A DNA stretch of 64,000 nucleotides from Moorena producens (GTDB taxonomy: Bacteria; Cyanobacteriota; Cyanobacteriia; Cyanobacteriales; Coleofasciculaceae). The stretch is from the NCBI RefSeq assembly GCF_965240435.1, contig NZ_CBDEKO010000003.1; one strand, 5' to 3'. Positions 1 to 64,000 of the stretch are shown here, piece after piece. Below the pieces are notes generated by a model. It searched no databases and was not told where the DNA came from. It saw only the letters and a program-made list of their open reading frames with translations. Position 1 is the first letter of the stretch, and every line of letters starts with the position of its first letter. The translations under genes and the position numbers were made by a program.

Positions 1-686
1 CGTGGTTTGCGCTTGCCCGTATGCAAATATGTGGTCACTCTCATCTGGACATTCTCAATAGCACTTTCCTGAATGGAGACATCAAGATGTTGGCCTTCAC
101 CTCCATCCCCACGCTGAAACAGTGCCATCAGGGTGCCCAAGTAGGCATACATACCAGCCGTGTACTGGCTAACAGCTGGTCCGGAGGCCAACGGTGGCTT
201 ATCTGTATCACCCGTTGACTCCATGCAGCCACTCATGGCGTATAGAATCGCTTCATTGGTTTGATAATCCCGATACGGCCCATTTTGACCAAAATTAGAA
301 ATAGAGGTCATGACAATAGCAGGATTAATCTCTTTAACCTCATCGTAACTTAACCCTAGCTTAGGCATAATAGTGGGAGCAAAATTCTCGACTAAAACAT
401 CTGCCTCTGCAATCAGTTGTTTGAGGATTTCAATTCCCTTTGGTGTTTCGAGATCAAGAGTTACACTTTTTTTCCCCCCGTTGAGCCAATGAAAAGGAAT
501 ACTTCGCTCAATACCTGGTTTGTTGCCTACGAATGGGCTTATGTGTCGAACGGGATCGCCACTGCTAGGTGATTCAACTTTTATAACCTCAGCACCAAAC
601 CCAGCTAAGAGCTTTGTACAATATGGACCCGCTATATATTGAGTCAAATCGATAACTTTTAAATCAGACAAAGCACCTTGGCTCAT
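1..686 (-). CDS. CoA-transferase family III (CaiB/BaiF-like), gene 3' end cut by window edge
   Basis: By-eye minus-strand translation from ATG (complement of 684-686, preceded by GGAGA RBS) gives MSQGALSDLKVIDLTQYIAGPYCTKLLAGFGAEVIKVESP...GRYRDYQTNEA..., typical of family III CoA transferases. Absent from the ORF track because it runs off position 1. Confidence 0.65.
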   Translation of the reverse strand, partial: MSQGALSDLKVIDLTQYIAGPYCTKLLAGFGAEVIKVESPSSGDPVRHISPFVGNKPGIERSIPFHWLNGGKKSVTLDLETPKGIEILKQLIAEADVLVENFAPTIMPKLGLSYDEVKEINPAIVMTSISNFGQNGPYRDYQTNEAILYAMSGCMESTGDTDKPPLASGPAVSQYTAGMYAYLGTLMALFQRGDGGEGQHLDVSIQESAIENVQMRVTTYLHTGKRKP

Positions 687-794
687 TACTTCTCCTTTTT
701 GTTCGGAAAATTTACTATTAAAAATGTTAAATATCGAGGTATGATATTCCTGGTAACTATCAATTTATATCGGTTGTTTCAGCGTCAAAATCCG

Positions 795-1541
795 TTAGTC
801 AATCCGCAGCCGATGTTCGTAAAGTTTTTGGTAATAAGGCAAGCAATATTTGTAGGCTTGCTTTAAGCGATCGTTATCCTCCACCGTTTCATAGTTGTTT
901 TCTTTCTGCTTTCGTTCTCTTAACCCCTTGCTAGTCTTAACAGAACTATGCCACAACCCATCTTGCCAGTGGTTAATTTCTGGTCGAGATTTTGGTGCCC
1001 AACTTAAGGCTTCTGGAATAAAACGGATCCCCACTGCATCACAATATGCTTTAATGGTTGCATCTGGCTGTTCGAGCAGATCATCAGAGTCGATTAAGAT
1101 GGGTGTTTTACCACTAATATCTCCAGCCATCATAAAGTAACGATACAAAGGTTCATACCCAGTTTCTTCTAGGGTGAAATCTGGCCATAGGTAGTGCAAT
1201 GAAGGAAGCATTTTAGCTGGATCTCTTATCAAAAACGTGTTATCTAACTCAGCCACAAATTCAGGTTCTATTAAATTGCTGATATAGTAGGGCATATCTT
1301 TGATAAACACCTTGTGCTGTTTGGCTTCTTCCCGCAACCTTTCCCTTGTGGCTTGATAGTTATACTCAGCTTTGATTTCAGCATCTGGATAACGATTGGT
1401 ATTGCGCCGTTCTTCGCTATTGTAAAATGAAAGACCATAGGGTTCGTGGAAAACCAGAAAATCTCCTCGTTCTCGCATCATGCACTCAAAGGCAGTAGAT
1501 CGAGTGCGAAAGTTAGTCCACAGGGCTAAAATTTTACTCAT
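795..1541 (-). CDS. Sulfotransferase family protein
   Basis: ORF track 248 aa. N-terminal RTRSTAF resembles the PAPS 5'-phosphosulfate-binding loop, and a later LIRDPAKMLPSLHY resembles the 3'-phosphate-binding motif of the Sulfotransfer_3 family. Confidence 0.55.
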   Translation of the reverse strand: MSKILALWTNFRTRSTAFECMMRERGDFLVFHEPYGLSFYNSEERRNTNRYPDAEIKAEYNYQATRERLREEAKQHKVFIKDMPYYISNLIEPEFVAELDNTFLIRDPAKMLPSLHYLWPDFTLEETGYEPLYRYFMMAGDISGKTPILIDSDDLLEQPDATIKAYCDAVGIRFIPEALSWAPKSRPEINHWQDGLWHSSVKTSKGLRERKQKENNYETVEDNDRLKQAYKYCLPYYQKLYEHRLRID

Positions 1542-1574
1542 GATTCTGTCTGATCTTTGGTTATATGCAAATCA

Positions 1575-2675
1575 TTAATACACCGCGATCGCTTCACCCA
1601 AAACATCAAGTATTGGCTCTACACCAAGCCCTGGAGCTTCTGGCGCAAAAGTCTTACCCCCTTGATTCCGCGCACCACCTGTAGCTGTGTCAATTGTGAG
1701 CATATCATGGCATAACCAAGTTGCCCGCAAGTGGGTTTCTGGGGTACTCTGAGCCAGATGTACAGCTCCCGTATCTGCAATTACACTACCACCAGTTTCT
1801 TCAATGTTCATCCGAATCCCCGTTTCCACACAAAAATCTCGGATGCGCTTGGCTTTAGTTAATCCTCCAACCCGATTAATCTTCAGGCCAATAGCCTCAC
1901 AAGCACGGTCACCTTGAGCGCGGACAATATCGCCATACCGCTGAATACATTCATCGAGGATAATGGGATGAGAAGTTACTTGACGCAGTTGCAGACATTC
2001 TTCATAGGTTTCACAGGGCTGTTCAAAATACAGAATTGGCTCGGTTACTGAGTTCATCACCCGCATCCCTTCATCTACTAACCAAGCTCGATTTACATCG
2101 AAAGTTGCACTTTCATTGGCAGGTAAATAAGCACCAATCGCTTTGATTCTCTCAATGTCTAGAGCCACATCTGCTCCAATCTTACAAGTATGGACGATGT
2201 AGCCTTTTTCTTGACCCCTTTTAATGGATTCAATCATTTCCTCTGGGGTACCCGTGGGAACAGAATTTTGGATGGTTATGGCTTGGTCGATACGACCACC
2301 AAATAGTTCACACAGAGGCAATCCCGTTGCTTTACCCAAGATATCCCAACAAGCCATATCTAGAGCAGATTTAATATAGGGATGACCTGGTAGAGCAATA
2401 TCCATCGTCCGATAGATTAAATCAGTGCGTCTGGGATCTAATCCCAGGAGTTGAGGGGCTAACTCTTCAATTCCAGCCCTGATACCCCGCCCAAAAGCAG
2501 GTAAATAAGTGGAACCCCAAGGGCATCCTTCTCCCCAACCTCGGATTCCTTCATCTGTATCGATAGCAACGATGGTGGAATCAAGTTTATCAAAGTACAA
2601 CCTACCTCCTGATAGTCGGTAAGGATGCTCTAGGGGTAAGGTGACTTGATAGACAGAAATTCGTGATATTTTCAT
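1575..2675 (-). CDS. Mandelate racemase/muconate lactonizing enzyme (enolase superfamily) protein
   Basis: ORF track 366 aa. Capping domain plus TIM barrel with a KIGADV...LDECI...acid-residue pattern typical of MR/MLE-like dipeptide epimerases/dehydratases. Confidence 0.7.
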   Translation of the reverse strand: MKISRISVYQVTLPLEHPYRLSGGRLYFDKLDSTIVAIDTDEGIRGWGEGCPWGSTYLPAFGRGIRAGIEELAPQLLGLDPRRTDLIYRTMDIALPGHPYIKSALDMACWDILGKATGLPLCELFGGRIDQAITIQNSVPTGTPEEMIESIKRGQEKGYIVHTCKIGADVALDIERIKAIGAYLPANESATFDVNRAWLVDEGMRVMNSVTEPILYFEQPCETYEECLQLRQVTSHPIILDECIQRYGDIVRAQGDRACEAIGLKINRVGGLTKAKRIRDFCVETGIRMNIEETGGSVIADTGAVHLAQSTPETHLRATWLCHDMLTIDTATGGARNQGGKTFAPEAPGLGVEPILDVLGEAIAVY

Positions 2676-2682
2676 AATATTT

Positions 2683-3567
2683 TTAACTTCTTTTTAAACT
2701 AACGAAGTTATGGGGAATAATCTCACCATCTTTAAGAACTTTAGCCATTTTATAGCCCAGGTCAGTTTGAACATCCTTACTAGTAGCTTCTATGAGGGAG
2801 TATGTCCCCTCAAGTAAAACTTTTGAGTGGCGGGATTGAGAATCTACGAAACGCATCACGTATGCCATCCTCGATGGCAATGGTCCCGCTTTTAAGGCAC
2901 AGCTTTTGTGCCAAACAAATTTGTCTAGCAAAAGGGCATCACCGACTTCAAAGTCATCTTCTAATTGATTATTTTCCAAAAGAAAAGTTTCCATATGATC
3001 AGCAAATTGGAAATCATAATTATTCAAATCTTCAGTTTTCAATAATTCTTCAAATTTATTCTGTTGTACTAATTGGTAAATAAAATTAAAATACTCACGG
3101 GCAGAATAAACTTGGCGAGACACATAGGCCATGCCTCCGTGTTGCTCTTTTGTATTAATCGGATCGAGGGGAATCCAGAGGGTATATCCTAAATCCTCTG
3201 GCCTAATGTAACAAAAGGAGTAAATGTCATGATGCCAAGGGAATCCTTTCTGATTTGCTTTTATCTCAAATGCGATTCCTTGCATGAAAGTTAGTCCGTT
3301 ATGGGCTAATTGTTTCATAACATATTGAAAATTCCTTGAAGAATAGATATCGTGTGTTACCCTTTCCTCAACGTCATAACCGATTTTTGAAACTTCTCCA
3401 GAGTAAAACCTGGGAGGGTTTTTCATTTGATTGGAGTTAGATGTTAGCTTCCGTAATTGAGCGGTAGCTTCACTTGTAAACAGTTTTTTGAGTTTGATAA
3501 ATCCATTCTCTGAAAAAGACTGTTTATCGTCTTGGGATAGAGTAATTTTATTGACTAATAAACCCAT
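2683..3567 (-). CDS. Phytanoyl-CoA dioxygenase (PhyH)-like Fe(II)/2-oxoglutarate dioxygenase
   Basis: ORF track 294 aa. WHHD (HxD iron-binding motif) and a distal H are present. The length and layout resemble the PhyH family. Confidence 0.55.
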   Translation of the reverse strand: MGLLVNKITLSQDDKQSFSENGFIKLKKLFTSEATAQLRKLTSNSNQMKNPPRFYSGEVSKIGYDVEERVTHDIYSSRNFQYVMKQLAHNGLTFMQGIAFEIKANQKGFPWHHDIYSFCYIRPEDLGYTLWIPLDPINTKEQHGGMAYVSRQVYSAREYFNFIYQLVQQNKFEELLKTEDLNNYDFQFADHMETFLLENNQLEDDFEVGDALLLDKFVWHKSCALKAGPLPSRMAYVMRFVDSQSRHSKVLLEGTYSLIEATSKDVQTDLGYKMAKVLKDGEIIPHNFVSLKRS

Positions 3568-3680
3568 GTAATTTAATTCTATTTATGTTATGGTTTTCAG
3601 CTCACCTTAAAATAATCATTGCTACCTTTACTAATTACACAGATAATCAGCCTATTCAAATCAACTTTAAACTATTGATT

Positions 3681-4994
3681 TTAAGCACTAAGATGTGCGA
3701 GAAATTTGGTTATGACTGGAAGCTTGGCTTGGCTGCCAAAATTAAAGGATTTTATCTTCTCAACAATTTCTGGATTAGGTTGATAAGTATCAATATTATC
3801 AGATACCCAACAGGTTCCAACACTCCAACGAATCACATCCACTAATAATTCATCGGTCAGTCCCATATTTTTTCCTAACTGATTAGCTTCCCCTAAGACT
3901 AAGTAATTAATATAAGCCATAAAATCCGTCAGAGATTGAGCAATATCCATTAACTTCTCATCTTCTAATGGTTCCGGCGGTGCATATTCTAATTGATAGG
4001 GAAGAGGTTTAATTCGCCCAAAACTATCCTTTACTCTTTCTTCAGAATGAACGTAACTCCGATCTAAACCATAAGGAGAAGGAGCCGTAAAACCAGGTAG
4101 CCGCAAATCTAAATTATTGTCTTCTTCAACTAATTTAGTGACTTTCACATGATTATCATGGGCTTCATATTTTTGCCCCGCTTCCCGATATCGCTCTTCA
4201 ACAATACGCCCTAGAGGTAAAGGAACATTCAGTTCATCAGCTAATTTTACCGTTAAATCCGTATCTTTTACCGTAATTTCTAAGGAACAGGAATAATCAT
4301 AACTGCCATCAAAAATAAAGGGGGTTACTTGCTCTGTCACCACACTATTCCCTTTGGACGATCGGATATAATCCCACATCCATAGCATATTTATATTATT
4401 GATTTTACATATCATCAGAGCTTCCCCTAATGTCAACATTTGCGCATAAAATAACAAGTTGGTTAACAGTTTTACAGTTTGAGCTTCACCAATGGTGTTA
4501 CTAACAAAGAAAGAAATTTTTCCAATCCCATCGAGGGTTTCTTTACTGAGATCGTAGCCTTCCCGATCTCCACTAACATAGAAACTAGCATTACAAAAAT
4601 CTACACCCATGTGGGAGAGATTGCTCACGGGAGATTCTAAACTGAATAGTCCTTTTTTAGCTGCTTCTTGTGCTATATGTTGAGTGTTATGGTAGTCAGT
4701 TGTGGAGAAATCCATCCAAGTTGCACCAGGTCTCATGCCTTCTACTGCCCCAGTTTCTCCTAACATATTTTCTAATACATGATGGGGTAAGGGTAAATTG
4801 GTAATCACCAGATCGGCACCTTGAGCAACTTCCTTGGCACTATCTTTCCAAACTGCTCCTGCTGCGATCACTGTTTTTGCGGCTTCTGGATACTTATCAT
4901 AAACTTGAACTTGATACCCATCCTTCAGCAGTTTGTATATCTGCTGTTTGCCCATGGCTCCTGTACCAATATAGCCAATTTTTTGCTTAGTCAT
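3681..4994 (-). CDS. NAD(P)-dependent beta-hydroxyacid (3-hydroxyisobutyrate/6PGDH-like) dehydrogenase with ~150-aa C-terminal extension
   Basis: ORF track 437 aa. N-terminal IGYIGTGAMG Rossmann motif. The C-terminal ~70 aa is homologous to the gene remnant at 8762-8974. Confidence 0.6.
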   Translation of the reverse strand: MTKQKIGYIGTGAMGKQQIYKLLKDGYQVQVYDKYPEAAKTVIAAGAVWKDSAKEVAQGADLVITNLPLPHHVLENMLGETGAVEGMRPGATWMDFSTTDYHNTQHIAQEAAKKGLFSLESPVSNLSHMGVDFCNASFYVSGDREGYDLSKETLDGIGKISFFVSNTIGEAQTVKLLTNLLFYAQMLTLGEALMICKINNINMLWMWDYIRSSKGNSVVTEQVTPFIFDGSYDYSCSLEITVKDTDLTVKLADELNVPLPLGRIVEERYREAGQKYEAHDNHVKVTKLVEEDNNLDLRLPGFTAPSPYGLDRSYVHSEERVKDSFGRIKPLPYQLEYAPPEPLEDEKLMDIAQSLTDFMAYINYLVLGEANQLGKNMGLTDELLVDVIRWSVGTCWVSDNIDTYQPNPEIVEKIKSFNFGSQAKLPVITKFLAHLSA

Positions 4995-5059
4995 AATATC
5001 CTAATTGTGTCAGAATTTGTTAATTGCTATCAGTGTTTAAAGGTGATCCAATTCGCAGT

Positions 5060-6130
5060 TTATAGTTGCTCTAAAGTAATGACAACTTTACCACAGAAGC
5101 TTTTGCTTTGGAAAAACGTTTGAGCGGCATGGATTTGAGAAAGGGGAAAAGTTTTATAAACTACTGGTTTCAAACGATTGTTATTAATATAATTGACTAA
5201 ATTTTGAAATACTGTGGCTTCCATGCGAGTAGCACCAATCATTTCTAAATCTTTGTAAATGAGTTCCCTTAAGTCAAGTTGGACGAGGGGCCCGGCAATG
5301 GCACCACAGCTCACATACCTTCCTCCCACTTTCAGCTTCTTGAGTAATTGTGGAAAATACACTCCACCAACAGTATCAAGATATGCCGTAATGGGATGAT
5401 GATCTAAAGAATCATTTAAATTTTTGTTGCGATCATAAACAAAATCTGCTCCAAGTTTCTGGACAAAGGCTTGCTTAGTGTGGCTTGCGATCGCAATTAC
5501 CGTCGCCCCCCGCAGTTTGCACAGTTGAATCAAAGCACTGCCTACTCCTCCAGAAGCGCCCATAATCAGTACCGTATCAGTGGCAGTAATGCGACCTTTG
5601 ACCAGCATATTTTCGGCGGTGGAATAGGAGCAGGGAAAGCAGGCCAGTTCAAGGTCAGATAGGGGTGAGTGGATTGGATAAACGTTGGAAGCGGGAATAA
5701 CTGCATATTCCGCAAAGCCGCCATCTACTTCGCTGCCAACATAGCGATCGCTTCCAGAAGACTCAGCTCGAATCCAGGGATCCACCATCACCCTTTGCTC
5801 CAGCAGCTTGGGGTCAACATCGACACCGACCTCAACCACTTTGCCAACAATATCAGCCCCTTGAATCCGAGGAAATTGGATTGCGGTTTGTCCCCAACCA
5901 GTGGAAGTATGAATAGTTGTTGTGGCGGTATCTTGCAGAACCGCTTCAAACTCCTGTTCTGCGGTATACCAGCCCGTGCGGGTGTTCAAGTCCGTGTTAT
6001 TCACAGAACAAGCTCCCACTTGAATCAGAACCTCTCCCGCTTGGGGCGAGGGTTTAGCCACTTGGGTATAAACTAATTTGTCCGCTCCTCCGTGGCCAGT
6101 AAGAAGAGCCGCATTCATGAGCTGGGTCAT
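5060..6130 (-). CDS. Medium-chain dehydrogenase/reductase (zinc-binding alcohol dehydrogenase / quinone oxidoreductase family)
   Basis: ORF track 356 aa. GroES-like N-terminus and a GASGGVGS cofactor-binding motif. Confidence 0.7.
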   Translation of the reverse strand: MTQLMNAALLTGHGGADKLVYTQVAKPSPQAGEVLIQVGACSVNNTDLNTRTGWYTAEQEFEAVLQDTATTTIHTSTGWGQTAIQFPRIQGADIVGKVVEVGVDVDPKLLEQRVMVDPWIRAESSGSDRYVGSEVDGGFAEYAVIPASNVYPIHSPLSDLELACFPCSYSTAENMLVKGRITATDTVLIMGASGGVGSALIQLCKLRGATVIAIASHTKQAFVQKLGADFVYDRNKNLNDSLDHHPITAYLDTVGGVYFPQLLKKLKVGGRYVSCGAIAGPLVQLDLRELIYKDLEMIGATRMEATVFQNLVNYINNNRLKPVVYKTFPLSQIHAAQTFFQSKSFCGKVVITLEQL

Positions 6131-6268
6131 CAGAAAAACTCCGGGAGTTTGGAAACCGCCGACTTCTAGTCACAGCAAAGGGCTTACACCGGAATTCATC
6201 TGTCCGCCTCCCTGGAGACTCCCGCTATAATCTTTGATTTAGCGGTGAGAGGAAAGGGAGGACAGGGT

Positions 6269-7543
6269 TTAAATTGTATAGGCATAACCATCCTTTTTGT
6301 GAATTGGCTGACAATATTTATGACTAATTCCTTGAATCAATCCGTTAGCAGTTGAAATATTGAATGACCCGGTTTTGCGAGTGGCAACCCGTCCAACGTA
6401 AGTTCCAATTTTCTTGCCTTTAGTGACAACTGCTTTGACAATATCTCCGGTCTGAAAACCTTTGTGAATCTTAGTTATTGAACAGTACCTCTTCGGAAAA
6501 CCGAACTTATCTGTTCGGCAGATTTGACGAGTTCCGTGACCTTTAGCCTCAATCAATAGAGGTTGATAATTCTCAACATAAATGCTTTGAACATTCCCCA
6601 CACAGGCGGCATCAAGCCAATGTGTTTTAGGTAGGTTAAACCGACACCGATTGTATTTAGTACGACCTCCCGAACCGGTTTCTAATGGGTTACCGGTAGA
6701 TTTGAGTTCTTTGTAAAGCTTCCAGCGAGTAGCATTAACCGCAGCAGCATCAGCTAAAGGTCGTTTGGCTTGAGACAGAATTCGTTTCAAAACATCAGGC
6801 TTCCCTGACAAGAACTGTTTAATCTCCTGGTTTCCTTTAGCCTGATTACAATCGTGACAAGCAATTGCCAGATTGCTAACTCTGTCGGAACCCCCTAAAG
6901 ATTTGGGCTTGATATGTTCGATTTCCAACTTGGTATCCGTTGTACCACAGTAAGCGCATTTACGGTTCCATTTTTCAAGCAAGTATTCTCGAATTTCGTA
7001 GCCGTACAATGTACCTTGCTGATACTCAGTACCAGAGATTTCTGGGTTTTCCATCTTCTGAGTGTCAAACCGTACCAACTCCTGAGAAATACCCGCTATC
7101 GGACAAAACCGAATCAGTTTTTTAACCCAAGTCAGGATGTTATGAACTCTAGACATTAAACTAGGCGCTAACCACCTCTCGGGACGTTTCCGATTAAGAA
7201 AGCGAGGTTTTCTATAACGAGTTTTACGGTTACGGCGAGAACGTCTTAATTGTCGTCTTGAGGTTAAAGCATCTCGGATTTGGAATCCACGATGCGTTAT
7301 TTCAGCACCCCAAATAACAGTGTTATTTTGCCGAATTGCTAAACCTGTTGTTTTTGCACCTGGGTCAATTTTTAACTGGTGATGATGAGTAGTACAGTTT
7401 TCTACCTCCAAATCTGACAGGATGATTGTAAATGGATACCTTCTAAACACTTTGGCTCTACCTTGTTTGAGCAATAATCTAGCTCTGGCGGGACGACAAG
7501 GGTCTAGTGTTTTAAGGTTTTTATCGAGTACAAAAACACGCAT
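6269..7543 (-). CDS. iscB: IscB, OMEGA RNA-guided HNH/RuvC nuclease
   Basis: ORF track 424 aa. N-terminal PLMP-like domain (MRVFVLDKNLKTLDPCRPARARLL...RRYPFTI). RuvC-I IDPGAKTTGLA. Arg-rich bridge helix RRQLRRSRRNRKTRYRKPRF. RuvC-II E. HNH block CAYCG...EIEHIKPKSLGGSDRVSNLAIACHDCNQAKGN. RuvC-III HWLDAAC. C-terminal TI-like domain. All catalytic residues appear intact. Confidence 0.85.
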   Translation of the reverse strand: MRVFVLDKNLKTLDPCRPARARLLLKQGRAKVFRRYPFTIILSDLEVENCTTHHHQLKIDPGAKTTGLAIRQNNTVIWGAEITHRGFQIRDALTSRRQLRRSRRNRKTRYRKPRFLNRKRPERWLAPSLMSRVHNILTWVKKLIRFCPIAGISQELVRFDTQKMENPEISGTEYQQGTLYGYEIREYLLEKWNRKCAYCGTTDTKLEIEHIKPKSLGGSDRVSNLAIACHDCNQAKGNQEIKQFLSGKPDVLKRILSQAKRPLADAAAVNATRWKLYKELKSTGNPLETGSGGRTKYNRCRFNLPKTHWLDAACVGNVQSIYVENYQPLLIEAKGHGTRQICRTDKFGFPKRYCSITKIHKGFQTGDIVKAVVTKGKKIGTYVGRVATRKTGSFNISTANGLIQGISHKYCQPIHKKDGYAYTI

Positions 7544-7860
7544 AATCGTGTTTCTCTCCTATTACTAGGGTGAAGTTCGCTGAGTGCTTCGCACACGCTT
7601 GCGCGAACGCCAATGTTTTTTGAGTTTGTCTTGCTAATAGCACTGTCCTAACCCGTTTACGACTGTTTAACTATTAACCACAGAGCAAAAGACTAGCGAC
7701 GCATCTAAGGGTGTGATAGCTCAAAAAACGGAGTACTTCGAGTACTTAGGCTGGTCACGTTATGAGCTTTTTCAAGCCCCCGTTATACCGCGATTAGCGG
7801 TTAACGGTGGGTTCGTGACTTCCAGTGCTGATCAGCCCCTTAGGCTGGATTGAACTAAAA
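7544..7860 (-). ncRNA. Candidate omegaRNA (IscB guide-RNA scaffold) directly 5' of iscB
   Basis: About 400 bp of non-coding sequence between the iscB start and the upstream gene, rich in stems on the minus strand (gttcgcgcaagcgtgtgcgaagc...gcgaac; gagtacttcgagtac palindrome). Direct repeat ctaaaaaaactc(aaa/aac) near 7850-7880 may mark the element boundary and guide-adjacent end. The 5' extent is unknown. Confidence 0.4.
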
Positions 7861-7977
7861 AAACTCAAACTAAAAAAACTCAACAAATACACCAGCTAAG
7901 GCGATCATATTGGCTTTCATTGTTCAACCCAACCTACGGGCTTCGCAACTTATAGTGCTGCGCTTACCATTCAGCGT

Positions 7978-8667
7978 TTAACAAACCCTAAAAGCCCAGT
8001 AGTGAGCACCTTCTTCAGCAATGTAAGGGCCGTCAATAATGGAGCTGACAAGCTTGGCCTTGTTTTGAGCTTGGAGTTGATCGCAAACCCCTTGAAAATC
8101 TGTGCTGTCGTAATAACTTTTACGAGTACTCACAACCACTAATCCCCCCGGCTTAGTAAAGCGAATCATTTCTTCGAGGGCTGTGGGAGGCACATGACCG
8201 AGGGTGAAAACTCCACAACTAATCGCAGCATCATAGCGATTATCCGGGTAGGTTTCGATGGGTTTAGTCATATCGCATCCTCCGGTTAAATTGCGATAAG
8301 CCTCGGTTTTTTCAGCTTCTTCAACCATGCCATGGGACAAATCAAACCCATCAACATTTTGATAGCCTTTGCGACGTAAAGCAATACCGACAAGGCCGGT
8401 ACCACAGCCTGCATCTAAAATTTCGATTTTCCGATTGCGTAAATTCAGAAACTTCCCATCGTGCTTGGGTAACAAATCCAAATAGGCAGCAATGTAATCC
8501 GGGCCACAATAGTCTTCATTATCCACATCTTGGTCATAGGCCCTTGACCATTGATCGTAGTATTGCTTAAGATCTTCAGCCTTTCCAGAAAGCTTGTGGG
8601 CTTCCTTAATCGCATCAAAACTATTAACTGTCTTAGCACTTTTGGGTTCAGCAATGGTTGTCGTCAA
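7978..8667 (-). CDS. Class I SAM-dependent methyltransferase
   Basis: ORF track 229 aa. Motif I ILDAGCGTG, and an acidic post-I motif. Confidence 0.7.
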   Translation of the reverse strand: MTTTIAEPKSAKTVNSFDAIKEAHKLSGKAEDLKQYYDQWSRAYDQDVDNEDYCGPDYIAAYLDLLPKHDGKFLNLRNRKIEILDAGCGTGLVGIALRRKGYQNVDGFDLSHGMVEEAEKTEAYRNLTGGCDMTKPIETYPDNRYDAAISCGVFTLGHVPPTALEEMIRFTKPGGLVVVSTRKSYYDSTDFQGVCDQLQAQNKAKLVSSIIDGPYIAEEGAHYWAFRVC

Positions 8668-8761
8668 AATAAATACCTCTTGTTGTTGACAACTTGTGAC
8701 ATCTCTGAAAGGGAGAGGGCGACAAGGTAAATATCAGCCCAACTCCTATTAAAAGAAACCT

Positions 8762-8974
8762 CTAGTGCGGAAGAGTTGCAAGAATTTTAGTCATCATCGG
8801 GTGATAAACCGCATGACAACATTGTTTTCCAAAGTCGAACTGCTTAATCTTGGCTAGGGATGGTTGGTCAGGATAATCGGAATCCTCGTGATCAGAGACC
8901 CGACTGGTAGCACAGCTCCACCAGATAACTTCCTTTAAGAGGTCTCTCGTTAAGCCCATATTTATCCCTAGCAT
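8762..8974 (-). pseudogene. Remnant (C-terminal ~70 aa) of a paralog of the dehydrogenase gene at 3681-4994
   Basis: LGINMGLTRDLLKEVIWWSCATSRVSD...KIKQFDFG aligns with LGKNMGLTDELLVDVIRWSVGTCWVSD...KIKSFNFG at the C-terminus of the 437-aa protein. No upstream homologous frame was seen. Confidence 0.5.
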
Positions 8975-9591
8975 TTAGGCCTCTTGTAGAATAACATACT
9001 TTGGGAAAGTGACAAATTTTTTGAGTGCTTTTGCGATTTCGTTCGTGCTGTAATCTAGCTATCACAAGGGATAGTTGTAGTTTTACAAAATTTTACGTTG
9101 GCCTCGGCGATAGTTGCTCTTCACTATCAACTGGGGGGCAATACCTATAGTATGTATCAATCCCATGAGGTACTTAAGCCGGTGAATTTTAGGGAGTAGG
9201 GAGTAGTGACGGCTGCCCCGACATGAAGGGGCTTCACCCATCACCGACTACATCAAGACAGGGATAATAAACTTGAATGTACTTGATAAGTAAAATTAAC
9301 GCTATAGTCTCGATTGACATGAGATTTTATCGGAGTTTGCGATTTTATTAAGTACATAGTTCTTAGTTTTAACGGAGTAAGAATTCCCCCTAACCCCCCT
9401 TAGGCGTTAGGCTGTGAGTCAAATATACAAATAATCAGAAACAGTTGGAGACAGTTGGTAACGATCGCCTCAATGGTCTATTTTCTTAGTCTGATTGGGA
9501 ATCACTGCGCCTCGTAAAAGCTCTACAATCTAACCGTAGCCCCATTCCTCGTGGCCTTAGCTAACACAAACGCTATGCCCGCAAATCTGTC

Positions 9592-10656
9592 ATGCTTGAT
9601 ACAAATTCAGTTTTAGACGTATTACGACCGGTACAAGACCCCGAACTCCAGAAGAGTTTGGTGGAATTAAATATGATCCGCAATGTCAAGGTTGACAACG
9701 GTACAGTCAGTTTTACCTTAGTGTTGACTACCCCAGCCTGTCCCTTGCGGGAATTTATTGTAGAGGATTGCCAGAAGGCAGTGAAACAGCTATCGGGAGT
9801 AGAAGAGGTAGTCGTGGATGTTACCGCTGAAACACCTCAGCAAAAATCCTTGCCTGACCGCACTGGTATTGAGGGCGTAAAAAATATTCTAGCCATTTCC
9901 AGTGGTAAGGGGGGAGTCGGTAAGAGTACTGTTGCGGTAAATGTGGCAGTTACTTTGGCTCAGTTGGGGGCAAAAGTGGGTCTCCTAGACGCTGATATCT
10001 ATGGTCCAAATGCTCCAGCTATGCTGGGATTAGCTGATGCCAAAGTGATGGTTCAGAAAGGAAAACAGGGGGATGTCATCGAGCCAGCCTTCAACCACGG
10101 TGTCAAGCTAGTGTCCATGGGATTTCTAATTGATCCAGACCAGCCAGTGATTTGGCGCGGACCGATGTTAAATGGGATTATTCGCCAGTTCCTCTATCAG
10201 GTAGAGTGGGGTGAATTGGACTATCTGATTGTGGATATGCCACCAGGCACTGGGGATGCTCAGCTAACCTTAGCCCAAGCAGTACCGATGGCAGGAGCAG
10301 TAATTGTGACAACACCCCAAAATGTCGCTCTGTTAGACTCCCGCCGAGGCTTGAAAATGTTCGAGCAAATGGGAGTCCCGGTGTTGGGAATAGTAGAAAA
10401 TATGAGTTACTTTATCCCACCAGACTTGCCCGACCGTCAGTATGACCTGTTTGGCTCTGGAGGAGGTGAAAAAACATCAAAAGAACTAGGGATTCCCTTG
10501 CTCGGTTGTATTCCCCTAGAAATTTCCCTACGCCAGGGAGGGGATCAAGGATTGCCCATCGCGGTTGGCAATCCAGAGTCAGCCTCCGCTAAAGCACTGG
10601 TAGCGATCGCATCTCAGATTGCTGCCAAAGTTTCCATTGCTGCCCTGTCTAATTGA
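9592..10656 (+). CDS. apbC: Mrp/ApbC family Fe-S cluster carrier ATPase with N-terminal DUF59-like domain
   Basis: ORF track 354 aa. Walker A SGKGGVGKST, with the conserved CxxC region near the C-terminus. Confidence 0.85.
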   Translation: MLDTNSVLDVLRPVQDPELQKSLVELNMIRNVKVDNGTVSFTLVLTTPACPLREFIVEDCQKAVKQLSGVEEVVVDVTAETPQQKSLPDRTGIEGVKNILAISSGKGGVGKSTVAVNVAVTLAQLGAKVGLLDADIYGPNAPAMLGLADAKVMVQKGKQGDVIEPAFNHGVKLVSMGFLIDPDQPVIWRGPMLNGIIRQFLYQVEWGELDYLIVDMPPGTGDAQLTLAQAVPMAGAVIVTTPQNVALLDSRRGLKMFEQMGVPVLGIVENMSYFIPPDLPDRQYDLFGSGGGEKTSKELGIPLLGCIPLEISLRQGGDQGLPIAVGNPESASAKALVAIASQIAAKVSIAALSN

Positions 10657-10767
10657 TAAGAACTCAAACATAGAACATGGAAAATCACCATTAACAATTT
10701 TCTGAGGGTTAATACCTAATAGCTCATAGCTAATATAGGTACCCTAAATAAATTGTGATAATTTTTC

Positions 10768-10846
10768 TTCCCTGCTCCCTACTCCCTACTCCCTACTCCC
10801 TACTCCCTGTTCCCTATTCCCTATTCCCTATTCCCTGTTCCCTTTG
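10768..10846. repeat. STRR-like heptamer tandem repeat (CCCTACT/TCCCTAT family)
   Basis: ccctactccctactccctactccctactccctgttccctattccctattccc, read directly. Confidence 0.85.
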
Positions 10847-10869
10847 CTCTAGCTCATACCTCATAACTG

Positions 10870-12138
10870 ATGGTACAAATTAATAAATTTAGAATTAGAA
10901 ATAGTATTCGTTGGCGGCTGTTGTGGGCCCCCTGGCAAGACTTAGACTGGCAACTGTTATTCCTGACTGTGGGGCTAACCATCTTTGGGGCAGTGATGAT
11001 TCGCTCTGCAGCCATCGACAATGGTGGAAACTATTGGGTCTCCCACTTGCTCATTGGTGGTATTGGACTGTTCATCGCTCTATTCATTTCGCGATCGCGC
11101 TATCAATCCCTGGTCCAATGGCATTGGGTAATTTACGCCATCACCAATCTGTCCTTAATTGCTGTAATGATTATCGGTGCCAGTGCTAAGGGTGCTCAGC
11201 GTTGGGTTACGATTGGAGGGTTTAATGTTCAACCCTCAGAATTTGCCAAGATCGGGTTGATTATTACTCTAGCTGCCATCTTGCACAAACGACCCGCTAC
11301 TACCATTCCAGCAGTAATAGCAGCTTTAGCAGTAACTATAGTACCTTGGGCATTAGTGTTTGGGCAGCCTGATCTCGGAACATCCTTGGTGTTTGGGGCA
11401 ATTACCTTGAGTATGCTTTACTGGGCAAATGCCAATCCCGGCTGGTTGGTTCTGTTGATTTCCCCTCTGGTGTCAGCCATTTTGTTCAGTATATCTTTAC
11501 CTGCATGGTATACCTGGTCTGCTGTGATTACACTCATTGCCTTCCTCAGTCTGCCTTGGCGCTGGTTGGGAGCCTTGGGTACCCTGGTTATTAACCTAGT
11601 TGTTGGACCGTTAGGAAAAGTCTTCTGGAATCTGTTGAAGGACTATCAAAAAGACCGATTAACGCTCTTTTTGAACCCCGATCTAGACCCCCTCGGAGGA
11701 GGGTATCACCTAATTCAGTCTCGGATTGGTATCGGTGCTGGTCAAGTTTGGGGAAGGGGACTAAACCAGGGAACTCAAACTCAACTCCACTTTATCCCGG
11801 AACAGCATACTGACTTTATTTTCTCAGCCATTGGTGAAGAACTAGGCTTTGTAGGTTGCTTGTGTATTTTATTAGCCTTGTGGTGGTTGTGCCTACGCTT
11901 GGTGCTGATTGCTCAGAATGCTAAAGACAACTTTGGCTCTCTGGTAACAATTGGCGTGCTCTCAATGATTGTGTTTCAAACCGTGATCAACATTGGGATG
12001 ACTATTGGCTTAGCTCCCATCACAGGAATTCCTCTACCTTTACTCAGTTACGGTCGTTCAGCCCTACTAAGCAACTTTCTTGGCCTAGGGTTGGCCCAAG
12101 CAGTGGCCAATTATCGACAGCGATTGAAGTTTCAATGA
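10870..12138 (+). CDS. SEDS family peptidoglycan glycosyltransferase (FtsW/RodA/SpoVE)
   Basis: ORF track 422 aa. Ten predicted TM segments, and a conserved FIPEQHTDFIFSAIGEELGFVG loop. Confidence 0.8.
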   Translation: MVQINKFRIRNSIRWRLLWAPWQDLDWQLLFLTVGLTIFGAVMIRSAAIDNGGNYWVSHLLIGGIGLFIALFISRSRYQSLVQWHWVIYAITNLSLIAVMIIGASAKGAQRWVTIGGFNVQPSEFAKIGLIITLAAILHKRPATTIPAVIAALAVTIVPWALVFGQPDLGTSLVFGAITLSMLYWANANPGWLVLLISPLVSAILFSISLPAWYTWSAVITLIAFLSLPWRWLGALGTLVINLVVGPLGKVFWNLLKDYQKDRLTLFLNPDLDPLGGGYHLIQSRIGIGAGQVWGRGLNQGTQTQLHFIPEQHTDFIFSAIGEELGFVGCLCILLALWWLCLRLVLIAQNAKDNFGSLVTIGVLSMIVFQTVINIGMTIGLAPITGIPLPLLSYGRSALLSNFLGLGLAQAVANYRQRLKFQ

Positions 12139-12220
12139 GTTATGGGTTATAAGATACTGGATGACTAATAAGTCCAATAGCTCCTATCCTAGTAAAGGAA
12201 ATCTAAGTTTTTAGGCACTC

Positions 12221-12412
12221 ATGATTTTTCCAGGTTCTATAGTTCGCGTAATTAATGTAGACGATACCTATTATCGCTTTGAGGGGCTAGTACAGCGGGT
12301 TAGTGATGGTAAAGCAGCTGTGCTGTTTGAAGGAGGTAACTGGGATAAACTAGTGACGTTTCAGCTGTCGGAAATCGAAGAGGTGAAACCAAAAATTGGT
12401 AAAAAGGGTTAG
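12221..12412 (+). CDS. Small SH3-like protein, probable NDH-1 subunit NdhS-like
   Basis: 63 aa [47 protein letters not shown]. From memory this closely resembles cyanobacterial NdhS (Ssl0352-type). Confidence 0.45.
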
Positions 12413-12480
12413 TGGACAGGCATAGATCAAAGAGATCAATAACTAATGACTAATGACTAATCATGACTAATCGCTAAACC

Positions 12481-13149
12481 ATGCGCCTTCCCTTACCCCA
12501 GTTTACTCCCAGCAATCGCTCAGAACATCACCTTGCTGAGGTGATTGAAACAGCAACTACAGAATTTCTAGCTCAATGTTTAGAGCCAGAAGATCTAAGC
12601 TTTCCGGTCATGCCTCCCTTTGGCAGCTGGGTAAAATCTGTAGATGATGAGTCAGGTAATCAAATTTTTGCTGTAGTTTATTATGCTACGACTAGCCCGA
12701 TTGACTCGGTTCATCGAGCAACAGCTTTAGGATTGTCACTGGCAGAATTACGTGAGCAGCAGCCTCAGATTTTTGCCATGCTCAAAACTGAGTTTCGTGC
12801 TGCCATCGTTGGGTTTATGTCTTCCGAAGAGGGTGTTAATGGTTTTAGCAACCATCACGGTCGAGTCTATCAGTATCTTCCACCCCGTCCACCGCAAATT
12901 CATCAACCTGTCTACCAGTGTGAACCATCAGAGGTTATTCACTTTAGTGAACAGTTGGATTTTTTGCGAACACTTTTGGAAGTCAATGGTGCCCCAGTAG
13001 ACCCACTGACAGCAGCTGTGATTAGGGAAGTTTATCGTCTTCGTCAGACTGACCGCGACTGGTTAGTCAAGGCCGGACGAACCTTGAGTGTCTTACTTAA
13101 GGATGATTATGACCGCTTGCGGTATATTTTGAGTCAAATTCATTGTTGA
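12481..13149 (+). CDS. Conserved hypothetical protein
   Basis: ORF track 222 aa. No recognisable motifs. Its stop codon abuts the TnpB element's right-end hairpin. Confidence 0.45.
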   Translation: MRLPLPQFTPSNRSEHHLAEVIETATTEFLAQCLEPEDLSFPVMPPFGSWVKSVDDESGNQIFAVVYYATTSPIDSVHRATALGLSLAELREQQPQIFAMLKTEFRAAIVGFMSSEEGVNGFSNHHGRVYQYLPPRPPQIHQPVYQCEPSEVIHFSEQLDFLRTLLEVNGAPVDPLTAAVIREVYRLRQTDRDWLVKAGRTLSVLLKDDYDRLRYILSQIHC

Positions 13150-13178
13150 CATCTCCCCCGGTTGAAACACGGGGGATT

Positions 13179-14570
13179 CTACGAGGTTGTTACGTGGCAG
13201 GTTGAAACCGTGCTACGTAACAACCTCGTTCGATATGATTTTTTCAGGGATTTGAAAATGTCATATCGATGTGGAACTGTCAAAAATTCCCTACTCACCT
13301 TGGCTAGATCAATACCTAGCTGTGTGGCTACTTTTCTAGCGATGTTAGTCGCTCCATTACAATCAGCGTTAATCAGGCACCCAGAAGAAGTTTTGTACAA
13401 TCCACGCTTCACTCTTTTCCCTGACGGTTTCCAGTTCTTGGGTTTTTCACCATAATTTGGAAGGCTGTCTTTGTCTAGGCAAGACGCTTTACTGGTGTAC
13501 GCTTCTTCGGTAATTGTCAGCTTAATCCCATATTCAGGGCAAAGTTGTTCAAGTCTATTGATTAATCTTTTTGTTGGGATAACTACAAAGTTCTGATTGC
13601 CCCGCTTTCCTATATTGATTGAATCTTTTTGGCGTTCGTTCCAGCCAATTATCAAGTTTCCTACGCGATCACTAAGACAACGGTTAATAATAAACCTGGC
13701 GGCTTTATTAATTGCATCTCGCATCTGGTTGTTTCGTTTCCGTTGGACACGATCGAGATTGGAATCCCAATAAAACTCGGGCTTACCAGTTTTATACTTT
13801 GCAACCAAACGAGCATACCCTTGGTTCATTGATTTAAGCTTACGACCATCAATGATTAGGCTTTTTCCGTGGGTCGAAACTCCGGTCAGCCAATTATCGC
13901 CACCGTGATCAAAACTCCATGCCTGTGAGTAATCAAGATTTGGGTTACTCTCTACCGGTTTCTTTCCGTCATCAATTACCCAATCGATCCACAGCTGCCC
14001 CAGATATGGGCGAACAGTTACTTCATTGACCCAATCTGGATCAATGAAATCTGGAGCTTGCAAAGTAATTTTAGTAAGCAGATCTGGTTTGCTTTCTTTA
14101 CTTATTGACGGACAAAACAGACCTTCTTTGTAAGTGAGAGCCTGTCTAGGAAAAGTAACAGCAGCCAATCCCCCTTTCTTTCGGTACCTAAGAAGTTTTG
14201 GTCTATCTACTTGGCCTTTGTAGTATAGACCGACAAGTTGGTTATAACTTGTGATTGACTCGGCTACAGATTTAAGGGTTTGTTGTGCCGACTGAGCGGC
14301 CATGGCCTTGTAATGTGGGTTATCTTTCAGTTCTCTACAAAGTTCTGCGTATTTGGTGCTGCACTTGTAAGTTTTCCAGCCATAGCGCAGAATTTCATCT
14401 TTCCAATAAGTTGTATAAGCTTCTGGTTGCTGTTCTAACCATTTGTAATGCTTTTGTTTAGAATAATAAGTCGCACAATTCCATAAGTTGTTAGCATTTT
14501 CACATTGGAACACCCAGAAAGCTTTATCCTCGTCTGAGAAGTCAGCTCTTACTGAAACCGTCCTATACAT
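13179..14570 (-). CDS. tnpB: TnpB (IS605 OrfB family RNA-guided endonuclease)
   Basis: ORF track 463 aa. RuvC-I SFDHG. RuvC-II E in ITEEAYTSK. Zn finger C-x-x-C...CLINADCNG. RuvC-III NADCNGATNIARK. Confidence 0.9.
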   Translation of the reverse strand: MYRTVSVRADFSDEDKAFWVFQCENANNLWNCATYYSKQKHYKWLEQQPEAYTTYWKDEILRYGWKTYKCSTKYAELCRELKDNPHYKAMAAQSAQQTLKSVAESITSYNQLVGLYYKGQVDRPKLLRYRKKGGLAAVTFPRQALTYKEGLFCPSISKESKPDLLTKITLQAPDFIDPDWVNEVTVRPYLGQLWIDWVIDDGKKPVESNPNLDYSQAWSFDHGGDNWLTGVSTHGKSLIIDGRKLKSMNQGYARLVAKYKTGKPEFYWDSNLDRVQRKRNNQMRDAINKAARFIINRCLSDRVGNLIIGWNERQKDSINIGKRGNQNFVVIPTKRLINRLEQLCPEYGIKLTITEEAYTSKASCLDKDSLPNYGEKPKNWKPSGKRVKRGLYKTSSGCLINADCNGATNIARKVATQLGIDLAKVSREFLTVPHRYDIFKSLKKSYRTRLLRSTVSTCHVTTS

Positions 14571-14615
14571 TTGTCATCACCTCCTTGGTTTGTTAGAATA
14601 CCTTCAGTATAGACG

Positions 14616-14828
14616 TTGGTTCTAAACATGTCAACAACAAATGAGCGGAAAACAAAAAAAAGGATGAGGGGGATACCCGTACATCATGATGAACTAAAAA
14701 AGCCCCATACAGTTTGGCTTACCGGGGCTGCGTGGAAGTGGCTTCAATTGTCAGCTAAAGAGTCAAATACTAGTGTTGGGGAATTTCTGGAAAATTGGAT
14801 AAGAAAAGAGATGGACACGACTGGATAA
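14616..14828 (+). CDS. Hypothetical small basic protein inside the TnpB element (in the tnpA position, but not TnpA-like)
   Basis: 70 aa. No HuH motif. Coding status uncertain. Confidence 0.25.
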   Translation: MVLNMSTTNERKTKKRMRGIPVHHDELKKPHTVWLTGAAWKWLQLSAKESNTSVGEFLENWIRKEMDTTG

Positions 14829-15016
14829 ATCCAGTCTCTGAGTTTCACCCTCTATGCAAGAAAAGGGAGGCTCTAACATTTCAGGATGTTTTGGTAGTAT
14901 CGTCATCCCCCGTTAACCCTCACGGGTATAATGGGGGATGACTACGAATTACTTGACAAATTACTTTTTTAGTTTCCTGGTTATAAAAGTCGAAGTAACG
15001 GTTAATACATATTTCT

Positions 15017-15102
15017 GTTTCCCTATTCCCTACTCCCTATTCCCTATTCCCTATTCCCTATTCCCTATTCCCTATTCCCTACTCCCTATTCCCTATTCCC
15101 TT
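15017..15102. repeat. STRR-like heptamer tandem repeat (TTCCCTA/CTCCCTA)
   Basis: About 12 heptamer units read directly. The spurious ORF 14938-15129 (FPIPYSL repeats) is its translation. Confidence 0.85.
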
Positions 15103-15569
15103 TACTCATTACCAGCTTCATCAATTTGAGCCTCCAATTGGGCTACCTTTTGCTCCAGCTGTTGCTTTTCCAATTTCAAGTTTTCTGCTAAGGCTTCAAT
15201 TTTTTCGCGACGTGCTTCTACTTCTAAATCGCGGATATCTAACCCTTGGCTTTTCAAGGTTAGCTCTTGCCGCCATTGTTCAGCCCGTTTCATTTCTTCC
15301 TCTAAAAAGGTAGACTTAACCTCAGCTGTTAAATACTTCTTGACTAAATCTAACACCCAATCGGTGGCAGATTGAATAGTGATCACCTCTTGAGTTTCAG
15401 CCAGATCGATTAAGACTAAGCAACCTTCTTTAAAAGCTTGGGAATTAGTAAACGCCACAGGTCTTGGCTCAATGACTTCCCAGAATTGATCAGAGTTTTG
15501 GCGGGCAAGTAGTTGTAATTGGAGCCCGCCAAAATCATCATTGTCTTGAACTTGAGCTAGGTGTAGCAT
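15102..15569 (-). CDS. Hypothetical protein with C-terminal coiled coil
   Basis: ORF track 155 aa. C-terminal heptad-rich segment EEEMKRAEQWRQELTLKSQGLDIRDLEVEARREKIEALAENLKLEKQQLEQKVAQLEAQIDE. Confidence 0.45.
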   Translation of the reverse strand: MLHLAQVQDNDDFGGLQLQLLARQNSDQFWEVIEPRPVAFTNSQAFKEGCLVLIDLAETQEVITIQSATDWVLDLVKKYLTAEVKSTFLEEEMKRAEQWRQELTLKSQGLDIRDLEVEARREKIEALAENLKLEKQQLEQKVAQLEAQIDEAGNE

Positions 15570-15591
15570 TATCGGTTTGATTGAAATCTGT

Positions 15592-18500
15592 TTAAAGTCT
15601 ATTTAAGCGATCGCGTAAAATAGACTCTTGCTTTTTAGCCTCAGCTAAAGCCTCTTGAGCACCCTTAACCACAGCTTCTGGAGCTTTACTCACAAAGTTC
15701 TTATTACCCAGACGCCCAGACAAGGATTTGACTTCCGCCTCTACTTTACGTAACTTCTTTTCTAACTTAGCCCGTAGAGCATCCACATCCACCACACCAG
15801 TAGGGGAATTAGCACCTGGACAGTACCGACTACACCCGCCATGGTATTTTTAACCTCTTTGTCCAAGGCTGGAGTGATGGTTAATTGATTGACCTTACCT
15901 AAGTCTTTGATATAGGCAAGACCCGCCTCCAATATTTGACATTCGTCACTGTTGCTGCTTTGCAGAATAACAGGTGCGGTCACCCCTGGTTTAATCTCTG
16001 CCTCAGCCCGGAGGTTGCGGATAGTACGGATTGTACCGATCAGCAGCTCAAACCTTTGCTCTAGTTCTGAGTCAATTAGAGAACTTGGGGATATAGAAGA
16101 TTGGGTATTGCCTATTGACGAAAGGTCATGGTCTATTTTAACCTGCACCTCTTCTATATCTTTGATATCTTCTATATCTTTAATATCTTCTCCCTGTTTG
16201 ATATTCCCATCAATCATCCCCATGTTGGACTCAATTTTCTTCAATTCCGAGGATTGCTGAGTGTCTTCTTTACCAACAATTTCTGCTTTGATGGATTGAA
16301 TTTTGTCCGATAACTCTTGACGATTCTCAGCCTTGAGCACATAACGGGAAACAAACCAAATGGCATATCCTAGACCAATCAGTTCTAAGCTAGTTGAGAG
16401 TAAGGAAATGCGATTGAGCGCACCCACGAAGGCTGTGAGGATATTGAGGGCAATAATTCCTCCCACAACCAACCCTGCTGCGATTATCGGTTGTTTGTAG
16501 TCCTCGAACAACGTCTTAGAAAGTTTTGGCAGTTTAGACAATACAGCTACAGTTTGGTTAGAGATTTCCTTGTCCTTAGACAACGATGTTTCTGACCTCG
16601 GTGATTGGGCATCAGGGTAATCGGAAAGCGCACCTTGATTATCGGTTAATTTATTAACGGTTAGCAGTTCGCTGTCCGTGGTCTGTAGTTCTTTTTCCCC
16701 AGTTTCACCATCTAGGTACTCTATAGGATAAGGTTGTAGCGCCAACACCTGCCCAGATTTTTGGGTCAAGGTGTGCCAGATTTCTTCAGTGATATGGGGC
16801 ATGAAGGGATGGAGTAGCTTGAGGATACCCTCTAAAACGTAAGCTAGAGTTTGCTGTGCCACAACCCGCGACGGAGAATTGGCATCCTGACGCAGTCTGG
16901 ATTTGACCAGTTCAATGTACCAATCACAAAAATCACCCCAGATGAACTCATACAGTCCCTTAGCCGCTTCTCCCAAGGCATAAGCATCTAGATAATCCCT
17001 AGTTTGACGCACCACTTGATGAAAACGGGAAAGAATCCAGCGATCGCATAATTCCAATGCCTCTACTTTTGGTTGACCCAATTCTTCAGGAGTCTTACCA
17101 TCAAGGTTTAGCATTACAAACCGGGCTGCATTCCACAGTTTATTGGCAAAATTGCGGGATGCTTCTACAGAAGCTGACTCATCCGTCTTGCGGTTATACT
17201 CTAATCGGATATCTTGACCGGCACCTGCCACTTCCCGAACCAAGGTATAGCGCACGGCATCCGTACCATACTTGTCAATCAGGATTAACGGGTCAATACC
17301 ATTGTTAGCCGACTTAGACATTTTCTTATTGTTTTCATCCCGCACTAGCCCGTGGATGTAAACACTCTTAAACGGCATTTTACCCGTAAAATGTCCTGCC
17401 ATCATGGTCATGCGGGCAACCCAGAAGAAAATGATGTCAAAACCTGTTACCAGGGTGGTAGTCGGATAGTAAGTCTTCAAATCCTTAGTCTCCTCAGGCC
17501 ACCCCATAGTCGAGAATGGCCACAATCCTGAAGAAAACCAGGTATCCAGCACATCTGAGTCTTGCTCTAGCTTGACATTTTCTCCAAATTTTGCTATTGC
17601 TTTCTTCTTAGCCTCTGCTTCATGGTGAGCCACAATAAACGGAGTCTCGCTAGTGATTGTCCCATTGGTTTCACTCACCACATACCAAGCCGGAATTTGG
17701 TGTCCCCACCAGAGTTGGCGGGAGATACACCAGTCTTTTAATTTCACCAGCCAATCTCGGTAGACCTTCGTCCAGCGTTCCGGGATAAATACCGGTGAAT
17801 GGTGCTGGTCAAGAGACTCTAGGGCTCTGTCAGCTAGGGGGCGAATTTTGACAAACCATTGCGTTGAGATTAGGGGTTCAACAGGAACCTTTCCGCGATC
17901 GCTATAGGGTACCGTATGTTTGTAGTCCTCTACCTTAACCAACACTTCTTCTGCTTCCAGCTGCTTCACCACATTTTTCCGGGCTTCAAACCGGTCTTGT
18001 CCTTGGAAAGAGCCAGCCTTTTCATTTAACGTGCCATTCTTATTCATGATATTAATGAATGGCAGACTATGACGCTGACCCATTTGAAAGTCATTAGGGT
18101 CATGGGCTGGAGTTACCTTGACGCAACCGGTGCCAAACCCTGGATCAACCAACTCATCAGCAATAATCGGAATTTTTCGTCCCATAATTGGCAAGGTTAC
18201 AGTTTTACCAATTAAATCCTGGTAGCGTTCATCATTAGGATTAACTGCAACCGCCGTATCTCCCAACATAGTTTCTGGTCTAGTGGTAGCTACTTCCACA
18301 AAACCATTGCTATCAGTCAGGGGATATCGAAAATGCCACAAATGCCCATCAACTTCCTTATTTTCCACTTCCAAATCTGAAACAGCGGACTCCGAGGCTG
18401 GACACCAGTTGACCATATATTCGCCCCGATAAATCAGTCCCTGATCATAGAGTTGAACAAAGGCTTCAATTACTGCTTTCGATAAGCCTTCATCCATCGT

Positions 18501-18947
18501 GAACCGTTCCCGCGACCAATCTACCGAGACCCCCAAACGCCTCAGCTGGTTAACGATGGTGCCACCTGATTCTTCCTTCCACTCCCAAGCCCGTTCAAGA
18601 AACTTTTCCCGTCCCAAGTCATAGCGGGTTTTGCCTTCAGCTTCTAGCTGTCTATCGAGAATGGTTTGTACAGCAATACTAGCGTGGTCAGTTCCTGGTA
18701 GCCACAGGGTATTGCGTCCTGTCATCCGGTGGTAACGGACGAGGGTGTCGATCAGAGCACTCTCGAAGGCGTGACCCATGTGCAACTTCCCAGTAACGTT
18801 AGGTGGGGGGATAACAACGCAATAGGGTTCACCCTGGTGATTGGGGTCAGCTTTGAAGACTTGGTTTTCTTCCCAGTATTGTTGCCACTTGGCTTCGGTG
18901 GTTTTCGGTTCGTATTTGGTTGCCAGGGTGGGTGTGGTTGCGGTCAT
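15592..18947 (-). CDS. valS: Valyl-tRNA synthetase with CAAD membrane-anchor insertion; reading frame broken by a 1-nt frameshift near 15797
   Basis: The 1061-aa ORF has class I HMGH ([15 protein letters not shown]) and KMSKS motifs. The separate 67-aa ORF 15592-15795 ([14 protein letters not shown]...) is the canonical ValRS C-terminal coiled coil. The joint ...TVQVLIPL|TGVVDVDAL needs one extra base. Confidence 0.85.
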
Positions 18948-19227
18948 GCTGGGAATGGTGAATAGATGGGCTTACCTCAATTTTGCCACAGGCTCAAGCA
19001 TAGTTAAGGAGATGAACTGCAAATACGGGAAGGATGCGTGCGGCATAAAAGCAGGGGAGCATGAGTTGGTGGGGAGTCACCAAATACCTGTCCAGCTAAT
19101 ATATCGATAAGTATAGAAAAGCGAGTCGTCTTCGCGGTTGATCAATCGAGATCAACACTTGAGAGTTACCCTATCAGCATTTATAAAAATTTTCACATCC
19201 ACAGTGAGATAAAGTGTCATGCTTATC

Positions 19228-19265
19228 AAAAAAAACCCCCCGTCCTTATAGGACGGCTTTATGTT
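19228..19265. terminator. Bidirectional rho-independent terminator
   Basis: aaaaaaaa-ccccccgtcc-ttata-ggacgg-ctttatgtt. On the minus strand the stem is followed by GGGG and T8. Confidence 0.5.
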
Positions 19266-19618
19266 ACCATCAAGATGGTCAATGACCCACCCGAGACGAT
19301 GGATTCAGACAGCCTATACGAGCGAAGTCCAGTAACCTGGCGGCGCAGCAAAATCGGTAGACCGGGAAAAGATGACAGGGCAATGGAAGGCCAACCCTCG
19401 AATCACGCATTACATCAAGACTTTTCTTGAAACTCGACACGTGAGAACCGCAGGACTTGCGGGGATAGTCTGTGGAGCGAACGTAAGACCATAAAACCCC
19501 GGTTAGGGTGGAGGCTGTTGCATTGAAGCAGAAACCTAAATCGTGAGGTTTAGGAATCGCCTTTCTTCTAGGACGGTGAGGATGTCAACATATAACAAAT
19601 GAATAGCAGAATAACTGA

Positions 19619-19969
<351 letters not shown>

Positions 19970-20064
19970 ATACCCTATATACCAACACAGCTGAGGCACG
20001 GTTTACCGAGTTAGCGTGTCTCAGTTGATTTTTATAGGGAGTTGAGGGTTTTAGCCACCGCTAG

Positions 20065-20679
20065 TCAACCTAACTTTTTCAACTGAGGCACTAGTAATTC
20101 AAAAGCCTTGCCACGATGAGAGCAGGATCGCTTGATCTCAGGCTCCATCTCAGCAAAGGTCAACCCCTGCTCTGGAACAAAAAAAACTGGGTCGTAGCCA
20201 AAGCCACCAGTTCCCCGAGGAGCTGGCAAAATTTCCCCCCGACAAATCCCTTGAGCTTGGTAAGCGATCGCACCATCTGGACGGGCAATCGCCACTACAC
20301 AAACAAACTGGGCTTGCCGATTCACTTCCAAACCTAGCTCCCCCAGTAGCCGCTCAATTCGCTCTTGGTCGGTTTTGCCATAGCGTGCAGAATAAATCCC
20401 TGGAGCACCATCTAGGGCATCGACTTGCAAACCGGAATCATCAGCAATTGCCCATTGCCCAGTTGCCTGGGCTACCGTTGATGCCTTCAGACAAGCATTG
20501 GCAGCAAATGTATCCCCAGTTTCTTCAATCTCTAGCTCTGGTGGCTTTAACTGCAATTCCCAGTCCAAAGAATCTAGGTATGTCTGCATCTCCCGCAGCT
20601 TACCAGGATTGCCTGTAGCTACAACCAGCAATTTTGGGAGCAAATTTGGGGTTTGATGTTGGGATTTTGGATTACTCAA
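20065..20679 (-). CDS. rdgB: Non-canonical purine NTP pyrophosphatase (RdgB/HAM1 family)
   Basis: ORF track 204 aa. LLVVATGNPGKLREM and FGYDPVF motifs. Confidence 0.85.
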   Translation of the reverse strand: MSNPKSQHQTPNLLPKLLVVATGNPGKLREMQTYLDSLDWELQLKPPELEIEETGDTFAANACLKASTVAQATGQWAIADDSGLQVDALDGAPGIYSARYGKTDQERIERLLGELGLEVNRQAQFVCVVAIARPDGAIAYQAQGICRGEILPAPRGTGGFGYDPVFFVPEQGLTFAEMEPEIKRSCSHRGKAFELLVPQLKKLG

Positions 20680-20852
20680 AGCAACAAGGTCAGATTGTTT
20701 GATGAAAGGTTAACTGGCAATCAGAGTCAGTTCGATACAGCTCAAGCAGCGTTTAATGCCCGATTGCGATCTTACTCACCAAAGCCCAGATTTTCAATAA
20801 CCCAACCAAAACTAGCCAATCCAAAATCCAACATTAATGCAAAATTTAAACT

Positions 20853-22295
20853 CTAAAACTTACTGGCCCAATCTTTAGCCCAGTTTAAGGTTTGAGTTAC
20901 TTGTTCAAGGGTAGCGGCTTCACAGTAGAGTCGCAATAAGGGTTCAGTGCCACTAAAACGAATCAGCAACCAGCTGTCGTTAGCTAAACGGAATTTATAC
21001 CCATCTGTGGTTTGGCAATCCACCACTGCCTGACCATTAATTTCTTGGAGAGGCTGAGTTTGTAATTGTTCTTGTATACGCGATCGCACTTCCATCCCCG
21101 ATAGATGTAAATCGATCCGGTCATAGGCAGAAGCATAGCCAGTTTGCTCTTGCAGACTCTTGTAGAGTTCACTTAAGTCTTTTCCAGATTTAGCGATCGC
21201 TTCTAATATATAGAGTGCTGATAATAAAGCATCTCGCTCAGGAATATGATTGCCATAGCCAATGCCTCCGGATTCCTCACCCCCTAGCAAGGCAGGAGTG
21301 GATAACATCCGGTCAGCAATATACTTGTAACCGATGGCAGTCTCATAAACTGGCAAATTATAAAGTGCTGCCACTCTAGGAATTAGGTCAGAACCACTAA
21401 GGGTTTTGACGACTTCACCACTAAAGTTACGCCGTGATGCTAGATGTTCAATCAGGATGGGAATCAGGATTTGGGGGCTAAGGAAATTGCCCTGACCATC
21501 AGCAGCTGCAATGCGATCGCTATCCCCATCAAATGCCAACCCAACCGCTAATTCAACACCCGGTTCGCGGTGGTGACTCTGGAGCGCTTCAAATAGCTCA
21601 GACAGATAACCGGGTAAAGGTTCTGGGGATTTGCCACCAAATAATGGATCCCGTTCGGCCTTAATTTCGATAATGGGTACCCCAAGAATCTTGTTCAAGC
21701 CTCCTGCTGCTGCACCATTCATAACATGGGCAAATACAGTCAGTTTCCCCTGACTAATCAGCTGTTGAATCAGGGCAATATCAACCTTTTGTCTTAAGGC
21801 ATCACAGTAACTTGACCATGGGTCAAAGGTCTTTATACTACCCTCTTTCTTAGGGATAGCTGGTGCTTGAGAAAGTTTGGCTTCAATCTGTTTAGTTATT
21901 TCTAGAGGAACTGATCCACCAAAGGCTCCTTTGACTTTTAAGCCTAGGTAATTGCCAGGATTATGACTAGCAGTAATTACCAAAGCTCCTAAAGCATTTT
22001 GGGACTTGGCTGCCCAACTAAAGGCTGGTGTAGGAGCATAACTGTTAGAGAGTAAGACATCAAAACCAGCAGCTTGAACCACCTCTGCGGTTTTTTTGGC
22101 AAAGTCTTCTGCCATGAAGCGTCGATCATACCCTACGATAATCGTTTGGCTACCCGTGGTTTCCCCATAAGCATCTGCCAGAACTTGAGCAGCAATAGGG
22201 GCAACTATTGCCAAGCGTTCGAAGGTAAAATCGGCGGCAATGATACCTCGCCAGCCGTCTGTCCCAAATTTAATTGAATCTGCGGCAATCGCCAT
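20853..22295 (-). CDS. Phosphoglucomutase/phosphomannomutase family protein
   Basis: ORF track 480 aa. Active-site loop TASHNPGNYLGLK and metal-binding loop FDGDSDR. Confidence 0.8.
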   Translation of the reverse strand: MAIAADSIKFGTDGWRGIIAADFTFERLAIVAPIAAQVLADAYGETTGSQTIIVGYDRRFMAEDFAKKTAEVVQAAGFDVLLSNSYAPTPAFSWAAKSQNALGALVITASHNPGNYLGLKVKGAFGGSVPLEITKQIEAKLSQAPAIPKKEGSIKTFDPWSSYCDALRQKVDIALIQQLISQGKLTVFAHVMNGAAAGGLNKILGVPIIEIKAERDPLFGGKSPEPLPGYLSELFEALQSHHREPGVELAVGLAFDGDSDRIAAADGQGNFLSPQILIPILIEHLASRRNFSGEVVKTLSGSDLIPRVAALYNLPVYETAIGYKYIADRMLSTPALLGGEESGGIGYGNHIPERDALLSALYILEAIAKSGKDLSELYKSLQEQTGYASAYDRIDLHLSGMEVRSRIQEQLQTQPLQEINGQAVVDCQTTDGYKFRLANDSWLLIRFSGTEPLLRLYCEAATLEQVTQTLNWAKDWASKF

Positions 22296-22665
22296 AGTAG
22301 TATATAGTTACTTAAATTTTAATACTCTGACGGCAAAATCCTAGCATTGGAAAGAGTTAGTGTCTTGCTGACCCGCCAAAGCCTGATCTGGCTTGTCTCG
22401 CCATTTTGTCGTCATCTAGTAGTACTGATAGTAGTTACTTAACTTAAGTCACTCTTTCGGGATTTTGTCCAGTGGGTGTATTCGACCCACCATTGAGGTT
22501 GGTCTATTGACGCTTCACCAATAAGTTGCTAAGCAACTAAGGTTTTTCCTAAATCTAAGCACTATCTATATAGTTATGTCTTGTTCTTGTTCCGGCGTCT
22601 TTACTATCTTCGTGGCTATGTTCGTGCATCTCTATCAATCATCCCAGGACTTGGGCAACAGTTTC

Positions 22666-23121
22666 CTAGTGGTCGTCGCTGATATCCTGCTTAGATCGGG
22701 CTGACTCAGGCAGCTTATTCAGTACAGAGATTAGATTCATGCGTTCAATGTAAGGCCAACCACCCTTTTCTTCAATATCTTTTAGAAAATCATATAGTTT
22801 CTGGCGAGTATCCGGCAATGAGGCTTGAAATAACTCGTCTCGAATATCGCCATGGACTTTCTCTAAAGCCCTGAGTATAGCCAACAGTGCTATGTTATCC
22901 CCTTCGTAATTATTGGCCAAAGAACGAATATCAGCGGTAATCTCTAGTAATTTAGGGTGTAATTGCTCTGAATCCAAATCTTTATCCCGATCCATTCCAT
23001 CAAATAACTGTCGCAGTAAAGGCGGCTCTTCCCGTGTACAATGCTCTAAAGAACAGCTGAGGCTCACGGAATCGGTGCCATTTTTGCATGCCCTATGCCC
23101 AAATGGCAGTAGTTCAACCAA
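22666..23121 (-). CDS. Hypothetical protein
   Basis: ORF track 151 aa. The true start may be the internal M (MDRDKDLD...). No recognisable motif. Confidence 0.35.
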   Translation of the reverse strand: MVELLPFGHRACKNGTDSVSLSCSLEHCTREEPPLLRQLFDGMDRDKDLDSEQLHPKLLEITADIRSLANNYEGDNIALLAILRALEKVHGDIRDELFQASLPDTRQKLYDFLKDIEEKGGWPYIERMNLISVLNKLPESARSKQDISDDH

Positions 23122-23294
23122 ATAACAAGCTTCCCGATAGTTTGTGTGTAGCCCGACTTATAACATGGGTGTGGTGTGAATTGCGGATAATACTGGTCAA
23201 TGCCTAGAGGGCAGCAGCTGTTTAACTCCTATTGCACCAGCAACCCAATTCCAGAACCAACCTAACATACATTTTTAGATCTGATTATTGACGA

Positions 23295-24137
23295 TTGAGA
23301 TTGACTATGAAGTATCGTGCTTTGATTTGTGCCTTCCTGGCGTTATGTCTGGGGGTTTTTACAGCGTCCTGTTCTCCAGATGTAGCCAGCTTGGAAAGTA
23401 TCGAAGGACTTACCTATGACCAGATTAGAAACACTGGTTTAGCGAATAACTGTCCACAGCTGTCAGAAATGACTCGGGGTGCTATTCCTCTAGACCCCGA
23501 CCAGTCCTATGAGATTGTCGATATGTGCGTACAGCCAACCACCTTCTTTGTCAAGGAAGAAGGAACTAAGCGCAAAGAGGCAGAATATCTTCCCGGCAAA
23601 TTATTGACCCGTTATACCTCTAGCTTGGTTCAAGTGCGAGGAGACTTAGTTTTTCAAGAAGATGGTAGTCTGAAGTTTTTGGAAAAGGATGGTATAGATT
23701 TCCAACCCATCACTATTCAGTTGCCTGGAGGTGAGCAAGTCCCATTCCTGTTCACCATTAAAAAATTGGTTGCCACAACTGAGCCTGGTTTGGAGAGTAT
23801 CAATGCTTCCACCGATTTTGATGGCGATTTCTACGTCCCCTCTTATCGGGGTGCTGTTTTCCTAGATCCCAAAGGTCGAGGTCTGGCTAGTGGTTATGAT
23901 AATTCGGTTGCTTTGCCATCTCAAGCGGATAGCCAAGAGTTTGCCAATGTTAAGAGCGCAGATGTGGGCGAAGGCACCATTGAGCTGCGCATAGCTCAAG
24001 TAGATAGCGAGAGTGGCGAAATTGCTGGTACATTCATAAGTGAACAACCCTCAGATACTGACTTAGGTGCTGATGAGCCAGAAGAAGTGAAAGTTCAGGG
24101 TATATTTTACGCTCGCGTTCAACCAAAACAAGCATAG
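23295..24137 (+). CDS. psbO: Photosystem II manganese-stabilizing protein PsbO
   Basis: Signal peptide/lipobox-like N-terminus. LTYDQI...NNCP and FYVPSYRGAVFLDPKGRG signatures of PsbO. Confidence 0.85.
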   Translation: MRLTMKYRALICAFLALCLGVFTASCSPDVASLESIEGLTYDQIRNTGLANNCPQLSEMTRGAIPLDPDQSYEIVDMCVQPTTFFVKEEGTKRKEAEYLPGKLLTRYTSSLVQVRGDLVFQEDGSLKFLEKDGIDFQPITIQLPGGEQVPFLFTIKKLVATTEPGLESINASTDFDGDFYVPSYRGAVFLDPKGRGLASGYDNSVALPSQADSQEFANVKSADVGEGTIELRIAQVDSESGEIAGTFISEQPSDTDLGADEPEEVKVQGIFYARVQPKQA

Positions 24138-24208
24138 CTGACGTTGATTTGAGTCTTAGAAGCCACTGACTCCCAGAATGGGAAATTTGCAAAAACGTTA
24201 ATTGCTAA

Positions 24209-24229
24209 GGGGCGTATGCCCCTTTTTTG
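24209..24229 (+). terminator. Rho-independent terminator downstream of psbO
   Basis: ggggcgtatgcccc hairpin followed by TTTTTT. Confidence 0.6.
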
Positions 24230-24684
24230 ATAAAAATGTGGCGTTTTCGATATCCTGTATGTATTATTAATAAACTTTCATCGTTTATAATTCAGGATTA
24301 GGGTGAAATTACTGTTTTAAGAAACTTAATGGTAAATCTACAATTAAAGTAAGTAAACTATGACCAAGGCGGTGCTTTTGGAGATTAATAAACTCGATTA
24401 ACCCTCGTTACCTATGTTATCAAACAAAACTGCAGCATAAACCCACGCCAATAAAACTGAGCCCCTTTCTCTAAAAGGGATTCAACATAATATCGTCCGG
24501 GGATTGGATCCGGGAAAACATCAATCGGTAATCCGACAACCATTACCAATTCAACCTGAACCATTAGCACAAGGGATAAAAAATTTGTTGCAGCCATTCA
24601 GGAGAATTGGGATGAGTTAGGGGTATCATAGCCGATTGATATCTACTTGTGATCTACTTTTAATCTACCACCTTAAATTTTGTT

Positions 24685-25461
24685 ATGGCGACTAACCTTA
24701 ACCATAAACTTAAGTATCAAAGCTTAACATTATTACAAAATTACCAGCAATCTCCCACCGCTGAACTTCGCAATCAGCTAGTGGCTCTCAATTTAGGACT
24801 AGTCAGGAGAGAAGCTCATCATTGGGTCAAGCAGTGTCATGAAAGCTACGAAGACTTACTTCAGGTTGGCTGTATTGGCTTAATTGGTGCCATAGAACGA
24901 TTTGATTCCACCAAGGGCATCGCATTTAGTTCCTTCGCTATCCCCTACATTCGTGGTGAAATTCAGCACTATTTACGAGATCGGGGTTATTCAATTCGCA
25001 TTCCTCGACGCTGGCTAGCACTACGGCAAAAGTCTGTGGAAATTACTCGACATTTACGAGCAACGTTAAATCGGCAACCGACAGAAGAAGAAATAGCAGC
25101 AGCATTAAACATTTCCCTAGAAGAATGGCAAGAAATTACCCTAGCTCATCAAAATCGGGAACCTCTGAGCTTAGATACACCAGTGGGAGATTCAGAGGAC
25201 AGAAACACCAGCTTGGGTGAATTAGTCCCAGATCCTCGCTATCGCAGTTTTCAGCTGGCACAGGAAGACCAAATCCGCATTCAACAAGCCCTAGCTCATT
25301 TGGAAAAGCGCACTCGTGAAGTGCTGGAATTTGTTTTTTTACATGACTTGACCCAAAAAGAGGTAGCACAACGCTTAGACATCAGTGTAGTAACGGTATC
25401 CCGCCGCGTTAAAAAAGGCTTGGAAGCGTTGCAAAAGTTAATGAAACCGACACAAGATTAA
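24685..25461 (+). CDS. Group 3 (SigF/SigB/FliA-type) alternative sigma-70 factor
   Basis: ORF track 258 aa. Region 2 (LIGAIERFDSTKGIAFSSFAIPYIRGEI) and a region 4 HTH (LTQKEVAQRLDISVVTVSRRVKKGL). No region 1.1 or 3-rich segment. Confidence 0.8.
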   Translation: MATNLNHKLKYQSLTLLQNYQQSPTAELRNQLVALNLGLVRREAHHWVKQCHESYEDLLQVGCIGLIGAIERFDSTKGIAFSSFAIPYIRGEIQHYLRDRGYSIRIPRRWLALRQKSVEITRHLRATLNRQPTEEEIAAALNISLEEWQEITLAHQNREPLSLDTPVGDSEDRNTSLGELVPDPRYRSFQLAQEDQIRIQQALAHLEKRTREVLEFVFLHDLTQKEVAQRLDISVVTVSRRVKKGLEALQKLMKPTQD

Positions 25462-25617
25462 GATTAATTTTCACACTATTATTAGTTAAGCATAATAATA
25501 TAAAATTCTAGAAAATAATATACAGCTGGCAAAGTAACTGGACTTGAGAGCTAAGTCATAGCTGAAAAGCGCTTTGGGCTTCTTGAATTGGGTGTTATTG
25601 CCCATAGGCTGTCCATG

Positions 25618-25800
25618 TAAGTGTTCAGCTATCAGCTTAAGCGCTACGCGCACGCGTGCGCGTTCAGCTATCAGCTATCAGCTATTAGCTTATGGGTTAG
25701 GTTTCAGCATCGTTCGCACAGCGTGGCCATTCGCGTAGCGTGGCCAAAGGCCAAGGCCAAACCCTGGGCAACTCAAGTTGACGTGCTTTTGGATAAAATA
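25618..25800. repeat. Intergenic repeat block of the AGCTGAYAGCTGA tandem family plus GC palindromes (cgcgcacgcgtgcgcg; gcgtggcc...ggccaaaggcc)
   Basis: Read directly. The same family recurs at 27062-27120, 30598-30880, 31818-32000, 45538-45580, 53752-53822 and 61480-61530. Confidence 0.8.
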
Positions 25801-25967
25801 AGCTGACCACTGACGGCTGAGGGCTGACGGCTTACCGGCCCACAGCTTTTTGCTGAGAGTCTCCAGTTTTGCAAGTTTGCCAAAAAAATTCTATATTCAA
25901 AGAAGTTGGTGCCACAGATCGATAACTTCAAGTTCAAGGGTATGCTCGGATAAAGCGTTATTTTTAG

Positions 25968-27017
25968 GTGGTCATGGGTAAAGTATCATGCATCGTATGG
26001 GTGAGTGTACTGGCTCTGCTTATAGGAGGCTGTCAACCGGGTAGAAAGGCTGAACAGGGGGAGCAGACTACCCCTAAACCTACTCCGGTGGCTTCCCCGG
26101 ATAGCACCAAACCTTCTCCTCCTGTAGCTCAATTTGCTCCTAAACCCCCGGAAACACCAGAGCAGGAAAAGGTAATACCAATACCACCGTTGATCACAAC
26201 CTTGCCAAGCAATGAAATAAGAAATCGGATTGATAAGGGACGTCTTGACCCGTTTGCGGCAATTTCAGTGCAACCAGAGGTGGAGATTTTGCCCAATCCT
26301 GGCAGACCAAGTAGTTCCCCGACAAGGGTACAGCCTCTGACTCCTGCACCACGAACACCGGGTTTGCGATCGCGTCCTGGGACAGGAAGTAGTGTAGCGG
26401 TAAGACCCTCCAGCCCCTCAAGAGCTAGCAGACCCTCCAGCCCTTCCAGAGCTAGCCGAACCACCAGCCCTTCAAGAGCTAGCAGACCCTCCAGCCCCTC
26501 AAGAGCTAGCAGACCCTCCAGCCCCTCAAGAGCTAGCAGACCTTCTAGCCCTTCAAGAGCTAGCAGACCCTCCAGCCCTTCAAGCTCCTCAATCGCTAGA
26601 AAGTCTCCTGGCTCATCAAGAGGGAATGTTTTGCCAAGGCCCCAGAACACTCGATCTACAGAGACTAGCATTGCTAAACCTGGTTCACCACCAGACAATA
26701 GCTCTGTTGTCAAGGATGGTATCCCCCCTATCCCTCCTGAATTTGATCTGCAACTGCCAATCCTACCAGAACCAGAACTGGCCTATAATGTCAGTGTCAC
26801 AGGGGTAGTTGATAACGGTAGGGGTGTCTATTACGCTATCCTAGATGTCCCTAATGAGCCTAGTCGTAGCGTTCAAGTTGGACAGTTTATATTAGGTGGA
26901 CAAGTTCTAGTCAAGCGGATTGAAATGTATAGAGGTTTAGATCCAGTGGTGATTCTGGAAGAAAACGGTGTTGAAGTTTCTAGACGAGTTGGAGAAAACT
27001 CAACATCAGCTTCTTGA
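25968..27017 (+). CDS. Pro/Ser-rich repeat lipoprotein with possible C-terminal PilP-like beta domain
   Basis: Lipobox LLIGGC. Seven tandem RPSSPSRAS nonapeptides are encoded by a 27-bp DNA repeat (26396-26590). Globular C-terminal ~110 aa. Confidence 0.55.
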   Translation: MVMGKVSCIVWVSVLALLIGGCQPGRKAEQGEQTTPKPTPVASPDSTKPSPPVAQFAPKPPETPEQEKVIPIPPLITTLPSNEIRNRIDKGRLDPFAAISVQPEVEILPNPGRPSSSPTRVQPLTPAPRTPGLRSRPGTGSSVAVRPSSPSRASRPSSPSRASRTTSPSRASRPSSPSRASRPSSPSRASRPSSPSRASRPSSPSSSSIARKSPGSSRGNVLPRPQNTRSTETSIAKPGSPPDNSSVVKDGIPPIPPEFDLQLPILPEPELAYNVSVTGVVDNGRGVYYAILDVPNEPSRSVQVGQFILGGQVLVKRIEMYRGLDPVVILEENGVEVSRRVGENSTSAS

Positions 27018-27195
27018 AGTAACCTCAGGGTACAGTGTTAACTATTAGGTGTTAGGTAAGCATATGCGCTACGCGCAGGCTACGCCAACAGCTATCAGCT
27101 TTCAGCCGTCAGCCATTCCCCTAACACTAAATAATTGGTATTTCCAGCCATTGGGAGCATCCCAATGGTTTTAAATTATATAGGAGTGTAAACTA

Positions 27196-27474
27196 TTGCG
27201 TTATCAAATTAGTTGTCCTGGTTTACCCTTGGCAGTTTATCGAGAGGTAGCTGCCCATTTACGGCAAGTGACAGGAGTAAAAGCTGATTTACTACCCCAA
27301 ACATCCCAGCAGTTTGATTACAATCAGAGTCAGGTTGGTGGATTGTGGATTGAGTATGGCGAGACTACTGATAAAGTAGAAAGAGAACGGGTCAAGCAAA
27401 TTTTGTCCTATTATCAAAATCGCTATGGTGCCTGGGAAGAAGACACTTCCGATGGTGGACCGCAGCTCACATGA
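27196..27474 (+). CDS. Conserved hypothetical small protein
   Basis: ORF track 92 aa, directly upstream of hisS. No motif recognised. Confidence 0.35.
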   Translation: MRYQISCPGLPLAVYREVAAHLRQVTGVKADLLPQTSQQFDYNQSQVGGLWIEYGETTDKVERERVKQILSYYQNRYGAWEEDTSDGGPQLT

Positions 27475-27492
27475 TGGGGAAGCAAAACGTTA

Positions 27493-28776
27493 ATGGGTTT
27501 AATCCAGGCTTTACGAGGAACACGGGATATCCTGCCAGACGAAGTTGGATATTGGCAGCAAGTAGAAGCGATCGCACAACAGATTCTCAATAGAGCGGCT
27601 TATCGAGAAATTCGTCCTCCCATTTTTGAGCGTACTGAACTGTTTGAACGGGGAATTGGGGAAGCTACCGATGTGGTAGGGAAGGAAATGTATACCTTCA
27701 ACGACCGGGCAACCCCTCCTCGTTCGGTGACACTACGTCCAGAAGGGACAGCGGGAGTAGTGCGAGCTTATATTCAAAATAGCCTTTATGCTGCTGGTGG
27801 GGTACAACGCCTCTGGTATACCGGTCCAATGTTTCGCTATGAAAATCCCCAAGCTGGACGACAGCGACAGTTTCATCAATTGGGGGTAGAGGTGATTGGT
27901 TCTCGTGATGCCAGGGCAGATGCAGAAGTAATTGCGATCGCAATGGATATCCTCAATACCTTGGGTCTAGTTAACCTGAAACTTGACCTGAATTCTGTCG
28001 GTAGTACCGAAGACCGTCAACAGTACCGACAGGCTCTGGTAGATTACCTCACTCCTTACAAAGATGAGTTGGACGAAGATTCTCAAGACCGTTTAACTCG
28101 CAATCCCCTCAGGATTTTAGATAGTAAAGACAAACGTACTCAAGAGATTGCTCAGGATGCTCCCAGTATTTTAGACTACCTAAGTTCAGAGTCTCAAAGT
28201 CATTTTGATCAGGTCAAGCAGTTGTTGCAGGATTTAGGGATTAGTTACCAGCTTAATCCTCGCTTGGTGCGGGGGTTGGATTACTACACCCACACTGCCT
28301 TTGAAATTATCTCTGATGACTTAGGCGCTCAAGCAACAGTTTGTGGTGGTGGTCGCTATGACGGATTAGTCGATGAATTGGGGGGAAATAAAACTCCAGC
28401 TGTTGGTTGGGCGATTGGTTTAGAGCGTTTGGTGATTTTGCTGCAACAACTGCAAGCCTCACCAAACCTAGCGCTAGATTTTTATCTAGTATCCAGAGGT
28501 GAAGTAGCTCAAGCTCAAGGGTTGAAACTGGCTCAGCAACTGCGCAAAGCTGGGTTGGCTGTAGAACTGGACTTGAGTGGAAGTGCTTTTGGTAAACAGT
28601 TTAAGCGAGCTGACCGCAGTGGTGCGGTGGCTTGTTTAGTGATCGGAGATGCTGAAGCTCAGAGCAACACCGTGAATTTGAAATGGCTGGCCTCTGGGGA
28701 ACAAGAAACCATGACCCAAGCTGATTTATTGGATAAAACTGAGCAGTTAAAAGAGCAGATAGAACCTTTGCGTTGA
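27493..28776 (+). CDS. hisS: Histidyl-tRNA synthetase
   Basis: ORF track 427 aa. Class II motifs, the LRGTRD HisRS signature, and a C-terminal anticodon-binding domain. Confidence 0.9.
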   Translation: MGLIQALRGTRDILPDEVGYWQQVEAIAQQILNRAAYREIRPPIFERTELFERGIGEATDVVGKEMYTFNDRATPPRSVTLRPEGTAGVVRAYIQNSLYAAGGVQRLWYTGPMFRYENPQAGRQRQFHQLGVEVIGSRDARADAEVIAIAMDILNTLGLVNLKLDLNSVGSTEDRQQYRQALVDYLTPYKDELDEDSQDRLTRNPLRILDSKDKRTQEIAQDAPSILDYLSSESQSHFDQVKQLLQDLGISYQLNPRLVRGLDYYTHTAFEIISDDLGAQATVCGGGRYDGLVDELGGNKTPAVGWAIGLERLVILLQQLQASPNLALDFYLVSRGEVAQAQGLKLAQQLRKAGLAVELDLSGSAFGKQFKRADRSGAVACLVIGDAEAQSNTVNLKWLASGEQETMTQADLLDKTEQLKEQIEPLR

Positions 28777-28797
28777 GTCTTGAGTGTTGAGTTGCGT

Positions 28798-28899
28798 AGG
28801 GTGTGTTAGGGGAGCCTTGATATTTGGCCTCTAGCCCTTGGTTAGGTTGCTGCCCGTAACGCACCACTGCTGGTTCAAACAACTGTTAGGAGATGCACC
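28798..28899. repeat. Copy A of a ~102-bp dispersed element (second copy at 32660-32762)
   Basis: agggtgtgttaggggagcc...ggttaggttgctgcccgtaacgcaccactgctggttcaaacaactgttaggagatgcaccc, about 85-90% identical to copy B. A 10-bp-stem hairpin cttgagtgtt/aacactcaag follows. Confidence 0.75.
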
Positions 28900-29064
28900 C
28901 TTGAGTGTTCAGTGTTAACACTCAAGAACGTCGTATTATTTCGTAGTGACACATCAATGCTTTGAGATAAGTATGGGTATCCTTAGGTTATAAAGAAAGG
29001 GGTTAGCATCCTGAGGATGCTGCGCTACCTACCATCTCACCTGTAGAGTTCCCCAGCTACTGCT

Positions 29065-30594
29065 ATGCTACCAATACCGGATTACTTAATTGCCCTGACT
29101 GTAGTACTGGTGGTAATCCCATCAGTATTCGTAATTTTACTACGTTTTGCTCTCCATACCCATCTTTTATCCCTAGGGAAGCGAGTAAGAAGACTAATCC
29201 ATGGACAGCCTCGTGGGAAAAAACCCAGAATTGTAGAGGAGCTAGAAAGACGGTTCTCAGATGCTAGCCGACATTTAGAGCAGGTCAATACAGGCGCATT
29301 AATTGACCAAGCCTACAGCCACGAAAAAGTTGTTGGCATATCTTGTGACCAAATTGATTACATTGGTCGGATTATGCCTAGCTTACTGTTATCCTTTGGC
29401 TTACTAGGTACCTTTATCGGCATCACCATCAATTTGTTAGCACTCAGTCAAACAATCAGTCAGTCTGATGCTACCGATATCAATACTTTAGTTAACCAAT
29501 TACAGCAACCCCTAGAAGGGATGGGAATTGCTTTTACCACTAGCTTAACCGCTATCTTTTTTAGTGCTGTCTTAACGGTAATTAACGTCGCCTTCAATAC
29601 AGGGCTAGCGAAAAACAATCTAATTAGTTACTTAGAAGATTACTTGGATAATATTTATCAGCCGAGTTTAGCAGGGCAAACACGCCTGGATGTATTAGTT
29701 CAGGGGATGTCCAATATCTTTGAAAGCTTTTTGGCGAGATTTGGTCAGACTGTTCGAGAAGCAGTGGAATCATCACTACGAGAAAAAGTTCAAGAAATTG
29801 CTGATGCTAACACTCAAGTGCTTAAACTAGCAGAAAATTCTTACAATAGATTCTTCCAAGCTGCTAGTACTATCGCTAGAAGTGCTGAAGAATTTCAACT
29901 AGCTGCTGCTCAATTTACCCAAGTTGCTCAAACCTTTGAGCATAGCCAGTTTCCTCAAAAATTATCTAAGGCTACAGTAGATTTAACTAGAACCCAAAGC
30001 AGTTTCTCTGAGTCAGCCAGTATGTTATCTCAATCAGTGCAAGGCATGGGAGTAGCAATGGCTGAACTTCAACGTCATGGGGTGAAGTTGGTAAAATTGG
30101 CAGAAGAAATCAGTGCCCTCAGACAATCTTCTCTAGAAGTAGTAAAGCAGCATCATCACAGTCAACAAGCCCTAGGGAAGATTATCCCCCAACTTCAGCA
30201 AGGAGCACAGGGATTTCAGTCAGCGATCGCTCGACTTGATCAATTAGAGCAACGGATTGCTTCTCGAAGCGATAGCTTGAGTGACGTTCACGCTGAATTG
30301 GCTAAGTTAGTGTCAAATGTGAAAAGCTATACCGAAGGAGTAAGTCTGGGAATTCAGGCTTTAGGCGATCGCCTTGATCAAAGTATTACTCAGCAAGCTA
30401 ATACTGACCAGCATAATTATGAAATTATGCGACACAATCTTGAAAAAGTTGTCAATCATCTCAATAACACCAATCAGGAAATTGCTAAGATTAGCCAAAA
30501 ACTGACTGAGTCCAATCAAATCGATGGTTCAACTCGCATAACTCAAGATATGACTGTAGGAGAGCTAGTCAGGCGTTTGAGCAGTGAACGATAA
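29065..30594 (+). CDS. MotA/TolQ/ExbB-family proton-channel protein with ~320-aa C-terminal coiled-coil tail (ZorA-like)
   Basis: ORF track 509 aa. N-terminal TM helices, a MotA-type plug/TM3-4 region PSLLLSFGLLGTFIGI...GMGIAFTTSLTAIFFSAVL, then a long heptad-rich helical tail to the C-terminus. Confidence 0.7.
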   Translation: MLPIPDYLIALTVVLVVIPSVFVILLRFALHTHLLSLGKRVRRLIHGQPRGKKPRIVEELERRFSDASRHLEQVNTGALIDQAYSHEKVVGISCDQIDYIGRIMPSLLLSFGLLGTFIGITINLLALSQTISQSDATDINTLVNQLQQPLEGMGIAFTTSLTAIFFSAVLTVINVAFNTGLAKNNLISYLEDYLDNIYQPSLAGQTRLDVLVQGMSNIFESFLARFGQTVREAVESSLREKVQEIADANTQVLKLAENSYNRFFQAASTIARSAEEFQLAAAQFTQVAQTFEHSQFPQKLSKATVDLTRTQSSFSESASMLSQSVQGMGVAMAELQRHGVKLVKLAEEISALRQSSLEVVKQHHHSQQALGKIIPQLQQGAQGFQSAIARLDQLEQRIASRSDSLSDVHAELAKLVSNVKSYTEGVSLGIQALGDRLDQSITQQANTDQHNYEIMRHNLEKVVNHLNNTNQEIAKISQKLTESNQIDGSTRITQDMTVGELVRRLSSER

Positions 30595-30597
30595 ACC

Positions 30598-30880
30598 TGG
30601 CAAATCCTTAGCTGTCAGCCTTCAGCTGTCAGCCGTCAGCTGTCAGCCGTCAGCTAAAAGCTCACGCGTGCGCGTTCAGCTTAAAATAAACCTCTAAGCG
30701 TGAGAATTTAATAGTTCGAGAAAGTCTGGGAATTTGCCCATATAAGCATATGCCCTTAGCCCATAAGCTGATAGCTGAATGCTGATAACTGATAACTGAA
30801 TGCTGATAGCTGATAACTGAATGCTGATAGCTGAATGCTGATAGCTGAATGCTGAATGCTGAATGCTTACAGCAAATGAT
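30598..30880. repeat. Repeat array between the MotA-like and MotB-like genes (GCTGTCAGCC/AGCTGAATGCTGATA units, cacgcgtgcgcg palindrome)
   Basis: Read directly. About 280 bp, almost entirely repeats. Confidence 0.8.
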
Positions 30881-30916
30881 TAATAGTAATTATAAGATTG
30901 ACAGAGAATTGATAAA

Positions 30917-31771
30917 ATGCGTCGTTCACGAAATAATGATTGGAATGAAGAGATAAATCTCTGGCCAGCTTTTACAGACTTAATGTCTAATGCCTTCATG
31001 ATCCTGATCTTATTTTTGTTGCTCTCTATCCTGAAGTCTGTGCTGGCACAAACTTCCTTGGAATCAACCATTGATGATCTCACCAGAAGTGAAGATGAAG
31101 TGGTGCAATTGGCAAGGGAGAATGCCGAATTACGAGCTAAGGCAGCTCGGGTTGATCAACTTGAGCGTGGCGTAGCGGTTTGGAGAGCTAGGGCAAAGCG
31201 CTCAACTGTCCGCGAAAAGGCACTAGAACAGCAGGTTAGGTCTTTGCAGGTACAGATTGCTGCAGCACCAAAACCACCAGATACACCTCCGATTATTGTA
31301 ATCAAAGATCAGGGGGATTACCGATTTGATTCCGGTAGTGCGCAAATTCCATCAGCCATGAAAGACTATATTCGGCAGCAAATTGTCCCTGCTATTGAAA
31401 GCAATGCCAAAGACTATGAAATTAATGTAGTAGAACTGATTGGTCACACCGATGGTCAACCTAATCTTGGTGGTAGCAATATCGACCAAACTATTGGGAA
31501 TGTGGTTAATAAAAATTCCTCTATCAGTCAACTTAGACCAGGATCTAATGCTGATTTAGGACTGATGCGAGCTTTGGCAGTTGTGCAGTTACTCCGTGAG
31601 ATTCAAGCTAAGGAAGGGCGGCTCAAGGGGCTGCAATTTCGGGCTTATTCTGCAGCTCAGTTAATTTTACCTAATGGGCAAATTGCTCCGATTAGTTTAA
31701 AGGATGATCAAACTAGGCGCAGGATTGAAATTCGCTTTACTCGTCTCGGTAGGGTGACAAATGTTCAATAA
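30917..31771 (+). CDS. MotB/OmpA-family protein (ZorB-like stator partner)
   Basis: ORF track 284 aa. N-terminal WPAFTDLMSNAFMILILFLLL (the MotB/TolR-type TM with conserved Asp), a coiled-coil linker, and a C-terminal OmpA-like peptidoglycan-binding domain (INVVELIGHTDG). Confidence 0.7.
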   Translation: MRRSRNNDWNEEINLWPAFTDLMSNAFMILILFLLLSILKSVLAQTSLESTIDDLTRSEDEVVQLARENAELRAKAARVDQLERGVAVWRARAKRSTVREKALEQQVRSLQVQIAAAPKPPDTPPIIVIKDQGDYRFDSGSAQIPSAMKDYIRQQIVPAIESNAKDYEINVVELIGHTDGQPNLGGSNIDQTIGNVVNKNSSISQLRPGSNADLGLMRALAVVQLLREIQAKEGRLKGLQFRAYSAAQLILPNGQIAPISLKDDQTRRRIEIRFTRLGRVTNVQ

Positions 31772-31817
31772 TAGATGAACAGGAGACAATCTTGCTAATC
31801 TGGTAAGGAAAGATACG

Positions 31818-32000
31818 TCAGCTGTCAGCCCTCAGCTGTCAGCTGAATGGTTACAAAGATGGTAGTCATGAATTTGCGATCGCTAGCCAACGCCCTTCGG
31901 GCTAATCGCCTTTGGCGCGGCTGAGGCCTTTGGCCACGCTGCGCGTTCGCGTAGCGTCGGCTTTGCCGAAACGCCGATGAAGCGAAGCTTCCGCGCTTAT
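31818..32000. repeat. Intergenic repeat block (cagctgtcagc tandem units, gcgatcgc HIP1 sites, ggcctttggcc palindrome)
   Basis: Read directly. Confidence 0.75.
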
Positions 32001-32053
32001 GCGATCGCAAATTCATTGATTAGGCTTTCTATGGTGAACAAGGAATAATCGCC

Positions 32054-32635
32054 ATGACCTATGTCGTAGATAAACAAAAAGACCAACTGCTAGTCCACTC
32101 CGGGGTAAGTTGGCATAACTTCAAATCAATTCAAGCGGGGTTCGTCAACTCCCCAGGAATTCGACTGTTCTACTACAGGGGTGAGGTAGAAATATTGGCA
32201 GTTTCCCAAGAGCATGAAGCGTTCAGTGGTGTCATAGCACTGTTGCTGGGTACTTATTTTGTTGAAAAACAAATTGAGTTTACTCCAACCGGCAGCTTTA
32301 CCCAAGAGAAGGAAGGGGAAGCATCTGCACAAGCAGACCAATCTTACCTAATTGGTAGAGCGTCAGGAGTGATTGCAGACCTCTCTATTGAAGTTGTCTT
32401 TACCAGTGGTAACCAGAGCAAGCTAAATCGTTACCGAGCATTAGGAGTACCCGAAGTTTGGTTTTGGGAGGATGGTGTATTTGCTTTGTACCACTTGCGC
32501 TCTGATGGTTACGAAAAAATTTCCCAGAGTGAAGTCTTGCCAGATTTGGATATTGACTTATTGTCTCGGTGTCTGATGATGGCTTCCAAAGTTGAAGCGA
32601 TTAGGCACTTCAGACAAGCTATCTCTGAGACTTAG
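32054..32635 (+). CDS. Uma2 family (DUF820) PD-(D/E)xK-type putative endonuclease
   Basis: ORF track 193 aa. ADLSIEVVFTSGN...KLNRYRALGVPEVWFWE matches the Uma2 D/E/K core. Confidence 0.75.
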   Translation: MTYVVDKQKDQLLVHSGVSWHNFKSIQAGFVNSPGIRLFYYRGEVEILAVSQEHEAFSGVIALLLGTYFVEKQIEFTPTGSFTQEKEGEASAQADQSYLIGRASGVIADLSIEVVFTSGNQSKLNRYRALGVPEVWFWEDGVFALYHLRSDGYEKISQSEVLPDLDIDLLSRCLMMASKVEAIRHFRQAISET

Positions 32636-32659
32636 AAGAATCCTTAAGATTACGACAGT

Positions 32660-32762
32660 AGGGTGTGTTAGGGGAGCCCTCATTTTCCGCCTAGTAGTCA
32701 GGGTTAGGTTGCTGCCTGTAACCCACCACTGCTCGGTCAAACAACTGTTAGGAGATGCACCC
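32660..32762. repeat. Copy B of the ~102-bp dispersed element
   Basis: See copy A. Same orientation, again directly 3' of a plus-strand gene. Confidence 0.75.
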
Positions 32763-32819
32763 GTAGTAGTCAAAGCAATTATCCTCAATGGATTAGGGTT
32801 GGTCTCCAGACCTTTATTC

Positions 32820-35800
32820 TTATTCCCTTTCTATCGGAGTCCAATCGCCAAAGAGAATAAAACTTGCCCAGTAAAAAGGATGTTGATATTCCTTACTCTT
32901 AAGCATTTCTAATTGAGTCTGACGCAAAGCTTCACTACGCCCCTGATTTGCCTTCAATCGTTGGTAATATTCAATCATCAGGTTTTTTGTTGCTATATCA
33001 TCTACTTGGCACAGGCTAACCAGTTGACTTTCTGTTCCAGCGATAACAAAGGCGCGACGCAGTCCATAGATTCCTTCCCCTATAGTGATATCTCCTAAAC
33101 CTGTCTCACAAGCGGATAAAACTACTAATTCTGTTCCCATTAGATCGAGTCCACTAACTTCTAAAGCTGTCAAAATCCCATCATCACCCCCACTTTGAGC
33201 AAAGTTAACCTCTGCCAATATTAACCCACTACGGAGCAAAGGATTCCCCACCTCGGTTTTGTCTTCAAAGAAGCTGTGAGTAGCCAGATGGAGAATACTA
33301 GGACTATTAACTTGTTTGAGGGCATTTTCCGTTGCTTGGGAACCGTTCAGAATTTCGGTATTTGGGAAAACTTGGGCAATGGCTTGTGCTTCCTCAGTCG
33401 TAGTTGGTAAGGGAGGAAATGACATCTGTGGGATGGAATAATTTGAGTTAGTAGCTAACCCTTCACCTAGTCCGTTATCGAGAGGATTGCCTTGTATATC
33501 GAGAGGATTGGCTAGTATCAATGGGGGTTGTTGGCTGGGGATTTTGCTTTGTAGTCGCAGTAAGTCTCGTCCAGAGGTTAGATAGGTGAAGTTGTAGTTT
33601 TCAATGAGATAGTGGTTATTTTCATCAACTAGAGCTTGAAAGGGAATCAGGCCAAGTATGCCATCAGGAGAAAGGAGGACATGACGGAAATCTTCTAGGG
33701 GATTATTTAAACCTTGGTAGGGTTTTCCTAGCAATTGTCGTACAGGCTGCATTACAAGAGCATCAAGTGTTCTGGAGGATTGCTTGAGTTGCTTGATGGG
33801 GTTATGTCTGTCTTGCAAACTAAAGCGGAAATCAACCAATGCCTGTTCGATGGCTTCTGCATCTCCTAAGTCTATCCCTTGTGGGTCCCCTTGTGGACGA
33901 AGGATGTAAGCAGCATAGCGAGGTTTACCAAAACCTTGGTTGAATGGAGCCTTAGGATTAAAGGGTCGGTATTGTACCAATTCCACTAACACAGCATTGG
34001 CAGGAATAAGTTTTTGAATAGCTTCTAGGGTGATGGGTTGGGACAGGGTACGAAATTCAGCACTGCGGCGGCTAATTTGGTTTTCGAGTTGGTGAGCTTC
34101 CGCTGTTAGGGTGTTGATTTGCTGGCGATATTGTTGGAGAGAAACATTATTTTCGGGTTTTTGGTAATATAGGTTGGCTAATTGGGTGCGAGTGTTGTTG
34201 AGTTGATCCAGTAACCTTTGGCTTTCAGGATCAATGAGCTGACGGAGAGTTTGTTGATTGTTGGCTAAGACATCGAGAATACGACCCTTGCGTTGTAACA
34301 CAGTAGTGAGAGCAAGACGAGCAGCATTTGAATCGTTTGGTGCAGATTGAAGGTGTAAAGATACGCTGGCATTTGTAGTCTCAGAGAAAGATGCTATGTA
34401 ATTAGCTTTTTGCCTTTCACTACCAGCGATAATATTTCCAGTAAGGTTATATTCTTCAATCTCAAGTCCTTTGATCAAAAAATCAATAGCATCAGCAATA
34501 TTGCCTTGAGCCCAGTAGAGTGTTGATAGGTTATTGAGGGTTTGTGCTACATCGGGATGGTCCTCTCCTAATAGTTTCTTTCTCAGAGCTAATGCTTGGT
34601 GATAGAGAGGTTCTGCCTCACCATACCTACCCTGGAAACTGTATAATTCAGCTAGGTTGTTGAGACTAGCTGCTACATCGGGATGGTTCTCTCCTAATAG
34701 TTTCTGTCTCAGGGCTAATGCGTGCTGATAGAGAGGTTCTGCCTCACCATACCTACCCTGGAAACTATACAAAGCAGCCAGGTTATTGAGACTAGCTGCC
34801 ACATCGGGATGGTCGCTTCCTAATAGTTTCTGTCTCAGGGCTAATGCGTGCTGATAGAGAGGTTCTGCCTCACCATACCTACCCTGGAAACTATACAAAG
34901 CAGCCAAGTCATTGAGACTAGCTGCCACATCGGGATGGTCGTCTCCTAATAGTTTCCGTCTCAGGGCTAATGCTTGCCGATATAAAGGTTCTGCCTCACC
35001 ATACCTACCTTGGAAACGGTACAGAGCAGCCAGGTTGTTGAGACTAGATGCTACATGGGGATGGTCTTGTCCTAATAGTTTCTTTATCAGGGCTAATGCT
35101 TGCTGATACAGAGGTTCTGCCTCACCATACCTACCTTGGAAACTATATAGAGCAGCCAGGTTGTTGAGACTATATGCCACATCGGGATGCTCATCTCCTA
35201 ATAGTTTCTTTCTCAGGGCTAATGCTTGCTGATACAGAGGTTCTGCTTCAGCATACCTACCCTGGAAACTATACAGTTCAGCTAGGTTATTGAGACTAGC
35301 TGCCACATCAGGATGGTCGTCTCCTAATAGTTTCTTTCTCAGGGCTAATGCTTGCTGATAGAGAGGTTCTGCTTCAGCATACCTACCTTGGAAACTATAC
35401 AGAGCAGCCAAGTCATTGAGACTAGCTGCCACATCGGGATGGTCGTCTCCTAATAGTTTCCGTCTCAGGGCTAATGCTTGCTGATACAGAGGTTCTGCCT
35501 CAGCATACCTACCTTGGAAACGGTACAGAGCAGCCAGGTTGTTCAGACTAGACGCTACATCGGGATGGTCTTGTCCTAATAGTTTCTGTCTCAGGACTAA
35601 TGCTTGCTGATACAGAGGTTCTGCCTCAGCATACCTACCCTGGAAACTATATAGAGCAGCCAGGTTGTTGAGACTAGCCGCCACATCAAGATGGTCTTGT
35701 CCTAATAGTTTATTCCTAGTATCTAAAGCCTGCTGATAGAGAGGTTCTGCCTCACTGTATCTCCCTTGGAGACTATATAGGTTGGCTAGGTTGGTAAGTA

Positions 35801-38800
35801 CTGCTGCTTCTCCTATAGAATCGGCAATTTTTATACTAATAGCTAAAGCTTGCTTATAAAAGGTGATTCCTTTCTCATACTGTCCTAGGTTGGCATAAGC
35901 TTCTCCCAAGTTATTGAGGTTTAAGCTTTCTGTACTGCGATCGCCAATCTCTCTGCTGATAGCTAAAGCTCGTTCATAGAAAGCAATTGCTTTATTATAC
36001 TGTCCTAGATTGACATAAATAGCCCCCAAATTTAAGAGGTTTAAGCTTTCTGTCCTGCGATCGTCAATCGCTCTGCTGAGGGGTAAAGCTTTTTGATAGT
36101 AATCAATTGCCTTCTGATACTCTCCTAGATTGGCATAAGCTTCTCCCAAGTTATTGAGGTTTAAACTTTCTGTCCTGCGATCGCCAATCTCTCTGGTGAT
36201 AGCTAAAGCTTGTTGATAGTAATCAATTGCCTTATTATACTCTCCTAGATTGGCATAAGCTTCCCCCAAGTTTAAGAGGTTTAAGCTTTCTGTACTGTGA
36301 TCACGAATCTCTCTGGTGATAACTAAAGCTTGTTGATAGTAATCAATTGCCTTATTATACTCTCCTAGAGTAGCATAAGTAGCCCCAATATTTGTAATAA
36401 TTTGTACTTCTAATCCACGATTACCACTATCTCTTGCAAGATGCAAACCTGTTTTAAAATCCTCTAATGCTGCTTTAAATTGACCTTTATTATATTTTTC
36501 AACACCAGTTTTAAGTAAACTTTGAATCTCTTCATCAGTGGCTTGATATCTGGCATCATTTGGAGGAATGAAAGGAATATTAGTATTGCGTGTGATATTT
36601 AGAAATACCGAAGAAGGAATTGCTAATCTACCGCGACTTTTTTCTATAGTGATGCCAATACTCTGTACCCTAGCTTTTATTTGCTGATGAGTTGCAGTGA
36701 ATTGCTGAACATCTACCTGCACAGTGACAAGAGTGTCAGAATCTCTTTCTGTAGCTAGTTCGACCTTATTTTCTAATTCATCAAGTAAATCTAGAGTTTG
36801 ACGTAATGAGTCTGTCGCTGAATTGAGTTTTTTCTCTACTGCTAGTAGTTTATTTTCAGCTTCCTGTTGTTCTTCTCTTGCTATTTTGGCTTCATATCGT
36901 GCATCTTGTACTCTTGCGGTCACTTCTGTCAATTGTTGATCAGCTTCTTGAATCTGCCGTTCCTTGTCCTTAATTTTTATTTGAGCTTCTTCAGTAACTT
37001 GCTTGAGGCGTTTCCTTTCGGCAATTAAGTCTTCATCAATCTGCTGTAATTTCTGCTCTGCATCCTGACGTGCTGAATCGGCTTCTAGTTGAATCTGCCT
37101 TGCTTTTTCTGCTTGCCGCTCTGCTTGCTCTTGATTACTAACTGCTGTTTGTAGTTTTTGTTCTGTTTCATCAACTAATTTTTCTAATTCATTTTTCTCT
37201 TGTAACAAACGATTTTTATCCGTTTTTAATCTCTTTTTTTCTAGATTTTGTTGTTTCTGCATTTCCTGAAGTTGGTATGTAGCATCAACATTAAATTGCT
37301 GGAAGCGTTCCTTTTCGGCAATTAAGTCTTGATTAATTTGCTGTAATTTCTGCTCTGCATCCTGACGTGCTGAATCGGCTTTTAGTTGAATCTGCCTTGC
37401 TTTTTCTGCTTGCTGCTCTGCTTGCTCTTGATTACTGACTGCTGTTTGGAGTTTTTCTTTGGTTTCATCAACTAATTTTTCTAATTCATTTTTTTCTTGT
37501 AACAAACGATTCTTATCCGTTTCTAATCTCTTTTTTTCTTGGCGTTTCTGTTTATGTATTTCCTCAAGTTGGTATTTAGCATCAACTAATTTCCGGTTGG
37601 CTCTACTGGCTAATATTATTGCGGAGCCTGCTCCTAATAGAGATATTGTGAGCACAATAAAACCCATACGCATTCTCTGAGCAGCTCTGTTTTGAGCCTT
37701 AGTTAGAATCTTATTGGCTTCTTTCTCAGCATTCAGAGCTAGTTCAGCACTGCGTTTCTCCAATTCTTGACTAGCAGCTAAAAACTGATAATCTAAATCA
37801 ATCAAGCTTTTATCCTTTGCCCATGCTTGAGCAGTCTGTAATGTCTGCCCTGTTAACAGCCGGGATTGATCTTGAAAATTAGAAGCTAACCAAGCCTGTA
37901 TTGACTCAGAGTAGGGGCGCAGGTGTTCTAATTCTTTTTCAAAAAAACTCTGATCAAAAACAGCTTCATAAATGCGGTTATAAACTCTTAATTTGCCATT
38001 CTGTTTAATTACCAAGCCCGACAGCCGCAATTCAACTTGCTCAAGACTGTCATCTGTAGTTATTTCTCGATGCTGCCAAATTTGCTGATAAAGTCCCAGC
38101 CGCCGTCCCAACCTTTGCTGATTCGAGAGAAGGCGATTACGGATGGTTCTCAAATGTTCTGGATTATCTTGAGATTCCCAATTTTCAATCAATCTGGACT
38201 GCACAAGTTGTTCGACCCACTCAGCTTCCTCTCCAATCGGAATAGGGGACTCAGATACAGAAATAAGTTGGCAAAGCTTTTGGGTCAAAAAAGGTTGACC
38301 CCCTGTCCAAACCAACACCTCTTTTAAAACTGTCTGAGGATTCCCGGTTTTAAGGGCTAAACCCCTGGCTAAGGGCTGAGCTTCATGGAGTTTAAAGCCA
38401 CAGGGTTCTATGGCTTTTCCAATGTTGAAAGGAGTGCGGTTTTTGTTTTGAATAAAATCCGAAGGTGTAGCAACTCCTAACAGGGCAAAGGTGAGACGTT
38501 TGTAGGCCGGTTTATCTACCCGCTGGTTGTAACAAGACCGAATAAAAGCAAAAAAATCGTCAGTAGAAAAATTTAAGCTGAGGACACTATCAATTTCATC
38601 AATAAAGATGACAATATGTTCATGTATTTCTTCTAGCAAAACTTCCTCAATAAACTCGCTCAAGCGCTGCACGGGAGATTCTAATTGCCGCTCCTTCCAC
38701 CACTTTCTGCGGTTAATTTTTCCTAATAGCTCAAACTCACTAACCAACTCATAGAACACTGCCATATACCAACCAACTGGGGTCACGTTTTCACTCCCAA

Positions 38801-39035
38801 TAGTGGTTAGGTCGATAGCAGCACAACTTACCCCTTCTTGCTCCAGCCTTTGCATCGTTCGCACTCGTAGGCTGGACTTACCCATCTGCCGCGAGTTGAG
38901 CACATAACAAAATTCCCCAGCCTTCACTCCCTCATAAAGCTCTTGGTCTGCTTGACGCACAACATAGGTAAGGGAATCAGCCGCTAGGCTTCCGCCAACT
39001 TGATATTGATAGACTGGGCTTTTTTCTGTACTCAT
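32820..39035 (-). CDS. Giant AAA-like NTPase / TM / coiled-coil / TPR / CHAT (caspase-like protease) protein
   Basis: ORF track 2071 aa. N-terminal AAA-like domain ([10 protein letters not shown] Walker A-like, [11 protein letters not shown] Walker B). One TM helix. A tandemly duplicated ~95-aa coiled coil. Three or more classical TPRs plus 12 near-identical 42-aa kinesin-light-chain-type TPRs ([36 protein letters not shown]). A C-terminal CHAT domain with His (LHLATHS) and Cys ([10 protein letters not shown]). Confidence 0.85.
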
Positions 39036-39096
39036 CTCACTGGTAAATTTCCTTTGTTTTATCTAAATTTATTTTTAGGAAAAACAGATGGGTCAG

Positions 39097-40404
39097 TTAT
39101 AGATGTTGGCGGAAATACTTAGAATATAAGTCGCAGCGAGGCTTGACATCGTTACCTTCAAGTATTACTAACCCAAGGCTTTGTAACTTAAAGCCTTGGG
39201 TTGCTTCTAATTGCACAGGTTGAGTAACCTCAACAACCTTTTTCATCGCTGTAGCCAGTTCTGGATACTGTCGTAAATTACACAAATGTCCGCGCAGATG
39301 ACTGCTGTAAATTCCTGATTCTGTGTGTGCAGTTTGCAGGAATCCTTCAAAAGTGATTTCCTGATTGGTTAGACAATAGATGGCTCGCTGTACCCGATAA
39401 GGATGACCTCCTACCAAGGACATGAGTTGGTTAACTTGTGAACTGTCCCAATCGAGTCCCTGCCGCTTGCCTAAATCCTGTACCTGTTCTTGGCTAAACT
39501 CTGGTAAGTCTATTGCTATTCCAACATTGAAGGGGGAATGATTGAGATTGAGGGGAATATAAACTTCTGTGGAGTGGGCAACAATTAAGCGCAATTTTTG
39601 CCAGAGTGGGCGACTCTTAGCTTTCTCATGCCAAGCTCTCAACATCCCCAAAAAGTCCCCAGCAAAGGGAACTCCAAAAACCCGATCTACTTCATCTATG
39701 ACTAAAACCAGAGGACTATTTATTTGAGTCAACAGATGTTGCTCAAAATAAAGGGTGCAGTTATAGCTGCTACCGAAACCCTCCTCCCAGTAATCCGCCA
39801 GTTGCGTCGGTAATCCTAACTGCCGACAAACTACAACACAAAACCAGCGCAAGAATTCATCTAGCCCTTGCAAAACTGCTCCATCTGCCAGCAAGAGGCT
39901 CAAGGACACTGTACGATAATTGTGCTTGAGTGCCTTGGCTAGAATCCGATCAATTAACCAGGTCTTACCCATCCGCTTAGAACCTTTAATGCGCAGTAGG
40001 GAACCTGGCTGTTTGATAGTTTTAAAGCACCGAGATTCGATGGGAGGTCGCTCGACGTAGTTGGGAACCTCTGGTTCTACTTCAATCTCAGCAAGTGCCA
40101 GTGTAGCTTCTTCACATTCCGCTTCCCTGCCTAGGGAGGTGTCTTCAGTGCTGTTATCATCAAAATCGGCTATTTTTTCCCAGTCTTGAGCCAATCGGCT
40201 GCAAATTTCCCAAAAATTCAAATAATCGACAGGTCTGCCATTGAGAAAATTACTCACAGTGGATAAAGATAGCTGTAAATCTTGTGCTAGGTCTTGCTGG
40301 CGTGCAAAGCGATGACGCCTGAGAGCTGATTTGACTTGTTTAATGTACTGGGGAGCAACTTTGAGCGACCTTGACATGGCGCATAATTGAGCAACTTTTC
40401 TCAA
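39097..40404 (-). CDS. HTH (XRE-like) + AAA-like domain NTPase
   Basis: ORF track 435 aa. N-terminal HTH DLAQDLQLSLSTVSNFLNG. GSKRMGKTWL Walker A-like and LVLVIDEVDRV Walker B. Same AAA-like family as the N-terminus of the downstream giant gene. A 61-bp gap suggests an operon. Confidence 0.75.
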   Translation of the reverse strand: MRKVAQLCAMSRSLKVAPQYIKQVKSALRRHRFARQQDLAQDLQLSLSTVSNFLNGRPVDYLNFWEICSRLAQDWEKIADFDDNSTEDTSLGREAECEEATLALAEIEVEPEVPNYVERPPIESRCFKTIKQPGSLLRIKGSKRMGKTWLIDRILAKALKHNYRTVSLSLLLADGAVLQGLDEFLRWFCVVVCRQLGLPTQLADYWEEGFGSSYNCTLYFEQHLLTQINSPLVLVIDEVDRVFGVPFAGDFLGMLRAWHEKAKSRPLWQKLRLIVAHSTEVYIPLNLNHSPFNVGIAIDLPEFSQEQVQDLGKRQGLDWDSSQVNQLMSLVGGHPYRVQRAIYCLTNQEITFEGFLQTAHTESGIYSSHLRGHLCNLRQYPELATAMKKVVEVTQPVQLEATQGFKLQSLGLVILEGNDVKPRCDLYSKYFRQHL

Positions 40405-40939
40405 ATCATAGCTTTCTTTCCCAGTCTCTCTGGGTAAGTAAATAAAAAGTCACTAATAAGTCAGTTATCAGTAAAAGGTTCCTAGAAACTTGGCCTATTT
40501 TAATGGTTTCCTGGCTTTCAACTCAAAATTTTCACCAGAAGTGTTTGAGAAAGTCCGGGATAGATCAGGTGATCGTGGGGTAATTTGGTGAGTTTAGGCT
40601 TTTTGTTAGATACTAATGATATAGTTAATGTGCTTTCTGACCCTTTGTGACTACAGTTCTGAGTGCTGAGTAAGAACTATCAGTGCTATGGCAAAGCCTT
40701 AGTTAGAATAATCCTTAAGATTAACCCTAGGAATTGGTATCAACAAGCACATCTTAAAGGAAAATTTTGTGGTATTGCTCTCATATCCCCTTAAACCGAG
40801 TAAATGTCACTCACTCTCTAGAATCCGGTGGTTGACAAATCCCGAGGGTGGGGATAAGCAAAATACTCGACTTAAAGTGTAAGCTAATTGGAAAAGCAAT
40901 CAAGTCCATTAGCAGGTCTTTGGGTCATAGATATCGACA

Positions 40940-43900
40940 ATGGCTAAGAAGTACTGGGAATTTCTACTACAGAAAGAGGGGGAGCGCTCCTGGAAGCCAA
41001 TCAAGTCTTCTGAGATTGAGATTGAATCTGGTCGGTATCGGATAGTGGCTCGTTCCAACCTGCCCAATACTGATGTAGAAATTTGCGTCACCTATGATAG
41101 CAAAGAGCAAGTGCCACCCAGACGTAAGTCCCAGAGGCGATGGCGTCGCACCAACTCAGAAGGGTTAATGGTGGTGATTCCTTTCACCAAGCTTAAACCT
41201 GGTCTGTGGAAGTTACGTTGCAGTAACGATATCATGGACGATTTTATGGGTCAGTCCTGGCGAAAATCCTTAGGGCTACAAGTTATACCCAAAGTCAAAG
41301 ATGTAGAGACACCCCCTAAAACCTCTGTATCCACCCCAGTAGAATCCACCCCAGTAGAATCCACCCCAGTAGAATCCACCCCAGTAGAATCCACCCCAGT
41401 AGAATCCACCCAAACTGATACTCAGCCGCCTCAACTAGACAATTCACTGACTACACCTGAGCTAGCTGTTGATTCTGCCTCCACCAATACTATTACTAAT
41501 GACCTGAAAGCAACAGATGCTAGTTCAGATGCTAGTTCAGATGCTAGTTCAGAGTTTTCTAACCCTCAGGACTACCAGAGTGAGATCACACCACCAGAAG
41601 AACAACCCATAACCATTGCTGCGCCAGAGTTACTTGACCAAGCAAAAGCAGCAATGGGGGTTAGCCAAGAGGAATCTAGTCCTAGTCAAGAGACGGTTTG
41701 GCAAGGGGTAGAAGAGGTTGACCCAAAGGCACCTGTTAATCCTGAAACCAACCAACAACCAACAGCAACTATCTCCCAAGACTTACCACTCCAATCGACT
41801 GTTGATAATTCCATCATGGAAGAATCTCTGGAGACTTTGGAGCAACTACTACAACAGGTGCTTCAGCCAGTATTGGATGAGTTGGAAGATCGGGACTCTG
41901 AAGATAACCAACAGCTAAGAAAAACCTCTGATTTAGATTGGGTTTCAGATACACAGGTTAATCAGTACGGTTTAACCCTAAGACTAGATAAGGATATTTT
42001 CCTGGCAAGGCGAGGAGAGTCGTTGACTATCAAAGGGGAATTGGTAGTAGATAATGATAAAATTAATAAGAATGGTGATAGTATAACAGTTAGTGTTTTA
42101 GATAGTGTTCTAGAAAACTTATTCCCTGCTACTCTACGCTATCAATTGCGGTTTCCTCAAACAGGAAAACGTTTGTTAGATATTGAGTACTCCCTATCTC
42201 AAGAGGAGTTATTTTTAGGATTTAGCCATAGTATAGATATTCCGACGGATTGTAAAAGTGGTCTAATTTTAGGAAAAATAACCCTTTATAATTCACAGTC
42301 AACTCCTTTAGCCACTCAACAATTTACTGTTACAGCTAATGTAGAGGATTTATTAGAAGTAATTGTGCCAGGGAATCAGGGGATGCCAATGGAAACCATG
42401 GTAGTACTGGCTAATCGGATCGCTGAATCTGCAAAATCTGATCAACCTGATCAAGAACTTCTCTTCTTAGATGAAGACCCCTTAGAGGAGACTACGCTGG
42501 ATCTGGTTGAGCTACCTCAAAACCATCCATCTCTGTTCTTGCAACCGATCTCTGGACGGTCTTTACCACCAAAACTTTACCACCATCAGCCGAGTGATAT
42601 AACTGTTAAATCCCTCGAATTGCCCAGTTTGCCTACAATGCAGTCGGTTGCTGACTCTGGAGCACAGGGCCAAGACCTCCAAGATCAGTCTAAAGCATCT
42701 GATTCAGTTTCCCTAGATGATCAAGAATCCTCCACTACAGCCAATCCAGAACTAGATAATCGAGAGCAAGATACTGGGTCAGAGTTACAGCCTCAAGACA
42801 CAGTGCTTCAAGACACAGTGCTTCAAGACACAGTAGTTCAAGACACAGTAGTTCAAGACACAGTAATTCAAGACACAGTAGAACAGTCGGAAGATAGTTC
42901 AGAAGATACTAATGACGATAGTAATTTACAGATAAAGTCTGAGGTCTTATCTAATTATAATGATGCTTCTGAAGTGCTGATTAATTCCCTAACGGAATCT
43001 GAGGGAATCCAAAATCTTGAGATTAGTGAGATTGATAAATCTGAAACAGATGATCAGTTAGAGGATTCACAATCGGTTAATACCCAGTTCAAGAATTCCA
43101 AGGTAAACCAATTATTGAATACTACTCGGTGGGAGACTCGAGATTCTGTAAAAGATCCTGAGTCAATCGCTTTAGAAGAAGCTTTCCGAGCTTTAAACAT
43201 GGAAGAGCGTTTTTGGTCACGGTTGAGTGCTTTAGCTGAAGATCATGAATTGATGGAATTGCTGAGGTTAGAATTATCCCCAGAGAGTAATCCTCCTGGG
43301 CAAGATCACTCATCAGTGACAAACGAACAGAGCAATAAAACGGCTAGCAACGAAGAAGAGGTTAGGGAATTTCCAGAAAAGGTCTTGGAGTCAATGACAG
43401 AATCTGAGGATTTGTCGCTAGTTAGTTCAGAATTAGCAATGCCAGAAACACCCCCTAAAGTTGGTATTACTAGTCACGATTGGACGACTCAGGAAATTGT
43501 AGTGGATGATCGAGAAATAGCCCCACAACCGACAAAAGCTACTGCAACCAAGCAACATGACGTTAAGGCTAAACTGGATAATCTTTCATCCCTAGAGTTG
43601 GATGCGACCTTAGCAGCACCGACTTTATCAATACCGACTACTAGGGACTTGGTTGCTGGAGAAAAGGTAATGGTAACCATAAAACTTCCTCCTAGTCAAT
43701 CTCGCTTATGTATTAAATTGTGGGTTAAAGACGTCCAAACTCGCTCTCTGCTCCAGGAAACCCGTTCTATTATAGATTTACTCCCCAATGCGGCTGGGGA
43801 GCTGGAGGCAATGACTCAATTAGTTATACCCCAAGGCACGACTCAAATTAGAATAGAAGCGATCGCAATTAATTTGGAAAATCAGCAGGAGAGTCACAAG

Positions 43901-43957
43901 GCGGAGTTGGAGTGTGTAGTTATTCCTACTGACTTATCGAGTACGGTTGAAGGATGA
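40940..43957 (+). CDS. Large acidic low-complexity protein with pentapeptide tandem repeats, unknown function
   Basis: ORF track 1005 aa. Structured basic N-terminal ~115 aa. (STPVE)x5, (SDAS)x3, (QDTV[LVI])x6. Globular-looking C-terminal ~120 aa. No signal peptide. Confidence 0.55.
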   Translation: MAKKYWEFLLQKEGERSWKPIKSSEIEIESGRYRIVARSNLPNTDVEICVTYDSKEQVPPRRKSQRRWRRTNSEGLMVVIPFTKLKPGLWKLRCSNDIMDDFMGQSWRKSLGLQVIPKVKDVETPPKTSVSTPVESTPVESTPVESTPVESTPVESTQTDTQPPQLDNSLTTPELAVDSASTNTITNDLKATDASSDASSDASSEFSNPQDYQSEITPPEEQPITIAAPELLDQAKAAMGVSQEESSPSQETVWQGVEEVDPKAPVNPETNQQPTATISQDLPLQSTVDNSIMEESLETLEQLLQQVLQPVLDELEDRDSEDNQQLRKTSDLDWVSDTQVNQYGLTLRLDKDIFLARRGESLTIKGELVVDNDKINKNGDSITVSVLDSVLENLFPATLRYQLRFPQTGKRLLDIEYSLSQEELFLGFSHSIDIPTDCKSGLILGKITLYNSQSTPLATQQFTVTANVEDLLEVIVPGNQGMPMETMVVLANRIAESAKSDQPDQELLFLDEDPLEETTLDLVELPQNHPSLFLQPISGRSLPPKLYHHQPSDITVKSLELPSLPTMQSVADSGAQGQDLQDQSKASDSVSLDDQESSTTANPELDNREQDTGSELQPQDTVLQDTVLQDTVVQDTVVQDTVIQDTVEQSEDSSEDTNDDSNLQIKSEVLSNYNDASEVLINSLTESEGIQNLEISEIDKSETDDQLEDSQSVNTQFKNSKVNQLLNTTRWETRDSVKDPESIALEEAFRALNMEERFWSRLSALAEDHELMELLRLELSPESNPPGQDHSSVTNEQSNKTASNEEEVREFPEKVLESMTESEDLSLVSSELAMPETPPKVGITSHDWTTQEIVVDDREIAPQPTKATATKQHDVKAKLDNLSSLELDATLAAPTLSIPTTRDLVAGEKVMVTIKLPPSQSRLCIKLWVKDVQTRSLLQETRSIIDLLPNAAGELEAMTQLVIPQGTTQIRIEAIAINLENQQESHKAELECVVIPTDLSSTVEG

Positions 43958-44011
43958 AGTATTTTATAGCAATTATCATAGCTATGAGGTTAACAATTTC
44001 TGGATTTTAGG

Positions 44012-44060
44012 GAACAGGGAATCGGGAATCGGGAATCGGGAATCGGGAATCGGGAATCGG
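44012..44060. repeat. Heptamer tandem repeat (GGGAATC)x7
   Basis: Read directly. A candidate terminator hairpin ggtaaaaaattctttttacc follows (44059-44078). Confidence 0.85.
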
Positions 44061-44096
44061 TAAAAAATTCTTTTTACCTCATAGGTATGAAAAATG

Positions 44097-44477
44097 CTAT
44101 ACTGGTGATTCAATGTCGTTTTGTTCAATATAATTCAGTAACCAGTTTGCGGCTGTGGCTCTGCGAGTTTGTCGAGGACCAAATTCTCCGATTTTGTAAC
44201 CTTTGAAACCTAATTTTTTTTTCAATAGCTGTTTATTTTCTTTGGGTATTGAACGGGTTAGTTTTACCGTAGCAGGGCGGCTTTCGATGAAATTAGGTGG
44301 CTCGGGATAGTCTTCTTGCCATTCAGGATTAACCTCAGTTATATCCCACTGCCCGGTAGTTGAGTTATAACGATAACCGAGATAGTACCAGAGAATTTTG
44401 TTAACGGTATCGTCATCAAGTTCTTCGTTTAAAATAGACCAAATTGTATTAGTATTGAGTGGCGGTAGTTCAAACAT
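44097..44477 (-). CDS. Conserved hypothetical protein (DUF1823-like)
   Basis: ORF track 126 aa. From memory, resembles a small conserved cyanobacterial family. Confidence 0.4.
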   Translation of the reverse strand: MFELPPLNTNTIWSILNEELDDDTVNKILWYYLGYRYNSTTGQWDITEVNPEWQEDYPEPPNFIESRPATVKLTRSIPKENKQLLKKKLGFKGYKIGEFGPRQTRRATAANWLLNYIEQNDIESPV

Positions 44478-44612
44478 AATTGAATTATAAATTAGGAATT
44501 ATCAAGGATTAAGTAGATTCTAGATACAGTTAGACTATCTGGGCTTCTTCACCTGTATCCTAGTACTTCTGGCGAAATAATGGTAATGGTTGGGGATTGA
44601 AGCTGTATCGCT

Positions 44613-45533
44613 ATGAAAATTATAAAGCAGCCGCTGCGGTGGCAGGTGGGATTGGTTTTCTTGGCTGGTGTGTTGGCGATTTCCACATCAGCTATTTTTG
44701 CGCGATTAGCGATCGCATCGGCTGGAGTGAGTGGGGTAGGGTTTAGCCTGTTCGTAGCTGGGTCTCGCCTTACTATTGCGTCTATGCTACTGTTACCAGC
44801 TTGGGGCAATCTCAGGCAAGGTCAGCTAGGTCCAGGTGCATTACTCTATGCCAGTGGGGCTGGTGTTTGTTTAGCGCTACACTTTGTGACTTGGATTACT
44901 TCCTTGTCTTTTACTTCCATTGCGGCATCTACTACCTTAGTTACCACAACTCCGATTTGGGTTGCTCTAGTTTCTTGGCTCTGGTTGAAGGAAAAACTAA
45001 CTAGGCTGACGGTTTTGGGAATTGGTGTGGCCTTTGTAGGTGCTGTGCTGATTAGTTTGGGGGATGGGGGTGCTCTCAGTGGTGGGAGTAATCCTCTGTT
45101 GGGGAATTCTCTAGCATTGATGGCAGCAGTGATAGCAAGTTTGTATGTACTTTGGGGACGTGAAGCACAGCAACGGGGTTTGAGTCTCGGTAGCTATAGT
45201 GCTGTCGCCTACAGTATGGGGGCGTTGGTGTTGTTGCTATTATCCTTACTCTGGGGTGTCAGTTATCTCAATTATCCAGTAGAAGTTTACGTCTACATCT
45301 TGTTATTAGCGCTTTTCCCCCAAATGGTAGGACATACCAGTTTTAACTGGTTGGTACGCTGGATTAATCCTACCCTGGTGACCCTAGCTATTTTGTTTGA
45401 ACCCGTTGGTGCTTGTTTTTTGGGCTATCTGGTTTTTCAGGAAGTGCCAGGGGTATTGGTGCTGCTAGGTGCCATGGTGTTGTTAGTTGGGGTGGCCGTA
45501 GCGGTTTATGGGGCTAATTTAAAAAAAGGTTGA
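44613..45533 (+). CDS. EamA/DMT-superfamily transporter
   Basis: ORF track 306 aa. Ten hydrophobic segments in two EamA-like halves. Confidence 0.75.
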   Translation: MKIIKQPLRWQVGLVFLAGVLAISTSAIFARLAIASAGVSGVGFSLFVAGSRLTIASMLLLPAWGNLRQGQLGPGALLYASGAGVCLALHFVTWITSLSFTSIAASTTLVTTTPIWVALVSWLWLKEKLTRLTVLGIGVAFVGAVLISLGDGGALSGGSNPLLGNSLALMAAVIASLYVLWGREAQQRGLSLGSYSAVAYSMGALVLLLLSLLWGVSYLNYPVEVYVYILLLALFPQMVGHTSFNWLVRWINPTLVTLAILFEPVGACFLGYLVFQEVPGVLVLLGAMVLLVGVAVAVYGANLKKG

Positions 45534-45639
45534 AGGTTAGTTGGCCTTTCAGCCACGGGTGGCCGAAAGGCCAAGGTTAGTTGAAGGATTTCAGCTTGCA
45601 TGTCACGCCCCCCAGGTCTGTAAGAGACTAACCAGAATT

Positions 45640-45786
45640 AAAAGGAATAGGTATTCTGAGCTACTAAGGGGTTACTGGCGCACGGAACAAGAATATAAGG
45701 ATTTATTTGCAGCGAGTGGTTTTAAAATACCACCAGTCGTTTATACTTATAAAAGTCTAATAGTGATAGAGTTTAGCCTCCAATAA
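45640..45786 (+). pseudogene. C-terminal remnant of a family-2 O-methyltransferase gene
   Basis: ...ELLRGYWRTEQEYKDLFAASGFKIPPVVYTYKSLIVIEFSLQ matches the conserved O-MTase C-terminus (ERTExEWxxLFxxAGF...SLIExxP). No upstream MTase body; the listed ORF's N-terminus is translation of a palindromic repeat. Confidence 0.35.
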
Positions 45787-45855
45787 AGAGGTTTTTTAGC
45801 TTAACTTTCAGGTAAAAAATCTGGGAGTGCTTAACTATTAGTTAATGTACTACAA

Positions 45856-46332
45856 TTGCCCAGAATTAGGAGAACTAAAAAAGAAATGAAACAAATGATT
45901 AAAGCTGGTTTTATAACATTAGTAACCTGTATGCTATTGCTAACGATCAATACCATGAATGCCCTGGCGATTAGTGAAACTGAGATGGAAATATGTGACT
46001 TAACTCTACACTCATTTTGTGACCGTAATCTGTTACCGACGCAATATGTGGAACTTATTGCTCCCTCTAACCACATCTCATTTCTTCTTTTGAAAAATGA
46101 TGCTCCAGGAAATAGAAACGGCCACATAGAAAATGATGATGATTCGGTTACTTACAGCGCTAGCGAAAAAACCACTTACTTAGCAACTTTTTCGAATAGT
46201 GAAGACATAACAAAAAGGCTGAAAATATCCAACACTGATGCTATAACAGAGTCTCCGCAGCATTGGACATTTTATCATAGACCCGCACAAGTGGTAAAAT
46301 TGATTAACGTATTTGCTGCCAATAAAAATTAA
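45856..46332 (+). CDS. Hypothetical secreted protein (AT-rich gene)
   Basis: The probable start is the internal M (MKQMIKAGFITLVTCMLLLTINTMNALA signal peptide). Local GC is visibly lower than surrounding genes. Confidence 0.4.
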   Translation: MPRIRRTKKEMKQMIKAGFITLVTCMLLLTINTMNALAISETEMEICDLTLHSFCDRNLLPTQYVELIAPSNHISFLLLKNDAPGNRNGHIENDDDSVTYSASEKTTYLATFSNSEDITKRLKISNTDAITESPQHWTFYHRPAQVVKLINVFAANKN

Positions 46333-46653
46333 GAAATTCGGGAGCACCCATTTGGTAGAATATATCTTTTTAGATGGGCATTAACATAGCGTTCATACAG
46401 CTTAATGTGGTATGTTTATTCCAAATAGGGATGCTCCTAGAAAGTCTGCCATGACTCAGTAAGCTCTAAACGTAAAGGGTTTCCGGCTATTTAGTCACCT
46501 CTTCAGAGGTCTGACAGAATCTGGCAAAGTGGTATTTTAAAAATATACGTAGTAATGTAAAAAATAAGTCGTCATAACAAGTAATTTAGATATGAGTACC
46601 TAGAAAGGGGGATTGAGTTAAAAGCCAATTATTGTTCCTTTTCCCTTTCCCCA

Positions 46654-47952
46654 ATGAACAGTAAACTACTACAACAAGTCCGCGTTTTAGACCCAGTTTC
46701 TGGAATTGACCAAGTCGCTGATGTGCTGATTACTGATGGTGTAATCACGGCAGTGGAAAGTCAAATCAAGGAAATCTCTGGCGATACAGTGGTGCAAGAT
46801 TGTCAGGGACACATTTTAGGACCAGGACTAGTAGACCTCTACAGCCATTCTGGTGCACCAGGACATGAGCAGCGGGAAACCTGGTCTTCACTACTGGCAG
46901 CAGCGGCAAATGGAGGCTTTACTCGCTTAGCCATTTTGCCTGACACTAACCCCCCCCTAGACAATGCTGCTGTTTTAGCACAACGGCAAGAACTCCAAAA
47001 CTCTCCCTATATCAGCCTCCCCCCTTCCTCACCTCAACTCTATCACTGGGGTGCCTTCACCATCGGGTTAGAAGGACAGCAAATGACTGAATTAGCCGAA
47101 CTCGCTTTAGGGGGAGTAGTGGGCTTTACGGATGAAGGTCCTTTATGTAATTTAGGGCTAGTTCGACGGTTGTTGGAATACCTACAACCCTTGGGTAAAC
47201 CAGTAGCACTTTGGGCTTGTGACCCTAAGTTGGCAAATGGGGGAGTGATGCGAGAAGGTATCCAGTCGATTGGTTTGGGTTTACCAGGGAATCCTGCGAT
47301 CGCAGAATCATCCGCTATCGCTGCCTTATTAGAAGTCGTAGCAACAACTGGCACGCCAGTCCATCTGATGCGTATCTCCACCAGTCGCGCTGTCCAATTG
47401 ATTGAATCAGCCAAAGCAGCGGGATTGCCAGTAACAGCCAGTACCACTTGGATGCATCTATTGCTCAATACTGAAGACTTATGCAGTTACAACTCCAATT
47501 TGCGCTTGGAACCGCCGTTGGGAAACCCAGTTGACCAAGCCGCACTGATCCGAGGTGTTCGGGAGGGGATTATTGATGCGATCGCAATTGACCACGCTCC
47601 CTACACTTATGAAGAAAAAACCGTTGCCTTTGCGGAAGCACCACCAGGAGTGATTGGTTTAGAGCTAGTCCTACCCCTACTCTGGCATACTCTAGTCGAG
47701 ACAGGGGATTGGTCAGCCTTAGAACTTTGGAAAAGTCTTAGCACAAATCCTGCTATTTGTCTACAGCAAGACCCCCCTAGCACTGCTCCTGGTCAATCGG
47801 CTGAGTTAGTCTTATTCAATCCTCAATCCCCTTGGATTGTTCACCAAAAAAACCTCAAATCCCTTTCTCTTAATACCCCCTGGCTAGGGCAAGAATTAAT
47901 TGGTCGTGTCGTGCAAACTTGGTGTCCAGCAAGTCGGAAATATGAACTATGA
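46654..47952 (+). CDS. Dihydroorotase-family (cyclic amidohydrolase) protein, possibly non-catalytic PyrC-like
   Basis: ORF track 432 aa. DHOase-like layout, but the first metal-binding motif reads DLYSHSG instead of DxHxH. DHAPY is present. Confidence 0.65.
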   Translation: MNSKLLQQVRVLDPVSGIDQVADVLITDGVITAVESQIKEISGDTVVQDCQGHILGPGLVDLYSHSGAPGHEQRETWSSLLAAAANGGFTRLAILPDTNPPLDNAAVLAQRQELQNSPYISLPPSSPQLYHWGAFTIGLEGQQMTELAELALGGVVGFTDEGPLCNLGLVRRLLEYLQPLGKPVALWACDPKLANGGVMREGIQSIGLGLPGNPAIAESSAIAALLEVVATTGTPVHLMRISTSRAVQLIESAKAAGLPVTASTTWMHLLLNTEDLCSYNSNLRLEPPLGNPVDQAALIRGVREGIIDAIAIDHAPYTYEEKTVAFAEAPPGVIGLELVLPLLWHTLVETGDWSALELWKSLSTNPAICLQQDPPSTAPGQSAELVLFNPQSPWIVHQKNLKSLSLNTPWLGQELIGRVVQTWCPASRKYEL

Positions 47953-47964
47953 AGTACTGAGACT

Positions 47965-48591
47965 TCATAAGCCAGTTGGCTGATTCAACCCTTCAGGGTA
48001 ACTCGGATTTGGGTTCAATTTCCCCATCCGATTTAACGGCCAAAACCGCACTACCGCACGACCGATAATTTTGTCACGAGGGACAAAGCCCCAGTGGTGA
48101 GAGTCGTAACTATTGTTACGGTTATCTCCCAGTACTAGGTATTGATCTGCTGGTACTGTTGCCGGTCCAAAATCGTACTGTGGTGCTTCTTCGATATACT
48201 TTTCCTCTATTTCTTGATCATTGATATAAACTCGACCATTTTTAACCAAAACTTTGTCACCGGGTAACCCAATTACGCGCTTGATAAAAGCATCTTTGAA
48301 ATTTTGCTCTTTCAGCCTTTCAGTGGGAGCAAATACCACAATTTCTCCTCGTTGTGGGTCTTGGAAAAAGCGATAACTTAACTTATCAATAATTAGGCGG
48401 TCATTAATCTGTAATGTCGGTAGCATTGATCCTGATGGGATGTATCGCGCTTCTGCCACAAACGTGCGAATACCAAAGGCAAGAACAGCACTCAAGGTAA
48501 TCGTTTTAATCCCTTCTACCCAAGCATTGTCTTTAGAAGGCTGTGTAGGTTTTTTTTCTGGTCTTTTATCTGGTACACGACTCATATCCAT
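47965..48591 (-). CDS. lepB: Signal peptidase I
   Basis: ORF track 208 aa. SGSMLPTL (catalytic Ser), the K region, and [14 protein letters not shown] box E. Confidence 0.85.
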
Positions 48592-48919
48592 TCAACTACT
48601 ACCGATACACAAGATTGAGGAAATTTCAACAAATAGCTGATTGGGAAATTATCAGCAAATTTAACAGCAAATTTAACAGCAAATTTAAACGTCTGGGGTT
48701 TTGTAGCTAGATCTTAAAAATTTAAAGTTAGTAGGGCAGCCTAAATCAAAATTATGTAAAGTTTTGTCAAAAATGTCAATTTGGCAGGACAACCCTGCTT
48801 TTTTGTGCCATGGTGGTAGGTTAGCTGCGGTTGTCTGTATTTAGCTATATCTCAGGTTTGTATCTACTGTATCTACCTAGACACCGAGCAGGGACACTGT
48901 CAAATTTTAACATCCTCCT

Positions 48920-50275
48920 ATGTTGTCTGACTTTTGCTTGTTTATCCGCCATGCTCGTATTCTATTGCCCTCTGGTGAATTTTTACTGGGGGATATCCAC
49001 ACCTGCGGTCGAAGGATTGTTCAGGTTGCCCCAGACATCCCAGTGCCAACGGACGTTACGGCATATAAAGAAATAGACGCTACTGGCTTAACTTTGTTGC
49101 CAGGGGTAATTGATCCCCAAGTCCATTTTCGGGAACCAGGTCTAGAACATAAGGAAGACTTATTTACTGCCAGTTGTGCCTGTGCCAAGGGTGGAGTGAC
49201 GTCCTTTTTAGAGATGCCGAATACTCGTCCTCCGACGACAACCCAAGCCCCACTGGATGACAAGCTCAAGCGAGCGGCAGATAAGTGTTTAGTTAATTAT
49301 GGCTTTTTTATCGGTGCAACACCAGCAAATCAGCCAGATTTGCACAATGCCCAGCCGACTTGTGGGATTAAAATATTCATGGGTTCAAGTCATGGTGCAT
49401 TATTGGTAGATCATGAAGCAGTGATAGAACCAATTTTTGCTGAAGGTTTTAGCGGAGGTTCTCGGAAGTACAATCGCTTAATTGCAGTACACGCTGAAGA
49501 CCAAGCTAGAATTAATCAGCGACGTAAGGAATTTGCTGGAATTACTGACCCTGCTGTTCACTCTAAGATTCAGGACAATCAAGCTGCTCTTAATGCCACC
49601 AAGTTAGCCCTGAAGTTGTCTAAAAAATATCAGCGGCGGTTGCATATCTTGCACCTATCCACCGCTGAAGAAGCTGAATTGCTTAGGGAAGACAAACCTA
49701 CCTGGGTGACGGCGGAAGTGACTCCCCAGCACTTATTACTAAATACCGATGCCTATGCAGAGATTGGTACCCTGGCACAGATGAATCCGCCTTTGCGCTC
49801 CCACCATGACAACGAAGTTCTTTGGCAAGCTCTACTCGATGGCGTGATCGATTTTATCGCCACAGACCATGCTCCTCATACCTTGGAGGAAAAAGCGAAA
49901 GGTTACCCCCACACTCCTTCGGGAATGCCTGGAGTAGAAACATCTCTGCCACTGATGCTGACTCAAGCCATAGAGGGACGGTGTAGTGTGCCTCAAGTAT
50001 CTGACTGGATGTCTACAGCAGTTGCTAAGGCCTATGGAATTCCTAACAAAGGTGCGATCGCTCCTGGCTATGATGCGGATTTGGTACTGGTAGATTTGGA
50101 AAATTACCACCCAGTGTTACGGGAAGAACTTTTAAGCAAATGCGGCTGGAGTCCTTTTGAAGGTTGGAACTTAACCGGATGGCCAGTGATGACCATTGTT
50201 GGTGGTCAAGTAGTCTACGACAGAGGAAAATTGAACACAGAAGTGCGAGGTGAAGCTTTAACTTTTACCAGTTAA
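48920..50275 (+). CDS. Dihydroorotase/allantoinase-family amidohydrolase (type I DHOase-like)
   Basis: ORF track 451 aa. IDPQVHFREPG (Q in place of the first His). A K in GIKIFMG. HAED and DHAPH motifs. Confidence 0.65.
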   Translation: MLSDFCLFIRHARILLPSGEFLLGDIHTCGRRIVQVAPDIPVPTDVTAYKEIDATGLTLLPGVIDPQVHFREPGLEHKEDLFTASCACAKGGVTSFLEMPNTRPPTTTQAPLDDKLKRAADKCLVNYGFFIGATPANQPDLHNAQPTCGIKIFMGSSHGALLVDHEAVIEPIFAEGFSGGSRKYNRLIAVHAEDQARINQRRKEFAGITDPAVHSKIQDNQAALNATKLALKLSKKYQRRLHILHLSTAEEAELLREDKPTWVTAEVTPQHLLLNTDAYAEIGTLAQMNPPLRSHHDNEVLWQALLDGVIDFIATDHAPHTLEEKAKGYPHTPSGMPGVETSLPLMLTQAIEGRCSVPQVSDWMSTAVAKAYGIPNKGAIAPGYDADLVLVDLENYHPVLREELLSKCGWSPFEGWNLTGWPVMTIVGGQVVYDRGKLNTEVRGEALTFTS

Positions 50276-50340
50276 ACAGTATAGAATTTAACTATAGGAA
50301 ATAATAATAGGATTTAATAGGTAGTGGGAAAAAATTAAAG

Positions 50341-50361
50341 TTGACCCAAATTTTTGGTCAA
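50341..50361. terminator. Candidate bidirectional terminator hairpin between the convergent DHOase and tsaE genes
   Basis: ttgacccaaa-ttt-ttggtcaa inverted repeat flanked by A/T runs. Confidence 0.35.
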
Positions 50362-50384
50362 CCTCAATCCCACTAACCTTTTAG

Positions 50385-50879
50385 CTACTCTACACTAGAC
50401 GCCAAGGGCGAACAACCAGATAACCTATCCAACAGCCAAGTTAAATCAAACTGACCGTTACAGGTGAATTGAGCCTGACGTCCACCGTTCTGGCAATAGG
50501 TTAGTGTCAGATGTAGATAACTGGGTGGCAAATAGTGTAGACGTTCAGCCCACTCGATTGCCACAATTCCCGGAGCAACCTCAATTGCCTCCCAGTAGTG
50601 TTCTGGGTTTAATGACTCTACTTCTGAGGTGGATAAGCGGTACAAATCGAGGTGATACAGGGGGATACGTCCCTCTGTATACTCATTGATCAGAGTAAAG
50701 GTGGGACTAACAATGGCATCAGTAATGCCTAGTCCCTCACCAATACCCTGAACTAGGGTTGTTTTGCCAGCCCCTAAGTCTCCCTCCAACAAAATGATGC
50801 TACTAGCTGGCAGAGATTTACCCAATTCCACACCTAGCGATCGCGTTGCTTTAGCATCAGCTAGAAAAATTTTTGTCAT
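50385..50879 (-). CDS. tsaE: tRNA threonylcarbamoyladenosine biosynthesis protein TsaE
   Basis: ORF track 164 aa. Walker A GDLGAGKTT and an SPTFT motif. Confidence 0.85.
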   Translation of the reverse strand: MTKIFLADAKATRSLGVELGKSLPASSIILLEGDLGAGKTTLVQGIGEGLGITDAIVSPTFTLINEYTEGRIPLYHLDLYRLSTSEVESLNPEHYWEAIEVAPGIVAIEWAERLHYLPPSYLHLTLTYCQNGGRQAQFTCNGQFDLTWLLDRLSGCSPLASSVE

Positions 50880-50976
50880 TAGTTATTTAGCAATAGAGTA
50901 CCTCGAATAATGGTTATTCTGAGTTAATATCTCAGCTTTTATTTTCCTTTAAAAATTTTCCTCGCACTCACCTTAT

Positions 50977-52425
50977 CTAAGCATGTGCTCGACTATACCA
51001 TCGTAATAAAACCCGTGCCAGCCTTTCCGAATTGTGCCGCACTAAATGAGTTTCCTCATCTTCATACATTACATTGGTCACCACAATCCGACGCCCTAAT
51101 TTAGAAGTTTCTTCTCGATCCAGAAAAACTGGATGAGACTTAACTTGAGCATACTTAATTAGTGACCCAGCTGAGGGGTATTTTCGATTCACCAGTACCG
51201 CGTTAAATAGCCTTTTTCCACAGGCTTCATCAATAGTTTTGATATGGTCAGAGACACTATATCCATCAGTTTCTCCTGGCTGGGTCATGATATTACAAAC
51301 GTAGATGCGGGGTATCAAGCGAGCTGCGATCGCATCGGTAATTTCTGGCACCAACAGATTGGGAATAATGCTGGTATAGAGGCTACCGGGTCCTATTATA
51401 ATATAATCAGCTTGCTGAATTGCCTTGAGTGCTGCTGGTAAAGCAGGTGGATGTTCGGGAGTACAACCAATTTTTTTGATCACTCCCCGAGCCTCAGTAA
51501 TATTAGACTCTCCTTCGATGCGACGTCCATCAGCTAATTCAGCCCAAAGGCTAACATCAGTTAGGGTAGCTGGCAAGACTCTTCCTCGCACTGCTAATAC
51601 CTGAGAACTAGCAGCAACAGCTTGTTCTAGATCGCCAGTAATATCACTCATTGCGGTCAGGAAAAGGTTTCCAAAACTGTGACCGACTAAACCACTACCA
51701 GCTCGAAAACGGTATTCAAACAGTTCGGTTAACAACTTTTCTTGGTCTGCCAGTGCTGTTAAACAGTGACGAATATCCCCCGGTGGTAACACTCCAATTT
51801 CCCGTCGCAATCGTCCACTGGAACCCCCATCATCAGCTACCGTAACAATAGCAGTGATATTAGCACTATAAACCTTTAGTCCTCTAAGTAAGCTAGAAAG
51901 ACCAGTGCCACCCCCAATGACTACAATTTTCGGTCCCCGGTTTAACCGACGATGATCCATCAGCACATCAATCAGTTTTCGATCGTGGTCGGGTTTTAAA
52001 ACTTCCGTAATTGATCCTACCGTCCGGGTTTGCCCCCAGAAGATAAAAAGCAGACCCAAGATCAGCGCAATTGGACCAGAGACATGGTTAGGAATAATGG
52101 TGGTAATTTTCTCTAAAACTTGCGCTGTGAATTTAATGATGTAAAAAACTGGAGTCAGCTTTACCCAAATCGCTAATCCCAAACTTGTTAGCACTACACC
52201 ACCAGCACTTAAAAGTATCCAACGCTTCACCAGTAATCCAGGGGCTAACCACTTAAACCAACGGTTGACCCGCTGAGGAATTCGACCTCTCGATTCATTT
52301 TGTAGGGTACGTAGAGCTCTTTTGAAAAGACTGATTGAGGACATAACTACACTGAGTATGGTAAGTACAAAAGCTGGATAGACATTGCTGGTCGAACTCC
52401 AGCACTTGACAAGGAGGCGATGCAT
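50977..52425 (-). CDS. YvcK/CofD-like (UPF0052, gluconeogenesis-factor family) protein with N-terminal TM extension
   Basis: ORF track 482 aa. [18 protein letters not shown] and [14 protein letters not shown] signatures. The true start may be an internal Met. Confidence 0.75.
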
Positions 52426-52984
52426 GTAGTGAGGAACGGCTAAGGCTCCGGAAGTGCCTGTCAGATTGGTACTTTCTTTGCCTAATCAAACCTTCGTGTA
52501 AAAAGCGCGTGATTCACATAGCCGCTCACCCTTCAGGTATAGCGGTTTCCATTGATATTACTGATCAAGGTGCGCGCCTTAAGCGGGCGAATAAATCGCC
52601 CTTGGGTCGCACCTCAATGGTGAATTCACTATGAAGCTGGTAATGATCACGACAGTTTCAGATAATTAGGCTAAGGTGTGATTAATACAATATCCGGTAC
52701 CTAGACGTTATGATCAGAATTTACCCGTGGATATGCTGAAAGTGGTGAGATCGGTTGAGTTGCCATTTAGGGTATGAGAGTAGTCGCTTAACCCAAAAAA
52801 ATAAGGGGTGAAACAGAATAATCCCAAGTAGTCAGCTATGCCAAACTTCTGTTGTGATTCTCGTATTTGGTGTAGCTGGTCAGAGCTCTTGACTTAATGC
52901 TGTGCGCTAGCCTAGGTACTAGGGCTGATAGCACTAACACCATTAACCTAATCTAGTGATTAGACTGGAAAGGGATTAACTGTA

Positions 52985-53551
52985 GTGAGCCAGATGGAAA
53001 AGCGAATTTTGGGAATTGACCCAGGACTAGCTACTTTAGGTTTTGGCGCAATTAGTTGCCAAACAACCCAAATTAGTAAGTTAGGAAAAACAGAAGGCTC
53101 CTTAGGAGTGCCAAAGCGTTCTAGCCAGTCACCAATACAGGCAACCCCTGAACCATTGCAGTTGATAGATTTTGGTATCATCCAAACCCCTGCCAAGACT
53201 GATTACGGCTCACGACTGTGTACGATTTACGAGGATTTACACACCCTGCTTGAACACTGCCAACCGGATCTGGTAGCGATTGAAAAACTTTTTTTCTACC
53301 GTATGAGTACTACGATCTCCGTAGCTCAGGCACGGGGTGTTGTGGTATTAGTAACAGCACAACATGGAGTTCCAATGGTAGAGTTTACACCGGGTCAGAT
53401 TAAACAGGCAATGACCGGATATGGTAATGCCGATAAATATGACGTTCAGCAGGCTGTTATGCGGGAGTTAAATTTAGACACCATCCCCAAACCAGATGAT
53501 TTAGCAGATGCCTTGGCAGTCGCATTGACCGCCTGGTTTCATATGTCTTGA
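52985..53551 (+). CDS. ruvC: Holliday junction resolvase RuvC (with internal insertion)
   Basis: [17 protein letters not shown]-terminal catalytic D. C-terminal [16 protein letters not shown]. The start is likely the ATG near 52994. Confidence 0.8.
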
Positions 53552-53560
53552 ACACTTTAC

Positions 53561-53895
53561 TATATCTGTGAACTCTATTTGTGAACTTTATTTGTGAACT
53601 CTATTTGTGAACTTTATTTGTGAACTCTATTTGTGAACTCTATCTGTAAATTATATCTGTAAATTATATCTGTAAATTATATCTGTAAATTATATAGCAA
53701 TACTAAATCAGTTTTAAAATTTGCAAACTATTTAATCCTTGCTGGGCAAGGGTTATAGCGATTAAGCGATCGCGCAGCGTGGCCTACGGCCACAGCCGAC
53801 GCGATCGCGTTCGATAAGGGCACTATATTTTTGAAATCATTTAGAACTGCTATATCTGTGAACTATATCTGTGAACTATATCTGTGAACTATACC
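53561..53895. repeat. 13-bp tandem iteron-like arrays flanking a GC-rich palindromic core
   Basis: (c/t)tatttgtgaact x6 and tatatctgtaaat x4 at 53561-53697. Core gcgatcgcgcagcgtggcctacggccacagccgacgcgatcgc. ctatatctgtgaa x3 at 53846-53895. Confidence 0.8.
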
Positions 53896-54024
53896 GATAG
53901 CAAAGCAATAAACTTAATCATATTTATATATGTAATATTAAAAACCAGTGTCAGCTTTCGGTGTTGCCAGTTTGACCTGAATTTTCTCTAGGTAATAAGT
54001 TAAATTAACCCATGACAAGCAACG

Positions 54025-55089
54025 GTGTATTCAACCCTTGAGCAAAAATATCGACGTCTTCGCCAAGAGCTGATTGCCGGTGCGATCACTCTCGGGGGTG
54101 TATTTCTGATTGGAACTCTGTGGTATCGGGTGGTTGAAGGCTGGGGCTGGTTGGATTCAGCCTACATGACGGTAATCACGCTTTCGACAGTGGGCTATCA
54201 AGAAGTACGGCCGATGGGAGATCGGGCAAGACTATTCAGCATTTCTCTGATTTTTATGGGCATTATTAGTATCGGTTACATTCTTAACCGGTTTACAGAA
54301 GCCCTAATTCAAGGCTACTTTCAAGATGGAATTCGCATGAGGCAACAGAAGCGCTTGCTAGATAGTTTGACGAAACACTACATTTTGTGTGGGTTTGGAC
54401 GGACTGGGCGTCAGATTGCTGTAGAATTTAAGGCTGAGGGAATCCCATTTGTGACAATTGACTCCCGATTGGAACAGGTTCAAGCTGTCCAGGATATGGG
54501 TTGTATTTCTGTACACGGAGATGCCACCTTGGATGAAACTCTGCTAAATGTGGGGATTGAACGGGCAATTTGTCTGGTGGCTGCCCTGCCCTCAGATGCC
54601 GAAAATCTCTATATTATCTTGTCTGCCAAAACCCTCAATCCCCGAATTCGAGCCATCGCTCGTGCTAGCTCTGAAGAAGCTGTTCAAAAATTGCAGCGAG
54701 CTGGTGCAGATGCTGTAGTTTCTCCCTACATCACTGGTGGTAGACGCTTGGCAGCTGCAGCCCTTAGACCCCAAGTCATGGATTTTGTGGATGGGATTCT
54801 AACCGGAACTGATAGCTCTTTTTATATGGAAGAGTTTCTGCTAGACCCCGAAACCTGTCCTTGTGTGGGCAAAACCCTCAGGGAAGCCCGACTGCGATCG
54901 CAAACTGGTGCTATGGTCCTAGCAATTCGCCGGGATTCCGGTCGTCTGATTGCTGGACCAGACGGTGACACTAAACTCATGTCACGAGACCTACTGATTT
55001 GTATGGGCACAGCTGATCAGTTGCGTGAGCTAAACCAGATTCTCGGTCCAATCCGTTCGAACTTGCTACGACTGCCCAAGCCCAAATAG
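54025..55089 (+). CDS. 2-TM ion channel (Ion_trans_2-like pore) with RCK TrkA-N and TrkA-C domains
   Basis: ORF track 354 aa. Pore region LSTVGYQEV (non-canonical filter). TrkA-N ILCGFGRTGRQIA. C-terminal TrkA-C-like domain. Confidence 0.7.
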   Translation: MYSTLEQKYRRLRQELIAGAITLGGVFLIGTLWYRVVEGWGWLDSAYMTVITLSTVGYQEVRPMGDRARLFSISLIFMGIISIGYILNRFTEALIQGYFQDGIRMRQQKRLLDSLTKHYILCGFGRTGRQIAVEFKAEGIPFVTIDSRLEQVQAVQDMGCISVHGDATLDETLLNVGIERAICLVAALPSDAENLYIILSAKTLNPRIRAIARASSEEAVQKLQRAGADAVVSPYITGGRRLAAAALRPQVMDFVDGILTGTDSSFYMEEFLLDPETCPCVGKTLREARLRSQTGAMVLAIRRDSGRLIAGPDGDTKLMSRDLLICMGTADQLRELNQILGPIRSNLLRLPKPK

Positions 55090-55255
55090 ATCTTGGGCTT
55101 AGAAAGTCAGTATGCAGAATGTAGAATGCGCGAATTTAGAATGCAGAATGTACAATGAATGTATAATTCTCAATTCTTAACAATTAATTATTAATTATTA
55201 ATTATTAATTCTTAATTCTTAATTCTTAATTCTTAATTCTTAATTCTCATTTGAT

Positions 55256-55462
55256 CTAATTAAGTTTCAAGGTATTAACGGGCACTTCATCCCAAGACTT
55301 AACTGTGCGTAATCGGGCAACCCAACCCGCTGCTTTTTGCTGATCAGTCAAGTTATTCTGAAACGACTCGTGGCAATCCCTCGCCTGCTCTTCGTTGCAA
55401 GTGGCAATACAAGAGTATAGAAGACCCGATGGATCAATCTGCTCGTTTACCCAAATAGTCAT
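55256..55462 (-). CDS. Hypothetical small protein
   Basis: ORF track 68 aa. No motif. Preceded by AT-rich (ttaattc)n repeats at 55170-55250. Confidence 0.3.
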   Translation of the reverse strand: MTIWVNEQIDPSGLLYSCIATCNEEQARDCHESFQNNLTDQQKAAGWVARLRTVKSWDEVPVNTLKLN

Positions 55463-55583
55463 TAGTGATTTTATTAATATAAACCAATATGTAAATTACC
55501 CTATGTCATTTTTGCCGTTCACCTGCAACTAGATGTTTAGGGTCGCAGCTGTATATACCTCGTAGTATAGCATTTGAGCAACA

Positions 55584-56087
55584 TTAGTCAGTCGAAGCCG
55601 GATCAGTATACTCAGCTAGCTGATTGAGAGCCGTCCCAGTGACTCGACAAATTCTCCAGTCTGGCAATACTGCTGCTCCCATATGTTCATAAAATGCCAT
55701 CGCAGGTTCATTCCAATCCAGTACACTCCATTCTAAACGCCCATAGCCACGCTCCACTGCTAGCTGAGCCAGGTAACTGAGTATGGCTTTACCGATACCT
55801 TGGCGGCGAAATTCCGGTAATACAAATAAATCTTCTAGATAAATTCCCGGCTTAGTTAGAAATGTGGAATAGTTGTGAAAAAACAGTGCAAATCCCACCC
55901 CTTGACCACCCTGTTCAACGATAATCGCCTCTACATAGGGTTTAGCGCCAAACAGGTGTTCTTTCAGGTCATCAGCATTGCCAGTGACAGCGTCGGAGAG
56001 TTTTTCATACTCTGCTAGAGCCTTAATCAAATTAAACAGAATCGCTACATCAGCTTCTGTGGCTGGTCTTAAGGTAAACTTACCCAT
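55584..56087 (-). CDS. GNAT family N-acetyltransferase
   Basis: ORF track 167 aa. Acetyl-CoA-binding motif A RRQGIGKAIL. Confidence 0.8.
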   Translation of the reverse strand: MGKFTLRPATEADVAILFNLIKALAEYEKLSDAVTGNADDLKEHLFGAKPYVEAIIVEQGGQGVGFALFFHNYSTFLTKPGIYLEDLFVLPEFRRQGIGKAILSYLAQLAVERGYGRLEWSVLDWNEPAMAFYEHMGAAVLPDWRICRVTGTALNQLAEYTDPASTD

Positions 56088-56333
56088 AGTGCTGGCAAAG
56101 GGATAATCAAAAAGACAATTTGATTAATTATCATATCCCTTCTTAGGTAATGGGTAATGGGTAATGGGTAATTGACAATTACTTATTACCCATTATTCTG
56201 TTCAAATAATCTCTGGATGATTTAACTAAAGATTATTTACCCAGAGATTATTTGGTAACTAATTAACCGGAATTACCTGATTTCGGCATAACCTTTATCT
56301 AGAATTCAGGAGCTTCAATTAAGCCCTACTGCA

Positions 56334-57533
56334 CTAGTTCAACCAGTCTCTAAGCCGTCGAGCCACTTGGGGACGGCGTAGCTTACGCATGGCCTTGCTT
56401 TGAATCTGACGCACCCGTTCCCGAGAGAGATTGAACATGCCTCCTACTTCTTCTAGGGTGTAGGGTTCACTGCTGGCTAAACCATACCGTAAAGAAATCA
56501 CATCTTTTTCCCGCTCAGTCAGGACATCACTCAGAACTTCCCAAATCTCCTGGCGCATCATGGATTCATTCATCTTATCTTCGGGCAACCGTAGATCATT
56601 GTCTTCGAGCAAATCCATCAGTTCTGTGTCTTCCCCTTTACCAACTCTGTGATTCAAAGAAAGGGAACGCCTACGCAATTCTAGTAACTGACGCAAATGG
56701 GAGGGGGAAATTTCTAGCGCTTGAGCAAGTTCTATTTCATTAGGATTGCGCTGCAGTTGTTGTTTAAGTTCCCGCTGAGCTTTTTTAAGTTTATTGAGCT
56801 TTTCTACAATGTGGATTGGTAGACGAATAGTTCGGGCATCATTGGCAATAGTACGAGTAATGGCCTGACGAATCCACCAATAAGCATAGGTAGAAAACTT
56901 GTAACCCTTATCTGGGTCAAACTTTTCCGCTGCTCGGTTTAAGCCCAACGCACCTTCTTGAATCAAATCTAGAAATGGTACACCCCGATTAATATATCGT
57001 TTAGCAATTGAAACCACTAAGCGCAAGTTCGAGCGAATCATCTTGCGTTTTGCCACACGACCGCGATATAAATTCCCCTCCAACTGACGTTCTGTCATCT
57101 CGACCCCTGCAGCTACCTCAGCCTTGGTCGGTTTACGGTCTAATTTTTCCTGTAAGCTGTTCCGGAGTTGCTCGATTTCTACTAGGAACTTAACCCGACG
57201 GGCTAAATCTACCTCTTCGTCTGGCTTGAGCAATGGGTAACGAGCCATTTCCTTAAAGAATGCACCCACCGTGTCATCAGAGCCGCTTTTCCGGAAATTA
57301 TGGGAAGTAGAGACCACTAGTTCATCGTCTTCGGTGAATTCGACGGCTACACGCTGTAAATCAGTTTCCTCTGGCTCAATGTGATCACTAACAAAAAAAT
57401 CTTTCTCTTCCGTAGAAGGCATTGTATGAGTCTGGTTTAATTCTGTAATATTCATAGGGATGTGTGAGTTGCAAGTGTATTTTAAGTTTGTTAAAACCGT
57501 TGCCGTGAGGGGTTGAGGCTGTCTGTTGCTCAA
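56334..57533 (-). CDS. Group 2 sigma-70 (RpoD-family) sigma factor
   Basis: ORF track 399 aa. Region 2 DLIQEGALGLNRAAEKFDPDKGYKFSTYAYWWIRQAI, region 3, and a region 4 HTH (YTLEEVGGMFNLSRERVRQIQSKAMRKLR). Diverges from principal SigA at conserved positions. Confidence 0.85.
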   Translation of the reverse strand: MSNRQPQPLTATVLTNLKYTCNSHIPMNITELNQTHTMPSTEEKDFFVSDHIEPEETDLQRVAVEFTEDDELVVSTSHNFRKSGSDDTVGAFFKEMARYPLLKPDEEVDLARRVKFLVEIEQLRNSLQEKLDRKPTKAEVAAGVEMTERQLEGNLYRGRVAKRKMIRSNLRLVVSIAKRYINRGVPFLDLIQEGALGLNRAAEKFDPDKGYKFSTYAYWWIRQAITRTIANDARTIRLPIHIVEKLNKLKKAQRELKQQLQRNPNEIELAQALEISPSHLRQLLELRRRSLSLNHRVGKGEDTELMDLLEDNDLRLPEDKMNESMMRQEIWEVLSDVLTEREKDVISLRYGLASSEPYTLEEVGGMFNLSRERVRQIQSKAMRKLRRPQVARRLRDWLN

Positions 57534-57924
57534 AATTGGCCTTTAAAGAGAAATCTGTTATCAAAAATGGGTGTTGTTGGTTTCACAAAGAACTTAATAC
57601 TCTAGACAGAGCAGCTAAAACACGCTCCAAACCCTCAAATATCAGTGACCCAACCTGCTTCAAGTAGTTTATGTGTGATTGACGTGATTATAAATTAATG
57701 ATTTTAAGCTTACCAGAAGCAGTTTGGCTAGTTGTATCTGTAATTACGAAATGTTTAATTACATAGATTTTAGTTACAGTCTAGGGTGAAAGCAGGAGAG
57801 ATAATTCTCTTACCATTGCTTTTATTATTTATTTTGACTCTGGAAACAGGATCTCACATATTTTAGAATTTTCCTATCTATCAATAGTGATAGAATAGGA
57901 GCCTTCCCAAACCAAAGCTGCCCT

Positions 57925-60510
57925 ATGTCTAATCCTCCTTTAGGTCTACTGTTAGCTGAACCTAGAGCACTTTACTTTTCTGGTGGTGGCCAAGAAAAGT
58001 GGGTTGAAGTCCTAGTAGATTGTCCAGGAGTTCAAGGTATATATACTTATCGTAATTCATTGGATGTATCAATCAATCCTGGAGATGTTCTGAGTGTGTC
58101 ATTCGGGACTCAACAGCTAGGAGCGATCGCTATTCGGATTGTAGACTCTCCACCCCCAAACTTACCACTGGAGAAAATTAAGGACGTAGAAGAGGTCATC
58201 AGTCCCGGTTTCTTTCCCAGTTCCTACTGCCAACTGTTAGAGCGGGTGGCTCAGTACTACTGCACCCCTCTAATCCAAGTGATTCGGTCTGCTTTACCTC
58301 CAGGACTGTTAGGGCGATCCCAGCGTCGAATTCGCCTCAATTCCTCGGTTTTGCCTAAAGAGGCTCATGTCTTTGTGAATAATTCAGCCGCAAGTAAGAT
58401 TTTGGAGATTCTCCAGGCTAAACCCAATGGAGATTACAGCTGGCAATACCTCCAACGTCAGGTAAAGGGGGCTAAAGCAGGATTACGTCACTTGCTCAAG
58501 CGAGGTTGGGTGGAAAGTTATCTGGAAGCTCCTAAGCCAACTCGTCCTAAGCTCAAGAAAGCTGTGACTCTGGTGGCTGATATCAATCGGTCTGATCTGA
58601 CTCGACGGCAACGGGAAGTATTGGAGGTGCTACGCCGTCGTGGGGGGGATTTGTGGTTGAGTGAACTATCACAAATTTGTAATGTTAGTTCCTCAACTAT
58701 AAATTCATGGGAAGATAAGGGATATGTGGTGATTGAGCCTAGGGAAGTATTGCGCAGTGCTACTTCACCAACCATGGCTACAGATGCCCCGAAAAACTTG
58801 ACAAATGCCCAATCCCGTGCATTAAACCTGATTAATACTATTGATGGCTTTGCCCAAGTGCTGTTGCATGGGGTGACTGGGTCTGGAAAAACGGAGGTCT
58901 ATCTACAAGCGATCGCACCAATCCTAGCGCAAGGGAAATCCGCTTTGGTGTTGGTGCCGGAAATTGGCTTAACTCCTCAAATAACTGACCGTTTCCGGGC
59001 TCGCTTTGGTGACAAAGTTCGGGTTTACCACAGTGCTTTGAATAAAGGGGAGCGCTATGATACTTGGCGACAGATGATCCCAGGTGAGCCACAAGTGGTG
59101 ATTGGCACTCGTTCTGCTGTTTTTGCCCCCTTGCCCCAGTTGGGATTAATTGTTTTAGATGAAGAACACGACTCTAGCTTCAAGCAAGACCAACCCATTC
59201 CTACCTACCACGCTCGCACCGTTGCTCAGTGGCGAGCAGAATTAGAAAATTGTCCCCTTATTTTAGGTTCAGCTACTCCTTCGGTGGAAAGCTGGGTCAG
59301 TCTTAAGGTGATGGGGGGAGCGAGAGATGGTCAGATCGGTAGTGACATTAATGCCCTGACCTCTTCAGCTCCTGAGGTTCAACCCTTCACCTGTTCACCT
59401 CCTCAGCATCCAGAACTTAGCACTCATTACTTATCTCTACCGGAACGGATTCAATCAAGACCCCTGCCACCGGTGGAAATTGTGGATATGAGGCAGGAGT
59501 TAAAAGCTGGGAATCGGTCAATTTTTAGCCGTTCTCTCCAAGACAGCTTGAGACGACTAAAAGAACAAGAGAAACAGGGGATTTTATTTATCCCCCGCAG
59601 GGGACACAGTACCTTTGTGTCTTGTCGTAGTTGTGGTCATGTGTTGGAGTGCCCTAACTGTGATGTTTCCTTGTCCTATCACTATACTCATGAAGGCGCT
59701 ACTCAAGTATTGCGGTGCCACTATTGCAATTTCGGACAACTCCATCCCCGTAGTTGTCCAGAATGTAGTTCTCCCTACCTGAAATTTTTCGGTAGTGGTA
59801 CTCAGCGGGTTGTTCAAGATTTGGCGAAGCTGTTTCCAGAGTTGCGAATTATCCGATTTGACAGTGATACCACTCGTACCAAGAATGCTCATCGCACTTT
59901 GTTAACTCAATTCGCTAATCGGGAAGCTGACTTGTTGGTGGGGACCCAAATGCTCACCAAAGGATTAGATCTGGCTCAGGTGACACTGGTGGGAGTAGTA
60001 GCAGCAGATGGACTACTGTATTTGTCAGACTATCGAGCATCCGAGCGGGCATTCCAAACCTTAACTCAGGTAGCAGGTCGTGCCGGTCGTGGGGATGACC
60101 CTGGTCAGGTAATTATTCAAACTTATTCCCCAGAGCATCCTGTGATTCAGGCTGTCAAAACTCATAATTATCAGTCGTTTATATCGGACGAATTGGAACA
60201 ACGGGCAGCACTGAACTATCCCCCTTATGGTGATTTGATTCTGTTGCGCATAAGTGGATTGGATCCTGTGGCGGTGGAGAAGGTAGCAGAGGATTTAGCC
60301 GACAGGTTAGATACTCCTGAAGCCGAGTACGATATCCTAGGACCAGCACCAGCCAGTGTGATTCGGGTTGCTCGTCGCTATCGATGGCAGATTTTGCTGA
60401 AGTTTCCTCCTACTGTGCCCGCAAGGTTACTGAATTGGAGGGAATTACAGGATATCTGTCCTCCAGATATTAGCTTGACTATTGATGTTAATCCGTTGAA
60501 TATAAGTTAA
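57925..60510 (+). CDS. priA: Primosomal protein N' (PriA helicase)
   Basis: ORF track 861 aa. Walker A GVTGSGKTEVY, a DEEH box, and Cys-rich zinc-binding region CRSCGHVLECPNC...CHYCNF. Confidence 0.9.
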   Translation: MSNPPLGLLLAEPRALYFSGGGQEKWVEVLVDCPGVQGIYTYRNSLDVSINPGDVLSVSFGTQQLGAIAIRIVDSPPPNLPLEKIKDVEEVISPGFFPSSYCQLLERVAQYYCTPLIQVIRSALPPGLLGRSQRRIRLNSSVLPKEAHVFVNNSAASKILEILQAKPNGDYSWQYLQRQVKGAKAGLRHLLKRGWVESYLEAPKPTRPKLKKAVTLVADINRSDLTRRQREVLEVLRRRGGDLWLSELSQICNVSSSTINSWEDKGYVVIEPREVLRSATSPTMATDAPKNLTNAQSRALNLINTIDGFAQVLLHGVTGSGKTEVYLQAIAPILAQGKSALVLVPEIGLTPQITDRFRARFGDKVRVYHSALNKGERYDTWRQMIPGEPQVVIGTRSAVFAPLPQLGLIVLDEEHDSSFKQDQPIPTYHARTVAQWRAELENCPLILGSATPSVESWVSLKVMGGARDGQIGSDINALTSSAPEVQPFTCSPPQHPELSTHYLSLPERIQSRPLPPVEIVDMRQELKAGNRSIFSRSLQDSLRRLKEQEKQGILFIPRRGHSTFVSCRSCGHVLECPNCDVSLSYHYTHEGATQVLRCHYCNFGQLHPRSCPECSSPYLKFFGSGTQRVVQDLAKLFPELRIIRFDSDTTRTKNAHRTLLTQFANREADLLVGTQMLTKGLDLAQVTLVGVVAADGLLYLSDYRASERAFQTLTQVAGRAGRGDDPGQVIIQTYSPEHPVIQAVKTHNYQSFISDELEQRAALNYPPYGDLILLRISGLDPVAVEKVAEDLADRLDTPEAEYDILGPAPASVIRVARRYRWQILLKFPPTVPARLLNWRELQDICPPDISLTIDVNPLNIS

Positions 60511-60898
60511 AAGGTATAAGTTAGTTGAAGGTTTAAAGTTAAAGGTTGAAGGTTGAAGGTTGAAAGTTTAAGGTTCCTTGAAGATTGGTTGAAGGTTGAA
60601 GGTTGAAAGTTAGGAGTTGAATGTTGGAAGTTGAAAGTTGAAAGTTACGACTTGAAAGTTGAAAGTGAAAGGTTGAAGGTTTAAGCTTTAAAGTTTAAAG
60701 TTTAAAATTTAAAGTTATAAGAGTCGAAGTAAAGGTTAAAAAATATTTCTGTTTCCGATTCCCGATTCCCGATTCCCGATTCCCGATTCCCGATTCCCTA
60801 CTCCCTACTCCCTACTCCCTACTCCCTACTCCCTACTCCCTACTCCCTACTCCCTACTCCCTACTCCCTACTCCCTACTCCCTACTCCCTGTTCCCTT
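60511..60898. repeat. ~390-bp composite heptamer tandem array (GGTTGAA/AGTTGAA/GTTTAAA, then CCGATTC x5, CCTACTC x~13)
   Basis: Read directly. Fills the whole priA 3' intergenic region. Confidence 0.9.
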
Positions 60899-60906
60899 TA
60901 CGATTT

Positions 60907-61479
60907 GTGAATACTCCTGCTCACGCCATCGTCAATCTCCTGATTTTAGGAAAAAAAAGAAAGCCCGAAAATAACTTCCCAATTGTGTTCGGTGCGATAT
61001 TACCAGATTTACCAATGGTGATTTTTTACGGATATGAGAAACTACTCAGAGGAATTCCTGAAAACGTAATCTGGTCTGAATCTTATTATAACCCAAGCTG
61101 GCAAGTATTTTTTGATATTTTCAATTCTTTTCCACTAATCCTATTAGGTGGGTTGTTAGCCTACTATTTTGGTCAAACGTTTCTGATTGCTATGTTTGCT
61201 AGCATGGCTCTTCATGGGATTGGAGATTTTCCTGTTCATGCTGATGATGCCCATCGTCACTTTTTTCCATTGTCAAATTGGCGCTTTGAAAGCCCTGTGT
61301 CTTATTGGGATTCTCGTCATTATGGTCATATTTTTGCTCCCCTAGAAGTGTTGGCTGTTATAGTGGGATGCTTAATTTTATGGAGACGCCACACTTCGAT
61401 AAGCGCTCGGATTATTATTGCGATTGTACTTACTGTTTATTTTGGTTATGGAGTCTATGCTGTCTTAGTATGGGGGTAA
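60907..61479 (+). CDS. Integral membrane protein, possibly membrane-bound metal-dependent hydrolase (YdjM/DUF457-like)
   Basis: ORF track 190 aa. Multiple TM helices, with His-rich motifs HAIVN...LPDLP...HGIGDFPVHADDAHRH. Confidence 0.45.
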   Translation: MNTPAHAIVNLLILGKKRKPENNFPIVFGAILPDLPMVIFYGYEKLLRGIPENVIWSESYYNPSWQVFFDIFNSFPLILLGGLLAYYFGQTFLIAMFASMALHGIGDFPVHADDAHRHFFPLSNWRFESPVSYWDSRHYGHIFAPLEVLAVIVGCLILWRRHTSISARIIIAIVLTVYFGYGVYAVLVWG

Positions 61480-61667
61480 TAGTTAAGCTATCAGCGATCA
61501 GCAATCAGCGTTCCAGATCCGCTGTTCCCTAACCCGTAAGCCACCACCAGGTGGGAAATATCAGTAAATAAAGTAAAATTTACGGAATTCAGTATCATCA
61601 GAGTGTAGACACTAAATTAGAGCAGACTATTAAGTTCTATTTTTCACAGGTCTTGAACTAACCATCC

Positions 61668-63170
61668 ATGAATATTGGACATACCCCTGGTTATCTCATC
61701 AACAAGATAAACGACGCACTGTGTAGTGCTTTCCCTGATAAACCTAAATTAGAAATGATGGTGCTTTATGAATTAAATATAAAACTGAATAAGGTTGCTA
61801 GTGGTGGAAATTTACAGGAAATCGTTTACAGATTAATACAGCATTGTCAGGCTTACAATAAGTTAGAAAAATTAATTGATGGAGCACTTAAAGAAAATCC
61901 CAATAATGCTCAATTAAAGGCAATCAAGAAAGAAGTTGAAATTACGACTAGTTTAATCAATATATTGATTCCTTTAGAAAGGAAATTGATCAAACAAATT
62001 AAACAGGCTTATAGAGCTTGCTGTCACTATGAATTCTGGGATGATAGGAAAGATGAACTCCCTGACAGTTTCTCTGATATTCTTAAAAAATTGGATGATA
62101 TACCTCAATCAACTGATAATGAAAAACTGATTGTCAAATTTGTCGATCATTTATTAGTAATTTTATTAGTAAATAAAAATATTACCAAGTCACAGGCAGA
62201 GAAAATACAGCAATGGTTAAAAGAGAATGCTAATAACTTTTATAATTTAGAATTTCACAGACAAAACCTCAATCTAGAATCTGAATCGAAAACGCAACCT
62301 GGTTCAGATGAAGGAGATTTAAAGGAGTTTTACTTTGAAGTAGTAACAGTTAACCGTAGAGGAGTAATAATCAAGCGAGAAAATAAACAAGCAAGTTATT
62401 TCACTGAAGATATGGGGAATGGAGTAGACCTAGATATGGTGTATATCCCAGAAGGAAGGTTCTTAATGGGTTCCCCTGAAAGTGAGAAGCAGAGTAGGGA
62501 CAGGGAAAGACCTCAACACCAAGTAAGCATTCAACCCTTTTTCCTGGGGAAATATCAGGTCACTCAGGCGCAATGGCGAGCTGTGGTTAACAACCTGCCA
62601 AAAGTTAACCGGGACTTAGATCTAGACCCATCTGAGTTTAAAGGAAAGAATCGACCAGTAGAGCGAGTAACCTGGTTCGATGCAGTGGAATTTTGCGATC
62701 GCCTTTCTGAATATACAGGAAAGCAATACAGATTACCCAGTGAAGCGGAATGGGAATACGCCTGTAGAGCTGGAACTACCACACCATTCCATTATGGAGA
62801 GACCATAACCAGTAGATTAGCTAATTATAAAGCCTCCCATACTTATGCAAAGGAAGCAAAAGGGGAATATCGAAGAGGAAGCACCGACGTAGGATGTTTT
62901 CCCCCCAACGGCTTTGGCTTATACGATATGCACGGCAATGTTTGGGAGTGGTGTGCGGATCTAAGCCATCCTAATTACGAAGGAGCTCCTACAGATGGAA
63001 GTATCTGGACTAATCTTTATAATCATACTGATTATACTCGGCGGGGCGGATCCTGGGTCAACCCTGCTTGGTATTGCCGTTCTGCCTTCCGCTACTTCTT
63101 TTTCACGTGGGATTACATCCTCAACCAAAATGTCGGTTTTCGTGTGGCTCAGAGTGTTGGGAAGATTTAG
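61668..63170 (+). CDS. Two-domain protein: N-terminal ~200-aa alpha-helical domain of unknown function + C-terminal formylglycine-generating-enzyme (FGE-sulfatase/SUMF1) domain
   Basis: ORF track 500 aa. C-terminal RPQHQVSIQPFFLGKYQVTQAQW...RLPSEAEWEYACRAGT...YDMHGNVWEWC are FGE-sulfatase signatures. The N-terminal domain is unrecognised. Confidence 0.7.
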   Translation: MNIGHTPGYLINKINDALCSAFPDKPKLEMMVLYELNIKLNKVASGGNLQEIVYRLIQHCQAYNKLEKLIDGALKENPNNAQLKAIKKEVEITTSLINILIPLERKLIKQIKQAYRACCHYEFWDDRKDELPDSFSDILKKLDDIPQSTDNEKLIVKFVDHLLVILLVNKNITKSQAEKIQQWLKENANNFYNLEFHRQNLNLESESKTQPGSDEGDLKEFYFEVVTVNRRGVIIKRENKQASYFTEDMGNGVDLDMVYIPEGRFLMGSPESEKQSRDRERPQHQVSIQPFFLGKYQVTQAQWRAVVNNLPKVNRDLDLDPSEFKGKNRPVERVTWFDAVEFCDRLSEYTGKQYRLPSEAEWEYACRAGTTTPFHYGETITSRLANYKASHTYAKEAKGEYRRGSTDVGCFPPNGFGLYDMHGNVWEWCADLSHPNYEGAPTDGSIWTNLYNHTDYTRRGGSWVNPAWYCRSAFRYFFFTWDYILNQNVGFRVAQSVGKI

Positions 63171-63268
63171 CCCTTTGCCCTTTTTATGGCGTTGCGTCAG
63201 TCTTTGAATTAATAGCAGTAGAGCGGGCATCTTGCCCGCCGGAAAATAAGGTCTTCAACTAACCATAA

Positions 63269-64000
63269 ATGAAGGCTGGATATACCCCTGGTTATTTCAT
63301 CAACAAGATCAAGGAAGCACTGTGTAGTGCGTTTCCTGATCAAACTGAATTAGAAATGATGGTGAGTGATGTATTAACTATAAATCTGAGCGAGGTTGCT
63401 AGGGGTGAAAATTTTAGTGAAATCGTTCACCAATTAATAAATCATTGTCGTGCTTCCAATCAGTTAGAAAAATTAATTGATGGAGCACTTAAACAAAATC
63501 CCAATAATGAACAATTAAAGGCAATCGAGGAAAAATTAAAAATTACCACTAGTTTAGTTAATATATTGATTCCTTTAGAAAAAGACTTGATCAACCAAAT
63601 ACAACAGGCTTATCGAGCTTGCTGTCCCGATGATTTCTGGGATATTTGTGAAAATACATTTCCTGACACTTTAGCTGGAATGCTAGAAAATTGGGATGAT
63701 ATACCTCAAGCAAATGATGATGAAAAACTGATTGTTAAATTTGTTTATTATTTATTAGTCAATAATAATATTCCCAAGTCAGAGGCTGATCAACTAAAGC
63801 AATGGTTAGAAAACAATGCCAAGAACGTTGTAAAGGAAAAAAGTTTAAAGCAGTTTTCCTTTCAAGTAGTAACAGTTAACCGTAGAGGAGTAATAATCAA
63901 GCGAGAAAATAAACAAGCAAGTTATTTCACTCAAGATCTGGGGAATGGAGTAGACCTAGAGATGGTGTATATCCCAGCAGGAAGCTTCTTAATGGGTTCC
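63269..64000 (+). CDS. Tandem paralog of the preceding gene (same N-terminal domain, start of FGE-sulfatase domain), truncated by window end
   Basis: By-eye translation MKAGYTPGYFINKIKEALCSAFPDQTELEMMV...LIDGALKQNPNN...FQVVTVNRRGVIIKRENKQASYFTQDLGNGVDLEMVYIPAGSFLMGS, collinear with 61668-63170. Not in the ORF track because it runs off the end. Confidence 0.65.
   Translation, partial: MKAGYTPGYFINKIKEALCSAFPDQTELEMMVSDVLTINLSEVARGENFSEIVHQLINHCRASNQLEKLIDGALKQNPNNEQLKAIEEKLKITTSLVNILIPLEKDLINQIQQAYRACCPDDFWDICENTFPDTLAGMLENWDDIPQANDDEKLIVKFVYYLLVNNNIPKSEADQLKQWLENNAKNVVKEKSLKQFSFQVVTVNRRGVIIKRENKQASYFTQDLGNGVDLEMVYIPAGSFLMGS

Follow-up and report, generated by a model that had tools for sequence, protein, structure and literature searches.

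An IscB-omegaRNA mobile element of Moorena producens with exact boundaries and a natural empty allele

The window, a 64,000-nucleotide stretch of Moorena producens contig NZ_CBDEKO010000003.1, contains a 1620-bp element that lies on the minus strand in a methyltransferase-dehydrogenase spacer, between two co-oriented genes, with the methyltransferase gene 158 nt upstream. An earlier note on this DNA, made from the sequence alone, had placed an intact IscB gene and a structured leader at 6131-7960; these coordinates overshoot the true element by 69 nt and 141 nt. The features of the locus are the following:

6200..7819, minus strand: complete mobile element, 1620 bp, carrying the omegaRNA and iscB
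7820..7835, minus strand: candidate guide segment, CTGATCAGCACTGGAA, host DNA that adjoins the scaffold on its 5' side and is not part of the transposon
7553..7819, minus strand: omegaRNA scaffold (HEARO RNA), approximately 267 nt including a 27-nt insertion, with the Rfam part at 7588-7819
7582..7608, minus strand: hairpin-forming insertion of 27 nt, GTTCGCGCAAGCGTGTGCGAAGCACTC, in the single-stranded 3' tail, right after the pseudoknot strand
7558-7569, minus strand: terminal hairpin of the omegaRNA, CCUA-GUAA-UAGG, lying past the Rfam part
6269..7543, minus strand: iscB ORF, 424 aa plus stop, with Pfam RRXRR and HNH and PDB sequence matches
6200..6265, minus strand: long, imperfect terminal hairpin; this far end is, on the plus strand, the left end of the transposon
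6195..6199, minus strand: putative TAM, ATGAA (TTCAT on the plus strand), core ATGA, host DNA outside the element

The iscB product shows the domain order PLMP-like, RuvC-I, bridge helix, RuvC-II, HNH, RuvC-III and a putative C-terminal beta-barrel (TI-like). Residues 3-177 matched positions 1-174 of the 174 in the Pfam RRXRR profile (PF14239, E 1.1e-73), and three HNH models (PF01844, PF14279 and PF13395) matched residues 196-239. LDPC (13-16, PLMP-like), IDPGA (59-63), an Arg-rich helix (96-115), ISQELVRFD (152-160), CAYC (196-199), EIEHI (207-211), CHDCN (229-233) and HWLDAA (308-313) occur in this order. PDB sequences matched were TbaIscB (5e-44), HfmIscB and OgeuIscB, and in a residue-level alignment to solved IscB structures D60, E155, H210, H308 and D311 aligned with OgeuIscB D61, E193, H247, H340 and D343. 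The RuvC catalytic residues are D60, E155, H308 and D311, and H210 is the catalytic histidine of the HNH domain. Among 46 homologs, D60, E155, H210 and H308 are invariant, as are the 4 Zn cysteines (C196, C199, C229 and C232) and N233, and D311 is at least 90% conserved. The Pfam matches, the ordered motifs and the PDB alignment thus bear out the earlier claim of an intact IscB with a PLMP-like N-terminus, a split RuvC, an Arg-rich helix and an HNH domain with both Cys pairs, and its catalytic residues are indeed not degenerate. The best PDB match of the AF2 full-length model was 8CSZ (E 2e-24, the fold alignment covering both chains), and the top fold matches were IscB-omegaRNA-DNA complexes. 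Residues beyond approximately 325 gave no sequence match to the PDB IscBs; the isolated C-terminal domain (residues 321-424) had HfmIscB, DtIsrB and TbaIscB as its top 3 fold matches, all weak (E 0.02-0.07, TM 0.45-0.50), and the core blocks 41-100 of this C-terminal fragment were modelled at pLDDT 80-91. The dN/dS of iscB was 0.06-0.14 against paralogs and 0.12 against L083, a copy with 98.5% identity, and the range 0.06-0.14 suggests that the protein has been kept in use.

Compared with OgeuIscB (7XHT/7UTN/8CSZ), TbaIscB (9K30) and HfmIscB (9K2Z), the domain order is the same and the omegaRNA likewise lies directly 5' of the ORF. Identity to OgeuIscB is approximately 20%, the protein is shorter (424 aa versus 496 aa), and LDPC stands at the PLMP motif.

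We analyzed the leader of iscB with covariance models, the check that the earlier note had proposed for its candidate omegaRNA. Rfam HEARO (RF02033) matched 7588-7819 on the minus strand over model positions 1-211 of 211 with 126.6 bits (gathering score 83, E 8.4e-28), immediately 5' of the ORF, whose ATG is at 7543. All 17 of the related, mostly cyanobacterial copies that were searched have a HEARO match. In an RNAalifold alignment of 17 copies, 30 of the 41 pairs hold their pairing through both-sided changes (covariation term -10.1 kcal/mol), and covariation supports the pseudoknot and the multistem junction. The leader is therefore non-coding and structured, as had been proposed (7544-7977 is intergenic), but it is not approximately 400 bp long: the scaffold accounts for approximately 267 nt and the guide for approximately 16 nt, and 7836-7960 is ordinary host intergenic DNA. 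The terminal hairpin, past the last position of the Rfam model, overlaps the AGGAG ribosome-binding site of iscB (7556-7560). By eye, its bases vary across the copies and its pairing is kept (CCC/GGG, CCA/TGG, CUGA/UCAG), and this conserved hairpin over the ribosome-binding site is a feature that lies outside RF02033, a model described as being without the downstream structural elements (Meers et al. preprint). We infer that the 3' end of the omegaRNA is at about 7553.

A second difference from the HEARO model, which is matched at full length and above its gathering score, is the 27-nt insertion in the 3' tail. This insertion was found in the window copy and in the copies L001 and L007, but L002, L014 and L004, which are sister copies, lack it. 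It adds a stable 8-bp hairpin (the tail region folds at -18.1 versus -4.2 kcal/mol), and because of it the Rfam alignment of the window copy ends early, at 7588, compared with that of L002. The insertion does not correspond to an abundant repeat, since the window has a single occurrence and the only others seen are in L001 and L007.

The limits of the element were set by comparison with 80 related copies and with the empty site L081, which was reached through a homolog search after exact-sequence look-ups of IscB and the two flanking proteins had given no match. Homology to other copies begins exactly at 7819 on the omegaRNA side and stops at ...GGACAG|ATGA on the far side; among 12 copies it breaks off abruptly at the junction 7819|7820. 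The L081 strain is near-identical and lacks the element (host genes 97% identical, spacer 99% identical). When window positions 8007..7820 were joined to 6199..6101, the sequence matched the L081 intergenic site without gaps at 284 of 287 positions. There is no target-site duplication, as the L081 empty site equals left flank plus right flank exactly, and because in addition no bases are common to both sides of either junction, the boundaries are unambiguous. Hence, the insertion beside ATGA is scarless, and the filled (window) and empty (L081) alleles form a clean natural pair that differs by exactly the 1620-bp element, with boundaries, empty allele, intact protein and intact RNA all directly observed. 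A second empty site, L082, has a spacer too diverged to inform. The element has no terminal inverted repeats (it starts with GTCACG... and finishes with ...GGACAG); its ends are structured, with the long hairpin at the far end and the omegaRNA P1 region at the other. According to the Meers et al. preprint the omegaRNA is bounded by RE; it thus lies at the transposon right end, and not at the IS left end as the earlier note had it, with the target and TAM at the other end.

The alignment with related copies, which had been recommended for defining the ends, also placed the guide, at 7835-7820 on the minus strand. In 12 of the 12 copies compared, GTCACGAACCC is preceded on its 5' side by sequence unrelated from copy to copy, and the boundary between conserved and variable sequence coincides with position 1 of the HEARO model. 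CTGATCAGCACTGGAA occurs a single time in the window and is identical to the sequence directly 5' of ATGAA in the L081 empty site, which thus holds a perfect 16-nt guide match with ATGAA immediately after it. The length of 16 nt is taken from characterised IscBs and would apply here by analogy. A direct repeat had been put forward as a possible mark of the element/guide junction. The repeat exists as a perfect tandem duplication of 15 nt (7853-7867 and 7868-7882, which includes CTAAAAAAACTC at 7855-7866 and 7870-7881 on the plus strand), but it does not mark the junction: it is host DNA at a distance of 34-63 nt from the element, and the L081 empty site has it too. The 10-nt sequence CCAGCCTAAG, common to the host flank and the omegaRNA, is a match at chance level for the region.

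On the omegaRNA side, no conserved host sequence abuts the element; a target motif is found at the far end only. The first 4 host bases at 39 junctions are A35/G4, T39, G39 and A32/G7, with ATGA in 28 of the 39 and unrelated sequence beyond; these counts are partly built in, as the 39 junctions are those in which a search for ATGA, GTGA or ATGG near the end of homology returned an RTGR motif. ATGAA is present once in the L081 empty site. Read from the junctions, the nuclease would require ATGA(A) as its TAM, compared with NWRRNA for OgeuIscB (PMC12660989). TTCAT, the reverse complement of ATGAA, is the TAM of the Geobacillus stearothermophilus IscB/TnpB elements (Meers et al. preprint). The adjoining far-end hairpin folds as DNA at -15.9 kcal/mol (z -4.25) on the minus strand and at -16.4 kcal/mol (z -3.99) on the plus strand, its arms are conserved with compensatory changes visible in L030, L034, L002 and L014, and GGGAGG lies in its 3' arm, 7 nt before the TAM. 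By analogy with IS200/IS605 biology, it is probably the recognition hairpin of TnpA. The empty site of the window locus, as in L081, forms a 9-bp hairpin with ATGAA as the loop (z -2.8). Insertion into a hairpin loop was considered as a general rule and dropped, as this is a single case and no such hairpin is seen by eye in the L002 and L014 flanks.

The absence of tnpA, reported in the earlier note, agrees with our ORF, motif and tblastn results for the element and its surroundings. The 1620-bp element has no room for a Y1 HUH transposase TnpA. Scanning the window in six frames for the HUH/Y motif revealed no Y1 TnpA, and tblastn of the window and 80 related loci (approximately 0.6 Mb), with 2 TnpA sequences (IS200 and ISHp608) as queries, found no TnpA, both searches being run with no positive control. 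As it carries no tnpA, the element is non-autonomous, which is the case for most iscB elements in the literature (including the Meers et al. preprint), and its transposase must be supplied by another part of the genome. Copies with 98.5-98.9% nucleotide identity occupy 3 different sites in Moorena genomes (the window, L001 and L083), a distribution that indicates recent mobility. Transfer across genera was suspected when a host flanking gene proved approximately 67% identical to Moorena proteins and the element 99% identical to a Moorena copy, and was rejected because ValRS is 94-97% identical to that of Moorena; the flanking genes are simply accessory.

Together with the characterised family (Altae-Tran 2021; Meers 2023), these features allow a mechanism to be proposed. 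IscB elements are biased towards co-orientation with the upstream gene (Meers et al. preprint), and crude scans with consensus sequences not tuned to cyanobacteria predicted no promoter-like or terminator-like site between the upstream gene and the element. Without a promoter-like site of its own 5' of the omegaRNA, the element would probably owe its transcription to read-through from the methyltransferase gene, which has the same orientation, and the transcript would be processed to an omegaRNA that begins at its 5' end with approximately 16 nt of host flank (CTGATCAGCACTGGAA). IscB and the omegaRNA would recognise CTGATCAGCACTGGAA only when the TAM ATGA(A) comes next, the HNH domain cutting the target strand and the RuvC domain the other strand. 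Where the element is present, GTCA, which is the element itself, comes after the guide match, and the locus would be spared. Guide match and TAM would be rejoined when TnpA acting in trans excises the element, or would stand joined on a sister chromosome that is empty; the rejoined site would then be cut and repaired from an occupied copy, restoring the element (retention or homing). With its guide match and TAM, the empty allele makes this model directly testable in a polyploid cyanobacterium and offers a ready target/TAM pair for a compact (424-aa) IscB ortholog.

We consider it highly likely that 6200-7819 is a non-autonomous IS200/IS605-family (ISC-type) element with an omegaRNA (HEARO) and the RNA-guided nuclease IscB on the minus strand. 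It is unlikely that it is an inactive relic in slow decay, in which ORF and RNA look intact and the RNA-guided nuclease no longer works, possibly because the RNP is disrupted by the 27-nt tail insertion of the omegaRNA or because no compatible TnpA is left. Such a relic would fit the failure to find TnpA in the window or related loci and the lower Rfam score of the window copy (126.6 versus 143-144 bits for L002 and L014, sister copies in which the tail insertion is absent). However, the insertion falls in a region that is unpaired in the model and interrupts no modelled helix, and insertion-bearing copies at 3 different sites show that the element moved after gaining it. The low dN/dS, even against the nearly identical L083, and the conservation of all 5 catalytic residues also speak against decay.

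A copy domesticated by the host, serving for example in expression control of the methyltransferase/dehydrogenase cluster or in defence, is a still weaker candidate. The co-oriented host genes on both sides would make co-transcription possible, and the SD-like GGGAGG at the far end faces the downstream gene, but the insertion is polymorphic, being missing from the L081 strain, the same element is present in multiple copies at unrelated sites, and the guide is the mere local flank expected of a passive transposon and has no other match in the window. Hardly credible is the reading of the leader as a cis-acting, riboswitch-like 5' UTR regulator of iscB translation in place of a trans-acting guide RNA. 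The overlap of the terminal hairpin with the ribosome-binding site would suit a regulator, as would the original account of HEARO, which reportedly described a structured RNA beside an HNH ORF and no more. Against this, the solved IscB-omegaRNA-DNA complexes and the published biochemistry make HEARO a guide RNA, and the sharp change from variable to conserved sequence, exactly at position 1 of the model, agrees with a guide junction. The 2 roles of the leader are not mutually exclusive.

The mobile element carrying an RNA-guided nuclease is of a kind already known. The family of IscB and its omegaRNA has been characterised well, and HEARO, which is said to have been described by Weinberg et al. 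in 2009, has been in Rfam since 2009-2011. A protein with 99% identity is in GenBank and its cluster is named 'RNA-guided endonuclease IscB' by NCBI; the copy in the window, although intact, is an ordinary one of a small mobile element already known, which carries IscB, a nuclease of the kind ancestral to Cas9. Among the annotated Moorena IscB paralogs, P0241 of M. producens PAL-8-15-08-1 (CP017599) is 99% identical in protein and 98.5% in element nucleotide sequence and has the same ends and TAM; it sits before the start codon of an Xaa-Pro aminopeptidase gene, whereas the window copy is in the methyltransferase-dehydrogenase spacer. The ISGst IscB/TnpB elements of G. stearothermophilus (Meers et al. 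2023) are likewise of the non-autonomous IS200/IS605 type with an omegaRNA bounded by RE, have TTCAT 5' of LE as ATGAA is placed here, and share the co-orientation with the upstream gene. Their proposed role is to cut the excision joint, leading to element retention (Meers et al. 2023). They belong to another phylum and are distant in sequence, and their cognate TnpA has been identified and tested, whereas none was found here.

The junctions also showed that in this IscB/HEARO family the ATG of the TAM very often coincides with the start codon of a host gene in the same orientation. When the DNA was translated from the junction ATG, 15 of the 38 resolved junctions gave a peptide whose alignment begins at residue 1-16 and at the start of a family profile (position 1-13). 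The host genes concerned are 15 different ones, for example MutS2, PFK, FolC, PpsR, YicC and RmlC, and only 4.7% of control RTGR sites resemble gene starts (p = 7e-11 versus the junctions). The window copy is off this pattern, as its junction ATGA opens a 9-codon ORF only. We tentatively suggest, while holding it rather doubtful, that elements of this clade insert preferentially directly before host start codons, with the 'ATG-A' of the TAM as the initiation codon of a gene co-oriented with iscB. No account of such a tendency was found in the OMEGA papers that were accessible; integration upstream of ATGA/GTGA may reportedly have been noted in the original HEARO paper of 2009. This placement would put the element in a transcribed 5' UTR, where host transcription could yield an omegaRNA with an external guide, and the SD-like GGAGG found 7-9 nt from the element end in several subfamilies, this one included, could restore translation of the displaced gene. 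If confirmed and new, the tendency would explain both how an element whose guide is outside its own borders is transcribed and how it limits damage to its host.

When the region was compared by BLAST with 80 loci encoding relatives, drawn from a search that covered a single genome for each species, homology began exactly at position 7819 in many independent copies. At base resolution, GTCACGAACCC was common to 12 copies from 7819 onward and the sequence 5' of it was unrelated; at the far end, the copies finish in G directly before ATGA (GTGA or ATGG in some), and unrelated sequence follows. An empty-site relative, L081, was found by searching for homologs of the downstream dehydrogenase (protein 97% identical), and its methyltransferase and dehydrogenase genes are 227 bp apart versus 1847 bp in the window. 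Window positions 8007 to 7820 fused to 6199 to 6101 align without gaps to the L081 spacer (284 of 287 identical), which fixes the element as exactly 6200-7819. The insertion point lies between ...CTGATCAGCACTGGAA and ATGAATTCC..., with no target duplication, and because no bases are common to both sides at either junction the boundaries are unambiguous. The insertion is scarless, and the empty allele bears a perfect match to the guide and the TAM (the target- or transposon-adjacent motif); the ATGA at the far junction is host sequence. On the plus strand the order is TTCAT, left-end hairpin, iscB (reverse), omegaRNA (reverse) and flank, with the following features:

6200-7819, minus strand: complete element, 1620 bp, from the empty-site reconstruction with L081
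6196-6199, minus strand: TAM motif, ATGA
6200-6265: long imperfect far-end hairpin, z -4.25 and -3.99 for the two strands folded
6200-6215, minus strand: SD-like element end, at the same position in the related loci L017, L021, L016, L038, L046, L039 and L069
6269-7543, minus strand: iscB ORF, 424 aa
about 7819 to 7553, minus strand: omegaRNA scaffold (HEARO match plus the hairpin beyond the model)
7582-7608, minus strand: 27-nt hairpin-forming insertion GTTCGCGCAAGCGTGTGCGAAGCACTC in the unpaired 3' tail of the omegaRNA
7853-7882, plus strand: perfect 15-nt tandem duplication (AACTAAAAAAACTCA, twice) in the host spacer that separates the element from the methyltransferase gene

The tandem duplication, which the earlier note had proposed as a possible mark of the element/guide junction, does exist but is 34-63 nt away from the element and is also found, with one mismatch, in the L081 empty site. 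It was thus in place before the element arrived, has nothing to do with the insertion, and was ruled out as a junction marker. The empty target (window 7820-7828 plus 6186-6199(-); L081:2575-2600) folds as a 9-bp hairpin, GCACTGGAA / TTCCGGTGT (DNA fold z -2.8), in which the TAM ATGAA makes up the whole 5-nt loop and the stem/loop junction is the insertion point. By eye, the flanks of two copies, L002 and L014, form no such hairpin, and the arrangement at the empty target may be a coincidence.

The protein is an intact IscB with nondegenerate catalytic residues, as had been read from the sequence. Residues 3-177 match Pfam RRXRR (E 1.1e-73), residues 196-239 match three Pfam HNH models, and the ORF matched the solved chains of TbaIscB (5e-44), HfmIscB (6e-28) and OgeuIscB (6e-26). 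In a residue-level alignment, D61, E193, H247, H340 and D343 of OgeuIscB (7XHT) pair with D60, E155, H210, H308 and D311; across 46 homologs the first four and the Cys pairs C196/C199 and C229/C232 are invariant, and D311 is conserved in at least 90%. In the PDB, the AlphaFold2 model of the full-length protein (mean pLDDT 71) comes closest to complexes of IscB with omegaRNA and target DNA (8CSZ, E 2e-24); IsrB and small Cas9s rank next. Folded alone, the C-terminal 104 residues gave a small beta-barrel with HfmIscB, DtIsrB and TbaIscB as top three matches; since these are weak (E 0.02-0.07), its predicted identity as the TI domain is plausible rather than proven. The dN/dS of iscB against its paralogs is 0.06-0.14, which argues that the protein is maintained by selection.

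The leader does encode an omegaRNA. HEARO (RF02033), later demonstrated to be the IscB omegaRNA (published OMEGA papers), was the single Rfam match in a scan of the whole window; it covers the full model at 7588-7819(-), and its 126.6 bits exceed the gathering score of 83. Full-length HEARO lies directly upstream of iscB in all 17 related copies scanned, and 30 of the 41 pairs predicted by RNAalifold from the 17-copy alignment stay paired despite changes on both sides. A short hairpin at 7558-7569, beyond the point where the Rfam model stops, overlaps the AGGAG ribosome-binding site and, by eye, differs among copies yet keeps its pairing. Because RF02033 lacks downstream elements (Meers et al.), we extend the scaffold over this hairpin; the leader of about 400 bp proposed earlier thereby shrinks to about 267 nt plus a guide of about 16 nt. 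The 10-mer CTTAGGCTGG (CCAGCCTAAG on the minus strand) occurs at 7745-7754(+), in an omegaRNA pseudoknot strand, and at 7839-7848(+), in the host flank immediately 5' to the guide; the empty site has it too, and the number of such 10-mers in the region is at chance level. The Prochloron locus L048 has two HEARO matches on opposite strands about 3 kb apart, 6834-7062(-) with 87.6 bits and 3744-3966(+) with 141.6 bits, an arrangement that points to a second element, or else a solo omegaRNA, near the first.

The host ValRS is 94-97% identical to those of several Moorena species, placing the host in Moorena. Copies at 98.5-98.9% nucleotide identity occupy three different sites, in the window, in the Moorena sp. 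SIO3I8 MAG (L001) and in the complete M. producens PAL-8-15-08-1 genome (L083); these sites and the empty allele together point to recent transposition. In agreement with the earlier reading that tnpA is missing, searches run without a positive control found no Y1 transposase in the element, the window or about 0.6 Mb of related loci, so that the element, as far as these searches reach, is non-autonomous, like most iscB elements (Meers et al. and other published OMEGA work). The family-defining features that could be tested were found, apart from the weakly matched TI domain and the absent TnpA, whose absence defines a non-autonomous subclass and does not exclude membership. The locus belongs to the IscB/OMEGA family, its omegaRNA being HEARO and its element of the IS200/IS605 type. 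It is of an already known kind: 'RNA-guided endonuclease IscB' is the NCBI name for the protein's cluster, and GenBank contains a protein 99% identical to it. The essentials had been read correctly in the earlier note, and the finding itself is ordinary.

A cluster of co-oriented accessory genes surrounds the element (window 1-9000(-); also L081 and L082, another empty-site relative) and includes genes for a methyltransferase, a Zn-dehydrogenase and a 6-phosphogluconate-dehydrogenase-like NAD-binding protein. L081 additionally has a CmcI-type methyltransferase, PhyH-like dioxygenase, MR/MLE enolase, sulfotransferase and CoA-transferase, and this may be a small-molecule modification cluster. 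For the flanking Zn-dehydrogenase, the one flanking gene searched, the closest relatives in named Moorena genomes reach only about 67% identity.

IscB elements are biased to co-orientation with the upstream gene (Meers et al.), and the window element fits this bias, as neither a sigma-70-like promoter nor a terminator-like site was predicted between the upstream co-oriented methyltransferase gene (stop 7978) and the element. By analogy with the characterised IscB family for expression, processing, cleavage and homing, the element would be transcribed by read-through from that gene, and the transcript would be processed to an omegaRNA whose guide derives from the flank. The guide match would be cut only where ATGA(A) follows, that is, in the excision joint or an empty sister chromosome, and the cut site would be repaired from an occupied copy.

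In this family the ATG of the TAM appears to coincide, in very many cases, with the true initiation codon of a co-oriented host gene. In L083, the annotated start of the Xaa-Pro aminopeptidase gene is the first base after the element. We resolved 38 junctions by the point where homology between copies stops, and in 19 an ORF of at least 80 codons opens at the junction ATG; at other occurrences of these motifs in the host flanks the rate is 24% (p 5e-4). These 19 ORFs and one of 70 codons were scanned against family profiles, and in 15 of the 20 residue 1-16 aligns to profile position 1-13. Start-like sites thus make up 15/38 junctions vs 4.7% of control sites (p = 7e-11). They represent 15 different host genes from cyanobacteria, Anaerolineae and Gammaproteobacteria, including MutS2, PFK, FolC, PpsR, YicC, RmlC and Xaa-Pro aminopeptidase (among others, L083:6390, L015:1728, L024:4403, L046:5399, L044:3644, L070:5462, L075:5401 and L080:1306). 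The window copy is an exception: the ORF that begins at its ATGA has only 9 codons, and the ATG of the dehydrogenase comes 66 nt later. An SD-like GGAG, GAGG or AGGA stands 5-18 nt ahead of the junction ATG at 18 of 39 junctions, the window subfamily included. In the cyanobacterial and Anaerolineae subfamilies, GGAGG/GAGG lies 7-9 nt before the TAM ATG, within the last ~16 nt of the element; the motif is absent from the gammaproteobacterial subfamily (...CCCGCGCAAAATCTG before ATGA) and from the Moorena subfamily ending in ...CCCCTATTTTTTTG before ATGA. The 2009 HEARO paper may have noted integration upstream of ATGA/GTGA. No mention of the start-codon association was found in the accessible OMEGA literature, and it is the only lead here that might exceed existing knowledge.

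A caveat on the status of this copy is the 27-nt insertion, which is common to the window copy, L001 and L007 and missing from the sister copies L002, L014 and L004. In L007 it is identical to that of the window, though the rest of the L007 omegaRNA is only about 73% identical, and Tolypothrix (L028) and Scytonema (L068) carry different inserts beginning GCGTTCGCGAAGCG at the same position. These observations point to either a site-specific nano-insertion or gene conversion among the copies. Since insertion-bearing copies occupy different sites, the element moved after gaining it. Relative to L004, iscB has in-frame 24-nt insertions, each different, at L007:4819-4842 (TTCGCGTAGCGTCGCCAACGGCGA, adding SRSVANGE) and L013:4214-4237 (GCGCTTTGGGGCAGGCTACGGGAA). 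A CGTTCGC-GTAG-CGT motif with a short hairpin, which we presume to resemble Elhai's 'small dispersed repeats', is also present at L005:436, L008:1210, L013:668 and L029:5036. It recurs in a GC-rich repeat cluster at window ~31880-32010(+) bracketed by HIP1 sites. Motif and hairpin are similar to the GTAG-tagged REPs of cyanobacteria (PMC3733652). In one M. bouillonii IscB element, a 103-nt MITE-like insertion (L005:5327-5429) with inverted termini, GACAGTTGAGCCTT ... AAGGCTCAACTGTC, breaks up the far-end hairpin.

Follow-up and report, generated by a model that had tools for sequence, protein, structure and literature searches.

A ZorAB-like gene pair beside a Uma2 gene in Moorena producens is probably an orphan of a cyanobacterial vWA-FtsZl1 operon

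The window, a 64-kb stretch of Moorena producens DNA, carries three open reading frames in line, genes A and B and a Uma2-family gene, exactly where the original prediction had placed them, with start codons that match the N-termini of their homologues. The features of the locus are as follows.

27196-27474, plus strand: orf92, a small conserved gene and marker of the ancestral locus
28796-28900, plus strand: first copy of a ~105-nt, hairpin-forming repeat, 20 nt past the hisS stop codon
29065-30594, plus strand: gene A, ORF of 509 aa, ZorA-like 5:2-motor subunit of family 'B7'
30595-30916, no strand: A-B spacer with heptamer (STRR-type) tandem arrays
30917-31771, plus strand: gene B, ORF of 284 aa, MotB/ZorB-like partner of A
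32054-32635, plus strand: Uma2-family PD-(D/E)xK protein, ORF of 193 aa, Pfam Uma2 and PADLOC PDC-S17
32658-32762, plus strand: second copy of the ~105-nt repeat, 23 nt past the Uma2 stop codon

The repeat pair previously described around the three genes is present in both copies, which are 86% identical and the only ones within the window. Each of the five other Moorena genomes keeps the copy after hisS at the same place (5/5); at the position of the copy after Uma2, other Moorena genomes hold a partial copy (~45 nt) or none. Heptamer arrays occupy 30610-30655 and 30766-30867 of the A-B spacer, whose length varies between strains, being ~53 bp at two other Moorena loci (L002 and L004), unlike L001, L003 and L005. 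The spacer between B and Uma2 is 282 bp long, repeat-rich and equipped with a palindromic element.

The product of gene A can be divided into five segments.

Residues ~7-29: transmembrane helix TM1
Residues ~30-100: membrane-proximal cytoplasmic domain with a beta-hairpin
Residues ~102-127: transmembrane helix TM2
Residues ~152-176: transmembrane helix TM3
Residues ~180-509: all-helical tail of ~330 aa

A is a ZorA/ExbB-type protein with three transmembrane (TM) helices, and its closest solved relatives, by both sequence and fold, are ZorA proteins. ZorA HMMs match it (PADLOC ZorA1, 6e-13; NCBIfam ZorA_2, 5e-8), the latter with 32.4 bits, far under the cutoff of 100. When the PDB was searched with the A family profile, the best natural match was E. 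coli ZorA 8qyd (3e-6); the type II ZorA 8vvi was also matched, and no sequence match to ExbB, TolQ or MotA was obtained at E<=1. The AF2 model shows three TM helices followed by helical structure over residues 179-508, and Foldseek ranks ZorA first for this model, then ExbB/TolQ, with MotA/PomA lower. The original prediction had described A as a MotA-like protein ending in one continuous heptad-rich helix: the ZorA type and the all-helical tail were borne out by the HMM, PDB profile, AF2 and Foldseek results, whereas the continuity was not. The tail is modelled as four long helices (207-290, 297-400, 405-443 and 449-485), with low confidence (pLDDT below 50) at residues 255-385. Its hydrophobic residues recur with a strong period of 3.5-3.67 residues in just two stretches, ~190-270 and ~345-480 (z up to 10); the signal is weak in ~260-340, and the tail as a whole has z = 3.7. 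Tail length varies among homologues via internal duplications. P105, T116 and S160 of A are invariant in 56 sequences and align with P136, T147 and S184 of ZorA.

Two other identities were considered for A and rejected. A flagellar stator of the MotAB/PomAB type does not fit the three TM helices or the low rank of MotA/PomA, and the window holds no flagellar genes; we know of none in cyanobacteria. The septal coiled-coil protein SepT (All2460), found in heterocyst formers only, with two N-terminal TM domains and P-loop NTPase neighbours, differs from A in architecture and in genomic surroundings.

Gene B encodes a protein with three recognizable parts.

N-terminus: TM helix with the invariant Asp21 (FTDLMSN)
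Following region: coiled-coil linker of ~80 aa
Residues ~124-276: predicted OmpA/MotB-C peptidoglycan-binding domain

The earlier description of B as a MotB-like protein with a TM Asp and an OmpA-like domain, as in ZorB, was confirmed. D21, the Asp of FTDLM, is invariant in 17 homologues and aligns with D26 of ZorB, and the GHTD, GSNADLGLMR and RRRIE.RF motifs are invariant in the same 17 sequences. The functional roles of the corresponding ZorAB residues (P136 and the ion-path residues T147 and S184 in ZorA, and the ion-path residue D26 in ZorB) have been described (PMC11946911). A ZorB1 HMM matches B over its full length (4e-9); measured against the curated ZorB1 cutoff of 400, however, B reaches just 15.6 bits. 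In the PDB, the B profile matches PomB (5e-5), MotB and ZorB, the last over the TM part only, and a low-confidence single-sequence model of B matches the periplasmic domain of H. pylori MotB (3s06; Foldseek, 1e-5).

The distribution of A is strictly cyanobacterial wherever a name could be attached: A has 651 homologues, all named ones being cyanobacterial, it matches 185 species, and each of the top 80 loci comes from a cyanobacterium. B directly neighbours A in 81 of the 83 loci, almost every one of which represents a different species. Neither 72,556 plasmids nor 50,697 phages yielded a homologue of A. Moorena genomes share 96-99% identity in A, similar to hisS (98%), and each genus forms its own clade in the A tree. 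The flanking genes psbO, sigF, orf92 and hisS stand in conserved order, and the synteny of sigF, a P-rich gene and orf92 is kept as far as Nostocales. The order in Moorena is sigF, P-rich gene, orf92, hisS, A, B, and that in Nostocales is sigF, P-rich gene, orf92, vWA, FtsZl1, A, B; orf92, which has no family match in profile searches, thus lies 5' of A-B in Moorena, Hormoscilla, Okeania and Trichodesmium, and 5' of vWA-FtsZl1-A-B in Nostocales. Sequence comparison hence indicates that A-B is an old, chromosomal, vertically inherited cyanobacterial gene pair.

In about half of the homologous loci, A-B forms the 3' half of a cassette made of a vWA gene, FtsZl1 (Tubulin_2, PF13809), B7 and MotB. 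A Tubulin_2 gene lies directly 5' of A in 39 loci, the Moorena A is ~50% identical to the Nostocales proteins encoded directly after FtsZl1, and all four genes also stand together in Planktothrix and in the unicellular Gloeocapsopsis and Crocosphaera. Where A-B has conserved partners, these are the vWA protein and the tubulin-like GTPase rather than a nuclease. This vWA-FtsZl1-B7-OmpA/MotB operon was predicted to be a 'membrane remodelling' operon by Makarova & Koonin (2010, PMC2875224), whose supplement tabulates it as COG2304-FtsZl1-B7-COG1360 (e.g. Ava_1847-1850, Tery_1705-1709); in that work B7 figured only as a 'membrane-associated protein', and neither its tail nor its likeness to ZorA was noted. 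A belongs to family B7 (representative Ava_1849) and B to the COG1360/OmpA-like component. Unlike the published operon, the window pair lacks adjoining vWA (COG2304) and FtsZl1 genes, making it an orphan paralogue or derivative: no vWA gene lies next to it, the gene 5' of A is hisS, and no FtsZl1 homologue exists within the 64-kb window. The A tree places the orphan pairs in a single clade within the linked ones, and this, together with the gene orders of Nostocales and Moorena, argues for in-situ loss of vWA and FtsZl1. Orphan A proteins are shorter through their tails (median length of 486 aa vs 546 aa).

The original prediction saw in A, B and Uma2 a three-gene anti-phage module, with A-B as a Zorya-like phage sensor and the PD-(D/E)xK nuclease as a non-canonical effector. 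The assignment of the third gene holds well, with a Pfam PF05685 score of 36.2 bits (gathering cutoff 27) and a full-length match to the PADLOC candidate PDC-S17 (1.8e-67), a single-gene candidate with a putative role in defence; Uma2 genes are widely reported in cyanobacteria. The likeness of A-B to ZorAB, the shared strand and the recurrence of the order A-B-Uma2 in four Moorena genomes also speak for a module, as does a second group of defence-candidate genes close by on the 3' side of B in this strain, an AAA_35-TPR-CHAT block. However, Uma2 lies 3' of B solely in Moorena and only at some of its loci, being missing in Moorena sp. SIO3H5 (L002) and shortened in SIO3I8 (L005), and it follows B in none of the more than 70 non-Moorena loci. 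No conserved trio of tailed MotA, MotB and Uma2 was found in genomes outside Moorena, the very outcome that the original prediction had named as speaking against it. The Zorya profile searches that it proposed returned ZorA and ZorB (PADLOC/NCBIfam), far below curated cutoffs, and no ZorC, ZorD, ZorE, ZorF or ZorG-like gene among the window neighbours or homologous loci. The setting is not a defence island either, as the flanks are housekeeping genes in kept order and the position of A-B is syntenic across genera. Since this synteny extends across orders, A-B is older at the locus than Uma2, and the repeat-rich spacer with its palindrome separates the two. The effector reading fails because B is rarely followed by Uma2, Zor effector genes are absent and the partners found elsewhere are a vWA protein and a GTPase; Uma2 is an unrelated, recently acquired, strain-variable neighbour at a variable spot 3' of B. 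The phyletic pattern brings the three-gene module close to refuted, and we regard it as very improbable. Overall, the original prediction is partly supported.

A defence role without Uma2 deserves more credit, although we hold it to be unlikely: the A-B family, with or without vWA-FtsZl1, might act as a fixed chromosomal sensor of phages or envelope breach, anchoring to peptidoglycan upon envelope perturbation as in Zorya and then signalling through the tail to non-nuclease effectors (FtsZl1 polymerisation, membrane remodelling) or to effectors encoded in trans. ZorAB are the closest characterised relatives, the ion path is kept, tails vary in length by internal duplication, 4 of 86 loci as well as the window have AAA_35/CHAT genes close to A-B, and conflict systems often contain vWA proteins, FHA-like domains and large GTPases. 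Single-locus vertical descent amid housekeeping synteny, with no copies on plasmids or phages, is nonetheless atypical of defence systems; divergence within Moorena resembles that of the housekeeping neighbours, and neither FtsZl1 nor the vWA protein matches any PADLOC model. It is improbable that A-B instead energises, like the stators MotAB, AglRQS or GldLM, a surface machine for gliding, pilus-associated motility or secretion. The kept synteny with sigF would suit this role, SigF being a regulator of cyanobacterial pilus and motility genes, as would the MotB-type architecture of B and the gliding of many host taxa; but A-B also occurs in Dolichospermum, Crocosphaera and Gloeocapsopsis, which are non-gliding or planktonic, A is of the 3-TM ZorA/ExbB type rather than the 4-TM MotA type, motility stators have nothing that corresponds to its long cytoplasmic tail, and the pair lacks conserved pilus or secretion genes as neighbours. 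The loss of the partners from the locus and the shorter orphan tails might finally point to a functionless, decaying remnant, which is scarcely credible given that the orphan ORFs are intact in ~35 species, that motor residues and peptidoglycan-binding motifs are invariant and A nearly identical among Moorena species, and that Trichodesmium IMS101 retains an orphan pair at 4.24 Mb (L062) in addition to a linked cassette at 2.59 Mb (Tery_1705-1709).

The explanation that we consider probable is that A-B encodes a chromosomal, vertically inherited, ZorAB-like 5:2 ion-driven complex, namely the orphaned B7-MotB half of the vWA-FtsZl1 operon, to which Uma2 is unrelated. The locus would have lost its vWA and FtsZl1 genes on the branch that gave rise to Moorena, Hormoscilla, Okeania/Trichodesmium and Lyngbya/Arthrospira. 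By extrapolation from ZorAB, MotAB and ExbBD, five A subunits would surround a B dimer (A5B2); protons would pass through a filter formed by T116 and S160 of A to Asp21 of B, possibly driving A around B; the coiled-coil linker and OmpA-like domain of B would anchor this subunit to peptidoglycan; and the A tail (~45 nm if fully extended) would pass signal or torque to a cytoplasmic partner. In the linked cassettes the most plausible partner would be FtsZl1, the GTPase, jointly with the vWA-TM protein; in Moorena, an FtsZl1 from another part of the genome could fill this role. As a tentative extension, which we advance as no better than possible, A-B may be a proton-powered envelope-to-cytoskeleton transducer that relays the state of peptidoglycan or envelope via the coiled-coil tail to FtsZl1 and vWA, the orphan Moorena pair acting on FtsZl1 in trans or on a new cytoplasmic client.

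Among characterised 5:2 motors, a long cytoplasmic tail is to our knowledge found in Zorya alone, where it is thought to signal to nucleases. A-B represents a sister family of ZorAB, fixed in cyanobacterial chromosomes, with kept motor residues and with a tubulin-like GTPase and a vWA protein as partners rather than nucleases. Coupling to FtsZl1, if true, would provide a function for the FtsZl1 family, to which none has been assigned since 2010, and would extend the roles of tail-bearing ion motors beyond phage defence. For annotation, similarity to ZorAB plus a nearby nuclease is insufficient to call a 'Zorya-like defence' system, above all in cyanobacteria with their many reported Uma2 genes.

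Compared with known systems, A resembles the ZorA of Zorya (8qyd, 8vvi) as an ExbB-like 3-TM protein with a membrane-proximal cytoplasmic domain, a long helical cytoplasmic tail, and the ion-filter Thr/Ser and kink Pro of ZorAB, and B resembles ZorB as a MotB-like protein with a TM Asp and a predicted peptidoglycan-binding domain. Unlike Zorya, A-B has no ZorC+ZorD, ZorE or ZorF+ZorG partners, scores far under the curated ZorA/ZorB cutoffs, is inherited vertically in fixed synteny away from plasmids and phages, and had a vWA protein and a tubulin-like GTPase as its ancestral partners; the tail is shorter (~330 aa vs ~500 aa in EcZorA), and B carries a long periplasmic coiled-coil linker not seen in ZorB. 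ExbB and TolQ, the second-best fold matches, share the 3-TM topology of A, whereas ExbB/ExbD and TolQ/TolR have no long tail, ExbD/TolR have no OmpA-like domain, and these systems work with TonB or TolA. MotB and PomB share with B the periplasmic domain and the TM Asp, in contrast to MotA, which differs from A by its four TM helices and a FliG-binding cytoplasmic domain in place of a tail, and ranks below ZorA and ExbB by fold.

The window derives from Moorena producens, in which a protein 100% identical to A is known. The three genes under study lie exactly at the coordinates that the original prediction had given them:

29065-30594, plus strand: A, encoding the ZorA-like membrane protein (509 aa)
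30917-31771, plus strand: B, encoding the MotB/ZorB-like membrane protein (284 aa)
32054-32635, plus strand: Uma2, encoding a PD-(D/E)xK protein 3' of B (193 aa)

Pfam detects no MotA_ExbB domain in A, the NCBIfam model ZorA_2 matches it below cutoff (5e-8; 32 bits for a cutoff of 100) and the PADLOC ZorA models reach 6e-13 at best. A family profile derived from 16 homologues was run against all PDB sequences; its best natural match was E. coli ZorA (8qyd, 3e-6), 8vvi_F, described as a type II ZorAB complex from Sulfuricurvum, was also matched (2e-3), and no ExbB, TolQ or MotA was retrieved at E<=1. An AlphaFold2 (AF2) model built from 56 homologues features, from N- to C-terminus, TM1, a cytoplasmic domain with a short β-hairpin, TM2 and TM3, and a helical tail. 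Confidence is high for residues 1-250 and low for the tail, as would be expected of a monomer removed from an oligomeric bundle. Foldseek searches of the PDB with this model ranked four ZorA entries on top (probability 0.97-1.0), followed by ExbB and TolQ, with MotA/PomA far below. The tail had been described as a single heptad-rich helix, a description that stands in part: it is predicted to be helical without break to the C-terminus, yet divided into four long helices, and its hydrophobic residues show a strong period of 3.5-3.67 positions over ~190-270 and 345-480 (z up to 10) but a weak one in the part that separates them. An identity of A with SepT (All2460), the septal coiled-coil protein of filamentous cyanobacteria, was ruled out by TM count and neighboring genes.

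Protein B carries the motif WPAFTDLMSN, in which Asp21 is invariant, and three further invariant motifs (GHTD, GSNADLGLMR and RRRIE.RF) that we read as an OmpA-like peptidoglycan-binding signature. Among the matches of the B profile are PomB (5e-5), a MotB-related chain (8vvn_B) from a type I ZorAB complex of Shewanella, and E. coli ZorB over its TM part. Even a low-confidence single-sequence model of B matches the periplasmic domain of Helicobacter pylori MotB (1e-5) and OmpA-like domains. Residues of A were placed on the ZorA numbering via profile HMM alignment, with residue roles taken from PMC11946911. All four positions of interest are invariant:

A-P105 (ZorA P136): kink in a cytoplasmic-domain helix
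A-T116 (ZorA T147): ion-selectivity filter
A-S160 (ZorA S184): ion-selectivity filter
B-D21 (ZorB D26): essential aspartate

On the evidence of sequence, structure and motor residues, the A-B pair is therefore ZorAB-like in family and fold, and both the Zorya-like stator pair and the membrane aspartate with OmpA-like domain of the original prediction are borne out. The likeness probably extends to the motor mechanism.

Relatives of A were collected by a pattern scan that took one genome from each species and matched 185 species; the best 80 of the matched loci are all cyanobacterial. The window proteins were mapped onto the A-B loci and all neighboring genes were clustered. A and B adjoin in the same orientation in 81 of 83 loci; contig ends account for the other two. 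In 39 loci, including all Nostocales sampled, Microcoleus, Kamptonema, Aerosakkonema and Stigonema, the gene directly upstream of A encodes a protein of ~1083 aa with a full-length match to Pfam Tubulin_2 (PF13809, 5e-111), namely the tubulin-like GTPase FtsZl1. The usual gene before FtsZl1 encodes a protein of ~345-390 aa that has one TM helix and a DxSxS motif of vWA type, is devoid of Pfam, NCBIfam or PADLOC matches, and carries a conserved ~100-aa C-terminal region that looks FHA-like by eye. The vWA-type motif reads DLTES at L081 (5529-6671), L055 (2518-3603), L084 (5790-6962), L085 (5865-6983) and L086 (5823-6983), numbered as in our set of homologous loci. In Iningainema tapete, FtsZl1 is in two pieces (1722-3923 and 5772-6827 of L063) separated by an insertion of ~1.8 kb, and B lies ~2 kb away from A; this cassette may be undergoing disruption.

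The four-gene cassette vWA-FtsZl1-A-B (hereafter linked, as opposed to orphan A-B pairs lacking the first two genes) corresponds to the FtsZl1 system that Makarova and Koonin described in 2010 (PMC2875224). The supplementary tables of that study list COG2304(vWA)-FtsZl1-'B7'-COG1360/OmpA as Ava_1847-1850, N9414_10338-10353, Cyan8802_4287-4290 and Tery_1709/1707/1706/1705, and also record the cassette in Microcystis and Cyanothece, with two tandem B7 genes in Microcystis NIES-843 (MAE_58760-58800). B7, the family to which our protein A belongs, was described merely as a 'membrane-associated protein' (representative Ava_1849); the authors proposed a role in membrane remodeling and noted vertical inheritance in cyanobacteria. 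Tubulin_2 proteins were still uncharacterized according to a 2023 review, and our literature search retrieved no functional study of the A-B (B7/MotB) family and no article naming both 'Zorya' and 'tubulin-like'. We also found the cassette in the unicellular Gloeocapsopsis dulcis, a Crocosphaera and Planktothrix rubescens. A restriction of A-B to filamentous cyanobacteria, drawn from the best 80 loci, is ruled out by the cassettes of Gloeocapsopsis, Crocosphaera, Microcystis and Cyanothece.

The Moorena pair is of the orphan type: the 64-kb window contains no linked cassette, and no FtsZl1 named as Moorena appears among the best 120 matches listed in protein searches. As to gene order, Nostocales have sigF, P-rich protein, orf92, vWA, FtsZl1, A, B; Moorena has psbO, sigF, P-rich, orf92, hisS, A, B; and Okeania and Trichodesmium have HTH, orf92, A, B. 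The sigF-P-rich-orf92 order is kept from Nostocales to Moorena directly upstream of (vWA-FtsZl1-)A-B (L051, L056, L061, L066). This comparison indicates that the orphan pair sits at the ancestral locus, where vWA-FtsZl1 was lost in situ. In the window, sigF (NCBIfam SigF, 411 bits), the P-rich protein (SRPSSPSRA tandem repeats) and orf92 occupy 24685-27474. In a neighbor-joining tree computed from the conserved N-terminal part of A (300 residues), genera are monophyletic and all orphan pairs (Moorena, Hormoscilla, Lyngbya/Limnoraphis/Arthrospira, one Planktothrix and Okeania/Trichodesmium/Dapis) form one clade nested among the linked ones. Orphan A proteins are shorter than linked ones (median 486 vs 546 aa), whereas orphan B proteins are longer (281 vs 220 aa), a gain located mainly in the periplasmic coiled-coil linker. 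Both forms can coexist, since Trichodesmium erythraeum IMS101 has a linked cassette at 2.59 Mb (Tery_1705-1709, located from the tables of PMC2875224) and an orphan pair at 4.24 Mb of NC_008312 (L062).

The surroundings of the pair are rich in repeats:

28796-28900: ~105-nt repeat, copy 1, ~20 nt after the hisS stop codon
30610-30655 and 30766-30867: STRR-type tandem arrays in the A-B spacer
31868-32016: 149-bp element between B and Uma2
32658-32762: ~105-nt repeat, copy 2, ~20 nt after the Uma2 stop codon

The two flanking copies, initially sized at ~102 bp, are 86% identical and the sole ones in the window. Copy 1 follows hisS in every Moorena genome (near 6730-6840 in L001-L005) and copy 2 is complete in this strain only. 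The element, which may be terminator-like or REP/MITE-like, folds as a long imperfect hairpin with no covariation support. Heptamer STRR-type arrays fill the A-B spacer (30595-30916) and the B-Uma2 spacer. A and B lie 322 bp apart here, ~260-330 bp apart in L001, L003 and L005 and only ~53 bp apart in L002 and L004, which points to insertion inside the presumed operon, differing between strains. The 149-bp element ends in perfect 16-nt inverted repeats containing HIP1 (ATGAATTTGCGATCGC / GCGATCGCAAATTCAT), and an ORF on the minus strand (31825-32016) is likely to be spurious. Promoter and terminator scans gave counts not above those of shuffled sequence, and no Rfam family was found in the 27-34 kb region of the window.

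Beyond Uma2, a minus-strand block of ~7.6 kb (32820-40404) encodes proteins of 2071 aa (AAA_35, coiled-coil, TPR and CHAT) and 435 aa (AAA_35). It is missing from the other Moorena loci, where the homologue of the following gene lies within ~250 bp after Uma2; these NTPase/CHAT genes of conflict-system type were thus inserted in this strain specifically. A tie between AAA_35/CHAT and A-B was taken as chance, since it occurs in only 4 of the 86 loci and in the window. The following gene is:

40940-43957: acidic, low-complexity protein of 1005 aa with TPVES and QDTV tandem repeats

It has no family match, and a homologue lies downstream of A-B(-Uma2) in all Moorena genomes sampled. A kinship with alr2044/Ava_4731 (1015 aa), which partners a second type of FtsZl1, was dismissed for want of a supporting link, the protein being of low complexity and family-less. 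Elsewhere on the minus strand, the window encodes an IS605 OrfB/TnpB-type protein (13179-14570; OrfB_IS605 and Cas12f1-like TNB domains) and a class I aminoacyl-tRNA synthetase (15762-18947) with the cyanobacteria-specific CAAD membrane-anchor insertion (PF14159).

The original prediction went beyond the stator pair to propose a candidate anti-phage trio in a repeat-rich island, with Uma2 as its effector; its observation of a ZorAB-like pair was confirmed, and the trio and island were not. Among the loci compared, Uma2 directly follows B in Moorena only, and even there it is absent from Moorena sp. SIO3H5 (L002; order A, B, 1015-aa gene) and truncated in SIO3I8 (L005), where 83 residues are left. 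Among all ORFs of the 86 loci, phmmer retrieved only two more Uma2 placements, both unrelated. The neighbors of A-B include no match to ZorC, D, E, F or G, and A has no tblastn match among 72,556 plasmids or 50,697 phage genomes. Together, these results nearly exclude Uma2 as the effector. With Uma2 varying and the AAA_35/CHAT block absent from other Moorena, the region downstream of B is a strain-variable spot, and A-B itself stands outside any island: within Moorena, the divergence of A (96-99% identity) and B (95-98%) is similar to that of the neighboring hisS (98%), sigF and psbO. That the whole A-B family serves as an immune sensor is a serious rival, which we consider unlikely; the vertical inheritance and fixed synteny of A-B favor a housekeeping or cell-biological role as an envelope-to-cytoplasm transducer.

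By homology with ZorA5B2, MotA5B2 and ExbB5D2, such a transducer would consist of an A pentamer around a B dimer, anchored to peptidoglycan by B and rotated by proton flow through A-T116/S160 and B-D21. The A tail (~330 aa, some 45 nm at full extension) would pass the signal to a cytoplasmic client, for which FtsZl1 and the vWA membrane protein are the obvious candidates in linked cassettes. The A-B gene family, tabulated in 2010 and never studied, had not been recognized for its likeness to ZorA; compared with known systems, it would be a 5:2 motor that bears a tail yet stands apart from Zorya defense.

Follow-up and report, generated by a model that had tools for sequence, protein, structure and literature searches.

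A conserved AAA_35 gene pair in Moorena producens as a possible two-protein, membrane-spanning STAND switch

The locus

The stretch of DNA analysed here (the window) covers 64,000 nucleotides of Moorena producens contig NZ_CBDEKO010000003.1 and holds, on its minus strand, two neighbouring genes, termed A and B, whose products both carry an AAA_35 domain. The features of the pair and of the promoter of A, with their basis in brackets, are as follows.

40434..40477, minus strand: operator-like array of direct repeats with an 11-bp period, (CTTTTACTGAT) AACTGACTTAT TAGTGACTTTT TATTTACTTAC (conservation, PWM, regex)
40405..40410, minus strand: conserved -10-like hexamer TATGAT, 28-33 nt upstream of the ATG (sequence, orthologues)
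39097..40377, minus strand: gene A, 426-aa HTH-AAA_35 protein of effector-NOD type (ORF translation, Pfam, homologue alignment)
40168..40377, minus strand: XRE-like helix-turn-helix of A, residues ~1-70 (weak HTH_31, profile match, homologues, AF2 model)
39106..40086, minus strand: AAA_35 of A, a STAND-type NOD with helical and winged-helix parts
39036..39096, minus strand: A-B spacer, 61 bp, with aagga upstream of the B ATG
32820..39035, minus strand: gene B, 2071-aa AAA_35-TM-coiled coil-TPR-CHAT protein (ORF translation, Pfam)
37953..38993, minus strand: AAA_35 (STAND NOD) of B, residues 15-361 (Pfam, 109.1 bits against a cutoff of 27)
37668..37952, minus strand: conserved cytoplasmic juxtamembrane helical region of B, residues 362-456 (conservation profile)
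37605..37667, minus strand: single TM helix of B, residues 457-477 (Kyte-Doolittle 19-residue mean 2.22)
36636..37604, minus strand: K/E/Q-rich coiled-coil stalk of B, residues ~478-800 (translation)
34476..36548, minus strand: TPR array of B, ~16 TPR_12/TPR_10 units (Pfam, DNA tandem repeats)
32844..33782, minus strand: CHAT caspase-like domain of B, residues 1752-2064 (Pfam, dyad alignment)
33276-33278, minus strand: putative catalytic His1920 of B (HLATHS)
33108-33110, minus strand: putative catalytic Cys1976 of B (LSACE)

The listed open reading frame of gene A extends to a TTG at 40404, which an earlier, sequence-only reading of this DNA had taken as the start. The ATG at 40377 is the likelier start, as all 26 homologues aligned with the product (an alignment of about 27 sequences) begin with MSRSLKV; the TTG directly adjoins the -10-like hexamer. 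The protein is 100% identical to a Moorena producens protein and matches Pfam AAA_35 (PF14516) with 458.5 bits, against a gathering threshold of 27, with the motifs GSKRMGKT (Walker A), VLVIDEVD (Walker B), SPFNVG and GGHP. It stops right behind the NOD and winged helix, and its variable part is the N-terminus, which is HTH- or TIR-based; in paralogues, a TIR with or without protease, cyclase or kinase domains takes the position of the HTH. The HTH_31 match in the window protein lies below the Pfam cutoff of 27 (18.8 bits, E 0.002). The profile of its family (A1) aligns with HipB XRE-type HTHs (E 0.0017-0.009), HTH_3, HTH_19 and HTH_26 matches are found in several homologues, and the AF2 model has a helical N-domain (helices 9-21, 27-34, 38-45 and 52-61). 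For the window protein alone, the XRE-type assignment agrees with the models, but the match is weak.

In B, Walker A ends in GKS and Walker B is IDEID, followed by TPFNIG and GGQP, motifs whose conservation across 118 B homologues is 95% or higher. The NOD has more than 6588 homologues, 60-75% identical in the AAA_35 part, and the juxtamembrane region includes an LLxGxxLxxAxxW...FLxAS motif. The stalk, encoded by DNA of low GC and strong AT skew, holds a 297-bp (99-aa) tandem duplication at 36995-37586 (TRF: 2.0 copies, 90% matches) and shows weak SMC and JetC matches. TPR_12 is found in 16 stretches (Pfam, 851 bits), and the underlying DNA consists of tandem repeats of 120 bp (4.2 copies) and 126 bp (9.8 copies); ten 42-aa TPR units are near-identical, with no hypervariable positions among them. 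CHAT (PF12770) is matched over its full length (275 bits, model positions 2-289 of 289). The H1920/C1976 dyad is intact and aligns with the His/Cys of six other CHAT domains (seven aligned), and the Cys region weakly matches the solved CHAT protein 8rot_B. By domain match and intact dyad, the B CHAT is a candidate caspase-like protease.

What the sequence-only reading had seen in the two proteins is borne out by these results. Pfam recovers AAA_35, TPR_12 and CHAT, the domains it had expected from HMM annotation; both proteins share the AAA-like domain with all four named motifs; the upstream one has a probable XRE-like HTH; and the downstream one has the TM helix, the coiled coil, the TPRs (about 15 had been counted, about 16 are found) and a CHAT with its catalytic His and Cys in place.

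Arrangement and conservation of the pair

Genes A and B lie on the same strand with a 61-bp gap, in which no terminator-like site was found on the coding (minus) strand, in keeping with the operon proposed earlier. The 1005-aa gene described as divergent from the pair is indeed so placed and begins at 40940. The neighbours in the window are housekeeping-type genes, and no defence-island context is seen in its 64 kb.

At other loci the two genes adjoin or overlap, with gaps of -3 to +1, and the stop codon of one often overlaps the start codon of the other. A B gene follows downstream on the same strand at 13 of 15 HTH-type A loci (12 within 300 bp) and at 36 of 44 TIR-type loci, which answers the earlier call for a gene-neighbourhood check; no B was detected within 4 kb of 2 of the 15 and 8 of the 44. 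A B partner was present in all five A orthologue contexts inspected individually, an upstream A gene in all three contexts approached from B, and some loci carry extra B genes, with one A followed by two or three B. The identity matrices A-A and B-B are correlated (r 0.62, Mantel 0/2000 permutations; r 0.88 within HTH-type pairs), a mirror-tree correlation partly due to shared species phylogeny. A and B themselves align with 22% identity over 216 aa (E 2e-13) and have in common Walker A (GKT/GKS), Walker B (IDEVD/IDEID), SPFNVG/TPFNIG and GGHP/GGQP, each at least 90-95% conserved in its family.

A and B are therefore a conserved, widespread two-gene module of cyanobacteria, apparently uncharacterised so far, and the AAA_35 family is expanded in filamentous members of the phylum. 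In paralogous pairs the A protein carries TIR, trypsin or caspase, classic immune effectors, and some of these pairs adjoin type I R-M genes and a Trypco1 gene, which together lend the family a conflict-system flavour.

Promoter of gene A

The core of the array, TGA(C/G)TT, recurs as direct repeats 11 bp apart and is kept upstream of HTH-type A genes in many genera. A regex search for tandem cores over both strands of 1.42 Mb returned 43 matches, of which 29 fall in the 250 bp preceding an HTH-type A gene; no match precedes a TIR-type A gene. This search is independent of the PWM, which was trained on some of the sites it recovers; eight recovered sites lie outside the training set. Within the 64-kb window the array is the sole strong PWM match (27.9, against 4.8 for the best elsewhere; 21.8 when shifted by one unit). 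In Coleofasciculus PCC 7420 the repeats also precede a COP23-trypsin gene next to the A/B pair. Covariation of the A recognition helix with the C/G variant of the repeat gave no clear signal. TATGAT or TATAAT stands at the equal position in orthologous A upstream regions; a simple consensus scan did not call the hexamer, because a canonical -35 is absent.

The repeat array is a new candidate cis-element specific to HTH-type A genes. An HTH in place of a TIR, together with a conserved repeat array at the gene's own promoter, points to a predicted transcriptional output of the A/B locus. XRE-type HTHs usually bind inverted, not direct, repeats, and another regulator, such as an OmpR-type protein, could bind the array instead of A.

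C-termini and membrane topology of B

The C-termini of the B family are hypervariable, with more than 15 alternatives that include PG_binding_1, DPBB/RlpA, trypsin, CHASE2, periplasmic-binding-protein, WD40, TPR and COP23 modules. Some variants end in a histidine kinase, receiver or cyclase, so that the C-terminus is not always a sensor. CHAT was seen in this place in the window and in locus L018, and in none of the best 120 of more than 6588 B homologues; it is a rare, exchangeable option and no constant part of the A/B system.

Most full-length B proteins share the TM helix. It is present in 44 of 46 homologues with periplasmic-type C-termini (a set comprising the eight module types just listed) and in 0 of 32 with C-termini of cytoplasmic type (HisKA/HATPase_c, receiver, Macro, Rad50 zinc-hook or PF20694). 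Across the family, K+R average 4.3 in the N-flank of the helix against 2.9 in the C-flank (N > C in 52 of 69), flank charges that indicate an N-in orientation. In the window protein the charges are near balance (5 vs 4), so its topology rests on the family-level evidence. The closest homologues of its TPR-CHAT part are standalone cyanobacterial TPR-CHAT proteins (50-61% identity), of which the nearest bear Sec-type signal peptides; signal peptides or a TPS secretion domain are likewise features of other CHAT ORFs in the loci fetched. By three independent lines, namely the correlation of TM helix and domain type, the N-in flank charges and the signal peptides of TPR-CHAT relatives, the TPR-CHAT part of B is probably outside the cytoplasm and its CHAT probably periplasmic. 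Gene B can thus be described as a NOD joined to a variable, probably periplasmic, module, and a cytosolic caspase-like death effector on an apoptosome-like platform does not fit this predicted placement.

Family placement

Both NODs have the P-loop signature of STAND proteins (GKT/IDEVD in A, GKS/IDEID in B, invariant or at least 95% conserved) and, C-terminal to it, a helical domain with a GxP motif and then a winged helix. The nearest solved folds are archaeal SSO1545 and PABY2304; MalT is also matched, and the folds further resemble those of Avs3, Avs4, plant NLRs and CED-4. The MNS clade, as delineated by Leipe and colleagues in 2004, reportedly contains MalT and SSO1545, and is said to sit in the same survey as an "Npun2340/2341 family" named after two adjacent Nostoc punctiforme genes, which may correspond to AAA_35. 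PADLOC-DB v2 contains no model for the NTPase modules of A or B: the window proteins match a generic TPR model and, at 25 bits, PDC-S27, and in paralogous pairs the TIR and trypsin parts alone match.

A proposed split switch across the membrane

The explanation we favour, at about an even chance, is that the locus encodes a two-protein split, membrane-spanning STAND (NLR-like) switch with an autoregulated transcriptional output; it resembles a two-part receptor more than a classic suicide protease because the TPR-CHAT part is most likely extracytoplasmic. B would be a single-pass membrane protein with its ATP-binding NOD in the cytoplasm and its stalk, TPR array and CHAT in the periplasm, and A a soluble NOD paralogue with an XRE-type HTH and no sensor part. 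An event at the periplasmic TPR-CHAT module, be it binding of a ligand or substrate or proteolysis, would alter the nucleotide or oligomeric state of the B NOD; the NODs of A and B would then co-assemble, and the A oligomer would bring several HTHs onto the repeats, spaced 11 bp apart, of the A/B promoter and perhaps onto further promoters. Transcription would be switched, including positive autoregulation of A/B, the direction from the periplasmic module of B to the output of A being what we infer. The trigger may equally be phage or envelope damage or other periplasmic cues, and the role may be defence or another kind of signalling. Two features sit awkwardly with this explanation: a protease in the "sensor" position is unusual, and the cell would face the demanding task of exporting about 1600 aa that follow a cytoplasmic domain of 456 aa.

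More tentatively, AAA_35 A/B pairs at large might form an undescribed class of transmembrane two-protein NLR-like receptors, in which B reads the periplasm and the exchangeable N-terminus of A writes the output. The modules of B (PG-binding, periplasmic-binding-protein, CHASE2, WD40, TPR, trypsin or CHAT) would be interchangeable, the signal would pass from B to A by NOD-NOD hetero-oligomerisation, and the output would be an HTH on 11-bp direct-repeat operators or a TIR, caspase, trypsin, cyclase or kinase activity. In that scheme the Moorena locus would represent the "transcriptional" version, and its periplasmic caspase-like protease would serve as sensor or processor.

Alternative readings

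The sequence-only reading had proposed a conflict system of the abortive-infection or PCD type; of this, the shared NTPase and the intact dyad stand, and the immune effectors in paralogues agree with it, while CHAT is probably no cytosolic executioner and is not a constant component of the system. It had given two grounds for abandoning its view, a CHAT dyad lost on alignment or genes not co-occurring elsewhere, and neither applies, because the dyad is conserved and the gene families co-occur widely. A conflict role could also be exerted from the inside out: the cytoplasmic NODs of A and B would detect an intracellular cue, for instance a phage protein or nucleic acid, and ATP-driven clustering of B would activate the periplasmic CHAT domains by proximity to cleave envelope or periplasmic targets, with lysis, growth arrest or filament sacrifice as the outcome and the HTH of A giving regulation only. 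Induced proximity on a STAND platform is the classic mode of activation for caspase-like proteases, and this reading also draws on the intact dyad, the envelope-directed enzymes and binders among other B C-termini (trypsin, PG_binding_1, DPBB/RlpA), the paralogous A proteins with TIR, trypsin or caspase beside R-M genes and Trypco1, and the family's expansion in filamentous cyanobacteria. We nevertheless regard it as unlikely, given that A and B of the window locus have no obvious cytoplasmic sensor domain, that B C-termini include bona fide ligand sensors (CHASE2, periplasmic-binding-protein), that the TPR units are near-identical scaffold repeats, and that the window offers neither a PADLOC model match to the NTPase modules nor a defence-island context.

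The original cytosolic version, with TPRs through which the NTPase would sense infection and a CHAT released onto cytoplasmic targets, is less probable again. Its combination of NTPase, TPR and CHAT does resemble Avs/NLR-like proteins and TPR-CHAT (Csx29), and the STAND fold of the NODs, the intact dyad and the immune-type effectors in A paralogues accord with it; yet a conserved TM helix that tracks periplasmic-type domains parts the NOD from TPR-CHAT, the flank charges are N-in, signal peptides are found on the nearest TPR-CHAT relatives, CHAT is rare and exchangeable among B C-termini, and the order NOD-TPR-protease differs from the effector-NOD-sensor order of Avs and NLRs. Finally, A and B might be merely neighbouring paralogues with independent functions, the repeats belonging to an unrelated regulator. 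We consider this very improbable: the A genes with no B detected within 4 kb (2/15 HTH-type, 8/44 TIR-type) and the loci with extra B genes have to be set against a strong co-occurrence in fixed orientation across genera, stop codons that overlap start codons, correlated divergence, complementary domain content and repeats specific to HTH-type A promoters.

Broader implications

Across animals, plants, fungi and bacteria, STAND/NLR switches have a central part in immunity and cell death, and, to our knowledge, all that have been characterised are soluble single-chain effector-NOD-sensor proteins. The thousands of cyanobacterial AAA_35 pairs depart from this in placing effector and variable module on two paralogous NOD proteins, in setting the variable module usually across a membrane and, in one subfamily, in having an HTH and its own conserved candidate operator. 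If the proposed switch is correct, the NLR principle would extend to transmembrane signalling, and the pair would be a tractable model for the coupling of NOD oligomerisation to DNA binding. In the model, moreover, the caspase-like CHAT protease lies in the periplasm, a compartment that is shared along the filament in filamentous cyanobacteria, and this would bear on the sensing of envelope attack or on neighbour signalling in multicellular bacteria.

Comparison with known systems

The architecture had been regarded as one already described for STAND conflict systems, but the AAA_35 pair was not found in those Kaur/Aravind papers on such systems that were consulted. The closest arrangement there is nSTAND2, in which two adjacent MNS-like STAND NTPase genes occur, one fused to variable modules; the NTP-binding motifs are eroded in one of the NTPases, which is joined to GT4 or HEPN, and the listed examples are gammaproteobacterial and without a TM helix (Kaur et al. 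2021, eLife, PMC8195603). The cyanobacterial pair likewise consists of two adjacent, possibly MNS-like STAND genes, one carrying variable modules, but both of its NODs keep Walker A/B and its C-termini differ, which sets it apart from nSTAND2; an hhalign comparison of the A family with one nSTAND2 sequence was not significant (E 0.17).

MalT-like STAND regulators of the MNS clade have in common with the pair the Walker A/B NOD, GxP, winged helix and HTH output. ATP-dependent oligomers of MalT bind tandem direct repeats (MalT boxes) upstream of the promoter; for A, DNA binding is a prediction. MalT is a single cytosolic chain that includes its own sensor and ends in a LuxR-type HTH, whereas in the pair the HTH is N-terminal and probably of XRE type and the variable or sensor part is on a second, membrane-anchored NOD paralogue.

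Avs1-5, bNACHT, eukaryotic NLRs and apoptosome ATPases follow an effector-NOD-sensor logic with TPR/WD40 modules like those of the pair, and their TIR, caspase and trypsin effectors are also found on paralogous A proteins. Each Avs or NLR protein, however, is one cytosolic chain. The cyanobacterial pairs divide effector and variable module between two NOD paralogues and usually have the variable module behind a TM helix, which B of the window has, and the window effector is an HTH. In plant paired and helper-sensor NLRs (RGA4/RGA5, RRS1/RPS4, the NRC network), sensing and execution lie on linked paralogues, and one executor can serve several sensors, much as some loci have one A and two or three B genes; these plant proteins act in the cytosol or nucleus of eukaryotes and lack a membrane-spanning partner, and the analogy is one of logic only. 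Csx29 of type III-E CRISPR (Craspase) resembles B in its TPR array followed by a CHAT with a His/Cys dyad, but is cytosolic and gRAMP-bound. In B the TPR-CHAT part follows a NOD, a TM helix and a coiled coil within one polypeptide, unlike the standalone cyanobacterial TPR-CHAT proteins, which carry signal peptides and have no NTPase.

The ATPase Domain Shared by A and B

Both genes lie on the minus strand, and the parts on which the argument rests are these:

39097–40404 (−), the A ORF as listed, 435 aa from a TTG
32820–39035 (−), B, an ORF of 2071 aa
B residues 15–361, AAA_35 (Pfam, 109 bits)
B residues 457–477, hydrophobic helix
B, 16 stretches of TPR_12 (Pfam, 851 bits)
B residues 1752–2064, CHAT, full-length (Pfam, 275 bits)

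The sequence-only reading had given both proteins the same AAA-like domain, with an HTH on A and a TM helix, coiled coil, TPRs and CHAT on B. This observation was confirmed, the HTH being the weaker call for the window protein by itself, and Pfam scores AAA_35 of A at 458 bits. The start of A was moved to the ATG at 40377, giving 426 aa, because 26/26 aligned homologues begin with MSRSLKV. The 426-aa annotated protein (P0001) starts at that ATG, as do all homologues, and the TTG at 40404 directly abuts a conserved −10-like TATGAT, the two together lying at 40402–40410. At this N-terminus HTH_31 is sub-threshold (18.8 bits against a Pfam cutoff of 27), the XRE-type HTH of HipB is matched by a profile of 27 A homologues at E 0.002–0.009, HTH_3, HTH_19 or HTH_26 is matched in homologues, and the AF2 model has a four-helix domain. 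A stops directly after its AAA_35 ATPase part (NOD) and winged helix, so that it has no sensor part.

A and B align over 216 aa at 22% identity (E 2e-13). They have in common Walker A, Walker B, (S/T)PFN(V/I)G and GG(H/Q)P, four motifs that are invariant or at least 95% conserved within each family. The GxP motif and the C-terminal winged helix are among the features that make AAA_35 a STAND NTPase of the MalT/SSO1545-like kind. The locus belongs with AAA_35, STAND and CHAT alike. As a lead, AAA_35 probably corresponds to what Leipe et al. 2004 called the "Npun2340/2341 family", a name that comes from two adjacent genes. A sequence search of solved structures returned no informative relative of the NOD and one marginal match to the CHAT domain (8rot_B, E 0.34), and the NCBIfam scan returned no family at its cutoff.

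The N-terminus of A is variable. An XRE-like HTH occupies this position in 31/87 A proteins, and one similarity cluster takes in another 54 of the 87. All eight members of that cluster scanned with Pfam have a TIR domain, preceded by nothing, a trypsin, a nucleotide cyclase, a caspase (Peptidase_C14) or a protein kinase. A class of long A proteins defined as Ser/Thr kinases was considered and rejected, as Pfam shows the TIR in common and the extra domain varying.

B has no effector, its NOD standing at the N-terminus, and its C-termini are hypervariable. The kinds seen are histidine kinase, receiver, Macro, Rad50 zinc hook, GAF–PAS–cyclase, NACHT, PG_binding_1, RlpA-like DPBB, CHASE2, periplasmic binding protein, trypsin with or without COP23, TPR, WD40 and CHAT. 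CHAT is rare in this position: apart from the window B, a single further Moorena pair has it (L018, Moorena sp. SIO3I8), and it was not found among the best 120 B homologues. The catalytic dyad that had been read as intact is indeed kept, with His1920/Cys1976 aligning with the His/Cys of six other CHAT domains. The giant size of B is due to tandem repeats at the DNA level, in the K/E/Q-rich coiled-coil segment (297 bp ×2) and in the TPR region (120 bp ×4.2 and 126 bp ×9.8). The TPR array was rejected as a hypervariable sensor, its ten 42-aa units being without hypervariable positions. The exact B protein was not among the matches listed for the query at 37536–39035 (−), where no listed identity exceeded 75%; A was matched at 100% by a Moorena producens protein, and B may be missing from, or otherwise called in, the protein collection.

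Conservation of the Pair

The gap between A and B is 61 bp, with no terminator-like site found in it on the coding (−) strand. Homologues of A number more than 4778 and those of the first 500 aa of B more than 6588, and nearly all with an organism name are cyanobacterial. Orthologues of A are 63–70% identical between genera (Lusitaniella, Symploca, Coleofasciculus, Mojavia), and in every context inspected another AAA_35 protein comes after A on the same strand, the C-terminus of which varies by locus (faint TPR, PG_binding_1, WD40 or HisKA/HATPase_c).

Counts were taken from 80 loci obtained by scanning one genome per species. Their ORFs were searched with an HMM of the A family, taking matches above 400 bits as A-type and matches of 50–90 bits with an N-terminal NOD as B-type, and the counts are restricted to A genes that have 3 kb or more of DNA downstream. 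The neighbourhood proved to be conserved: a same-strand B lies downstream of 13/15 HTH-type A genes, 12 of them within 300 bp, and within 4 kb downstream of 36/44 TIR-type A genes. In the reverse direction, an A gene was found upstream of 3/3 B proteins used as starting point. Stop and start codons frequently overlap in these pairs. The identities between A proteins correlate with those between B proteins (r 0.62, Mantel 0/2000 permutations), a value to which shared phylogeny contributes, and among HTH-type pairs only r is 0.88. At several loci a single A precedes two or three B genes that differ in their C-termini (L024, L033, L035, L078, L083 and L084, the last with A flanked by Bs), and this one-effector/several-receptor arrangement is reminiscent of helper/sensor NLR networks. 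The window pair exemplifies a large two-gene module, and A and B together are the canonical STAND effector–NOD–sensor plan, split over two paralogous NODs.

CyanoTRADDas_TM, a small 2-TM gene lying divergently upstream in L001, L002/L003, L006 and L087, was rejected as a core component and is an accessory at most, being absent from the window and most loci. In the window, a different divergent gene (40940–43957, +), encoding a 1005-aa acidic repeat-rich protein without a Pfam match at E ≤ 0.001, holds the position that the small gene has in those four orthologous loci.

Variants of the module were also seen. The B of L018 (11290–14748, +) has tandem DPPQPPLTRGEKEKAWIEK-like repeats inserted in its NOD region at residues ~270–400, and its CHAT has SSC in place of SAC at the catalytic Cys. 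At L069 (2939–8833, −), a short A-type gene (348 aa) has a 587-aa CHAT ORF 95 bp upstream of it, and after it comes a B protein that combines a NACHT domain with six TM helices; CHAT can thus be found on the side of A too, whether encoded separately or in a frameshifted fusion. Two typical cyanobacterial pairs, L007 and L078, are labelled as Acetobacteraceae and Actinomycetota MAGs and are probably mis-binned cyanobacterial contigs.

Membrane Topology of B

In most full-length B proteins a single strong hydrophobic helix follows the NOD at a distance of about 100 aa, and its presence tracks the kind of C-terminus, as tallied among the top 120 B homologues.

Table. TM helix by C-terminal domain among the top 120 B homologues (with helix/total)
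HisKA/HATPase_c: 0/20
Receiver: 0/1
Macro: 0/1
Rad50 zinc hook: 0/8
PF20694: 0/2
PG_binding_1: 9/9
DPBB: 1/1
CHASE2: 1/1
Periplasmic binding protein: 2/2
Trypsin: 3/3
COP23: 1/1
TPR: 10/10
WD40: 17/19

The flanks of the helix fit the positive-inside rule with the N-terminus in, with a mean K+R of 4.3 in the N flank against 2.9 in the C flank and the higher count in the N flank in 52/69 proteins; the charges of the window B are nearly balanced (5 vs 4). The closest relatives of the window CHAT region are standalone TPR–CHAT proteins (50–61% identity), and those not obviously truncated begin with Sec-type signal peptides (37/80). Signal peptides or a two-partner-secretion domain are also seen in other CHAT ORFs at the loci examined. 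With these three independent lines in agreement, the TPR–CHAT part of B is most likely extracytoplasmic, and they make a cytosolic "executioner caspase" unlikely.

At L045 (2123–6880, +), a protein of 1585 aa begins with a signal peptide and a haemagglutinin-type two-partner-secretion N-domain and ends in CHAT, a secreted CHAT protease by sequence.

A Repeat Array in the Promoter of A

In many genera the HTH-type A genes are preceded by 2–6 direct repeats that recur every 11 bp, the unit being approximately AACTGA(C/G)TT(A/G)T. A conserved TATGAT/TATAAT starts 20–30 nt past the end of the array, about 30–40 nt before the ATG. In the window these are:

40434–40477 (−), repeat array
40405–40410 (−), TATGAT

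A strict tandem-core pattern, searched on both strands of 1.42 Mb, occurs 43 times; 29 of these occurrences, from 19 loci, are no more than 250 bp upstream of an HTH-type A gene, and none is upstream of a TIR-type A gene. A three-unit PWM recovers the array in loci outside the set used to build it. Its sole site in the 64-kb window is the A promoter, at 27.9 against 4.8 for the best score elsewhere, so that the scan found no other candidate target promoter there.

Direct repeats one helical turn apart suit an oligomeric regulator with several equivalent HTHs, the MalT boxes being an example. We infer that A would bind the array and autoregulate the operon, although a regulator other than A could act there, and clear covariation of the HTH recognition helix with the C/G repeat variant was not seen.

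In Coleofasciculus PCC 7420 (L004), a strong triple copy of this 11-bp repeat, TACTGACTTGC AACTGACTTGT GACTGACTTCC, lies at ~14356–14388 (−), about 185 bp upstream of a COP23+Trypsin_2 gene (12505–14193, −) that adjoins the A/B pair. It is a possible further target for the HTH-type A protein; the COP23–trypsin combination occurs fused to B in other species. At L018 the array is present twice, at 7850–7882 (+) and 9914–9946 (+), with a 216-aa ORF and XisH/XisI-like ORFs in the ~2 kb between, an arrangement suggestive of an insertion by which the promoter region of this CHAT-bearing paralogous pair became duplicated.

Models for the Function of the Pair

The best-supported model, one that we consider about evenly balanced between right and wrong, is a split membrane-spanning receptor with transcriptional output. 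B would be a membrane protein with its N-terminus in and its C-terminus out, and its coiled-coil stalk, TPR scaffold and CHAT protease would respond to a periplasmic event. This would change the nucleotide or oligomeric state of the cytoplasmic NOD of B, which would co-assemble with the NOD of A, and the A oligomer would then occupy the repeat array and switch transcription. The main rival keeps the topology and reverses the direction, such that the NOD complex, once activated in the cytoplasm, would cluster the periplasmic protease and turn it on against targets in the envelope; we hold this to be rather unlikely, if the nearest contender. The pair had at first been read as an NTP-dependent abortive-infection or PCD-like system. 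The description of the genes that went with that reading is correct, and its mechanism is supported only in part. Taken as a cytosolic system it now appears improbable, since the three lines on topology place TPR–CHAT most likely outside the cytoplasm. Set beside the conserved order of the two genes, an adjacency of A and B by mere chance is scarcely credible.

The observations point both to defence and to ordinary signalling. Pointing to defence are the effectors of paralogous A proteins (TIR, caspase and trypsin), the presence of Trypco1 and type I R-M genes next to the pair at two loci, the hypervariable modules and multiple paralogues per genome, and the TRADD-N-associated 2-TM gene beside four orthologous pairs. 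Pointing to ordinary signalling are the HTH, kinase, cyclase, histidine-kinase, receiver, CHASE2 and binding-protein modules, the high conservation of the HTH-type pair (60–75% identity), the housekeeping neighbours in the window (HisRS, EamA, DUF1823, Uma2) and the absence of a PADLOC match. The Uma2-family gene, putatively restriction-endonuclease-like, lies at 32054–32635 (+), convergent to B, and a 509-aa protein at 29065–30594 (+) has a weak TelA match (19.5 bits, below cutoff).

Comparison with Known Systems

The closest known systems are the MalT-type STAND regulators, Avs, bNACHT and eukaryotic NLRs, the nSTAND2 operon and the TPR–CHAT proteases. The nSTAND2 two-gene operon has one eroded NOD and GT4/HEPN modules (Kaur et al. 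2021), and identity with it was rejected, as the Walker motif sets of A and B are both intact and hhalign gave E 0.17. Avs proteins are single-chain and cytosolic, whereas the locus is without these defining features, and the likeness of A/B to the paired plant NLRs is one of logic only. An HTH/TIR+MNS-STAND pair with a TM partner is absent from the Kaur/Aravind eLife papers and their supplements, and nothing was found on the AAA_35 family or Npun2340 in the searchable literature. The A/B locus is a STAND/NLR-like switch, split and most likely membrane-spanning, that in this subfamily is wired to an HTH and a conserved putative operator, and as such tells more than a generic "NTPase + CHAT" annotation.
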